Of a DNA stretch of 60,562 nucleotides, positions 1-60,562 are shown in pieces. Under the pieces are notes generated by a model. That model made no database searches. It saw only the letters and a program-made list of their open reading frames with translations, and was not told the origin of the DNA. Origin of the DNA: Octopus bimaculoides (Eukaryota); the NCBI RefSeq assembly GCF_001194135.2, contig NC_068981.1, forward strand, positions 21,876,758-21,937,319, written 5' to 3'. Both the position numbers and the translations under genes were made by a program. Each line of letters begins with the position of its first letter. Positions within the stretch are counted from its first letter, which is position 1.

Positions 1-37
<37 letters not shown>

Positions 38-1379
38 TCATCCTCATCATCATCATTGTTTAACGTCCACTTTCCATGCTGGCATGGGTTGGATGATTTG
101 ACTGAGGACTGGCAAGCCAGAAGGCTGCACCAGGCTCCAATCTGATCTGGCAGAGTTTCTACAGCGGCACTGGCAACGACCTCGCTTGAATGTACACACA
201 CACATATATATATATATAAATATATATAATATAGCCCCAAGCTGACTAAAGCCTTGTAAGTGGGTTTGGTAGACGGAAGCAGAAAGAAGTTCATTATATA
301 TGTATGTATCTATGTATGTGTTCCTGTGTTTGTGTCTGTACCCCATATTGCTTGACAGGTGTTGGTTTGTCTACATCCTCTTGACTTAGTTTTAGAGAAA
401 GAGATCAAAGTGGTGCCCCAGTATGGCCACAATCCAACGATTAAAATAAGTAAGAGATGAAAGATAATGATAAATTACAAGACAATGAGGAAACTCATAT
501 GTGATTGCTCAAACAGTTAAAACTAGCAGCCAAATCTCCCTCATTTCCCATCCTGCTATGCTATCAAAAGACAAAGACATTGGATAATGTGTTTGGAAAA
601 CAAACTGGATGGATATGACTAGAATGTCCTTGGTCATTAGTTTTCTGAACCAGAGCTGGTCCAAATGAGAACATGATAAATTGATATGTTTCTTTTTTGC
701 TTTATTTTTATTTTTCAGAGGTGCTGGTACCTTTCTGATTTGGGGCGCTCTAAGATGAGAGGGGTGATATATGATCTGGCCCTCTCTAAGATGAGAGGGG
801 TAGATATATATTGGCCATAAGGATGGATATAGTGGATATAAGAGTGGATATATTATATTAGTGATGGGTGTGAATATATTGGTTGTTGGGTTAGGTCTTT
901 TGGTGACAGGCATGTATATTGGCTACATGGGTTGACATCATCATCATCATTTGATGTCTGTTTTCTATGCTGGCATGGGTTGGACATATTGGCGATAAAA
1001 GTGGATATACTGCTATTAAGAGTGGTGATGAAGTTAAAAGATGTATTTTGGTGATAGTGCAGATATATTGATAGAAAAAGGTTTTGTTAGTGATAGGGGT
1101 CACTATCTTTGATGACTAGAGTAGATATATTGTTGATAGGAGAAGATATAATATTAATGATAGGGGTAGATGTAAAGAAGAGAGCTGTGTTTAACTCTGA
1201 TATAAACTAAAAAAGTGATGATGATGGCAGGGGAAGAGTAAGACGTTTATGGTTGCTGTCACAGATTCTGCATTTTCTCAATTTTGTTCAAATTTGGTAT
1301 ACAGATTTAGTTTTGTATACTAATTATGAAAATAAAATTAATTTTTGTTATAAATCAATAAACAAAAAGTTAATTCCTC

Positions 1380-1606
1380 TTAAATTTTGCAAACTTGGGG
1401 TAATTTTAGCCAATAAAAAGTCACTATTATGTACATGACTGTAAATCTCATAGTGGTATCTGTTTCCATAATAACAGGCAAAGCTGTAGTCTGATGCCTT
1501 CGCCACCGGAATAACATCCTCAAGTTTTCTTCCTCTGTTATTTCTGTCTGTCATTTTGTGACAAACAGCTATAATGCAGAAAATGCCAGCTTCCAATTCC
1601 TGTTTT
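1380..1606 (-). CDS. RGSL1: RGSL1-like probable terminal coding exon; acceptor and frame unresolved
   Basis: Three phase-1 acceptors: 1606 gives KNRNWKLAFSAL*; 1568 gives TVCHKM...FIDL* (stop at 1348); 1543 gives KITEEENLRMLFRW...TDTTMRFTVM...CKI* (stop at 1380). Confidence 0.4.
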
Positions 1607-1897
1607 CTGGTTAAACAGAAAATGATCAAATTTTGAAACTCTGTAACACTTTTCTAATTATGTTTCTGGAAATAAATGAATCCCAAATTCAGATTCAGTG
1701 TGAAAAATAGCACCAGACATAACAAATTTGAAAATTTTCACTTAATTTTAAAATTTCCAAGTTTGTGACAACAAGATTAAGGTCGCAGTTTGGTAGCAGA
1801 CTTTAGTGATATGGCTCTTCTAGAAAGATGTAAGGTACAGCAAAAAAATTTGAGGAGGAGGAGGAGAAGGAGGAAAAGGGGGAAGAGAATTACTTAC

Positions 1898-2037
1898 TGT
1901 CTTGCACAAATGAAGGAAGTTCATGTTTAAAAAACATGTGTTGTCTTGTAATGTCATTTTGAATTATTTTTAGCCTTATTTGCAATTTTGTTTTAAATCT
2001 TTCTCTTCCACCACATGCATTTTGTTCTAGATGCATG
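1898..2037 (-). CDS. RGSL1: RGSL1-like exon (MHLEQNACGGRERFKTKLQIRLKIIQNDITRQHMFFKHELPSFVQD)
   Basis: atctttacag| acceptor, A|GTAAGT donor, phase 2 to 1, open frame. Confidence 0.8.
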
Positions 2038-2301
2038 CTGTAAAGATACCACAAAACATTTCCATAAAAACATAAATTCAAGAATAATTGTTTCAAACTT
2101 TGGCACAAGGCCAGTAATTTTAGGGATAGTAGTTAGTTGATTACATTGACCCCAGTGCTTAGCTGATATCCATTATAGCAACCCTGAAAGAATGAATGAC
2201 GAAGCCAGACTTGACAGCATTTGAACTCAGAATTTAAAGCTGGGCACTGAGCATTTTGTTTTGCATGCTAATATACCAGTTTGCCACCTTAAAATTCAGG
2301 A

Positions 2302-2371
<70 letters not shown>

Positions 2372-2725
2372 TGATATTTTGTCTTGGTGTAAAAGATAGG
2401 CTACAGTAAATATTCTGCTCAATACCACAGGTTTGCTTATCAGTTGTTTGACCTTAACCAGTTGAGCATGTCCCAGTTTGACAATATGTGCATCTCTGAT
2501 CACGAGCAGGAGTAGTGGGAGAAGCATCATAGCCATGTGTTGAGAGGAACTTTTGGGGCTTTGAATAATTCACCTCTGGAAATATGTGTGTTTTGTTCAT
2601 CATCCTTAAACAAAACTTATTCAGGGACCTTTTGAGTGGGAGGGGCTACTTGACCAGAAGAAAATTCTAACTGGGTGCCCCAGCTGCAAGGTCATGTGTT
2701 GTTTATTTTGATATGAAATGACTAT

Positions 2726-3039
2726 ACAGTTCTATATTTAAGAGATGAGGAATTGTTTACATTATTTACATTATTTACATTTGATGGATATTTGTCCTCA
2801 TCTTGTTTGTTGTTAACACAACGTTTCAGTTGATATACTCTTCAGCCTTCATCAGGTGTCTTGGGGAAATTTCGAACCTGTGTTCTCATTCCTAAGGTAT
2901 TTTTTGATGTTATTATTATCATTATTATTATCATTATTATTATTATTATTATTATTCGGTCACTGCCTGGAATCGAAACATTGTGTTAACAACAAACAAG
3001 ATGAGGATAAATATCCATCAAATGCAAATAATGTAAATA
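2726..3039 (-). mobile_element. Penelope-like terminal-repeat insertion with internal inverted repeats
   Basis: About 63-bp inverted repeat (2766-2828 vs 2975-3037), ATGAAATGAC(T/C)AT duplicated at both junctions, CTGATGA...GAAAC motif. Confidence 0.55.
2815..2860 (-). ncRNA. Degenerate minimal type I hammerhead ribozyme motif
   Basis: GACAC-CUGAUGA(A)-GGCUG...CAACU-GAAAC-GU-U-GUGUU: stem I GACAC/GUGUU, palindromic ACGU stem III, imperfect stem II. Confidence 0.5.
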
Positions 3040-3196
3040 ATGAAATGACCATGTCGTACACATATGGTTGTGATGCATGTGCCTAGTGTACCCTTATCAG
3101 ACGGGTAGTCATGATGGGTATACTGGGTTTCATATATTTGTACCCCAGTTTCACTTTCATGGCATGCATTGCTTTCTCACTCAATAATAATAATAA

Positions 3197-4085
3197 TCAT
3201 CATCATCATCATCATCGTTTAACGTCCGCTTTCCATGCTAGCATGGGTTGGACGATTTGACTGAGGACTGGTGAAACTGGATGGCAACACCAGGCTCCAA
3301 TCTAATTTGGCAGAGTTTCTACAGCTGGATGCCCTTCCTAACGCCAACCACTCAGAGAATGTAGTGGGTGCTTTTACGTGTCACCCGCACGATGGCCAGT
3401 CAGGTGGTACTGGCAACGGCCACGCTCAAAATGGTGTCTTTTATGTGCCACCTGCACAAGAGCCAGTCCAGGGGNNNNNNNNNNNNNNNNNNNNNNNNNN
3501 NNNNNNNNNNNNNNNNNNNNNNNNNNNNNNNNNNNNNNNNNNNNNNNNNNNNNNNNNNNNNNNNNNNNNNNNNNNNNNNNNNNNNNNNNNNNNNNNNNNN
3601 NNNNNNNNNNNNNNNNNNNNNNNNNNNNNNNNNNNNNNNNNNNNNNNNNNNNNNNNNNNNNNNNNNNNNNNNNNNNNNNNNNNNNNNNNNNNNNNNNNNN
3701 NNNNNNNNNNNNNNNNNNNNNNNNNNNNNNNNNNTTTCACGCAGCTATCCTCATCCATTCTCACCACATGTCCATACCAGCGCAATCGTCTCTCTTGCAC
3801 ACCACAACTGATGCTTCTTATGTTCAGCTTTTCTCTCAAGATACTTACACTCTGACGGGTATGCACACTGACATTACACATCCAGCAGAGCATACTGGCT
3901 TCATTCCTTGCGAGCTTACGCATGTCCTCAGCAGTCACAGCCCATGTTTCACTGCCATGTAGCATGGCTGTTCGTACACATGCGTCATACAGTCTGCCTT
4001 TTACTCTGAGTGAGAGTCCCTTTGTCGCCAGCAGAGGTAAGAGCTCTCTAAACTTTGCCCAGGCTATTCTTATTCTAGCAGCTAC
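3197..4085 (-). mobile_element. 5'-truncated RTE-clade LINE (RT C-terminus plus 3' UTR, (GAT)n tail), spans a gap
   Basis: AARIRIAWAKFRELLPLL...LHGSETW...RRLRWYGHVVRM; (AAT)n on both flanks. Confidence 0.85.
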
Positions 4086-4249
4086 AAATAATAATAATAA
4101 TTCTTTCTACTATAGGCACAAGACCTAAAATTTTGAGGGGAGGGGGTTAGTCAATTACAATGAACCCAGTGCATGACTGGTACTTAATTTATCAACCCTA
4201 AAAAAATGAAAGGCAAAGTTGACCTTGGTAGAATTATCATTATTATCAT

Positions 4250-4790
4250 TATTATTGTTAACCCTCCATCCAAGATGACTTAGGATGCCAAGATTAAGGT
4301 CGCAGTTTCGTAGCAGACTTTAGTGATATGGCTCTTCTAGAAAGATGTAAGGTACAGCAAAAAGCCAATAACTGAAAATCGGGGAGCACCAAATAGTTGC
4401 ACAAGACACAAATTTCCTGGTTTCGATGATCTTGTCAATGAATTCATGCCAGATTTGTTTGGCAACCGCTTGGTGGACAGCCACAGCAAATGTCAGCAGA
4501 ACAGCAGAATTTCAAATGCTGTGAGCTATGGAATCATACCACTGCAGAGAAATGGTGCTGAAAAGGAGTATGCAGTTGCATAGCTCTGCTAAATACAAAG
4601 TTTAAGATTTTGTCCAAGATCCCAGACACTGTTTTAAGATGACTCTTTTGCACTAAGATTTTCTATGGACAGCTGGTAGAAGTCCTTGACTTTGAGGGGC
4701 TTTACTAGTTTGCGATAGACTCTACAGACATGGAAATACCATCTGTCAGGCCTGTTTGAGATGCATACATAGCAACAGCACTATTTTGCA
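4250..4790 (-). mobile_element. Putative retroelement 3' fragment with (AAT)n tail
   Basis: Higher-GC segment ending in an AAT-type repeat; no clear protein motif. Confidence 0.3.
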
Positions 4791-4985
4791 TGCACATGTT
4801 CAGTATATTGGTATTTCTCACTTAATTTTAGGTTGTGTCTAAAAATGTGTATATGAGTATGTATGAGCACAGACGTACATGTATATATTTGTGTGATTGT
4901 GTCTGAAAGAAAGGGAGAAAGTGCATATATGTGTGCATGTGTAAACATGCATGCAAAGGAGATGTGAATAAGGAATGCAACTTAC

Positions 4986-5110
4986 AGATCCCAAGCTTTA
5001 TAAATTGATGGAAAGACTGCAAGTGCTAAACTATGAAACAGTCCATGTGAAATGCCTTCTCTCTTAAATTTCATTATTGCTTCAGACAGTAAAGTTGGTG
5101 GGACATTTAA
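4986..5110 (-). CDS. RGSL1: RGSL1-like exon, end of second RGS-like domain (LNVPPTLLSEAIMKFKREGISHGLFHSLALAVFPSIYKAWD-L)
   Basis: ttacaacag| acceptor, CT|GTAAGT donor, phase 0 to 2. NVP...AI...G....FH....VFP....W pattern recalled from the RGSL1 C-terminal domain. Confidence 0.88.
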
Positions 5111-5642
5111 CTGTTGTAACAATAGATAAAGAATGATTAGATTCATCAGAAATCTTAGTATACAATTCAACAATATCAACTTCAATTACAGACACCATTA
5201 ATAAGTCAAAACTACAATTACCACTTATACAATAATGATTACAGGTTTGTCCTTCATGGCTTTGAAGATGGCCAGATTAGAAGCTTTACTGTTTGTGGGT
5301 CCTGATGTAGCTTATTAGGCCAATAACTTCCAAATCTTTAAAGCTACACTGACTTGTACAAAATATTTAAGGTGAGGTAGAACTGCATAGCAACTATCCC
5401 AGCCTCTTTTCCTGTTTCTTTGGCACCCAGTGGCAAGACAGGATCAAGACAATGCAATCACTATCACCACTACCTCAATTATAGTTATCACAACAAGAAT
5501 TACTATTTTTAGAATTATCATCACCTCTACATTACTGAATACTGAGTACTCCCTCTCTTTTCCATGTTTAACTAATACTTGTTAAATAACAGTGGTTTAT
5601 GGAGAACAACTGTGCTGCCAATACAGATCATTAAAATAAGTA

Positions 5643-6439
5643 CTGTAAATCCTCGAGTATAATCCGCATTTTTTCCCCAAAATTTAAAGGTCAAAATCCC
5701 TAGTGCATACTATATACGTGATTAAAAATGAAAAATATTTTTTAAGCAATGTCTGAGTCTCTATTTGCTGTCCAGCAATGTTTATTCAGACGCATTTTGT
5801 GATGTCAGGCGCGAAAATATTTTAAGCTAAGCCTGAAAGCAATGAAGTCATTAAAGAATCATCCATAACTTGCAGTAAGCAACATTTATTAAAATAAGTG
5901 TTGTATATTGTCTGCACTGGATGGTACTCAGGATGATGTTGTATGGAAAGATGAAATAAATGAAAGTGAATCTTCTGATGTTGACTATGAATCTGACGAT
6001 GACGGAGATTTACACTACAATGATGCTGACATGTTTACGGAGGAACAAATGGAACAGTTATTTGATGCTGAAAGTGACATTGAATTTGAAGGATTTGAAT
6101 AAATGTTTTTGCTTTTGCTTTTGTAATAGTGGTAAATATGTAAAGGCAATTTACTTAATATTTATTTTTCACTGACGTTATTATTACTGTTATTTCTGTA
6201 TTTTCTGCAATCAAAGTGCACAAAAAAGCTACACATTTGCATTATGTTGTATATACAATAATAAGAAAGGACGTTACCGTATACATGTTTACAAACCAAG
6301 GACGTTATATAGACCTCCTTGACTCAAGTTAGAGAAGGGGTGCGTATTATACACAAGGTTTAGGTTTTTCAGAGGTACAGCCCCCTAAAAATCCCCTGTG
6401 TATTATACTCAAGGGCAGACTATACTCGAGGATATATGA
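5643..6439 (+). mobile_element. Non-autonomous pogo/Tc2-type DNA transposon
   Basis: TIRs ctgtaaatcctcgagtata / tatactcgaggatatatga, TA on both sides. SALDGTQDDVVW plus acidic tail resembles the pogo-type transposase C-terminus. Confidence 0.75.
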
Positions 6440-6727
6440 TACTTAAAAATAAGTAATGAGATTAAATAACTGATAGAAAGCCTTCAAGGTGGGACCACAG
6501 CATGGCCACAGTCCAATAACTGATACAAACAGAAAAATATTAATGTAGTAGGCAGCTACCTTCATATCTCTAAATTTATCTACTAGAACAAAAAGTATGT
6601 TGTCTTCTCTCTCTTTACACTAAAGTAGTTTTAAGACATATCAATGATTTCTAACATGGTACATTTACAAGATGGCCCCTACACATGTATAACAACAAAT
6701 ACCAACAAGAAATTAAAAGATAGATAC

Positions 6728-6854
6728 GGCTGAATATATAACATTTTCTGTACTGAGGAACTTCTTAATTATGTTTATTACTTTAATCTTCATTCGTCGT
6801 TTTTCAACTGGTAAATAGCAACACTTTTTGTAATTTTGAAATGCTTTCTTATAA
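6728..6854 (-). CDS. RGSL1: RGSL1-like exon (YKKAFQNYKKCCYLPVEKRRMKIKVINIIKKFLSTENVIYSA)
   Basis: gcttcacag| acceptor, weak GCC|GTATCT donor, phase 2 to 0. Joins LNVPP to give the RGS-like ...KFL.....LNVP segment. Confidence 0.78.
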
Positions 6855-7559
6855 CTGTGAAGCAATGAAAGAAATATTATGAAAATAATTTCTGAAACAG
6901 ACATGCAAAGCTAATCAAATCAAAATTAACACTGCCCCCATCACTTTCCCCAAGATGCAACACAATGCTTGGCGCATGCTGCTCATCATCAATCTCATCG
7001 TTGTCATCATTGCCATCGACACAATTGTCCTTAACATTGCCATCAGCATCATTTAACATCTGTCTTCCATGCTGGCATGGGTTGGACAGTTTGGCAGAAT
7101 CCAATGAATTGAAGAACTGTGTCAAAATCCAGTGTTTATTTGGTTTGGTTTCTACAGCGGAACACCCTTCCTAATACTAACCACTTTACAGAGTGTATCA
7201 GGTGAGTTTTTCATGACACCAGCACTAATGAGGTTGCCAAGTATGTTGCAAGACAAAACATGACTCCTCAACCAAGTGGAGTTGTAGTAGAGAGGGAAGT
7301 GGCTTTATGTCAAGTATTGAGAAGCTAAAATATAAAAAGGGACAGACACAGGCGTCTTGCTATAGAGGAGATACATGGCTAGGCCATGTTATATAACTGT
7401 GGCTAGCTGAAAAGAAGACAATGTCAGGAGTAGTGAGGTGTCAAAGTGTGCTCTCAAGATCCAAAAAAGCGAGGAGTATAAGAGAGAATATAGACTGAGG
7501 ATCAGGAAGGAGAAATGGATAAATTCATGAGCATGAGAAAGGAGAGTAATGGATAGTTA

Positions 7560-8075
7560 AAGATGGGGTGTAGTTTGCAATGATAAGAACCAGCTAGAGA
7601 AAGTATTTTGTAACCACTGTAGCTAATAAAAGACCTCTCTCTCTCAGTGTGAAAGCCAATGTGTATGGATAGCAATGTTACATAGTGAAATGTGGACCAT
7701 GAATGCAAAAGATATGTGAAGACTAGAAAGAAATGAAGCTACATTGGATGTAGGGCACCCTTGTTTTCCCTCTACAGCAAGACACCCGTTCCTGTCCTTC
7801 TAGCCTCTCAACACCTGGCATAAAGCCACTTTCCCCTATGCTACACTGCCATTCAGCCAAAGTATCTTGTGCTGCAAGTTAGTTGGTAAAATTACTAGTG
7901 CTGGTGCCACACAGAAAGTACACAGTCCACTCTATAAAGTGGTTGGCATTAGGAAGGACATCTAGCTATAGAAACTATGCCAAAGCAGACACTAGAACTT
8001 GATACAAATCTCTGGCTTGTCAGATCCTGTTGGATCATCCAACCACTGTTATCATGGAAGACAGACGGTAAACAT
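7560..8075 (+). mobile_element. Decayed RTE LINE fragment (RT C-terminus and 3' UTR)
   Basis: Degenerate match to the LSLRVK..MLH.E.W...RLERNEA segment seen in 3197-4085. Confidence 0.55.
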
Positions 8076-8507
8076 TAATGACTTGTAAGCACACGGTATT
8101 TTGTTATGCTACCATAATATGCTACAAAGTATATTAAACGTTTTTATAAGTCAATACCAGGTTCTACTGTGTTAGCAGTACACTTAAATCATGTGTTAAG
8201 ATCATCTCTATTGATTTTTTATAGAAATTATCGCCAGCACTAATTTTGTTATGACATTTCATATCCAATACATCAGGTGTAAACAAACAATGAGATTTTC
8301 ATCTTTAATCTCATAGTTTTTTTACATCTGGTGTTGCAGATATGAAATGTAACACAATTAGTGCTGGTAATAATGTTTATAGAAAATGATGATGAACTAG
8401 ATATTACATACATATCCATCAATTTATGCATTTATCTTTATGTGCCTGTCTCTCTTCGTCTCTCTCTATCTCTATCTATTTATCTATCTATACATACACA
8501 AACACAC

Positions 8508-8539
<32 letters not shown>

Positions 8540-8737
8540 NNNNNNNNNNGAGAGAGAGAGAGAGAGACAGATAGATAGATAGATAGATAGCCAGCTAACT
8601 AGATAGATAGACAGACAGATAGATAGATATAATACTAACTAGATATTACATACAATATAGATACATGTATAAATATATCATCATCACTGTCACTGTTTAA
8701 TGTCTGCCTTCCATGCTATTTACATAAAAAATATATA

Positions 8738-8980
8738 TTAGGTTCATGCATAATTATTGCGGCTTTTTTTCAATAAATGTTATTCAACAAAAACAATAAC
8801 AACATTTAAGAAAAACATCTTTAAATGATTATTCCGGAGCATATTCACCATCTACTTCAATTTCTGCTTGGCGTTTTGTTTAAATTGGCATTTTGATTAA
8901 ATTGGCTCTTTGTTTAAATTTTTTGTTGAATAAAATTTATTGAATAAAAGCCACAATAATTATGCAGCACCAACCTAACA
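8738..8980. mobile_element. Mariner-type MITE
   Basis: Inverted termini ttaggtt..tgcataattattgcggctttt / aaagccacaataattatgca..aacctaa, resembling mariner TIRs. Confidence 0.65.
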
Positions 8981-9537
8981 TATATCATGATTATCATCAT
9001 CATAATTTAATGCCTTTTGTCCATGCTGGAATGGATTAGACGGTTTGACCAGGGTTGGTAAGCTGAGAGGCTGCACCAGACTCCAGTCTGATTTGGCATG
9101 GTCTCTATGGCTGGACGTCCTTCATAATACCAACCACTTCAAGACAGCTGCCAATTACATGACACCAGTACCTGCCATGACTATGATTTCACTTGGCTTG
9201 ATGGGTCTTCTACTCAAGCATGGTATATTGCCTCCATTCATATATCATCATCATCATCATTGTCATTTAACGTCCACTTTCCATGCTAGCATGGGTTGGA
9301 TGGTTTGACTGAGAACTGGCAAGCCAGGAGGCTGCACCAGGCTCCAATCTGATTTGGCAAGGTTTCTACAGCTGGATGCCTTTCCTAACACTAACTACTC
9401 CAAGAGTGCAGTGGGTGCTTTTTATGTGTCACTGACACAGGAGCCAGTCAGGCGGCACTGGCATTGACCATGCTCGAATGGTGCTTTCTACATATGGATA
9501 AACATATATGTATGTGTATGTGCATATACATAAACAT

Positions 9538-9654
<117 letters not shown>

Positions 9655-9946
9655 TATAAGAGTAACAAATCTAATTCATAATAACATGAACAACCATCTA
9701 TACATGTTACATATATTAAATAACAACAGAAATATTCTAAGTTATACTTGTCTTGAAAAGAGACTTAATGCAGTAGAACTGTGTCAATGACCAGTTAGGA
9801 ATGTACAACAATATTTGTTGACACATAGTATATAATATCATTAATAATTAAAACAAAAGTGAACAGAACATTAATTATATGTGCACGTTTTACAATATAA
9901 TTGCAAGATAACTATTGTTAGCAAGTATTGATAATTAAAACTCAAC

Positions 9947-10058
9947 CTTAATGCCTCAATAAAGAAATTCACTCTAATTTTCAATATTTGATACTCTGAC
10001 AATTTTAAATACTTTAATCTGGGCTTCAGATGACTTATTCTTCTTCTGTTCAACTTTT
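9947..10058 (-). CDS. RGSL1: RGSL1-like exon (KLNRRRISHLKPRLKYLKLSEYQILKIRVNFFIEAL-S)
   Basis: tttattccag| acceptor, AG|GTTGAG donor, phase 1 to 2. NFFIEALSYKK resembles the RGS FW..VE.YK helix. Confidence 0.8.
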
Positions 10059-10457
10059 CTGGAATAAACAAACAAATTAATCATAATTTCATCTCTTTGT
10101 AGTATGGCAGTGTCAAGTAAACTTAACCTCCTATGGCTGAAAAGGAGTTTTTCTCATATGATGTAATTTGTGAAAAATAAATCTACTTGTAATTGATTTC
10201 AAATTTTGGCACAAGGCCAGCAAGTTGGGGGAGGGGGTAAGTTGATTACAGTGACCCCAGTACTCAATTAGTACTTATTCTATTGACCCTGAAAGGATGA
10301 AAAGCAAAGTCAACCTAGGTGTGAATTGAACTTAGAACATAAACTCAGATGAAATGCTGCTAATGATTTTGCCTAGTGTACCAATGATTCAGTCAGCTCA
10401 CTGCCTTGAATCTACTAATAATTAAGAATAATAATGCCTAGTTATAGGAGGTTAATA

Positions 10458-10940
10458 CTTAACCCTTTTGTTACCGTATTTATTATGAGATGCTCTGTGT
10501 TCCTTTCAGTTATTTTAAATATAACAAAGAATTTAGACAATTAACTTAGTTATCAAATAGAAAATTACTATTTGTAAATCTCTCAATGAGAGATACTCAG
10601 CAACAGTACTCTAGAGTAAAGATTATTTGCCAACATAACATACCAGTCCTGGTTTAGGATGAATGTTGCTGTAATTTAACCCCAGGATTGTCTCTAGCTG
10701 GCTATACACAGATCGTGTTGTATAGCCAGCTGGAGATGATGTCTCCTGGGGCTAAATTACAACAACATTCGTCCTAAACCAGGACTGCTTTGTTATGTTG
10801 GCAAATAATCTTAACTTAGTTATCATTAAGCTAGTGTTAGGAACATAAATTGTGAGTAAGGTTTGGTGGAAGATTTTAATTCAAAACTTATGAAAACAAG
10901 ACATTTGGACTACAGAGTCAGAGCAGGTTTCAGCTAAGTT
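10458..10940. mobile_element. TTAA/CCC-type (piggyBac-like) MITE interrupted by the 10556-10810 insert
   Basis: Begins ttaacccttt; related copies in reverse orientation near 31530-31740 and 33400-33567. Confidence 0.5.
10620..10811. repeat. Foldback element (about 90-bp arms)
   Basis: gattatttgccaacataaca...tgttatgttggcaaataatc arms; TAA on both sides. Confidence 0.8.
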
Positions 10941-11539
10941 TGTAGGTAAAGAACCTGCAATCTTAAGACAAGATTAGGCTCATTTGTTACTAGTAGGACC
11001 TGTGTAAATTCCATGGAATGTAAAAAATTAAGAGGACCTGTTAAAGAAAGAAAGGATGATTTGTATTTTTATAGCACTCATAGCATAGCAGTGTGGTGAA
11101 GGAGCTTGCTTCCTAACTATGTGGTTTCAGGTTCAGTCCCACAGCATGGTACGTTGGGCAAGTAATCTTCTACTATAACCTCAAGCTGACCAAAGCCCTG
11201 TAAGTGGATTTTGTAGACAGAAACTGAAAGAATATATATATATATATATATATATACCATCATCATCACCACTGTTTTAATGTCCACTTTTTCGTATCTG
11301 CATGGGTTGGACAGAGTATACTGAGGCAGATTTTTTAATGACTGAATCTCCTTCTTGTCAACAACCTGTTTCCAAGCAAGGTACTATTTCCTTGTGGGCA
11401 GATATGTTTCCCCAGGGTACTGGAAATGAATAACAATACTTGTATGACAGTGACACTCGTTTACAACTATTACGCATTGTCAAGATGGCACAGAGTTGGT
11501 AAGGTTTGTTGTTTGCTTCATAAGGTTGTGCATAGGACA

Positions 11540-12480
11540 ATATTTTCTAATTACTGTGAAATAGGGTATTTTCTAACTTTAGTGAGTGTATATACTTATA
11601 TACTGAAGTATCGTTTTCCCTCTTTAGGTTGTGAATAGTATGTGTATGTTGGTTGTGTTGGGTTTTGAACTGGTTAACTGTTGACCTCATCATATATGTG
11701 GCTGTGATTGGTATTGTAGTGTTCATGGCTATAGCTGCACTATAGATGATGTTACTTGTGAGACAATTTCCATTAAGATGGAGGGATTTTATAGTTACAG
11801 TTGGTGGCGTTAGGTGTTTAATTTAGTTTTCATATTTTGAAAGGTTTTGGTGATTATAATTGGCCACATTTTTTCAAAGTTGTTAGTTAAGGAGTGTGAT
11901 ATTTTTATGCTGTGTTTGTTTATTAGTTTGTGGTCCTTGTGGTTGAGTGGAAGTGTTTTTGAAGTATTTTGAAAAATAAACTGGCTATTGATAAGGAGAC
12001 TTCTATATTGAAGAAGGGATTGGACCAAATAATTTTGCTTGTGTTTTTTGTTTATTGTTTATTGATACTATTTATATAATGTGCTTTTTCCTGGTAATGC
12101 TGTTATGAAGAGCTTCATTATATGGAATGTAATGATTATTGACTATTTGTTCATTTGAAGCTAAAGAAAGAAGTTTCAGTGATATGTGTTTGATTAAGTT
12201 TTTAAATATAGTTTTAGTATGATTTATAATCATACTTTTGGGCTAGCTACTTACTCTGAACATTTTTGTTTTCTTTTTAAATAGGGTTTATAAATAAAAG
12301 ATTCATAGTCTATGTTAATATTGAGAAAGTTAACTGATTTAAGACATATTGCTACAATAATGGAGAATCCTAGGTTTTGGAAGAAGAGATGTAATTCCTT
12401 CCCAATTAGTCAGTTTTTTGTGGGTTGAAGTTTCTTGGGAGGCATAGAGCATCATCTCTGCAGAGACCACCCAAAACAAA
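11540..12480 (-). mobile_element. Decayed Penelope-like element (RT C-terminus plus GIY-YIG endonuclease)
   Basis: GLCRDD (YRDD-like), VNFLN, YKPY, IKIS and LNGNCLTSNIIY motifs interrupted by stops and frameshifts. Confidence 0.75.
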
Positions 12481-13286
12481 GGGAACTTTTATGTGTGGTG
12501 CTGATGATATATATATATGGGCCAGCAATATTGCTTACCTCACTGGAGTCCTTTGATCCCATGATAATATCAAATGGTTCCTTATAAGTTTTCTTAGAAG
12601 GTATTTCCTGACTTGTGGTATTACTTCTGTTTCAGTGTCATTGATGGTTGCTATTATTTTGGAAATGTTCAAAGTGGCTGTAAGTATTGGTATTGCAATG
12701 TAATAACCTTTCATGTTGCACTGTATGTGTATATACACCCAGAATACACTACACTGTAAAGTGTAGAACGTTAGGAAGGATATCCAGCTGTAGAAAACCA
12801 TGCCAAAGGTGACATTCAAGCTCAGCGTCAACCTGTAGCTTGCCAGATCCTATCAAACTGTTTAAGCTGTGCCAGCGAGGAAAATGTATGTTAAATGGTG
12901 GTGGTGGTGTTGGTGGTGGTGGTGGTGGTGGTGGTGGTTTCTGTGGTGGAAGTGATGGTGATGATGATGATAATATTGACATAGAAAGTTATAAGATTAA
13001 ACCTGGTCAATCACATAACATTGTACCTCTGGGTAAGTACAAATCAACTGAGAGAATAATAGTATTACTTGAGTCATTATAGAGTGCTTAACAGAACCAC
13101 ACTATGAATGATCAATGGTAGAACCTACAGCATTTAGTTACCAAACCTCCTCGATACACATATACTTTATAGAGAGCCATAGTAGCGAGCTGTTGTATAA
13201 TTGCGCAACTTTTGAGGAAACTTAAGTGAGTATGTAGTGCAACTTAAATTATCATGAATTTGTATTTTAAAATAGATTTTACCGAC

Positions 13287-13402
13287 CTTCATTTATTTCT
13301 TGAATATCTCGTAGTTGTTCTTGATATAAGCATTCTATATAGTCTGTGAGTGTAGAAGATAGACTATATTTTCTGATTTCAGTATGCAAATAAGCTATTT
13401 TC
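13287..13402 (-). CDS. RGSL1: RGSL1-like exon (KIAYLHTEIRKYSLSSTLTDYIECLYQEQLRDIQEINE-E)
   Basis: acattcttag| acceptor, AAG|GTCGGT donor, open frame, phase 2 to 1 fits both neighbours. Confidence 0.8.
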
Positions 13403-15056
13403 CTAAGAATGTTACTAGAATTGTCTAAAAACCAGAGAAAAAAAAAATAATGGAATGAAAAAGAAAACTAGTGATATGAAAAAGATATTTCGGCGAGAAC
13501 ATTGATAAATGAATGTTTTGAAATATCTAAAAGATGAACGGAAAGGTATTTAATTCTATTGTGTAATGTAATAATAAATATTGAGTTTGATCCAATAAAC
13601 AACAGATTAGCTTTCATTTGTGGCTTTTCTTTTCCTTGTTTCAGTCACTGGGTTGTGACCATACTGGAGTAGAACCTTGAAGAGTTTAATTGAACAAATC
13701 GATCCCACTAATTATTATTTTAAGTCTCTTATTTATACTGAATCACTAAATTATGTGGATATTAACAAACCAACACTATTTATCCGGTAGCAGTGGGTGG
13801 GGGCAAACAAAAACACAAAGATACACACACACACACACACACGCACACACACACATACACACACATATAATATATATATGTTGCTGTTGTCTGTTCCTTC
13901 TTGAGCCATGCCTGGCTCATAAGGGCTGGTTTCCCAGTTTTATTGGTGTATAGGTTCCCCACCTGGATGGGATGCCAGTCAATTGTAGGCGAGCTGCTAG
14001 ATGTAGGAGGAAAGAGTGAGAGAAAGTTGTGGCAAAAGAGTCAGCAGAAATTTGCCATTACCTTCTGCCAGCGCAGCATGGAGCTTTGGTGCTTTGTTCA
14101 TAAACACACACACACATCACCTGGTCTGAGATTCAAACCTGTGATCCCTCAACTGCGAGTCCACTGCTTTAACTACAAGGCCATATACCTCCACTGTATA
14201 TGTGTGAGTGTTATGCATGTGTGTATGAGCTGAATCATTGGTGTAATTATGATGTTCAAGTGATCTGATGAGCCAGCTTTCTTTATTTGCATAGATTTGT
14301 GAATATACAACTGTATTGTATAATGCATAGCATGCACACTAATGCAAACATGTAAACATAATTGTTACTACAGGAAGAAGGCTGCGAAATGGCTGTAATT
14401 CTAAGGATATCAAGTAGTTAAATAAATATATTCATCTCTCATATCTTCTGATTTTTTATGTTATATATATACTGCTCATGAAGTAATCGATTGGATTACC
14501 TGGATTCTAGCTATGTGGACACCCTGCACCACACTTCTCTGTATATGATTACATTGTGGTCAGATAACCAACACCATTGGAGGAGCTTTCTGGGATAGCC
14601 ACATAATTGTCTGAATCTACATTATATACTAAAAATTCACACACACACACACACATACACACACATACATAAAACACAGGCTTCCACATGATTAATGTCT
14701 ACCAAATTCACCTGCAAGGCATTAGTTATTCTAGGGTTATAGTAAAAGCCTAAAGTGACATGCAATAAGACAGAACTTGAAATCACCACATGGCTGCAAA
14801 GCAAGCTTCTAAACCACATATTAAGTTGCTTTGAGAAAATTTTAATTATATTTGAATAATTAATAATTGAATTACGTTCAATTCTTTTTTTTTTCTCTAT
14901 TATTTGCTGGGTCTGAAGGAAGAAACAATACCCATGGCTTTTGCAAGCAGTGAGACTGAGCCATTTATATTCTGAACCTTTGCAATAAATCAAAATAATG
15001 TCATCTGTACCTTAATCCCTAAGTTTGATACCCATAACACTAATCACAACACTTGT

Positions 15057-15300
15057 GAAGGCACGTGGCTAAGTGGTTAAGGTGTTGGACTTATGATAGT
15101 AAGATTGTGGTTTTGATTCCTGAACCAAGCGGCATGTTGTGTTCTTGAGCAAAACACTTCAGTTCACGTTACTCCAGTCCACTCAGCTGGTAAAAATGAA
15201 TAATCCTGTGACGGATCAGCACCTCATCCAGGTGAGGAATTTATAAGCCATGGAAACTAGGAAACCGGTACTTATGATTTGACATGACACAAGAAGGTAA
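15057..15300 (+). mobile_element. tRNA-derived SINE, family 3 (another copy at 29777-30095)
   Basis: A box tggctaagtggtt, degenerate B box, shared body tgtgttcttgagcaa..cact. Confidence 0.65.
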
Positions 15301-15822
15301 CCTTTTACTAATTCAATGCTAATGTTTATCTTAAACACAATTCTAATGCCATACACTTTAATATCAACATTATGTGTAGGTATGATATCTGTACAGATGA
15401 ATTTAATATATGTTCTAGGTAAAAAAACTCAGGTAATAAAATGGGTAAAGCAAGGGTCAAGAACAACATTATACACTGAGGTGTAAAAGCAACACCTTGA
15501 CAATAAACACTACATTACTAGAAGTTATAAAATGCTAAAAAACTCATTTTTTTCTTTCCCACAATCAAAGCAACAACTTCACTTTCTCTATTTCCCACCT
15601 CTCAGATGATAGGCAAGGTCCCCAGAATGTTAGATTATATGTGTTCATGGCAACTGAGCTTATCAAACTCTTCTATGATCTCTCCTATGAACTAATTTGT
15701 GCCAACATAGATCATTACCAAGTTTCCTTGAATTCCAGGTTTTACCCCAACATACATGAAAGGTCACTGACTGAACCTTTATAGAAAGGTCAACAAATCC
15801 TTTATGACAAATCTTAATTTAC

Positions 15823-15936
15823 CAACTTTTCTTCCATGCTCTTTTGAAGGACATTAGGAGTTCAAATTTTGGATACTTCAGAGATTGTTCGAATGAAGTT
15901 TTGGTTTGGTAGAAACTTTCTTCATATTTCTTGAAC
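15823..15936 (-). CDS. RGSL1: RGSL1-like exon (FKKYEESFYQTKTSFEQSLKYPKFELLMSFKRAWKKS-W)
   Basis: tttgatcag| acceptor, TG|GTAAAT donor, phase 2 to 2. Completes the WFKxY end of the RGS domain. Confidence 0.85.
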
Positions 15937-16125
15937 CTGATCAAACAGAAACCAATATTACAAGCATAGTCTCAGATCATAAAACTGGCGGTAAATTAAA
16001 TTGAAATAAAAATTCAATCTCTACTGAAATCTACCAGTTTTAATTAAAACAATAAATGTAGTCAAATTTAAATCAGACAAGGTGTAGAACACCACCATAC
16101 TTTAATGTGGGTTCACTAATCTTAC

Positions 16126-16243
16126 CAGTTATTTTCTAAGGCTTTAAGGACTATAGGGTAGGCTGCTTTCAAGAATGGTGCAGTCACATGTTCAGTTGCA
16201 GACAATAGATCAATTATTCTGTCCGAGCACTGCAAGGCATTAC
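16126..16243 (-). CDS. RGSL1: RGSL1-like exon (G-NALQCSDRIIDLLSATEHVTAPFLKAAYPIVLKALENN-W)
   Basis: cattttacag| acceptor, TG|GTAAGA donor, phase 1 to 2 fits both neighbours. LQC and HVT motifs as in RGSL1. Confidence 0.88.
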
Positions 16244-16479
16244 CTGTAAAATGATAATAACAAAGAGCTGTCTAAGCCTTTTAAAGGTTTGTTTTTATCA
16301 AGGTGATGCCTTAGCATGGCCACAGCCTCATGACTAAAACATATAAAGAATAAAAAAGCAAATGATGCCAGAAAGGCAGAGAGAGAGAGATACACATTGG
16401 GAAATATTACTGCCATAAGTAAAAAACTATTTTTGTAACTAATTTTTCTCGGTTTATCTTTCTTGGAGTGGTAGTGTGT

Positions 16480-16980
16480 TGAGAGAAAGGTTAGACATAA
16501 GAGAAATTAGATACAGTGTGCAAGAGAGAAAACTGCATTGGTTTGGTCATGTGATGCAGATGGATGTTGACAGCTTTATAAAGAAGTGCTGATCACTCAA
16601 AGTGGATGGAACTTGTGGAAAAGGGAAACCTAGGAAGACATGGGGCAAAATACAGAAGGACGATCTCAGGACACTGAATCTCATGGAGGAGATGACAAAG
16701 AACTGAGATATCTTGCACCTTGCTGGACTCAAGAAGACCCATCCTCCACAGTAAAAATATTAATACCAATCCTCCTGATGAAGAAGACTGATCTGCAAGA
16801 GCCCTGTGCCAGTGCCACCTAAAAAGCACTCCTTCTGGCACCATGTAAAATGTATCCATGCGACATTTATGACATTTGCAATGTCAAGTCCTTGCAAGGA
16901 TCAGAATGCTGGACAGACCACAGTCTGGTGCGAGCAAAGTTCCAAATGGTGATTAGGGCGAAAAAGAGAAGAGGACCAGC
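16480..16980 (+). mobile_element. RTE LINE fragments (RT 3' end, then AP-endonuclease C-terminus)
   Basis: LHWFGHVMQM...GKPRKTW; SECWTDHSLVRAKF. Confidence 0.7.
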
Positions 16981-16983
16981 CAT

Positions 16984-17024
<41 letters not shown>

Positions 17025-17134
17025 NNNNNNNNNNNNNNNNNNNNNNNNNNNNNNNNNNNNNNNNNNNNNNNNNNNNNNNNNNNNNNNNNNNNNNNNNNNN
17101 NNNNNNNNNNNNNNNNNNNNNNNNNNNNNNNNNN

Positions 17135-17193
<59 letters not shown>

Positions 17194-18706
17194 TATATAC
17201 ATGCATATCTGTTTTCCGCACAGAAAAAGTAACCGTTTGTTACCAGAAATTAAACTGCTGTCATAATTACAATCCAGTGCTAATTAGGTCACCTAGATAA
17301 CAAAATTACCTCTTACTTTCCAGCAAGTCAGCAAGTAGTTTATGAACTTTCATTCACCTCTCCCTCTTTCCTGCCAACTACTTCTGCATATCTAATTAGT
17401 GCATACAAAATCCTTGTTGTTAGTCTGTTAAAAAGTCCACTGAATTTTTTTGTGTATCCTTTTCTTATTACACATTAACTTACAACTAACTCTATTCTGA
17501 GCTACACAACTTCCACATAGATTCAGACAGCTGTGTGGATAAGAAGCTTTCTTCACAATTCTTGGTTTTAAATTCACTCCTATGTGCAGCAATTTAAGCA
17601 AATATCTTTTACTATGTGTCACTCAAAGATTTCTGAATGAAATTTGGACAGAAAATGTGTGAAAGCCTGTGCCAGAAGGAATGTTCCAGTTCTTGTAGGG
17701 TTGATTTAATCCTTTGACATTTAAACTGACCATATCTGGCCCAAATATTCCACCTGTTTTATGCTCAAGCCAGCTAGATCTGGCCCCTCACATCATCACC
17801 AACATTTAATGTCTATTGTCCATGTTGGCATGGGTCTATCCTACAATATCATTCTAAAGATATATAATCATATCATCAAAATTTCAAAGCTATGAGATAT
17901 TCAAAACAATGTGAATAAATAAACTGTACATGTGGCAGAGTAATCTGAATACTAAAGGGTTAAAACCATTAACTGGCCCTTTGGTACCTTTAGTGTTGTA
18001 AGCATTTGGACCAGTCACCAGTTTAAGGATAATTTTGTCTTACCAGTCTCAGAGGCTGCCCTTCTCCCCATGGCTGCTGCCAACACCACCACCACTTCTA
18101 TCATCATTAAGCAATGTTTGTATTCCATGCTGGCATAGGTTGAATGGTTTAGCAGTATTCAATAAATCAGAGGACTGCATTATTTTTTGATCATCATTTA
18201 GTGTCAGCTTTCTATGCTGGCATGGGTTGGACAGCTTGACTGAAAGTGGTAAGCTGGAGAGGTGCACAAGGTTCCAAACTGATTTGGCATGGTTTCTATG
18301 GCTGGATGCCCCTTCCTGATGCCAACCACTCCAAGATCCAAGAGTATAATGAGTGCTTTTTATGTGCCACCAGTACAGGTGCCAGTTACATGACACCAGC
18401 ATTGGCCACAACTAGGATTCCACTTGCTTTGATGAGTCTTCTCAAGCATGGCATATCACCAATGGGTCTTGGTCACTTATCATTTTCGTGAGACCCAATG
18501 TCTGCCATAATTAAAAAAAAAAGGAAAAAAATGTCAATAATGAGGGTTTGTGTTTTCTTTTTCTACCTAGCATTTTGCTTTTTGACATGTTGACGTTTTT
18601 TTATTTTTATTAATTTTAGTTTTGGAATTCCTTTTAGTGGTTCTTTGATGTATTCAACTATCAATCAATACAAATACCAATAATGAATGATTAAAAAAAA
18701 CCTTAC

Positions 18707-18891
18707 CGTTTCCAGTTCTAAAAAATTTCTTCCAAATTTGGTTAACTCTGTATTGTTGAAACGTTTTGTCTCGTATCTTGTTTATGTCAGAAACCATATC
18801 AAGGAACTGTAGTGGTTCAACAGATCTATTTTTCAAGAGAAACCTGCGAAAATCTTCTTTATATAGTTTGCTAAACACCTCCCTAAAGTAC
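18707..18891 (-). CDS. RGSL1: RGSL1-like exon, first RGS-like domain (YFREVFSKLYKEDFRRFLLKNRSVEPLQFLDMVSDINKIRDKTFQQYRVNQIWKKFFRTGN)
   Basis: ttactttcag| acceptor, G|GTAAGG donor, 185 nt open frame, phase 2 to 1. FRxFL...PLQFL pattern recalled from the RGS domain of RGSL1. Confidence 0.88.
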
Positions 18892-18950
18892 CTGAAAGTA
18901 ACAATAGCCAGATGTTAGCACTGTTATTCTTATCCATCACAATGGCAATA

Positions 18951-19523
18951 TCAAGGTTAGCTAAAAAGTTCACAGGTTAACTATGAAGGAGTTATACTAG
19001 AGGTGGGAAATTTTGCATGCATAAATTTCAACCCTTTAACTATATTATTTCTTTCCAGGTAAACTGACATCTGACCGCTCATAGAAAACTTCAAAAGTAA
19101 CTGGTAGCATCTTCTTTTGAAAAGTGACAAAATTTGGAGTTTTGGTATTATCAAGTACCTCCAGAAAAAGGGTTTAACCTCCAAGAACATTCATGTTGAC
19201 ATGGTCGCTACATTAGGGGATGATGCTTCAGCTTTATCAACAGTGCAAAAGTGGGCAGCTGAATTTAGGAGGGGAAAGGAGGGTCTTGAAGATGACCCAT
19301 GGTCTGGATGTCCTGCAACTGCCATCAATGAGGAATATATTAGTCATGTCCACCACATGGTGATGGATGGCAGGTGATTGATTATAAATCAATTAGCTAA
19401 TGCTATTAGCATATGCTGTGAAAGAGTTGAGAAAATTCTGCACAACGAACTTGGCATGATGAAGATTTCTGTTCAGCAGTGAGAGTATCTTGGTCAGCCT
19501 ATGAACTTTTCAGCCAACCCTAG
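18951..19523 (+). mobile_element. Internally deleted mariner, same family as 57299-58555
   Basis: TIRs (caaggttagctaaaaagttca / tgaacttttcagccaaccctag), TA flanks, N-terminal transposase relic TVQKWAAEFRRG..LEDDPWSG.P. Confidence 0.8.
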
Positions 19524-19657
19524 TATCTGAGTTTTTAACTGATTCTAACTGTCATGAAATGAATGATGGTAACATCGAAAGCAATATATATAGAATGTAA
19601 TTCTTTGATTAGTCTTCTTATAGGTTCAAAATAAATCTACAGAAAGAAAACACTTAC

Positions 19658-19701
19658 GTTGGGGGTACTTTTGGTCTTGCTCTTCTCACTGGTATGGACA
19701 T
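19658..19701 (-). CDS. RGSL1: RGSL1-like gene, probable first coding segment (MSIPVRRARPKVPP-T); the exon as a whole is 19778-19658
   Basis: Acceptor ttattgcag| at 19779, strong donor AC|GTAAGT at 19657. Phase 2 joins the next exon as PPT-YFREV. In-frame TGA at 19710-19708, two codons before the ATG at 19701. Confidence 0.6.
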
Positions 19702-20182
19702 ATCTTGTCATGTTCTTTGTTTTATTACAGGACAGTAAAAATCATTGGAAAACCAGTTCCATTTTGAGTTAAAATGTACTGCAATAAATTATTAAATAAA
19801 AATACCTTTAATCTCAGGTATGTTATTCAGTGAATAAATCATTATTTGGCAAAGAAATTTCACATGATAGAAGAAAATAGTTACACATTATAATACACAT
19901 CATCATCATCATCATCATCATCACTATCACCCTCATTATTTAATGCCCATCACTTTCTATGCTGTTATGGGTTAGATGGTTTGACAGGATCCAACAAGCT
20001 GCAGGACCGCATTGAGCTCCAATGTTATCTTTGTTATGATTTTTACTAATACACAACTTAAAATAATGTTTCAATAAAAAGAATATGGGTTTCAATGGGG
20101 CTAAAATAACATTAAGCAGAATTTGATGAAGTTTAGGAAAATCCAGTTGAAACTAACTTTAAGAGGATTGTTAATCAAACTT

Positions 20183-20580
20183 GCAGGAGTGGCTGTGTGG
20201 TAAGTAGCTTGCTTACCAACCACATGGTTCTGGGTTCAGTCCCACTGCGTGGCACCTTGGGCAAGTGTCTTCTACTATAGCCTTGGGCCGACCAAAGCCT
20301 TGTGAGTGGATTTGGTAGACGGAAACTGAAAGAAGCCCATCGTATATATGTGTATGTATATATATATGTGTGTTTGTGTGTCTGTGTTTGTCCCCCCACC
20401 ATCGCTTGACAACCGATGGTGGTGTGTTTACATCCCTGTAACTTAGTGGTTCAGCAAAAGAGACCGATAGAATAAGTACTAGGCTTTCAAAGAATAAGTC
20501 CTGGAGTCAATTTGCTTGACTAAAGGCGGTGCTCCAGCATGGCTGCAGTCAAATGACTGAAACAAGTAAAAGAGTAAAGA
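20183..20580 (+). mobile_element. tRNA-derived CORE-like SINE, near full length (other copies about 11085-11230, 14670-14822(-), 34770-34925(-), 36588-36730, 39360-39790, 45615-45760, 51755-52143, 54235-54400)
   Basis: A box tggctgtgtggt, B box ggttcagtccc, ccttgggcaagt core, internal (TG)n, aaacaagtaaaaga tail. Confidence 0.8.
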
Positions 20581-20819
20581 GCAAAGAGTAAGTCTTAACA
20601 CAAGTAGCTGACACACATGACTCATTGCTTCTTCACCTATTGTACAGATACAAACATTAGTAATGTTTAGTTTCATAATAAAATCTTAATACACACTAAA
20701 AAATGGTACACTTTGCTTGGGTGGTCAATATGGCATTTCAGTGATGATTACTTTCATAGATGTGCACATACTTTGCAAAGAAAGAAAATTTGTGCATATT
20801 AAATTCTAAAAGCCCACCT

Positions 20820-21330
20820 CTTTCACTTCTTTTCCCAAATATAAATAACAGAAATTGCTGCTCTCCACCCACATTATCTCCCCACCTACACACTGAATCA
20901 ATTTACTTCCCATCATACACTATGCTTGTACCCTGCCCACACACAACTGGCTCCTGCAGACTACCCAACTATGTTAGCTCTTTTGCTCTCCCCACGTCAC
21001 ATTTATCATCATTACTATCCTGGCATTCACTCACCCTGTATTCCCATGCTCTATCTTTCCCAGCCCACGATCCATTGATCATCCACCTTCAACCCTACCC
21101 AATTTTCACAGTTTCAATCTACTGCCCTTGTCCACCCACCCCTACAATCTTGCAAATCACTCACGTTGTGCCTTGAGAGAGTACCTGGGCACCTCATCAC
21201 TACCGTCTGTCTCTTTGCAGCTCCTACCGATTGTTTCTCTATTATCTTTCTCTTCCCTACTAAATGTAAGTAGCCATGCAGATCCTCTACAAGAAACTGT
21301 TCTGACAACTGCCCCTTCTCTCATACTCTA
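20820..21330 (-). mobile_element. Possible Penelope-like 3' relic (GIY-YIG C-terminus)
   Basis: RQTVVMRCPGTLSRHNVS resembles LGTL.P.G.N; weak. Confidence 0.3.
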
Positions 21331-21778
21331 ATCCCTTGTCCTCTTGCACAAAGCTGACCCTCACCCCCACCTCCCTTAGCGTTCATTGTCCTGCAAGTTG
21401 CATGGTGACTTCAAGAGTGCTGATGGAATGGAAAAAGCACCCAGTATAGTGATTGGCATTAGGAAGAGCATCCATCCAACTCCAGAACCCTTGCCAAAGC
21501 AGACACGGAGCTTGATGCAGTCCTCAGACTCAACAGATCCTGCCAATCAGTTCGACCTTTGTCAGCAAGGAACATGGACATTGAATGATGATGCCAACCC
21601 ATGCTAACATGGAAATGATGACAACGACGATGATGATATATAGATTATTATGGTATGTGTGTGGAGGGTTTACTTAAGAAGTACTTAATGGAATTGAAGC
21701 TGGTCACTAAAATGACTTTTTGAGTTAAGACAGTTTGCAGGGTTTGTAAATATTTGATTTAGTGTGTGCACATAAGTA

Positions 21779-22497
21779 CAGGGTGGTCCAAAAGTCTTGT
21801 AACCCCCAACATATTGTTTACTATTGTCATTATTATCATTATTTTTTGTTTTAGCACAACCCCCTGCCCACATGTAAGGATTTGGGCTGCCATATTGAGT
21901 AAGCACTTGATAGGACCCTATTTCTTTGAGGGCACTGTTAACTGGCAATCTTACTTGGCCATGTTAAGGGAGTGGTTTGTTCCACAGCTCCAGAGGTTGA
22001 ATGTTGACCTGAATTATTGTTGGTTTCAAAAAGATGGTGTTCCACCCCACTATGCTATCACTATCCAGGAATACCTAAATGAAGTTTTTCAGGACAGATG
22101 ATGGATAGGGTGAGGATCACAACAACGTCCAGCACCTATCAATCGGCCTCCCAGAAATTCAGACTTCATGTCTCATGGTAACGCTCTGTGGGGTATTATC
22201 AAGGAGAGAGTTTCACATGAATGATACCAGAATCCCCATCAATTGAAGGACGCTGTTCAGAGAGCCCTTGCAATAATCACCAAAGCACAGCTTCGAAAAA
22301 TATCACACAGGACATGGTACCACATCATTTTGTGCCACAAAAATGGTGGTGTTCATACAGGCCTTCTCGATGTGTGACAGCAGCAATGAAAGTGAATGAA
22401 CTAAATGGAGTTCATGCTTTGGATTACTGCATTACTTGATCTTCTATTCTTCTCATTACTTTTTGGCAGGGGTTAACAAGACTTTCAGACTACTCTG
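21779..22497 (+). mobile_element. Internally deleted Tc1/mariner element
   Basis: TIRs cagggtggtccaaaagtcttg / caagactttcagactactctg with TA flanks; IGPYFF, WFQKDG.PPH and PP..SD..LWG..K motifs. Confidence 0.85.
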
Positions 22498-22679
22498 TAC
22501 ATGCCTGCACTTATGTTCTGTAAGTATGTGTTTTTAGTATTTAGGTGTTTGTGTGTGTGTATATGGATTACTACTTTTTACATGTGTCTTTGTGAATGTA
22601 CAGAACCAAGTGTATGCATATATTCATTTAAAGAATCTTTTATGGAAAAGGGACATCCTATGAGACGATCTAGATGAGA

Positions 22680-23010
22680 TGATTTATGGAGAATCTTTGA
22701 AATGTCTTACAAATTTTCACAGTGCTACTACTAACAGAATGGATTTGGGGAATACATGTCAGTTTCTTTTGCTCTTTGTTAGAAAAATACTTGCATTTCT
22801 AGGTTTTTGTGCCAATCCTTAGCTACATAACCCTGTACACCATCGATGAGAGATACAAATGAGAATTTATAGCTTGGGTTCAGGAGCTGTAAGTTCTTCA
22901 TTAGTTCACCATAAATGTTCACGTTTTCTGAACTTTTGATGGTACGTTCACATCAGCTGGGCAGCATGATTTCTGTTTCCTGACCCACAGAACAATATCA
23001 GGGTCTCGTG
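22680..23010 (-). mobile_element. RLE-type non-LTR retrotransposon 3' fragment (distinct from the Dong-like copies)
   Basis: DPDIVLW...DVNV...NIYGELMKNLQLLNPSYKF...TVKICKTF with frameshifts. Confidence 0.6.
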
Positions 23011-24239
23011 TGTTCGTACTGGATAGCTGTTTTTATTTTATTTTATTTGATGATTTTTAATTGAATATTCTACCAATATTCCTTGATTTTAAAGGTGTAA
23101 ATATTTTGTGGTTCTGGCATACTTTTGAAATATTAAACAGAGTAATCCTTCCTGCGGATAACATTGTAAATCGTTTTTCCTATTATATCATGTCTTAGTG
23201 TAGGAGTTAACATACATACGTACGCACGTATGTTTATAAGTATGTCAGTTTAAAACATGCCGAGGTTTATCCGTGGAAAAAAAATAAGAGAAAAAAGGGG
23301 AAGAAGAAAAGAACAGAAAAATGATGACGAAAAGTTTATGTAATTGATTGCTTAAAGACCCGATTTATCATGGCCTAACCAATGCACCCGTTTCTCCTCT
23401 CGTTCTCCCTACCGATGTTAATAGTGAACATCAGTAGGATTGTGATCTTGTTTTAAGTCATGGAGATGGAACCGTTCCTTTCTCTATAACACGACGAAGT
23501 ACTGTGTAATGTGTGTGTCTATATGAAAAATATTTATGAAAATATGCATAATTATTGCCACTATCCACACAAGTTGACATTCCCATAAACAACCTTGTCA
23601 ATAGACGACACCACATCAGTGACTCGCAATTGATTAATTGTTGGTCAGACTCTTAATGATATTCAATATCACTGTGAAAGCTCCTCAACTCAGTTACCCT
23701 CATTTGAGTGAAGAAAAAAATTAACTCCGACTTTTCCCTGGGAAAAGACTGACTCCTATACACGTTAAAGACTGACTCTAATACACGTTATTTATCGTTC
23801 AAATGAAGACATAGGCAAACGCTTATAAAAACGGACCAGAAAAATGTTTTGAATAAACCTAAAATTTACAAAATGTACCTCGATGTTATTCTGATGTTTA
23901 AGAATGTTCCATGTTCTATGTTCAGTTGTTTGAATTTATGTAATTTCAAGGTAATAAGATTTGTTTCACTAAGATACACTTTATTCCGTCGCTTTGAGTA
24001 AAATAATTTTGACTGAATATTTGCTCGCGTGAAACGCTTGTAGTGAAACGGCGATGGCTAAGTTGAGTTCATAACAGAGCAATAATGGGCAAATCAAGGC
24101 TTTAATAAGATTAAAAAGGCATTCAATAACTGACGATTTTTCATATTGCAGCCGCAAACACAAAAGAAGAAAATACAAACAGAAACCAGAATAACAGTAA
24201 ACCATATAAACACGCATCATTACATTTTCTTAATAAACA

Positions 24240-25200
24240 AATTATATGCTTCAAATATAGGTAAATTTTATTTTTGGCTACGGTGCGATATAACTCGTAG
24301 ACTTGTCAATGACAGCTGACCCGATCAGCTGTTAAGGTACAGCGTTCAGTAAATACGGGAAAAAATTTTATCTATTTATTTTTTGTAACAGCACAAAGTG
24401 AGAGAAAATCAACAGGGACATGTGTATGTGTGCGAGACAGAAAGTGTGTGTTGTATGTGTATGAGAGAGAGAGAGAGATGTGTGTTGCTGTGTGTGTGAG
24501 ATAGATAGATAGATAGAGAGTAACAGCGTACATTGTTTTATTTATTTTTCCTCGCATCTTTTTTGAGTGAGTGTGTGAGTGATTGACTGAAAGATAGAGG
24601 TGTGCGTTGTCGGTGAGAGAAAGTGTTGATGTGTGTGTGTGAGTGAGTTAGTGAGAGAGAGAGAGAGAGAGAACGCAAACTTTATTTATTTACTTTTTCT
24701 CGAATCTTTTTTAGTGAGTGTTTGACTGAGAGAGAGAAGGTGTGTTTTGCTCTGTGTGTATGTGTCTGAGTGAGAGAGAAGGAGAGAGTTATACCGTAAT
24801 TTTTTTCAGTTTTTCTCGCATCTTTTTTTAGTGTGTGAGTGATTGACTGAGAGAGAGAGAGAGGCGTTGTTATGTATGTGTAAAATGGCTCACACACACA
24901 CACAGAGCAACACACACCTTCTCTATACCTCTCTCTTTCTGTCACATACACATACAACACACACTTTTTGTCTTCATATACACACGTCCTTATCAACATA
25001 TACACACGTCCTTATCAATTTTCTCTCTTTCACTTTATGCTAACATCAAACGAAATGTACATTTCCAGCCACAAAAGTAAATAAATAAATTTTTTTTACG
25101 GAATTTACCGAATGCGTATGGGAACAGTTGAGCTGCGCACACACACCTTCGAGTCAAAACGAAAGATTGCCAATTATATCTTTAGTATAAAAGATATAAT
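24240..25200. repeat. CpG-rich composite repeat with internal duplicated (GA)/(GT) modules; class uncertain (possibly Helitron-like)
   Basis: Three similar tttattt..tcgcatcttttt..gtgagtgattgactga blocks. Confidence 0.4.
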
Positions 25201-26151
25201 TGTATGAAATATGGGTAAATTTTTAACCGTCTCATGAGATGGGTGTAATTTCTGATCAGCAGATTTTCAGAATGGTTATCAGTACCTTATAGAGAAGAAA
25301 AAAGAGTAAAGAATTGGGTGGGTATTACCTTTTATGAAAGAAATTTTTCGTTCCTAAAATTTAATTTTTTGTAACCCTCACCACTAATTCCGTGCCCTTT
25401 TCTGGTAAATGTTTCAATCCGTTTCATCAAACGGTTGCAATAGTAAAAAAAATATACCGAAATATAATTAAAACGAATAATATTGCCTGATCTAATGTAA
25501 CAACGATTTCTCTTGGTCGTGTTTGCAAACGTAACAAGAAAACTACAAGACAAAGTTTCTAGTTATGCACATTTGTTATTTTGTTGTCAAAGGTAAAAAA
25601 TAATAAAATAAATAAATAACCTGATACAGTCACTCGAAAATATTGGGGAGGGTGCCAGTCGATTAGATCGATCCAGTACGCAACTGGTACTTAATTTATG
25701 AACCCTAAACTTTTAAAAACAAGATTAAATATATATATATATATGGATGGGGAGCAAAATTAGTAACAGGCGTAAAATGAGTCATTTTTGAATTGTTATT
25801 TTCTCCCTACCTGTTTGAAATCTATTGCATCATAGATATAGCTTACTGCATCATAGATGCAACTACTGCATCAACGTGTTTGTGCTGTTATATCATCTTT
25901 CAGTGTAAAAATTTGTCAGAATAATTGTTGAAGTTGAGAGAGTTGGGAGGTTTATCCGTGGAAAAAATAAGAGGAAAAGAGAAAAGAACAGAAAAATGAT
26001 GCCGAAAAATTTATGTAACTGATTGCTTAAAGACCTGTTTTATCATGGCCCAACCGATGCACCCATTTGAGCATAATCAGATGACTGGTGCTCATTTTTT
26101 TTCAGGAAATTTTTCTTCAACTTTGACCCGATTGAGGTTGCTAATAAAATA

Positions 26152-26290
26152 CAGTAGTACCCCGGTATTCCCGAGGGTTACGTTCCTAGTGCACCTGTGA
26201 ATAGTGAAAAACGGTGAATACTGAATGTGATCCAGAAAAATGCCTATAAATGTCAAAATATAGCGTAGAATATCATAAATGTATATATAT
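26152..26290 (+). mobile_element. Tigger/pogo-type 5' terminal fragment
   Basis: TA|cagtagtacccggtattcccg...gtgaata resembles Tigger-type TIRs. Confidence 0.5.
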
Positions 26291-26639
26291 AACTAGCAAA
26301 CGCTTCAGTCCATTGGATGATTTGTATAGATGAAGAAGGTTAACTTGGACGGTGTTGTGGGAGTTTTAATCATCCGATGGACAGGCCATAAGGATTACAG
26401 AAATAGTGATTCTCACTTTGAAACTGACAATTTTGAAAATCATTTTGGATTACAGAATGCTCCAGTCTCTCATGTATCCATGTTTAAAATTTCAGTGCGA
26501 TTGGATGAACAATACTCGAGTCATAAGCACACACAAAAAAAAAAAAAAAACAGACAGACAATGGAATTTATATATTAGATGAGCCAATGAGGGAGACCTC
26601 TACATGGTAGCCAGACCTGGAAGAAATAATTATAATATG

Positions 26640-27358
26640 CTGTGCGTGAGAAGACCCAGCAAGCTAAGTGAGACCTAAATCCAAGGCCTCTGCCAGGGGT
26701 GTAACCAGCCCACTTATGCGTACCTTTCCTTCATTGGACACTAAACTCCGCTTGTGAAGACATGTTGAGGCAAGTGAAATGGAAATCGAACTAAACTCGA
26801 TGACTGGCACCCATGCCAACGTCGTCTCCTTCATTNNNNNNNNNNNNNNNNNNNNNNNNNNNNNNNNNNNNNNNNNNNNNNNNNNNNNNNNNNNNNNNNN
26901 NNNNNNNNNNNNNNNNNNNNNNNNNNNNNNNNNNNNNNNNNNNNNNNNNNNNNNNNNNNNNNNNNNNNNNNNNNNNNNNNNNNNNNNNNNNNNNNNNNNN
27001 NNNNNNNNNNNNNNNNNNNNNNNNNNNNNNNNNNNNNNNNNNNNNNNNNNNNNNNNNNNNNNNNNNNNNNNNNNNNNNNNNNNNNNNNNNNNNNNNNNNN
27101 NNNNNNNNNNNNNNACACAATTTTGAGCGTGGCCGTTGCCAGTACCACCTGACTGACCTTCGTGCCGGTGGCACGTAAAAGCACCCACTACACTCTCGGA
27201 GTGGTTGGCATTAGGAAGGGCATCCAGCTGTAGAAACTCTGCCAAATCAGATTGGAGCCTGATGTAGCCTTCTGGTTCACCAGTCCTCAGTCAAATCATC
27301 CAACCCATGCTAGCATGGAAAGCGGATGTTAAACGATGATGATGATGATGATGATGAT
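26640..27358 (+). mobile_element. RTE 3'-UTR-derived element with (GAT)n tail, spans a gap (many other copies: 37-170, 8990-9470, 12530-12890, 18090-18500, 21380-21640, 29395-29590, 40520-40875, 42590-42810, 44895-45230, 54470-54830)
   Basis: Shared 3' end catggaaagcggacgttaaacgatgatgat, also found at the end of the RT-coding copy at 3197-4085. Confidence 0.8.
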
Positions 27359-30300
27359 GATATCTGTACATATATCTATCTATCTATCTATATATATATA
27401 TCATCGTTTAATGTCTGCTTTCCATGCTATCATATATATTTATGTGAGGTATGCATCAGAATTGAACATACATTTTCAGCTGAGCAATAATATCAGAACA
27501 GGAGGTTGGAAAAGATTTTGGTATTATATATTCACCATTACACATGTTTCATTTAGTAATAGGATTTACAAAATCGTACAGTTAGTAGGAAACATGTAAG
27601 ATATCTCCTATTAAAAATTCTTCTGACAGAGAATCAGAGATAATACTATTTGATTCTCTCTTTTTATTTATTTATTTATTTGCTACTTGTTTAGAGTTGA
27701 TTCCCACTGTGCGGACATTTTCAGCCAGTGTCTTTCGTTATAGCCACAGGTTGATCAATGCCTTATGAGTGAGATTTGGTTGACAGAACCCAGAAGTAGC
27801 CCATCATTTATGTATCATCATCATCATCATCATCATTTTAATGTCCATTTTTTTTTGTATTGATTGGCCAGAAATTCACTGGGTTAGATTTTCAATGACC
27901 AGATATCCATCCTGTTGCCAACTTTCATGTGTTTCCAAGCAAGGTAATATTTTTGCTATGGCCAAGTATGTTTTCCCTAGAAGTTTGTAAATGAATGACT
28001 TCACTTGTGTGATGCTGAAGTCCATGGATGACAACAATGATGATGATGGTTATTTTCAGTTTCCCAAAGGCTATTAAATTATAGTATGAAATTTTTAGTA
28101 AATACCTTGGACAAATACTTAATAGATTTACATTAATTATCTTTGTAAGATTAAAATTTTTTTGTGAGCGTAAATTGTTGGGAATTTTTGAAATGCATTC
28201 TGTATAGAGCTGTAATGTTGGGAAGAGGGAAAATGTTTTTCCTTTTTTATTTTTAATGTTGTTGTCTGTTATATTTAATTTGCTAAGTGAACAGTAAATA
28301 TGTGACTGACTGTTTCTTTTCAAAGATATATTTAATTAGTCTGGCTCTAGTTGTCTAACAACTTCATTATGTCTGTACTCCTCAGTTTACTCAAGAGCTT
28401 GTCTGAATGCTCACTGACAGAAACATAATTATGGTTGATATCATGTTTTGTTTGGTCACCAAACCAAAATAATTTGATATTTTATAACGAAGAATGTACA
28501 CACACACATGTGCATGTGCGTGCACACATACACTCCTAAGTGCATCTAAGTTGTCCTAGTCTCTTGGTTGTTGATATTTCAAAATGTCTTACAAACATTT
28601 TGTCTGTGCATACAAATGGAAGACAGATTACTAAAACAAAAGAATTCAAAATAATCCAACCTAATAGGTGCATATGGATATATATATTAATGTCCATTGG
28701 TTGAACTGGCTGTAGCTAAAAAAAACCCCAAAAAAAACAAAAAAAAAACAATTCCCTGTAGAACATTTAAAATTCTATGTCATCTGTTTACTGAAGATTT
28801 GAAAAAATAATAGAACTGCACTTTTAAACCACAGCAACTTATCTTGTTGATCCCCAGGTCAACCTAAGGCAAAATTGAATCAAATACATTCCAGCCATGA
28901 CTGTCCCATCCATTTTTTGGAGTATCTACAACATTATCCAATATGTATTTCTTTGTTTAAGACAGTGAAGCAAAGGTTGATTTGGAGATTTCGCTGTTAT
29001 TTCTTGTAGATTAAGCAGCCAGACAAAGGTTCCTTCATTGGTAAAATTCATTCTGTGTCATAGGTTGTAATTTTATTACTGCTACCAAATATGCACAATG
29101 GTAACAGTATGGACTGAAGCTTCCACTGTAAGAAATAAGAGACATGGAACTCTGATGCTGGCATCTTAGTTAAGTAACTCTAATGCCAGATGTGGTAGAA
29201 AACTTCATTCATATCAAGTATAACAATATTGCTTTTACCACAGTTCTTAAGTACAAGAGATCATTGGTGAATTACATTTGAAAGTAAATCTCCAAAATAC
29301 ATAAATACAGCTAGCTTTGGTCACCTTTTTGAATTTAATACCTCAACCAGCTGTGGGCATATTTATAAGGTCAAAACACAATACCGTATCCATCATCATC
29401 ATTATTTAACGTCCATTTTCCATGACGGTATGGGCTGGACAATTTGACAGGGGCTGCACCAAGCTTCAGTTGTCTGCTTTGGCATGGTTTCTATGACTGG
29501 ATACCCTTCCTAATGCCAGTCACTTTACAGAGTGTACTAGGTGCTTTTTATGCAGAACCAGCACAAGTGTTTTTCACATGGCACCAACACGGGAGATTTC
29601 AAAAACCTGTTTCCATACTCAAAATTGTGGAAACAGAGTAAACTGCCTGCATTGGTTGTTAGCTATCAAGACACTACATCCCTTCAAAAATTCCATGTGC
29701 TCTCTAAACACCCTTTCCTTTTCATGGCTCTTTTAATGTTTACTTTTCTGGGGGTTATTTTAGTGTTTTTATCCTGTGAAGGCACATGGTTCAGTGGTTA
29801 GAGCGTTGAGCTTACAATCGTGAGGACCGGGCTGCGTGTTGTGTTCTTGAGCAAGACACTTTATTTCAAGTTGGTCCAGTTCACTCAGCTGCAGAAATGA
29901 GTTGCGGCATCATAGGTGCCAAGCTGTATCGGCCCCTTTGCCTTTCCTTTGGATAACATTGGTGGCATGGAGAGGGGAGGCTAGTATGCATAGGTGACTG
30001 CTGGTCTTCCATAAACAACCTTGCCCGAACTGGTGCCTGGTAGGGTAACTTTCTAGGTGCAATCCCATGGTCAGTCATGACCTAAGGGGGTCTCAGCATA
30101 TCCTGTGTATTATACATGTACTTTTGGCTATCATTGCTGTTTTTCTTTACTTGATTTATTGTTGCCTTCTGTCCCCTCTTTTACTCTTTTCTGATGAGTT
30201 GCAGTGCAACTGAACACTGTATACAATAAACTTATTATTATTATTTGATGTAGCAGCACATGTCATAGAGGGAAGAGAGGAGGGAGAAATTTAAAACAGA

Positions 30301-33300
30301 TGATTATATACAATTTCTGTAAAATATTAGGTTAGAGGGGTTGTCTTTTGTTGGGGATGGTGCATATGGAAGTATGTTGCCAAAGATTGGGATAGATTTC
30401 TGGAGAGAGGGGAGGGGCAGAATGAGTGAAGGATTTGACAAAGAGAAGTGTCACTTAGGAGTACACCATTTGTGAATGATGAAAGGAACATCATTACTTG
30501 TTGCTTGATGGGTTGGAGTGATTGTAATTGTTGTTGTTTAGCCATTGGTCACCTCTGGTCAAGCAAACCTATGATGAAAAATGTTCTGCTGTGGCCATTG
30601 TACTACATTATCTGATGTAGCTTACATTTTTTAAGATACTAGAATGAGATTTAAAGAAGATTTACCTGTTATTTCTAGTTGACTGAACAACTGCATAAAG
30701 GCTCCTTTGTAGGTTTGTGATAGAAGATTTTTGCATGTGGTGACTGTATGTACATAGAGATGAGGCATTGTGGCAACAATATCCTCATAAAATGATGAAA
30801 ATGATGTATTGAAAAGATCAATTACAGAGCCCTAAAAGCCCTAACAATAGCAGAAAAACTTTTAGCTAAGGCAGTCTTGTAGCTTTGCAAAAAGGTTATC
30901 TTGGATAAAAAGCCATTTGAGTTTATGACTCACAAGTATTTTGTACCCTCAAAAGTAACTTAAGACTAAACAATAACATCTTATAGTAACATTTCAATGC
31001 ATCTTTATAAAATCTTGTTTCTTTATTTTATCAAAATAATAATTATAGAACAGAACAAAAAATAATTAAAATAATAGAAATGAAATCAACATTTCTGTGA
31101 AAAAGATTTTATTTTATTTTATTTTAGTAGCAGCAGTTAAAGGTTCAACTGGCTTCATTGAATGTCCATGATGAGTGATGTGACATAAAACATTATATAT
31201 CACATTTAGTAACAAATTCCCTATACTGGTTATAAAGTATATAATATTCCATGACAATCTCCGGTTGTGATATATCAGTTTCTGTAAGAGGCACCATCCA
31301 GCATCTAGCTTCATTTAATAGCAGGTTTTGAAAGAATTTTACATTGAATATGGATGGGATGGTTCTATGGATTTGGATACTTTCATATGAAATATTAAAG
31401 TCAGGGTTGTTTCACTAATGTTACCCCTTGGGATTTGCACATTTTTTACAGGTAGACATTTTGAAAGAGAGTAGTGACCTTCAGAATACAGTATAATGGC
31501 TCTCTATTTTTTAAATTTTAATTCACATTAACCTTTTAGAGACTAACGCTGGTTCTATGATACAAACTTCCTGTTTTAAAGAGATCTAAATAAAAATCTT
31601 CTATCAAAATTTCAAGTTAATTTTTGGTCTAAACAATTTAGCAATGACAAAATTATTTTACTAAATTCTTCATACTTTTCCAAATTAATTGAAACAAAGG
31701 CAGCTATTTCAACAGAAATATGATAAAATAATGGTTAAAACAGGTTTCCACAGGGAAATAATCATTAGAATCCTCTTTGGTTGGTAAGACATGGTTGATA
31801 TTAAGTGAATTGATGGTAACTTATGAGAACTAGGAAATGGATTTGTGGCAGTTTCAAAGTCATTCAAGTGAAAGAGAAATTATGGATTTTTTTTTTTATT
31901 AATGTATGTACAGGAGAAATTATGTCTTGTTAATCATTAAGTCAATTATTAAGTTTAGCCAGTGATGAAAAGATTTTCTGCTGAAATCTATAACATAGCC
32001 ATAAAGATTTTCAAATGTTTTTTGTTTCCAGAATTCTTCAAATGCTTTTGTCATAGTAGAAAATTTTTATAGCAAATCTTTGAAAAATTTAACAATTGTT
32101 GATTGATTCGTAAAGCATGAAAGCATGTATATATAACAACCAAAATTAACAAATTATCAAGTGACTTTTGACAGCCAATATCTCAGAACATAATGATAAA
32201 CTCCCCAATAGATGGGAACAGTAGAGAATTGATGTTATCAATAAGAGTAGATTTAGCAAATCATTGAATAGTTTTCTTGAATACTGCTGGTATGAGTTAG
32301 ACAAGGATGAAGTAGAACTGTCTGAAGTCTTTACACACACACACACACATTTTTGCAATTTCGCTTCAGAGCTCTTAACCCACTATGTATATGTTAGGTG
32401 AAGAGCTATGAAGTTCATATTGCATAAACAGACCAGTCAGTTGCCTCATTTTCATACAGCCCATAACACTGTCATGTTATCTCTCTTGTTCACAGAGAAG
32501 CCATAATCAAAGCCAAATATGTTATGGAAGCTAAAAGACTCCTCAATGCCAAGAGACTCAGTTGCAGAGTAATAAGGCAGTAAACTGTATGGAAGCACTT
32601 CGACTGATGTTTGGTGGGTTAATCTGGGGATGTAATTTAGCCATTCCTGGCTTATTTTTCCAACATTCTGTTTTCAATGGGATGGTAATTGATCAGAAAT
32701 TGATGATCTAATTTGAAATGAAATGAAATCTGTAAATGTATAAATGCAAAAAAAAAAAAAAAAAAAANNNNNNNNNNNNNNNNNNNNNNNNNNNNNNNNN
32801 NNNNNNNNNNNNNNNNNNNNNNNNNNNNNNNNNNNNNNNNNNNNNNNNNNNNNNNNNNNNNNNNNNNNNNNNNNNNNNNNNNNNNNNNNNNNNNNNNNNN
32901 NNNNNNNNNNNNNNNNNNNNNNNNNNNNNNNNNNNNNNNNNNNNNNNNNNNNNNNNNNNNNNNNNNNNNNNNNNNNNNNAAAAAAAAAAAAAAAAATTCC
33001 ACAGTTGTGCCTGTGTGGTTGATATTTCAATAAAATGCATAAATTTTTTATGCCACATTTAAAATATAGGCAAAATGTTATTGATAAAATTTTTTAAATG
33101 AGCAACAACTTTTAATATAAAATAGAATTTTAAGAAAATAATATGATTTTAAAATTTGTCAAAGATACAATTTTGGTATTCATTTCATCATTGGTAAAGT
33201 CTGACTGCTTGGTAACTGTGTGCTGAGAGAAGACCAGTTCTTTCTGTTGGCATCGAACCTAAAACTAAAAGATTAAAAATCATATTTAATGAAACATTTA

Positions 33301-33962
33301 CATATATTTTACATTGGAAATAACTTTTAAAGAATGTCAGTGAAAAGTGTTGGAGAGATCTAATCAGATTTAACTGAGGCTGTCCCTTGTTCCCTATTAC
33401 AAATTTTCTCATTTAGTGTAACCTAAATTAAAGCCTATCAAAATTTCATGTTAATTTATGTTCCAAACAATGGCTTAAGTTATTTTACTAAACTCTTCAT
33501 TAGTTTAAGAATTAATTAAAACACAGGCAGAACTTTTCAACAGCAATATGGTAACAAAAGGGTTAAATAGGGAGTATTGAGTTAACTAGAATGAGATAAT
33601 TTTGTGAAAGAGTTCTGTTGGCTCTCTTTCATTCATTATGTCTTGTCCAGGCAGAGTTTTGTTTGTCTAAAAAACTAAATGTTGCTACGTAATTATAAAA
33701 ACATTTTTTTTACTTGTTCCAGTCATTGAACTGTGACTGTGCAGAGGCAATGCTATGAAAGGTTTAGTTGAATAAATTGACTCATCTACTTACTTTTAAA
33801 AATCTGGTATTTATTCTGTTAGTATCTTTTACCGAAGTGCAAATTTGTGGAAATGTAAACAAACCCACACTGGTTGTCAAGTGGTGGAGGGGGACAAACA
33901 CAATTACACACACCTATGTATATATATGTGTGTGTGTATATATGTGTATGTGTGTGTGTGTG

Positions 33963-34015
<53 letters not shown>

Positions 34016-34979
34016 GATCAGTAAACTGATTCCAGCCTGCTATAATGAATCCATATACATATATATAAAACATCCAAGGGTATATTTTTTCCCTCTGAAG
34101 ATATTATGCTCAGACACTGAATATTAATAGAAACAGCTGTAAGGGATGATGATTGATTTGTTGTTAATAATAAACAATTANNNNNNNNNNAAATCTCCCA
34201 CGCTCAGCACTTAAACTACTTATGCAACATCATTATACACAAAGAATAAAGTTTGGTCGACACTAGAATAATTGATTACTCAAACTGCCAACCTTCATGT
34301 CTCACTTCTCTTTGTATAGTTGTCTCTATTCTCTGACTTGATCTGGTATTAACTTAGCAACTAGAATCTGGAATCTGTAAAAAACTGGGAGAGATCTACA
34401 TTGGCAAAAATTCATCTTCAGGAGAGTTCCCAGAAATCCCAAGCTTTGCATTTTACATTTACATAAGGTAAAAGCAATTATGATTTTACCTTATACCTGT
34501 TCCAGACACTTGACTGTAGCCATGCTGGAACACAACATTCAAGAGTTTTAGATGAACAAATTTATCCCAGTACTAATTTTTAAGTCTGGTATTCATTCTA
34601 TTGATCTTTTGATAAACTGCTAAGTTAGATGTAACAAAGCAACACTAGTTATCAAGTGTTGACAAACACATAGATGGACACATGCACACACACACACATT
34701 CATACACACACATACCCATACATACACTCATACACATACATACTCACACACACACATATATCTTGTATAAGATGAGCATTCATAGTTTCCATCTACCAAA
34801 TTCACTCAGAAGGCATTGGTCTGGCTGGGATTATAGAAGACACTTGTCCAAGGTGCCACACAGTGGGACTGAACCCAAAACCATGTAGTTGCACAATAAG
34901 CTTCTTAACCACACAGTCATACCTGTGTCTATTTCTCAACAGTCTTCAGTTCCTGATGGATCAATATTTTAGCTAATTC

Positions 34980-35059
34980 TAGAAACAAGATCTTAGATAT
35001 CCAGTTGTAGTCATCACGATGATGATGACTACAACTGGATATCTAAGATCTTGTTTCTA
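34980..35059. repeat. Perfect 37-bp inverted repeat with 6-nt loop
   Basis: 34980-35016 is the exact reverse complement of 35023-35059. Confidence 0.95.
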
Positions 35060-35427
35060 TGACACGTCATGCATACTCACTATGTGTATTGCCTACATAT
35101 AACAAAGTTCAAGCTTACTCCTACACATCAAACAAAGCCAATTCCCTGCTATATCGAATTCCTGCTGTAAATTAGTTCTTTATTTATTTTCAGAGATCAA
35201 GCCCATTCTTTGAGATTCGACCCTCTTTTTCGAGGTTTTTGACAGAGCGATCACACACACACACATGCCCACGTGTGTTTCTATGAATCACACAACTTGT
35301 TCATTATGTCACCCAATTCCCAATGATGCCTTTGCAAAGAACTAAGTAAGATGGTTACAGATGCAAACACATTTCTTCATCAATGGAACTGATAGGTTTT
35401 CACATGCCCTTCTTATATATATATATA

Positions 35428-35490
35428 TATATTAGAGGTAATATATATTAGAGGTAATATATATCAGAGGTAATATATATTAGAGGTAGT
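35428..35490. repeat. 16-bp minisatellite (atatatattagaggta) x4
   Basis: Read directly. Confidence 0.85.
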
Positions 35491-36215
35491 ATGTGTGTAT
35501 ATATATATATATATTTATATGTATATATTACAGGTAGTAAGTTCTCTTCTGCATTAATTTAAGACCTTTGGAACTGTTGAAAGAAATATACTTACATCTG
35601 CCTGGTCCAGCACTGAGCAATGACAAAATATAAGATATGTCAGTATAAGCTTCTACAAATGAGATGCTTTAAAGATATCTTGCCAACTTAAGATGATTTT
35701 GATGTTTGTGTATGAGATTAATTATATTGCTTATTAAAAGTGCCATGTAGAAATACTGTGCAGTCAACATGTATTTTATACATTTTATGTGAATTTGCCT
35801 TTAACCAGACTCCATTTCGGGTTCATTAATATTATTTTGCCTGTATCTAAAAGCATCGTTAGGATAAACTGAAATTATAGAAATTAAAATGTATTAAACT
35901 TCGATTTTAAAAATGAAAAAAATTTCTTCAATTTCTTGGTAATAATTAGAAGATAGCAGATTAAATTATTCAAATATCGTTTTCTCCTCTGAAATACATG
36001 CATTAAACCTAAGCAAACAAATCCTGCATATTTGAATAAATAAATACATGCATTACATACATATAATTATGGAGAAAAGCCAAGGCTATTCGTTATGATT
36101 TTCACTGCCCCAAATATTTCAACCCTAAAGATATTCTCAGAATAATGCTTATTAGCTGTTTAACAATAAATCTTCATCAGAAAGATTATATTCTTATGAG
36201 AGAGAGAGAAGGAGG

Positions 36216-36274
<59 letters not shown>

Positions 36275-37596
36275 AAAGAGAGAGCATTTGTATATAGACT
36301 GAATAACTTATTCAAAATGTGTATGAAAGCATCAAATGTCTTAGAGCTAAAATTTTACAAATGTACCTTGCATGGTGAGTTCTAAAGATCAAGAAATCTA
36401 ATTTAGAATAGTTTGCTCAAAGCCTTTGCCTACATGAGCATGACATTCTTATGACAATTTGGGCTGCTCTAAATGGTTTCTTATCTTAAAAAATACCAGA
36501 CATTGTCATCTGTCATGATCGCAGTGTCTTTGTATTGTGTTTATGATAAATGAGAGGAAAGCTATAAAAAAAAAATATCTCAGACACATGCATGGCTGTG
36601 TGGTTAAGAAGCTTGGCAATCATGTGGTCTTTAGTTCAGTCTCACTGTGTGACACCTTGGGCAAGTATCTTCTACTATAGTCCTGGATTTACCAAATCCT
36701 TGTAAGTGGATTTGGTACATGGAAACTGAAAGAGGGCCATTGTGTGTATGTGTGTGCATGTATGTATATATATATGTATGTATGTATGTATCTATCTATC
36801 TATCTATGTATATGTATGTTTGTATATGTATGTATGTATGTATTTATCTATATAGCTACCTAATATATATATATGTATGTATGTATGCATGTACGTATGT
36901 GTATGTGTGTGTGTGTGTCACAGTTTCCTTGTCTTGACATTATTTGATAGTCACAAATAAAATAACACAGTTATGTAAGTGGTGTCCTTCATCCCAAACT
37001 CTAGTCATGGGCAAATATTACCTTGCTTGAAAATAAGGAGGGTTGGCAGCAGGAAGGGTATCCAGCCATAGAAAATGTGCCATGACAAAATTCCATCTAA
37101 CCTGTGCGAGCATGGAAAAGGGGCCATAAAATTGATGATGATGATGATGATGTCTATGTGTGCATCTTTATGTATGCCTTCCCACCCCTCCACTGCATGA
37201 CAGCCAGTGTTGGTTTGTTTACATCCTTATAATTTAGCAGGTCTCTCAAAAGAGACCAATAGAATAAGTACCAGATTAAAAAAAAAAACAAGAAAAGAAA
37301 GGGACATAAGGTCACAAGAAAAGTACATAAGTAAGAAAAGAACATAAGTAATGGGTTTATTTGTTCAACTAAAACCAGTGAGAGCTGGGGCCCCAGTATG
37401 TCTGCAATTTAATGTCATAAAAGGATAAAGAAGTGATTGAATATTATATTTTGACTGATATCATAGTGAATGTATGTGTGATGAATGGATATGTATGTGT
37501 GATGAATGGATATGTATGTATATGTTTATGTACATGTATGCATATTTGTCTATATGTGAAATGTATGAGCATGTATATGTATATACGTATATGTAC

Positions 37597-38130
37597 CTCA
37601 TATCACTGGCACATCAAACAGCTGGAACAGTTTCATATAAGGACACTGTGCAGGATCACGGGCATTCACTAGCAGGACGGAGTGACAAACCAAAATGTGT
37701 TGAACAGTGGCAGTTCAACAAGCATTGAGTCAATGTTGCTGAAGGCTCAGTTACTCTGGACTGGTCATGTCATCTGAATGACTGACAGCCATGTACCCAG
37801 ACAGCTCTTGTATGGCAAACTCATGCAGGGCTCATGCAAATGAGGAAGGCCTAAACTTAGGTGTAAGGAGACACTTAAAAGCAACCTCAAATGGAGTGGG
37901 ATTAGTCCACATGAACTTGAAGCCTCTGCCACAGACAAACCAGTCTGGAGGTCTCCTACCTCATGAGCAGCAGCTGTCTTTGAGGAGGAGCAGGGACAGT
38001 GTTTCACTGCTGCAAGAGACAAAAGTCACAGGGAGTATCCACTTCAATCCTGCACTCTGAAGAGGTATCAATAAATATTGAAACTAATCAGATTGATCCC
38101 CCTTTGTGCCTCGGGCGAATAAAATCTGTG
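37597..38130 (+). mobile_element. RTE-BovB-like LINE 3' fragment
   Basis: IKQLEQFH..LCRI.GI...SIESMLLKAQLLWTGHV...PRQLLYGKL..G...GRPKL...TLKSNLK. Confidence 0.8.
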
Positions 38131-38562
38131 GTTCAGCTTTGCTTTTCATTGTATAAATGCAAATGTGGGTTTACTAAAATCGAAAACAAAAACAAGAAAA
38201 CACTTCCATAATGATACTTTACATTTCTATGTATATTTATATATTTTGTTTTTATATTTTTTCGACATGTATTGAGAATAGATATCATTGCAATATGGAA
38301 GAGGCATTCTGCCAATAAACAACACCCCTTCACACACACATATGAGTTGGTCAATCAAGGAAATAATGCCTAAGATGGAAATTTTAAATGATTGCAAAAT
38401 TTACAATTTAGAAGGTGAAGAGACTTTGTAAATCATCTTGTTTGATGAGTGTCGTGTAGCTAATTAGGAATGTTGAATGTTAAACAAAAACTGTCTTTGT
38501 CCAGAGACATAATAAGATACTTAAGTAGATTTGCACTCAAACACCCGTCATTAACTTGGTAT

Positions 38563-38605
<43 letters not shown>

Positions 38606-38615
38606 NNNNNNNNNN

Positions 38616-38658
<43 letters not shown>

Positions 38659-39517
38659 GTGATTCCACATAACACATACATACAATCTTTTCCACATATA
38701 CATGTATTACACATCAATATAGAAACACAATCTCAGACAGGTATTATAAAAAACATTATCATAATTAGTACATATTATTAATTAGTTCCAATAATGAAAA
38801 TAATATTAATGATTAAATGAAATTTAAAAAAAATTAGAGTTAATGAGTTTTGAAAAGAAAATCTGTGAGAAATAATTTTATATGAACACAAGCTGAAATG
38901 TATAATAATCAAGTTAGAAAATATTAATATTTCATAAAAATAGTTGTATAAAAAAATATATTAGAAAAAATAACTTTACATTTATCAAATAAATGTGGAT
39001 GAGATAACATAACGGTTAACTGATGTCTAGAACTCCATGTAAATACATGTATATCAAATGTCTGATTAAGTATTAGACCTAATTTGGCCCCTAGTTTTCT
39101 TTTAGCAGTTCTCATTTAGCTCTGCATACCATTTAAGGTTGGTAAAATAACAATGGATTAAATTACTATTTTGTCTGAATATCTGATGTTATAAGGAGAT
39201 TATGCAGTTATCTATGTAATGATTACTGCACATATGGTAGTATATGTTAGTGAAACACATGTAAAGATTATGTAATTTATGATGTTAGAATAAAGAGTTT
39301 AATTGACTCTCATGTTGTATTCTGTTCTTGTGTGTGTGTGTGTGTGTGTATGTATACATATGGGTGTAGTTGTGTTGTAAGAAGCTTGCTTCCCAACCAT
39401 ATGGTTCTGGGTTCAGTCTCACAGTGTGACACCTTGGATAAGTGTCTCCTACTATAGTCTCAGGCTGACCAAAGCCTTATGAGTGGATTTCATAGATGGA
39501 AACTGAAAGAAACCCCT

Positions 39518-39551
<34 letters not shown>

Positions 39552-41794
39552 AATGATGATGATGATGATGTATGTGTGTATTTCTTTTTGTCTGTGTTTG
39601 TCTCCACAACCTGTGCTGGTTTGCTTACATTCTTGTAACTTAGCAGTTTGGTAAAAGACACTGATAGAATAAGTATCAGGCTTAGAAATAAATAAATAAA
39701 TAAATACTCTGGTCGATTCATTTGACTACAAATCTTTCAAAGCAGTGCTACAACATGGCTGCAATCTAATGACTGAAACAAGTAAAAGATGTATGTATGT
39801 ATGTGTATATGTATGTATAATATAATGTTGATATTTTGTGATATCTGTACCATAAGTAGTATTACAATCATTCAGCAAGCAATAAATACTTGGTATGATG
39901 GTCCATCCACACTCACAATTTATTTTTGACCACTCGAAGGTTTCATGAATTCTAAATTCATATGGAATTAAGACTCAAAACCACCTAAATTAATGTGGTA
40001 CCAACCAACAGATCAAGGAGTCAACAGGTGTTGTTCTGACACTGGTTTTGAGTAGAATCTACCAGAAGAAACTAATTAATCTATCTGGTTGCAATTTGGT
40101 TACATGGGAAATAGATATTACTGATCTAAGAAACACATATATTGAAAAGGTGTTAATAAATATTTGCTGAAATTAGATGAAATCCTTATGAGCAAAACTT
40201 GCAAGTGACTGGTGTTTTAGCCATGAAGAGTGAAGGATCTAAAAAACTTAATACCTTGAAAACTATGATAAATGACAGAAATTTTCATTTGCTTTGGATG
40301 ATAGAAAACAAAAACAAAAAAATTAGTTACAAAATTTATAAAAAGTTAATTGAAATGTATTTGCATACATTGTGTATATATATATATATATNNNNNNNNN
40401 NNNNNNNNNNNNNNNNNNNNNNNNNNNNNNNNNNNNNNNNNNNNNNNNNNNNNNNNNNNNTGTATGTATGTATGTATGTATGTATGTGTGTATGTATATG
40501 TATGTATGTATGTATATAGTTTAACAATGTTGGGCCTCACGGAGGCAAAGCGGCTGAGTTCTTTTCAAGTGTTGGGCCACATGGAGGCAATGACCAAGAC
40601 TTTTGACATTATGTCGTGCTTGAGAAGACCCATCAAGCTGAGCAAAATTGCAGTTGTGACAGATACCAGTGTCATGCCGGTAGTATGTAAAAGCGCCCAT
40701 TACACTCTCGGAGTGGTTGGTGTTAGGAAGGTCATCCAATTATAAAAAACCATGCCAAAGTCTGGAGTCTGGTGCAGCCTTCCAGCTTACCAGCCCTGGT
40801 CAAACCATCCAACCCATGCCCTGGTCAAACCATCCAAGCATGGACAATGGACGTTAAATGATGATGATGATGATAATCATGATTTCGTTATAAATTTGTT
40901 TTAAAATCTCTTCACTCTTCAATTGCTTCCAGTCACTTGAAAGTTTCATCCTGTAGAAATGGCAACATATGTGAAGCCATTATAGTTTAAACGTTACAAA
41001 TAAATAAAATAAATAAATATATAAATGGTGAGTTTACATGCAAAATAATGTTAAGAGAAAAACTTGTTTTATTTAGTAACTTTAGATACTTTAATAATTT
41101 CAATAACTGTCTTAACAGGTTGATTCTTATAAAAATTTTAAACCACTCATCATTTTTGCTGATCTACTTCTTACACACCAGCAATAAGTAATTTTGACTC
41201 AGATGTTAAGTAATTAACCCAATTTAAATAAAATTAATTATAAGAAAATATAATTTTGTATTTAGTTTCATTACTGTGTAGGCACACACTCACATACATG
41301 TATGCACATCATTGTTAACCTTTTAAACTCTATTTTTCTAAATGGCCATGACTGACCAGAGACAGACTGCAGTGGAAGGAGTCCAGGGAGTGATGAAGCC
41401 CTGAATATTGGATTGGGTTGGGTTGGATAGGTCTCATATTATCTTTTATCTCAATCTCATAATTTCATCAATGAGTCGCTATCTTTTGACATCAAATCTT
41501 CCCATTTTCCCCACTTCCACTGTCAGCATATGGTACTCTTTATACTTAGCACTAGTCATCTATTTACATCAAATATTGGTTTCACATTTTGGCACATGGC
41601 CAGCAGTTTTGGGGGAAGGGCTAAGTTGATTATATCAATCCTAGTGCTCAACTGGTATTTATTTTGTTGACCCAAAAGGATGAAAGGCAAAGCTGACTTT
41701 AGTGGAATTTGAACTCAGAACCTAAAGACAAAGTATTTTGCCTAGTGTACTAACGATTCTGCTAGCTTGTTGCCTTATTTACATCAAATATTAA

Positions 41795-42085
41795 CCCATT
41801 ACCTACCAGTGATCTCATATGAGATCACTTAAAAATTACAAATTTCGTAATTATCTGTCAATATTTACACATATCTAACCTTTTTGCTATATCTACTAGG
41901 TATATTTCTCTGATATTCAAATGAGGTTTGCTAATTTTTCACCCAATATCTCGCTTATTTCTATTTAAAATGTTATTTTGAAATGTTATTTTGATCATTC
42001 CAGCGTGCTTCTAAGGCTGTTTTATGCTAGAAATCAAAGTTTCATAAAAAAATTTCCAGTTAATAGAATTATGGGAGGTAATGGG
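41795..42085. mobile_element. piggyBac-type MITE
   Basis: TTAA|cccattacctacca ... tgggaggtaatggg|TTAA (13 of 14 TIR positions match). Confidence 0.8.
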
Positions 42086-44654
42086 TTAATGTCAATGAAT
42101 TATTTTTCCAACATAAATCATTTATCTTGATCCTTTCTCAACACTTCCCCAACAACTCAATTCCTTATACTTATCCCTCCTCAAATTTTCTGTGTTACTA
42201 CTCACTCAGGTGTTGTAAATGACACCACATACCACCCACACACATACTTGACACTTCATGTTGTATCCATACAACTGTCCCTTGTCCCTTCCTCCCTGAT
42301 CCACTCCTGTTTCCTTCTTTCATTTCTCTTCCCTCAAATTGATATTCATTACATCCAAATAAATCTCTAATCATCTGTCACATTCATTTCACTCAAGCAC
42401 ACTTACCTACTTACCTAACATTTCTGTTTATCAATCCTAATCTCTCTCACATGTTCACCTTGTACCTTGACCTCACATCTTTCTCTCCTGATGGAGAAGC
42501 CATGTTTTCACCTCTTCAGCAAGACACCTGCTCCTGTTCCTTTATCACTCTTTCATATCCCTCAAAACGTTACCCAACTCAGTTGAGGGGTCAAGTCTTA
42601 CATGTGTTTGGTGACTACATCAATGCTGGTGTCACAAAACAAGTACTTAGTACACTCTGTGAAGTGGTTGGCATTAGGAAGAGCATCAGGCAATAGAAAC
42701 CAGACCAAAACAGGCGGAGGAGCTCAGTGCAGCTCTCTGGGTTATCAGTTAATGTCCAACCATCTAACTGATATCAACATGGAGAAAGGGACGTTAAATG
42801 ATGATGAAAAGGAGGACGATACCATGAACTTACTTATTTTAATACCTAACTGGTCTTTTGTTACATTTGTGCTCTGCCTTTTCACGTGGGTTAATAAAAC
42901 ACTTCATACAGTTCAAACTTGCATCATTTCTTTCTAATTGATAAATCCTCCACATTCAATGTCCATACCTAGCAACCATGTATTGATAGTATCACACTTC
43001 TTTTCATGTTTCACACAGTCTGAGTTTCATAAGAAGAGTGAACCTTGTGTTGCCAAAACACTCACCAGCACAGAGAACACATTACAGAATACCAGAGACA
43101 CAGACACCAGATAAGGTTCCTCTACCTTCGTAAGTTTGATCAATGAATATTATAAATAAATATTATAAATGAAAATGAGTTTCCTTGTTCATACAAACAA
43201 TGAGTTGTTGAGGGAAATATGTGGAAGTAGTGAAGTTTAGCAATAGTTGAATCTGTTAGTTAATTGATGTTTTTAGGAATTATAATGGAAATGTAAAAAA
43301 AAAAAAAAAAAAANNNNNNNNNNNNNNNNNNNNNNNNNNNNNNNNNNNNNNNNNNNNNNNNNNNNNNNNNNNNNNNNNNNNNNNNNNNNNNNNNNNNNNN
43401 NNNNNNNNNNNNNNNNNNNNNNNNNNNNNNNNNNNNNNNNNNNNNNNNNNNNNNNNNNNNNNNNNNNNNNNNNNNNNNNNNNNNNNNNNNNNNNNNNNNN
43501 NNNNNNNNNNNNNNNNNNNNNNNNNNNNNNNNNNNNNNNNNNNNNNNNNNNNNNNNNNNNNNNNNNNNNNNNNNNNNNNNNNNNNNNNNNNNNNNNNNNN
43601 NNNNNNNNNNNNNNNNNNNNNNNNNNNNNNNNNNNNNNNNNNNNNNNNNNNNNNNNNNNNNNNNNNNNNNNNNNNNNNNNNNNNNNNNNNNNNNNNNNNN
43701 NNNNNNNNNNNNNNNNNNNNNNNNNNNNNNNNNNNNNNNNNNNNNNNNNNNNNNNNNNNNNNNNNNNNNNNNNNNNNNNNNNNNNNNNNNNNNNNNNNNN
43801 NNNNNNNNNNNNNNNNNNNNNNNNNNNNNNNNNNNNNNNNNNNNNNNNNNNNNNNNNNNNNNNNNNNNNNNNNNNNNNNNNNNNNNNNNNNNNNNNNNNN
43901 NNNNNNNNNNNNNNNNNNAGTTCTTTTGTCCTCTTGTTTAGATTATATATATATATATATATATATAGTCTAAGTATTTTAGTTCAGAACATTTCATGCT
44001 TCTTATTCTCTTGATGCAGATCATTAACAATCTGCTACCTTCTCATATTCTCCTACCTAAGCTAAGTTGCTACTTTATTCTCTTCACTTCTACTAAGCTT
44101 TCATATAATTTCATATAATTTCATATAATGTAGCACTTATTGTGGCTGCTTCCAAGCTTGAGTCGTTTTCCACCAACGGAACTGACTGAGTTATTAAATA
44201 TAGTAAATTTTCTCAATTTGAAGAAAGCTATATTTAAATAAGCTCTTCACTTTTATTCCATCATTCTGTGAATGTTCCTCCCTGTATGTTCTAACTGTAC
44301 AGTTTGAATTCACCAATTGCAAATTCATGATGGAGTATATTTGTGTGCCTTTGGGCACACAATCAATTACTTTGCATTTTCATCTTTTTTTGTTACTAGT
44401 TAGAACAAAGTAAAATCCAATTTTGAGATCAGACCAAAACCCATTCATATCACACAACTCCAGGATCCTGGCTCAGTTTTCAATTGTTATGCCCTGTCTA
44501 TAGCTAGTTTATTTTCTTGCAAAAGAAAATCAAATGTGGAGTTAGACAAACACATACACATTCACAAATACAAGTAAATAAGTTGACAGAAAGACAGAGA
44601 CGTAGTGGGAGAGCTATACAAACATGGATGTGCATATATGAATATAATCTGATA

Positions 44655-44722
44655 TCAAACATAGGATATCAGTCCAGATTTGTTTAAACTGTAGACAGAA
44701 CTCCTTCTTAGTGTTGCCTTCA
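44655..44722 (-). CDS. UPF0658-like membrane protein terminal exon (V-KATLRRSSVYSLNKSGLISYV*)
   Basis: Strong pyrimidine tract ending tttgtttcag|, phase 1, ends at TGA. Confidence 0.72.
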
Positions 44723-45461
44723 CTGAAACAAAGGAAAAATAAGAACAAAATTGCGTTACTATCAACATGTATTCTCTGGGCAGCTGATGTTTCAGTATCA
44801 GAAGAGTCAAGTCATAATCTACCAGCTCTCTCTGAGACATGTCAGTCCTCCAGCTATAGTTATTGAGCCATGTCATACATACACATATATATATATCATC
44901 ATCATCTTCATCATCATCATTTAGTGTCTGCTAGGTGGTTTGACTGGAACTGGTAAGCCAGAGAGCTGCATCAAGTTCCAGTTTGATTTGACATGGTTTT
45001 TCTATGGCTGGATGACCTCGATGCCAACCACTCCAAGAGTGTAATGGGCGCTTTTTATCTGCAACCAGCATGGGAGATTTTATGTGCCACCAGCATGGGT
45101 ATCAGTTACATGACACTGACATTGGCCACAACTACAATTTCACTTGGCTTGACAGGTCTTCTCAAGCACAGCATATCACTAAATGTCTTGGTCATCTGTC
45201 ATTGCCTCCATGAGGCCCAACATTTGAAGATCGTATTATATATATACTTTTCTACTCTAGGCATAAGGCTCGAAATTTTGGGGGAGGGGGCCAGTCGATT
45301 TGATCAACCCCAGTATGCAACTGGTACTTAATTTATCGACCCTGAAAGGATGAAAGGCAAAATTGACCTCGGCAGAATTTGAACTCAGAACGTAAAGACA
45401 TGAAATAGCGCTAAGCATTATTCCCAGCGTGCTAATACTTCTGCCAGCTCACCACTTTTCG

Positions 45462-45506
<45 letters not shown>

Positions 45507-46374
45507 AGTAGTTAGTTATGTAGGGACAAATCACCTTCCTTTATAGTTTCATTGATCATAATTGCAAACCTAAAGTCTCCACTATAAGCAACATGACTTA
45601 TAATAGATAAAGGCATGACTGTGCAGTTAAGAAGTTAGCATCATAATTACATAGTTTTGGGTTAAATCCCATAGCATGACACCTTGTGTGAGTGTCTTCT
45701 GCCATAGCCTTGGGCTGACTGATGCTTTGTGAGTGGAATTTGATATATAGAAACTATATAGGAAGGACCATTCCTGTTCTCAGTTTAACACTACTAAATA
45801 GCCCGTAGGTACCTTAACAGAGTCCACTGGCTTACTGTGTTGCAAGCATTCAGGTTAAGTTTCCAGTCTGAAAATAACTTTCTTTCTTCTTCCTTTCTTA
45901 CTAGTCTCAGAAGCCCTGAAAAGTCTTGGATTCTGCCCTTCCTACTCTGATAGAACTATCAAAAAATACAATAGTGTTCAAAAAACCATTCAAGAAACCT
46001 CTACAGTTTTAAGAGGTGAGACCAACTCTTTTTAATAATGTTTAACAAAGCACATTGCAACTGAAGTGATAACTCAAGAAGAGTTGTCACATAATACATG
46101 ACAATATGAAAACAAACATGAATTTAATGATGATGATGATGGTGAAGTGGAAGAAGAGTAAAATAAAGAACAAGCTGAAAAGAGGCTTCTGCTAATGTCA
46201 CTGATCCTAATATTGATGATGATAACCACCATCAGCATCATCAGAAGGCTTGGATGTCATTGTCATCTGAAGGTTATGTCAACAACCATTCAAATAATAT
46301 CATATGAATGATGTTCAGGATTAGAGAGAATGAAAATAAGAATAAATGAGTAGAGAACTGTTGCTTGTGTGTGT

Positions 46375-46428
<54 letters not shown>

Positions 46429-46812
46429 GAAGAGAGAAAGAAAGAGAGGAAGACAATGAATTACAGATAATGATGGGAAAAAGAGCCAGTGTTGTATGTT
46501 GTGAAGGGAGAAATGGGATGAGATGGGTGGCCATTGGTGTTAAGAAAGGATGAAAGTGACTGGGTGAGATGAGGAATGAAAACGAATGTATAAGGAAATA
46601 GAAGAAAAGGAAGACTGAGAAGGACTTAGCTGAAGATGTGGAGGAGGAAATGAGGACAAGGCAGTTGATAAAGACGGGTGGGCAAAATGGAAAAGACAAC
46701 TGACATGAGACCCACATGGCTAATCCTTGCTTTTGCAGAGGAAATGGTCTTGAAACACTTGTTACAGGTGTTAGAGATCAGGTGATGATCAATGACGATA
46801 TTTTGAGACTAA

Positions 46813-46852
<40 letters not shown>

Positions 46853-46967
46853 TTGATTAATAAATTCAAAATAAGATAAAAATCTTTTACAAGAATTTTA
46901 TCAGGAAGCTAGTGTGTAAAAAAATTCATAAGGGAAATTTCTATTCCCAAGAATATAATTATTCGTT

Positions 46968-47185
46968 TATATTTATATAAGGGCATTACTACAGAATAAT
47001 GCCACACAACAGACTTCCCAAATCAACACATTTTAGTACTGAATGCGAGGAAAGCAACCCTCAAAAGAAACCAACATTAAAAAAAAAAACTTGGGTTGCT
47101 TTCCTCGCATTCGGTACTAAAATGTGTTTATTTGGGAAGTCTGTTGTGTGGCATTATTCTGTAGTAATGCCCTTATATAAATATA
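46968..47185. repeat. Foldback MITE (about 93-bp arms, 32-nt loop)
   Basis: gggcattactacagaataatgccacacaacagacttccc... and its reverse complement, near-perfect. Confidence 0.9.
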
Positions 47186-47531
47186 TATATATATTATAGC
47201 TATAAACTAACGTAAGCATGAAAGAGATCAACTCTTTGCTGATGAAGGATCACCAGACTATAGTATTAAATGTTTCTCCTCACAAAATACAAACAAAAAA
47301 AGTAACACTAAACACAACTTTCAGAAAGCGAAGACTATTTAAGTTACAGGTAAAAAAAAAAAAAGCAGTAAACAACCAATTTTTTTTTTACCTGAGAGTT
47401 GCAGAACAATAATTAAAGTAGACACTAAATACTGTTTTTAGTTTGGTTAAAAAACAAATACATTAAATAAAATTTTTGTTACAATAATTATCAAATTAAA
47501 GATTTACTAATAAATGAAGAGAGTGACCTAC

Positions 47532-47618
47532 CTCTTTCTTTAAGGCCTTTGTTAAAGTTGCGTTGTACGAAAAATAGCTCAATCATTAATAAAGCCCAAA
47601 CGAACAATGCTATGGTAA
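47532..47618 (-). CDS. UPF0658-like membrane protein exon (V-TIALFVWALLMIELFFVQRNFNKGLKER)
   Basis: ccattttcag| acceptor, GAG|GTAGGT donor, phase 1 to 1. TM helix followed by the RNFNKGLK motif. Confidence 0.88.
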
Positions 47619-47705
47619 CTGAAAATGGATAACATTTCTTTTATCAAAGATGACAATCACATGATAATGCTCAAAGTAAATATAATATATTCCATAGTTT
47701 TTTAA

Positions 47706-47907
47706 ATAATAATAATAGTATTTTAAAAGCTTAAAGCTTATAAGTAATCACCATGCAGTGACTAAAGAAAATAATCTAATAATGGGGCAAATAAGCCCTT
47801 GATGGGCAAAAGTAGGTTATCTTGCATGCCCCATTATTAAACTATTTTCTTTAGTTATTGCATGATGATTGCTTATAAGCTTTAAGCTTGTAAAATATTA
47901 TTATTAT
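47706..47907. repeat. Older imperfect foldback MITE (about 80-bp arms)
   Basis: aaagcttaaagcttataag...atggggca / tgccccatt...cttataagctttaagctt. Confidence 0.75.
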
Positions 47908-48932
47908 TATTCACAGGATTGTAAAAATCGAGGCTGCTGAACAAAAACCATTACAGAAAATATTCTATAGTAGTTTATGACTGAATATTTGATTAAAAGT
48001 AACAAAGATTGATGATTAAACTGATTCGTTCCTATGATATCTATGTCAAATTATTGATGGCTTTTTAATTAGAATTATAACAGTTTAATGTATTAGTAAA
48101 CTAATTAAGAAGAGAATGAAGAAATTTCAAACTCTCTTGATTGAAAATACAATGATATTATGACCATTCGATTTAAACTTTCATAACTTTATTGACCTCT
48201 GCTTAGAATCATAGATGTACCTATGGGCTTTATACTGCAAAAAAATTCTTCTGATCTTCTTAACTAGGAACCAAGCACTGCCATCTGGCTTTCATAAAAA
48301 TGTTATTTCAGTCATTAATATTAGTGATTCCTAACTGGGGCTTCACAAAATCCTCTTTAAGGGTTTTGTAATAAGTATCAATAAGCAAAAATTGTAGTTC
48401 CCATACAAACCTAAAAATTCTGCCAATCCATCATAACAACAACAAAAATCCTTTCTACTATAGGCACACTTTAATAATAATAATAACGGTTTAAGTTATG
48501 ACACAAAGTCAGCAGATTAGTCGGAGAGCTAAGTCAATTAAATCAACGTCTTTGTTCAACTGGTACACGTTTTATCGACCCCTGAAAGAATGAAAGGCAA
48601 AGTTGGCCTCAGCTGAATTTTGAACTAGTATGATAGTTTATAGAATTCCAAGGGAGAAGAGGCAAAGTTTGAATATAGAATGTAAAAGGCTGTGATCGAA
48701 TACTACAAGACCTTTTGTCCAACTAGCTGACAATTCTGCCATTCCATTATATTCATAATAATTTTTAATTTAGGCCCAACGCTAGAAATTTTTGAATGAA
48801 GCAGTTTAGTTGATACCATAAACTGCTTATTGACCCTGAATACTGCAAGGCCTTTCTGTGCTACTCTCTTATGATTCTGCCAATCCACCAATCTTGCACA
48901 AATAATAATAATAATAATGATAATAATAATAA

Positions 48933-49490
48933 TAAATGCCCGGATGCAGTACCAGGCAGTGGCTCTCATGGCTTCTGGTCTTAATTGATTGGAAGTGTTA
49001 TCATGTACATTGTTTGTCTTGGTATAAAAGATGGACTACAGCAAATATTCTGTTTAATACCACAGATTTGCTTGTCAGTTGTTTGACCATAACTAGTTGA
49101 GCATGTCCCTTGGTGGCTGACGATATGTGCATCTCTGATCACGAGCAGAAGTAGTGGGGGAGCATCATAGCCATGTGTTGAGAGGAATTCTTTGGGGTTT
49201 GAATAATTCATCTCTGGAAATATGGGTGTTTTGTTCAACATCCTTAAACAAACCTTATTCAGGGACCTTTTGAGCGGGATGGGCTACTTCACCAGAAGAG
49301 AATTCTAACTGGGTACCACCTGCAAGGTCATGAGCTGTTTATCTTGATATGAGATCACTATGTTGTGCACATATGGTTGTGATGCATGTGTCTGGTGTAC
49401 CCTTATCAGACAGGTAGCCATGATGGGTATACCGGGCTATGTATATTTGTGCCCCAGTGTTACTTTGATGGCATGCACAGCTCTCTCACT
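48933..49490 (+). mobile_element. Non-coding retroposon-like element embedded in (AAT)n (copy 2, longer)
   Basis: Same family as 2368-3182; (AAT)n flanks on both sides. Confidence 0.7.
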
Positions 49491-49491
49491 A

Positions 49492-49545
<54 letters not shown>

Positions 49546-50060
49546 CATGCCTCCTCATTGATATTCATGCCTCCTCATTGATAATCATGCCTCCTCATTG
49601 ATATGACTGTCCCAATTGATATAAACGTATCTGTCAAGACCTACCAAAAACTGAGCAAATATAAAGATCTTGAAATAGAAATTAGCAAAATGTGGAATCT
49701 GAAGACGAAAACAATACCTATTGTCATAGGTGCCCTGGGAATGACAGCGAAACAGGCTGATTACTACCTAGCTCAGATACCAGGAAACCCCAAAATGGCT
49801 GAAGTTCAAAAGATAGTGCTCATGGGAACTGCCCATATCCTACGTAAAATACTGTCTATGTGATCTCAAATTTTAAAGCAAACACATAATTTTCTTATGG
49901 TTTCTTAAACATTCTCTAGAACAACACTATGTACAAATCCAAATATATGGTACCCTAGGCATAACACCTACATGAACTTCTAACTTGTTGTCTCTTGAGG
50001 TCTCTGGGTGAGACTTGGATCCAACTTGTACAAATGCAAAACAAAAGTCAAACATAAAAT
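49546..50060 (+). mobile_element. 5'-truncated R4/Dong-type RLE retrotransposon in (AAT)n
   Basis: CLLIDMTVP...KYKDLEIEISKMW...IPIVIGALG...QKIVLMGTAHILRK* (restriction-like endonuclease end) plus 3' UTR; (AAT)n on both sides. Confidence 0.85.
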
Positions 50061-50418
50061 AATAATAATAATAATAATGATGATGATAATAATATCCTTT
50101 CTATTATAGGAACATGACCTGAATTTTGGCAGGAGGAGGACAGTTGATTACATTGATCTTAGTGTGTAACTGGTATTTATTTTATCAACCCTCAAATGGA
50201 TGAGATACAAAGTTGACCTTAGCAGAATTTGAACTCTGAATGTAAATATGGACGAAATACCACCAAGCATTTTGTCTGGCATGATAATAATTCTCCCAGC
50301 TCAACATCTTAGCAATAATCAAAATAATAATAATAATCCTTTCTACTATAGGCACAAGGCCTGAAATTTTGAGGGAAGGGGCTAGCTGATCACATCAATT
50401 CCAGTGCTCAACTGCAGA

Positions 50419-50508
50419 ATGATCCCTGGCTTACCATCCCTGCAAGAAGTGCAAAAGATTGTTTTAACTGGTATGTCACATGTATTGAGAAGAGCAGTGT
50501 CAATGTGA
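50419..50508 (+). mobile_element. Short R4/Dong-type 3' fragment
   Basis: IPGLPSLQEVQKIVLTGMSHVLRRAVSM*. Confidence 0.65.
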
Positions 50509-50749
50509 GAACAATTGCTACCCATATATTTTAATTTTTTATTTTATCTTATTTTTTATTTATTATTAATTAAAAAAATTTTTTTTTTCACATAACTTCA
50601 TTTCATTTTGAAAATGAACAATCTAGTGTGTTTACTTTAATGACTTATCAATGTATTTAGTGAATTTCTTTGCCCTAGGAGTCAGGAAGACACTCAGCAT
50701 AAGATGGAAACAAAACTAAAAGAAGAAAAACTAATAATAATAATAATCA

Positions 50750-51130
50750 ACCATGCTCTATGATATGCCAATACATATGACTAGATACTGTTGTCAAGGA
50801 CCACCAAGAAAAGAAAATATCTGCTAATCTAGAAGATGACATTGTATCTCTAAAAGAAATGGAGAAACTGTGGAAATACATATATTAGGAATAGAGATAA
50901 CATGACTGTGGAGCAAGAAAGCAAAAATAATCTCTTTAATAATAGGTGCTTTGGGCATGATCAAAAAACATACAGACAAATATGTAGCCCAAAATCCAGG
51001 ACTTATATGTAACATGCAGAAAATAGCACTGCTTGGCACTGCTCACATCTTACATAAAGCATTTTTGGTACAGTAAAAATAACACCACCAAAACAAATCA
51101 CAGTACATATCCAAGATACACAGAGCTCTA
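50750..51130 (+). mobile_element. Older R4/Dong-type 3' fragment
   Basis: IIGALGMIKKHTDKY...MQKIALLGTAHILHK; preceded by (TAA)n. Confidence 0.75.
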
Positions 51131-52703
51131 CTCAGTAGTGCAGTGAAAGCTCACAATAAAAATAAGACTACTGAATAATAATTCTTTCAAATTTTGGCAC
51201 TGAGCCAACAGTGTTTAGGAGAAGGGGGTAAATCTATTACACCAACCACAGGGATCATTGGTACTTATTTTATCGAACCATGACAGAATTTGAACTCAGA
51301 ATGTAGAAACGGAAGAAATGCCACTTAGTATTTTATCCAACACATGATTCTACCAGCTTGCTGCCTTAGACTACTGAAATCATATTTTCTAATATAAGCA
51401 TCAAAGTATATATTTTTGACTGGGAAAAAACAGTGAATTAAATCACTATTTAGTACTGTTTAGATTGTGACAGTCTGAGTCATTTTAAAACTCATTTCTA
51501 TTGGTTTGGTTTGGAGAAAGAGGCTCTTAGCCTTTGCAAGTCATCTAAGACCTTTATTTTATCAACTCCAGAAGAACAGAAAGAGGCCTTTGAACTTAGA
51601 ACTTTGAATTCAGAATGTAAAGATATCTAATGATCTATAAGGCATTTTGACCAGTATTTTATCAATTCTGTCACTTGACCAAATGATACTATCAACCCCG
51701 ACAGATAATAATGTATCTCTAAAAAAAGAAAGGGAAAATTATCTAAAAGAACGCAGACATGGCTGTGTGGTAAAAAGTTTGTTTCCTATCCATATGGTTC
51801 TGGGTTCAGTCCCACTGCATGGCACATTGGGCAAGTAGTGTCTTCTATTATAGCCTTGTAAGTAGATTTTGTAGATGGAAAATAAAAGAAGCCCATTACA
51901 TGTGTGTGTGTGTGTGTGTGTCTTTCTCTTTGACTCTGGGTTTGTGTCACCCACGGTTGCCATTTGACAACTGGTGCTGGTGTGTTTACATGCCCATAAT
52001 TTAGCAGTTCAGCAAAAGAGACTGATAAAATAAATACCAGGCTTTAAAAAATAGGTACTGGGGTCAATTTATTCAACAAAAAGTTCTTTGATGTGGTACC
52101 CTAGCATAACTCCAGTCTAATGAGGGAAATGAGTAAAAGATAAATGATAATATTCTGCCAGTCCATCATCCTATTGCTCCTGTATTTTATTGACCTCAGA
52201 AAGATAAACAGCTAAGTTATTGCTGGTGTGAAGGGAGATGATGGGTATGGTTTTAAGTTTGTTTGTTGTAAAATTTCTAAGGGGATGATTGAAAGGATGA
52301 GTAACTATAAAACTGTGCCTGGTAAATAGCAGGAAAACACGACTGTGAAATAATTTGCCTATGTGATAGAGCTGTGTTAATTCTTATGTTAATGTACAGC
52401 ATAACATAATAGACACTGCTATTTAACAAGTAATATTGGTTTCAAATTTTGGAACAAGGCCAGCAATTTCGGGGTAGGGAGTACATTGACCCTAGTGCTC
52501 AACTGGTACTTATCTTATCAATCCCCAATAGGATGAAAGGCAAAGTTGACCTCGGTGGATTTTGAACTCAGAATGTAAAGGCAGATGAAACACCACAAAG
52601 CATTTTGCCCGATTCTGCCAGCTCGCTGCTTTAACAAGTGTAATATTATAATATAAATGAGATATCAGTGTTATATCAGAGGGATATATCTATGTTTATA
52701 TAC

Positions 52704-52785
52704 CTGAAGTCAGTATACAGTAAATCATAAACTTTTCAGTAAGGTCATTGCTGTTGGATGGTAAGTTTGATAAATGGATGTAAAG
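52704..52785 (-). CDS. UPF0658-like membrane protein exon (LYIHLSNLPSNSNDLTEKFMIYCILTS)
   Basis: Long pyrimidine tract ending ttttcag|, CAG|GTATAT donor, phase 0 to 1. Confidence 0.8.
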
Positions 52786-53119
52786 CTGAAAAAGAAGAAA
52801 ATAAAAATAAACAAAACAAACAAAACCAAAACAAAACAAAAGAAGGAACATTAAGAATTTTTAAAAAAAGCACAAAACTGGTTCTAAATCTTGTTAAACT
52901 TCTTCCAGCCATCTCAAATATCCACCTGAATATTTTCAAAAGATATACTAATTGTTCATGACATAAGGGATAATAGCATTCATGAGTTCTATCCTAGCTT
53001 TTGCATTTCTGCCTGCTTGACATTTGATAACTAAGAAAACTAAACTATTCAAAACAAAATTATAAATTCTTCAGAAAATATGAAAACAAAAATCTGAAAA
53101 TGTTTTCCTTCTATAATAA

Positions 53120-53830
53120 TGGTTTCAAACATTGATGCACGGTCAGAAATTTCTCAGAGAGAAAACAGTCAATTGTGTTGGTAGCCCCAGAACTTGAATG
53201 GTACATCATTTTACTGCACCCAGCAGGATTTGAACTCAGCAGTACATCACCAAACAGTCACTATAACCTTCTTTTTGAAGAGATCAGGTTTAAGGAAGGT
53301 TTTCAGTGCTTCATTTTGGTCCAGTCACTGCGAAGAACATTTTTTATTATTGTACAGAATCCACTTTTCATCGCAAGTTACAATACAGTCAGGAAATGGA
53401 TCAGTCTGGTTATAGAGAAGAAGCAACGAGCAAATTTCATATCTGCACATTTTCTGATTTTCATTCAAATCATGTGGTAACCATTTGTTGAGCGCTTTTT
53501 TGATTTTCCGATTGCATACAAACTTGAAGTTCTTTTGCCAGTTCTTGAGTGATTTTACATAGATCTTTCTCAATTATGGTCTTTAATTGACTGTCATTGA
53601 TGACAGATGGGCATCCACTATGCTCACGATCTTCAAGGCTCAGGTCTCCACTGTGAAATCATTTAAACCATTTTCGAGCTGACCACTCACTGGTCATTTC
53701 CTGACCAAATGTTTCGTTGATATCATGAGCAGTTTCAGCTGCTTTACATCTTTATTTAAGTTCAATAGCAAAATTGCTTGAATACCGTTCTTTGATAGTT
53801 CCATTTCAGATGATTGTAACAATGGTGAAA
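53120..53830 (-). mobile_element. Decayed mariner transposase (second family)
   Basis: KWLPHDLNENQK...IVTCDEKWILYNN (WVPHEL and D-catalytic motifs). Confidence 0.8.
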
Positions 53831-56335
53831 AATGTATCAATGTTAATTTATTGATGAATTTGGGCAGTCTATGTCTGTGTTAGCAGACAATTGCAAAAAA
53901 AAAAATATTAAAAAAATTCAAAACTCTGCAAAAATCTGGTACAAATTCTTCATAGTCCAAAATGTTGCTTACTTTTTACTCAACTTGATAGTTCAATCTA
54001 GAGTGATATCTGTTACAGTTTTAACTAATTTGTCATATTGTTGTCAAACCGTCATCACACACACAAAAGAAAGAAGAAAGAAAAAAAATTAAATAAATAA
54101 AATGAACTAAAGATTGAAAATCTAAAAAAATAAATATAAAACTAATCAACAAAACAATAACTAAGGAAAATCACTAAAATGAAATGAATGAATTTATAAG
54201 CAATTAAGAATATATCACATGCAACAAGTGGATGTAGGTATAGTTGCGAAGTGAAGAAGTTTGCATTGCGACCACATGGTTGATCCTATAGCATGCCACC
54301 TGGAGCAAGAGCCTTCAGCTATAACCTCAGGTTCTTCAATGTTTTGTGTGAGAAATTTAGCAAATAGAAACTGTGAGAATGCCCATCATACATGTGTGTT
54401 TCTGTGTATATGTGCAATCATATATGTGTGTGTATGAGTATATGAATGTGTATGTGTGTGTGCATGTATCATCATCATCATTCCAATGTCCTCTTTCCAT
54501 GCTGACATGCATTGGACAGATTGTGACAATCTGAGTCATTTCTTATTGAGAGCTACTGTTCATATAGACTGGTATTTGTATGTCATTTGACCTGATTTCT
54601 ACCATTAGGTGCCCTTCTGATCACCAATCATTTTACAGAGTATACCGGATGCATTTTCTCATGGCACCACCTTGAGAGAGTTTGCATTCCTGGTGTGAGG
54701 AAGGGCATCCAGCCATTGAAACCACGCTAAAGTAAACACTGGAGCTCAATGCAGTTCTCTAGCTCATCAGATCCTGAAGAACTACTCCAACCATGCCAGC
54801 ATTGAAGATGGATGGCAAAAAGTGATAATGATGGCAGGACAAGAGGGACCTCGTCTTCCTATCTACCCTTCTGTCCTGGCCTCTACTTCACTGCTTCTGT
54901 CCCTTCCTCCTTGTTCCATTTCCTCCCTCCACCATCCTCTCTGCTCTCGTGTGACCTGTGGTCAGCTTTCTTTTCACTCCAGCCGCTGTGAAGGCAAGAC
55001 GAACTACTAGCGTTCTACCTCAGATTTGCGTTTGGCCGTACGGCTTTTGAATGTTGTTTTCACTGTCCATTTTTTCCTGTCTTGGTTTGTGTTTGCCACC
55101 TTGGAATCCTCTGTGTAGTTGGTTGATCCACTACTCNNNNNNNNNNNNNNNNNNNNNNNNNNNNNNNNNNNNNNNNNNNNNNNNNNNNNNNNNNNNNNNN
55201 NNNNNNNNNNNNNNNNNNNNNNNNNNNNNNNNNNNNNNNNNNNNNNNNNNNNNNNNNNNNNNNNNNNNNNNNNNNNNNNNNNNNNNNNNNNNNNNNNNNN
55301 NNNNNNNNNNNNNNNNNNNNNNNNNNNNNNNNNNNNNNNNNNNNNNNNNNNNNNNNNNNNNNNNNNNNNNNNNNNNNNNNNNNNNNNNNNNNNNNNNNNN
55401 NNNNNNNNNNNNNNNNNNNNNNNNNNNNNNNNNNNNNNNNNNNNNNNNNNNNNNTATATATATAAATAGATAGATAGATAGATATAATACAGGATAGAGG
55501 GGTCTCTTTAATCTTGTCAAAGACAATGTCAAAAGCTGGTGGCATATCAAAACACCATCAGTTCATGCTGTAGAGTGATTATTGATAGAAAGTGTATCTG
55601 GTTGTAAAAGCCATGCCAAACGCAATGCAACACAACACACATATTTTAGGTGAAACCACACTGTAATATTGTTTCTACATCTGAGACAGATCTACTGTTA
55701 CCCACCTTCCACACACACACACAGCATAGACATCATCTGCAAAACAGCTCCAAATTGTGTGTGTGTGTGTCTGTGTGTGTGTGCATGTGTGCGCGTGTGC
55801 ATGCATGTGTGTGTATGTGTGTGCATATGTGTGTGTCTGTGTTTGTCTCCAACCACCACTTGACAATTAGTGTTGGTGAGTTTATGTCCCATAACTTAGC
55901 TGTTCGGCAGAAGAGACCAATACAATAAGCACTAGATTCAAAAAAATAAATACCAGGGTTGATTCATACAACTAAAAACATTCTTCAAGTTGGTGCCCCT
56001 GTCTAATGACTGAAACAAGTAAAAGATAAAAGATATATTGGCAGTTTTCTCTGTTTTGTGTTTGCCAGATAAGGAAGAGAACCAGAGAAGTGGAACACAC
56101 TAAGAAGCAGCCAACCTGTGTGAGCATGTAAAAAAAAAAAAAAACAAGTGTGATGATGATGATGATGGTGGTGGTGGTAGTGGTGGTGGTAGTGGTGGTG
56201 ATAGTGGGGTGGAAAGGAGAAAAGAGATGATGATGATGATGATGATAATGCCATGACAACTTCATGAGCACCAGACTGCTCCAGACAGACTTCATTTCAA
56301 AGCAGGCCTCAATATAAAAAAAGGGATTCACTTAC

Positions 56336-56422
56336 AGTTATTGTTTTAAATAAGTAATATCCAGGCTTTAAGAATCCAACTAGAATGAATACCAAAACAC
56401 CAATCTTGCTTTCCTTCTTCAT
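56336..56422 (-). CDS. UPF0658-like membrane protein exon (MKKESKIGVLVFILVGFLKPGYYLFKTIT)
   Basis: ttattctacag| acceptor, ACT|GTAAGT donor, phase 0 to 0. ESxIG and YxLFK motifs. Confidence 0.88.
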
Positions 56423-56636
56423 CTGTAGAATAAATGAAAAGTGTGTGTATAGTCAATAGTAAGTAGTAAGTTGTCCTATATAGTCAGATGTATGTAGTCC
56501 TATGTGATCAGTTGTATAAACTTAGAAGGTCATATAAGACTGAAGCCTACCCATTTTGGTTATACCCCCCAAAAGTTCAGGCTTAACACCTATCCCACTA
56601 CCACAACATACTTATTTAATATTAATCAATTTGAAA

Positions 56637-56878
56637 GGCGGTGAGCTGGCAGAAACGTTAGCACGCCGGGCGAAATGCTTAGCAGTATTTCATCTGCCGC
56701 TATGTTCTGAGTTTTGAGTTCAAATTTCACCAAGGTCGACTTTGCCTTTCATCCTTTCGGGGCCAATTAAATAAGTACCAGTTATGCACTGGGGTCGATA
56801 TAATCGACTTAATCCGTTTGTCTGTCCTTGTTTGTCCCCTCTGTGTGTAGCCCCTTGTGGGCAGTAAAGAAATAAGAA
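56637..56878 (+). mobile_element. tRNA-derived SINE with Nin/Deu-type central domain (minus-strand copies about 2090-2262, 4100-4235, 10200-10410, 41580-41775, 45255-45452, 48500-48630, 50100-50290, 52440-52632)
   Basis: ggcggtgagctggcagaa head, gagttcaaatt B box, gcctttcatcctttcgggg...ataagtaccag domain. Confidence 0.75.
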
Positions 56879-56884
56879 ACATTG

Positions 56885-57225
56885 ATTGTAAGGGCATTGT
56901 TTTTCATCACAGCAATGCCAGAGCACACACTTTTTAGCATATGAAGCAAAAGTTACTGGGGCTTTGCTGGAAAGTTTTTCTACACCCTCCATATTCGTCC
57001 AGCCTTCTGCCTTCAGATTTTCACTTGCTTCGGTCTTCTCAAAATTCATTGAATGGAGAGACCTTACACTCTGAAAAGGATGCAAAAATTCACCTGGAAG
57101 AGTTTTGCATCAGTAAAGATAGGAAATTCTTTGATCAGGGTATAATGGATCTACCCAGAAGATGGCAGAAGATGCTGGAATGAAATGGTAATTATATCAT
57201 TGATTGAATAAATTGCTTTGTGTTT
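56885..57225 (+). mobile_element. Mariner transposase 3' fragment
   Basis: LHPPYS..L.PSDFHL.RS.QN...FFDQGI.DLP.RWQK. Confidence 0.8.
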
Positions 57226-57236
57226 AAAACTTGTAT

Positions 57237-57287
<51 letters not shown>

Positions 57288-57298
57288 ACGTGTGTAAA

Positions 57299-58555
57299 TA
57301 TATGGGCTGGAAAGTTCATAGGCTAACTATGAAGAAGTGACACTAAAGCAGTGAAATCATGCATGCACTAATTTCAGTTCTTCTTATAAATAACTGTATT
57401 GTTTCTTTCCAGGTAAACTGATATTTAATTGTTCAAAGAAAACTTCAAAAGTACCTATTAGTGACTTCTCTTGAAAATCAATAAAATTTGGCATCACAGT
57501 ACCTGCAGAAAAAGGGTATAGCCCCCATGAACATTCATGGTATATTAGGGGATGATGTTCTAGCTTTGTCAATAGTGTTAAAAGTGGGAAGCTGAATTTA
57601 GGAGAAGGGAGTCTTGAAGATGACCCAGGGTCTGGATGTCCTGAAATTGCCACCACCAAAGAAAACATTGATCATGTGCACCGCATGGTCATGGATGACA
57701 GGTGATTGATTATAAATCAAATAATCAATGCTATTAGAATACTCTGTGAGAGAGTTGAAAATGTTTTGTACAATGAAAATTTTTGCTTGGTGGATGCCAC
57801 ATCTTCTGACACCTGATCAAAAACACACCAGGTTGATCACATCACGGGAAAATCTGACATTCTTTGAGATCAATCTAGTTGGTTTCTTTCAATGTTTACT
57901 TAGCCAGAATGAGTGTTGGCTTCATCACTTTGAGCCAGAGACAAAGAGACAATCCATGCAGAGGGAACACCCTTCCTCACCTGCTCCAAAGAAGGCCAAG
58001 GTTGTTTCATCTGTAGGGAAGATGATGGTCTCAGTTTTTTTGAGATGCAAAAAGCATTGTGTTTATTGATCATCTTCAAAAGGGCCACACCATCAATGGA
58101 GAGTACTATGCCAAATTGCTGAGATAGTTACAAAAGGTTATTAAGACCAAATGGCCAGGAGAGCTGATGAAAGACCTTGTTTCATCAGGACAATGCTCCA
58201 GCACACAAGTCCTTGGTTGCAATAGCTGCTGTGCATGACTGTAGCTTTGAACTGGTTGATCACCCACCCTATTCTCCTGATTTGGTCCCATTTCACTATC
58301 ATCTGTTCCTCAACATCAAAAAAACACTTGGCTGGGAACCAGTATTGTAGTGATGATGACATTATATCTGCTGTTGATGGACATATTTTGACCACCAGGT
58401 TAAAAGCTTCTTCACCAATGGGACCCAAGCACTGCAATAACTGATGGAAAACGTGTGTAGACTGCAAGAGGGACTATGTTGAAAATAAACCTCATTTGGT
58501 CATGTTTTATTGGAGTATCTTGACCAGCCTCTGAACTTTTCAGCTGACTCTCATG
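57299..58555 (+). mobile_element. Near-full-length decayed mariner (about 1.26 kb)
   Basis: TIRs at both ends; WMPHLLTPDQK, ECWLHHFEPETKRQSMQ, HQDNA-like and HPPYSPDL motifs with stops and frameshifts. Confidence 0.88.
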
Positions 58556-58913
58556 AGACATCAAAGTCACATTGATATGCAATAGACAGCTGATGAGAGA
58601 TGATCCCTCATTGTACTAAATATATTTTTGGCTCCACATTATAATAATCCTGTTGAAGACATTTTACTTACCTAGAATATTACATGTTCTTAGAGTACTT
58701 TAGTCCTTGTTATAGGTGTTAGAAGTGATTTCTTACATAGGAGTAATATTAATTTTTAACAAAGTTGAAATGCTGTTATAGGGCTGATATGAAATATATT
58801 CTCTACTATTTATCTTGCTAAATATGAAGAATTCATACATTCCATTGGAAATGCAATGATTATTTACAAACTTCAAAATTTGTCTAAATTGAATGAAAAG
58901 TTAAAGAACTTAC

Positions 58914-59048
58914 CAACACGTAGCCAAGAAAATCCCATCCTAAGGATATTGGAATGCCAATAAACAGAACAACAAGCTCCATAGTGTTTGGCTTAAGGTT
59001 GGCAAGGTTATTAAACCGCAGACTAAGAGTAAGAATCACAACGCTGAC
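58914..59048 (-). CDS. UPF0658-like membrane protein exon (VSVVILTLSLRFNNLANLKPNTMELVVLFIGIPISLGWDFLGYVL)
   Basis: atattttctag| acceptor, TTG|GTAAGT donor, 135 nt. Only frame 0 is open. Confidence 0.85.
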
Positions 59049-59599
59049 CTAGAAAATATATTTCAAATTTTCATTTTTAAAAACTGACTTTTATAAATGA
59101 AGGAATAATAATGAACTGCTTAGTTATCCAATATGGTATAGAGAATCAATCTACTGCAGATATTTCACATTGTAATTCATGTATGGAAATAAGTGTGTGT
59201 AATTAAACATATGCTATTATCATTACTAGAATACCTGGGCCATCAGTAATGATGGTGGGTGTTTAACTAAACTTTGTGATAGTTACAACATTTTGGTTTG
59301 TATGTATGAATATTTGATTTTTACCAATTGTAGGTATTGTTGAAAAATGTACACGATGAAAGTTGCTAATGCGAGTATCAGAATTTAAATTTAAAAAAGC
59401 CAAAATAAGGAAATTATATTTATCACTCCCAAAATATTATACAGGTCTGATTACTTTTGGTATGTACAATTCACTCAGTATTCATTCTACATTATGTTAA
59501 TTTCTACAATAAATACTCTACCTAATTTTGCAAGTGTTGTACATATATATGAATTAAAAACTTCCAAAATATATGCATATATACACATGGATACATGAT

Positions 59600-59780
59600 G
59601 TTACAAACAGGTTACATACATTTTCTAAAAGTTTTCAAGGAACAGCAGTTTATGCAAAAGCTACACATTTACAACATATTTGACACATTCCAAAGCATTA
59701 TTATTCACATTCACTGTGAAAGTTCCTGAAGAACATTTCTTTTATAGACATGAGGAGGCACCAACACACCTTGACCTGAA
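59600..59780 (-). mobile_element. Possible Gypsy integrase Zn-finger relic
   Basis: VLVPPH...VLQEL followed by CxxC-like residues; heavily decayed. Confidence 0.3.
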
Positions 59781-60253
59781 TTTTTAATCTGTAATTTCAA
59801 ATTATTTCTGAGTTCTGCTATACTTAAAGGAAGGCATACAAATATGCAGTGTAATAAGTAAATAGGCTAAAGTTCAATACACAATATCTTCTCAGTAAGT
59901 TGAATATAAAATTTGATATGTGTATTTTATTGTTGTGTAGTGGCAAATTGTTTGCATGCTATATTCAGTTTGATGTATAGTCAGTTTGTTTTGTTACTTC
60001 TTGTGTTAGTTAACATTTAATTTGTAGTGAAATTTTCAGTAGTATTCAGTGTTAAATGTACAGATAGCTTATATGATCAGTTGTCTTTTGTTACAACTGC
60101 TCTACTATATCTTTGGCCAATGAACCTTATATTATTTGACTGGTAGAGAATTGCATTATAGGTAAATGTGTACAATATATATCATGTGAGTTGTGATATA
60201 GTATTTTAGGAGAGTGGGTTATATATCTTTAGATATACACCTAACTTTCCTAC

Positions 60254-60333
60254 ATTAAATTGGAAGAGAACTGAACGCAGAAACTCCAAACTGATCAACA
60301 ACAACAAATATTTATTGTTCGGTGGAAAATAGC
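60254..60333 (-). CDS. UPF0658-like membrane protein exon (YFPPNNKYLLLLISLEFLRSVLFQFN)
   Basis: tctacatttcag| acceptor, AAT|GTAGGA donor. Phase 0 joins VSVVIL to give a continuous hydrophobic helix. Confidence 0.55.
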
Positions 60334-60398
60334 CTGAAATGTAGATGTACGGTTCTTCGAGCTGGTGTCGTTATAGAGACAACTTGGTTCAACCACAC

Positions 60399-60498
60399 TC
60401 AAATGGGAAAGCTTGCTTAGACGTCTTGCTTGGTCGCTGTCTGGCTTGGTAAGAGTCAGTCTAATAGCGGGAACGCTTTGATGTTGAAACCCACGCAT
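60399..60498 (-). CDS. UPF0658-like membrane protein, putative first coding exon (MRGFQHQSVPAIRLTLTKPDSDQARRLSKLSHL)
   Basis: ATG at 60498. A weak A|GTGTGG donor and a 65-nt intron would join the 60333 exon in phase 1. Speculative. Confidence 0.3.
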
Positions 60499-60502
60499 GC
60501 TT

Positions 60503-60524
60503 TTTTGGCGCCAATATGACGTCA
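60503..60524. promoter_or_regulatory. Promoter-like motif cluster: E2F-like TTTTGGCGCC, CCAAT and palindromic CRE TGACGTCA
   Basis: Three overlapping or adjacent motifs in a CpG-retaining stretch next to the putative ATG at 60498. Confidence 0.4.
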
Positions 60525-60562
60525 CTACAATGGCTCCCCCTTGAGTGTGAAACACAAAATTA

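Follow-up and report, generated by a model that had tools for sequence, protein, structure and literature searches.

Splicing of seven phase-compatible exons, read on the minus strand from 60498 to 44655 of the window (the whole stretch of 60,562 nucleotides of Octopus bimaculoides DNA that was analyzed), yields an open reading frame of 639 nt that codes for a protein of 212 amino acids and ends with a TGA stop codon. It is likely that this gene is real and that it represents a new member of an already known, uncharacterized family. Each internal exon boundary shows the AG...GT arrangement, the phases of exons E1 to E7 are 0/1/0/0/0/1/1, and the six GT-AG introns, ranging from 65 to 5085 nt, spread the gene over 15.8 kb. 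The original prediction had described phase-compatible exons, separated by normal spliceosomal introns, for a protein of 212 residues with four transmembrane segments that belongs to an uncharacterized family. The chain as rebuilt here contains all the peptides quoted there and reproduces that length exactly, the introns are of the GT-AG type as claimed, four hydrophobic helices are apparent from hydropathy, and the sole significant Pfam match is to a domain of unknown function, DUF7789 (PF25044), with 40 bits at a cut-off of 25. When the 212-aa model was used as tblastn query against the window, the seven exon pieces were the only matches. Probably, this is a true protein-coding gene in the nuclear genome of the host animal, encoding a four-pass protein of 180-212 residues whose entire membrane core is one DUF7789 domain.

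Table 1. Features of the proposed gene and of its surroundings (window positions; a slash marks a splice junction).
Feature	Position	Strand	Description
TGACGTCA palindrome (CRE-like)	60517..60524	-	19 nt 5' of the first ATG; candidate from sequence only
Exon 1 (100 nt)	60399..60498	-	ATG then MRGFQHQSVPAIRLTLTKPDSDQARRLSKLSHL; ends in phase 1; weak donor TGA/gtgtgg
Exon 2 (80 nt)	60254..60333	-	(S)YFPPNNKYLLLLISLEFLRSVLFQFN; first half of helix 1; acceptor catttcag/, donor AAT/gtagga
Exon 3 (135 nt)	58914..59048	-	VSVVILTLSLRFNNLANLKPNTMELVVLFIGIPISLGWDFLGYVL; end of helix 1, loop 1, helix 2
Exon 4 (87 nt)	56336..56422	-	MKKESKIGVLVFILVGFLKPGYYLFKTIT; basic loop 2 and helix 3; acceptor ttctacag/, donor ACT/gtaagt
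Assembly gap (318 N)	55137..55454	.	Inside intron 4 (56335-52786), adjoining a (TA)n/(GATA)n microsatellite
Exon 5 (82 nt)	52704..52785	-	LYIHLSNLPSNSNDLTEKFMIYCILTS; loop 3 and start of helix 4; donor CAG/gtatat
Exon 6 (87 nt)	47532..47618	-	(V)TIALFVWALLMIELFFVQRNFNKGLKER; helix 4 and start of basic tail; acceptor cattttcag/, strong donor GAG/gtaggt
Exon 7 (coding part)	44655..44722	-	(V)KATLRRSSVYSLNKSGLISYV and TGA (44657-44655)
AATAAA	44508..44513	-	About 140 nt 3' of the stop codon
RGS-domain exon	18657-18914	-	26 bits versus cut-off 23.9

The 5' end, formed by exons 1 and 2, is the weakest part of the model, and exon 1 is its least certain exon. Both candidate donors of exon 1 are poor (gtgtgg, or gtgggt in an alternative form of 4 nt at 60498-60495, which leads to a 180-aa protein beginning with MRYFPP), and this exon lies outside the Pfam coverage. 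The TGACGTCA palindrome might be a core-promoter element; the edge of the window is situated 38 nt upstream of it, and the true 5' end of the gene may lie beyond the window. Exon 2 does not overlap with repeats, contributes +3.5 bits to the DUF7789 score and shifts the start of the matched profile from position 30 to 19. Exon 3 has the acceptor ttttctag/ and the donor TTG/gtaagt, and it cannot be extended upstream because the tag of its acceptor, read in frame, is a stop codon. A start at Met23 of exon 3 (MELVV...) was rejected as the main model, as the 22 + 27 residues upstream of it account for about 11 bits and for helix 1. Exon 4, the most family-like part of the protein, reaches 18.5 bits (E = 0.002) by itself, and the peptide KTIT/LY spans its junction with exon 5. 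The latter stands out by its acceptor (ttttcttctttttcag/), the best one in the gene, has a moderate donor and is free of repeat overlap; an alternative form of 67 nt with the donor T/gtatac is possible. With exon 5 the Pfam score rises from 31.6 to 36.5-38 bits and the match is extended to profile position 126-128; as its length of 82 nt equals 3n+1, it also provides the phase shift that is required between the end of exon 4 (phase 0) and the start of exon 6 (phase 1). The peptide KGLKER/V spans the junction between exons 6 and 7. The acceptor of exon 7 is preceded by a tract with 18 pyrimidines in 20 positions. No other strong phase-1 acceptor opens into a short terminal open reading frame with a poly(A) signal behind it, and for this signal the AATAAA downstream of the stop codon is the likely candidate. 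A further middle exon, 55971-55896 (LYESTLVFIFLNLVLIVLVSSAEQL), is phase-compatible and helix-like and was rejected, since it lies inside a dispersed repeat, is followed by a gttatg donor and raises the score by only 0.5 bit; it shows that plausible exons occur by chance in T-rich DNA. The exons had been picked by eye for similarity, and some selection bias is left.

DUF7789 was the only significant family for the spliced protein, with 40.1-40.6 bits (E 3-4e-10) compared to a curated gathering cut-off of 25 bits. The match forms one colinear stretch from position 18/19 to 126 of the 129 positions of the profile, is encoded by exons 2-6, and leaves profile positions 1-17 unmatched. All models that include exon 5 scored between 36.5 and 40.6 bits (E 5e-9 to 3e-10), and exons 3 and 4 alone gave 31.6 bits. 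Neither the reversed sequence nor any of seven composition-preserving shuffles gave a match, and three permutations of the exon order reached 16.9-26.4 bits, split into two pieces, whereas the native order scored 40.1 bits in one. Replacement of eight motif residues by alanine lowered the score by 14.7 bits, and single alanine replacements lowered it by 6.4 (E49A), 4.8 (W38A), 4.7 (Y67A) or 3.4 bits (P65A). The match depends on specific residues beyond hydrophobicity, namely the Trp of helix 2, the Glu in the KKESK loop and the P-x-Y after helix 3, all of them weighted by the profile. Asp39 in helix 2 is disfavored by the profile and its removal led to a gain of 3.2 bits. Such probing also indicated that the conservation of the DUF7789 family is diffuse. 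At about 0.3 bit per position the octopus protein is a distant member, with a few extra residues in loop 3 and a basic NFNKGLK tail outside the domain, and for a profile of 129 positions made up of hydrophobic helices, a score of 40 bits indicates a remote match. Like our protein, tetraspanins (PF00335), SCAMPs and the DHHC membrane core have four helices with short ends in the cytosol, the second outer loop being the larger one. In contrast to tetraspanins and DHHC proteins, our protein has no Cys-rich large loop (loop 3 is devoid of a Cys motif) and no DHHC motif. Membership in these three families was rejected, as the scores stayed below the respective cut-offs (Tetraspanin, at most 14.7 versus 32.1 bits; SCAMP, 15.4 versus 27; DHHC, at most 12.7 versus 28.7).

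All seven exons are located in unique DNA, and the introns contain SINE-like repeats and mariner relics that have copies elsewhere in the window. It had been argued before that introns filled with host SINEs speak against contamination, and the dispersed repeats of the introns do recur in other parts of the window, which argues against a contaminating sequence. A tRNA scan and an Rfam scan of the window gave no matches. As far as can be told, the assembly gap in intron 4 hides no part of the domain and leaves the coding sequence unaffected. Continuity of the frame over the gap follows from the matching exon phases (exon 4 ends and exon 5 starts in phase 0) and not from the length of the gap. 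The Pfam alignment is continuous over the E4/E5 junction, where 64 residues are aligned with 59 profile positions, indicating extra residues at this junction rather than a missing piece. Also, the domain exons are correctly ordered and oriented on either side of the gap, which supports the scaffolding.

In order to find relatives of the protein, 5.8 billion proteins were searched with word-seeded methods, using an X-padded query, a 128-aa query and 120 synthetic conservative variants, including the fungal motifs quoted in the original prediction, and nothing was obtained at E <= 10. In a collection of 5.8 billion sequences this threshold requires about 29 bits, and distant relatives that had entered the list of candidates may therefore have been discarded. 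A HMMER search with the exon-4 open reading frame against 1.84 billion representatives returned a single match (P0001), a translated tandem repeat and hence an artefact. No relative was detected on contigs from metagenomes, prokaryote genomes or viruses, nor among the PDB sequences. None of the searches yielded a named member of DUF7789 or of UPF0658. If annotated relatives exist, it is odd that not even a close orthologue turned up.

Might the exon chain have arisen from fortuitous open frames in AT-rich, repeat-rich DNA that were picked because they are hydrophobic, the transmembrane profile having produced a false-positive Pfam match? At 35% GC, 45 consecutive codons without a stop are not rare, exon 4 alone attains an E value of only 0.002, the rejected middle exon was phase-compatible and helix-like and yet spurious, and the searches described above retrieved no homologue. 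However, the E value falls to 1.9e-7 for exons 3 and 4 and to 3e-10 for the full chain, the match requires the native order and sequence with specific non-hydrophobic residues, and the two perfect gtaagt donors, those of exons 3 and 4, are placed exactly where the similarity stops. With all seven exons avoiding repeats and a terminal stop codon followed by AATAAA, a chance origin is quite improbable. A decaying or silent gene copy, in which the frame is intact and expression or selection is gone, would account for the lack of a similar predicted protein on record, as no protein with these exons was encountered among the searchable 5.8 billion clusters, and the poor donors of exon 1 and the moderate donor of exon 5 fit such a copy. 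Against this, the 639 nt (37% GC) contain neither a stop codon nor a frameshift, five of the six introns have good splice sites, promoter-like and poly(A) signals are in place, and annotation pipelines often fail to pick up small genes in which several exons encode a short membrane protein, so that we regard a silent copy as improbable. Finally, exon 6 might skip exon 7 and be joined to exons far downstream, such as the RGS-domain exon, which lies about 26 kb downstream on the same strand, in which case a membrane-anchored RGS protein would be produced; the donor of exon 6 is strong and its partner has been deduced from sequence. But exon 7 offers the best downstream phase-1 acceptor, a short open reading frame, a stop codon and AATAAA 140 nt further on, and there is no link between DUF7789 and RGS domains, which makes the larger gene very improbable.

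The original prediction had assigned the protein to the mainly fungal UPF0658 family on the basis of a fungal consensus given as EF.LT...IP.......A...VRRES.IGM..II...F....YFLFKL.RMY...NF.KGLK. The UPF0658 Golgi membrane proteins comprise C1952.10c and C23H3.04 of S. pombe and many fungal paralogues, and the traits that would be common to them and our protein are a small multi-pass architecture, the uncharacterized state, a charged loop ..ES.IG.. and a Y[YF]LFK block. Our gene, in contrast, has six introns and resides in a repeat-rich genome of animal type. When blocks of the quoted consensus were grafted into the real sequence, the DUF7789 score changed by +1.2 (RRES..IGM), +0.4 (YFLFKL.RMY), -4.7 (EF.LT) and -4.1 bits (II), and all blocks together lowered it by 8.1 bits, as scored against DUF7789 and not against UPF0658 itself. 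The quoted consensus is therefore not that of the DUF7789 profile. The NF.KGLK motif lies outside the Pfam domain, and its replacement by alanines left the score undiminished (37.2 versus 36.5 bits). No mention of DUF7789, PF25044, PTHR34391 or IPR040410 was found in the searchable literature, and a literature search for the two S. pombe gene names was without result. UPF0658 itself is named in the literature with a Golgi label and counts among the 100 gene groups that change most dynamically in fungi. In a Thermothelomyces screen, the abundance of a UPF0658 insertion mutant was lower at 50 C compared to 37 C (log2 ratio -1.83).

We consider the chances evenly balanced that DUF7789 and UPF0658 are the same family. 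It is quite possible, with chances just short of even, that the gene is real and does not belong to UPF0658, DUF7789 then being some other family that may be widespread in animals, and the link to fungi being mistaken. The loss of 8.1 bits on grafting points in this direction, as do the omission from the quoted consensus of the profile-weighted positions W38 and P65 and the lack of matches in searches seeded with words of the quoted motifs. Two of the quoted blocks, RRES..IGM and YFLFKL.RMY, were nevertheless neutral to slightly positive, and a recent DUF as the sole significant Pfam match is what we presume to be expected for a family that formerly carried a UPF label only. The more far-reaching proposal, that DUF7789 corresponds to the fungal UPF0658 family and that the present gene represents it as one of a very small number of cases in animals, having escaped annotation until now, is unlikely; such a gene would be either a relic from the opisthokont ancestor that was lost from most animals or the result of an old fungus-to-animal transfer, after which it would have acquired six spliceosomal introns and a PDZ-ligand tail of animal type.

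If the model is right, a seven-exon membrane-protein gene is absent from all 5.8 billion protein clusters searched, and it would exemplify the short, intron-rich membrane genes that tend to be overlooked by annotation pipelines. Should the family be the fungal UPF0658, an animal member would open up another lineage, experimentally distinct from the first, for studying the role of this Golgi protein, as well as a concrete case in which patchy retention and transfer could be weighed against each other. The finding amounts to routine annotation if DUF7789 is a common animal family already.

The four hydropathy peaks of the 212-aa protein are located at about residues 10-40, 50-72, 79-97 and 119-147. 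With charges of about +8 for the C-terminal tail and +3 for loop 2, the positive-inside rule places both termini and loop 2 in the cytosol, and loops 1 and 3 would be lumenal or outside. There is no soluble domain, and distinctive surfaces are limited to the acidic residues that are buried in helices 1, 2 and 4 and to the basic, Ser-rich tail. We infer that the protein is most likely a small, non-catalytic component of the Golgi or endomembrane system, where it might be involved in vesicle or membrane composition, for example, as an organizer or an accessory factor; the assignment to the Golgi is valid only if DUF7789 is UPF0658. The tail contains an RRSS site of the AGC-kinase type and terminates with -S-Y-V, which conforms to the pattern of a class-I PDZ ligand. 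A C-terminal Val can also serve as an ER-export signal.

Every peptide of the original prediction, which named no strand, is encoded on the minus strand, and phase-compatible exons of this strand could be assembled into a chain of seven whose spliced sequence of 639 nt comprises 212 codons and a TGA stop codon. As 212 residues is exactly the length proposed before, the rebuilt chain is the gene model of that prediction, and the claim of a spliced gene is borne out. To connect the phase-0 end of exon 4 with the phase-1 start of exon 6, an intervening exon of 3n+1 length is needed, and two candidates that start with 'LY' were found (55971-55896 and 52785-52704). The former gains only 0.5 bit in the Pfam dissection, has gttatg as its donor and lies inside a dispersed repeat; with the latter, here exon 5, the Pfam score is 5-6.5 bits higher and the match reaches the end of the profile. 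About 140 nt 3' of the stop codon an AATAAA is present. The window edge lies 38 nt upstream of the CRE-like palindrome that precedes the first ATG.

Intron 4 contains an assembly gap. As the end of exon 4 and the start of exon 5 are both in phase 0, its length is unable to alter the reading frame. No segment is missing from the Pfam alignment across the junction of these two exons, exons 4, 5 and 6 placing 64 residues on 59 profile positions, and the join is supported by exons of a single domain in the right order and orientation on either side. Altogether, ten assembly gaps (10-605 N) occur in the window, most of them adjoining microsatellites.

Positions of exons, repeats and other features in the window
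Feature	Position	Strand	Remarks
CRE-like perfect palindrome TGACGTCA	60517-60524	-	followed by GGCGCC; 19 nt upstream of first ATG
Exon 1 (ATG exon)	starts 60498	-	start codon at 60498
Exon 2	60333-60254	-	adds 3.5 bits to Pfam score
Exon 3	59048-58914	-	ttttctag before, gtaagt after
Exon 4	56422-56336	-	flanks ttctacag / gtaagt
N run in intron 4 (56335-52786)	55137-55454		adjoins (TA)n/(GATA)n microsatellite
Exon 5	52785-52704	-	best acceptor of locus; donor CAG/gtatat; unique DNA
Exon 6	47618-47532	-	flanks cattttcag / gtaggt
Exon 7	44722-44655	-	sole strong downstream phase-1 acceptor leading to a short terminal ORF
SINE-like dispersed family	45249-45454, 50098-50306, 52419-52611, 56633-56811; also 4086-4235, 10192-10407, 41560-41730	both	~200 bp; 70-85% identity
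Second repeat family	51760-52154, 55800-56039, 20190-20578, 33763-33918		includes rejected exon 55971-55896
Best intra-window repeat pair	49013-49524 and 2378-3215		352 bp at 88%, 176 bp at 84% identity
Mariner/Mos1 transposase relic	19108-19374	+	HTH_48 match, E 4e-6; stops interrupt
Mariner/Mos1 transposase relic, intron 3	57728-58069	+	weak partial Transposase_1 (DDE) match; stops interrupt
Mariner-like relic, intron 4	53328-53751	-	by eye alone; no Pfam match; stops interrupt
Open frame, LINE reverse-transcriptase-like C-terminal region (…RRLRWYGHVVRMDEDSCVK)	3441-3965	-	assembly gap within; no Pfam match at E <= 0.01
RGS-domain part, exon-like open frame (FRRFLLKNRSVEPLQFLDMV...NQIWKKFF)	18657-18914	-	Pfam RGS 26 bits (cut-off 23.9), profile 10-66/117

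For the spliced protein, DUF7789 (PF25044) was the sole Pfam family above threshold, with 40.1-40.6 bits (cut-off 25 bits; E 3-4e-10) in a single stretch covering positions 18/19-126 of the 129-position profile, and exons 3 and 4 by themselves scored 31.6 bits (E 1.9e-7). By this profile match, the predicted gene joins a known, uncharacterised family as a new member. Some selection bias persists because exons were picked for their resemblance, and the rejected middle exon demonstrates that plausible exons do arise by chance at this locus. The reversed protein gave no Pfam match, neither three global nor four within-exon shuffles matched at E <= 10, three permuted exon orders lowered the DUF7789 score to 16.9-26.4 bits with the match broken in two, and alanine at eight non-hydrophobic motif residues cost 14.7 bits, indicating a specific pattern and not merely greasy helices; we consider a chance chain of exons quite improbable. 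Single-residue probes lowered the score for E49 (-6.4 bits), W38 (-4.8), Y67 (-4.7) and P65 (-3.4), and D39 is disfavoured by the profile (+3.2 bits). A tblastn search of the whole 60,562-nt window revealed no second copy. That the locus is an intact yet silent gene copy is unlikely. An extension into a longer gene that includes the RGS exon at 18657-18914 is very unlikely; this frame, on the same strand and about 26 kb downstream, is probably a neighbouring gene.

The interpretation of the original prediction, an animal member of the UPF0658 Golgi membrane family, is only partly supported. The UPF0658 label, which depends on the fungal consensus given in the original prediction and on the sole match being a recently created DUF, is roughly a toss-up; a real gene outside UPF0658, a reading that overlaps with DUF7789 membership and does not exclude it, has slightly less than an even chance. 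When blocks of this consensus were grafted onto the real sequence and scored against DUF7789 (not UPF0658), RRES..IGM (+1.2 bits) and YFLFKL.RMY (+0.4) raised the score, and EF.LT (-4.7), II (-4.1) and all blocks together (-8.1) lowered it. W38 and P65, weighted by the profile, are missing from the consensus, and NF.KGLK lies outside the domain, its replacement by alanine leaving the score unreduced (37.2 vs 36.5 bits). The consensus is therefore approximate at best. A literature search found no mention of DUF7789 or PF25044. One study lists UPF0658 among the 100 fungal gene groups changing most dynamically, and in a Thermothelomyces insertion screen the abundance of a UPF0658 mutant is given as a log2(50 C/37 C) of -1.83, with an adjusted P of 0.017. 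The finding would be of greater interest if the family were restricted to fungi apart from this lineage, and of less if DUF7789 were common in animals.

Word-seeded searches of 5.8 billion protein clusters, with 120 synthetic variants (conservative substitutions and the motifs of the fungal consensus) among the queries, revealed no relatives at E <= 10, and none were found in metagenome, prokaryote-genome and viral contigs or among PDB sequences. The match of the exon-4 ORF to protein representatives (HMMER) was solely a tandem-repeat artefact. As neither a predicted protein with these exons nor a close orthologue exists in the cluster collection, the gene seems unannotated wherever it is present.

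Hydropathy of the 179-residue core revealed four helices (about 10-40, 50-72, 79-97 and 119-147), in agreement with the four-pass protein claimed. From the charge distribution, the N-terminus, loop 2 (MKKESK) and the basic tail (QRNFNKGLKERVKATLRRSSVYSLNKSGLISYV, about +8) would be cytosolic, with loops 1 and 3 on the opposite side. The protein lacks a soluble domain, and its outer loops have no N-glycosylation sequon. Acidic residues are located within helices 1, 2 and 4. Provided that exon 7 is right, the tail would carry an RRSS site, and its last residues would be S-Y-V, compatible with a class-I PDZ ligand as well as with a C-terminal-Val export signal. The protein combines a four-helix DUF7789-type membrane part with a short basic tail, predicted to be cytosolic, and could be a non-catalytic Golgi or endomembrane resident that organises or accompanies membrane cargo, its putative functional surfaces being a buried polar network (Glu/Asp of helices 1, 2 and 4) and a tail that would be regulated and might bind a scaffold. 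Despite its small size, a role as a channel or carrier is conceivable.

Introns 3-6 hold SINE-like elements of about 200 bp that share 70-88% identity with copies in other parts of the window, and the introns also contain mariner/Mos1 relics and numerous microsatellites; the exons are free of all these repeats. This distribution speaks for a gene resident in the host genome and against contamination, and the argument from SINE-filled introns is upheld. Window scans gave no tRNA or Rfam match for the SINE-like repeat. The best intra-window repeat pair suggests a younger element, one copy lying in intron 5 and another close to the left edge of the window. The GC content of the window is about 34%, and di- and trinucleotide arrays, such as (CA)n, (GA)n, (TA)n and (AAT)n, are very frequent.
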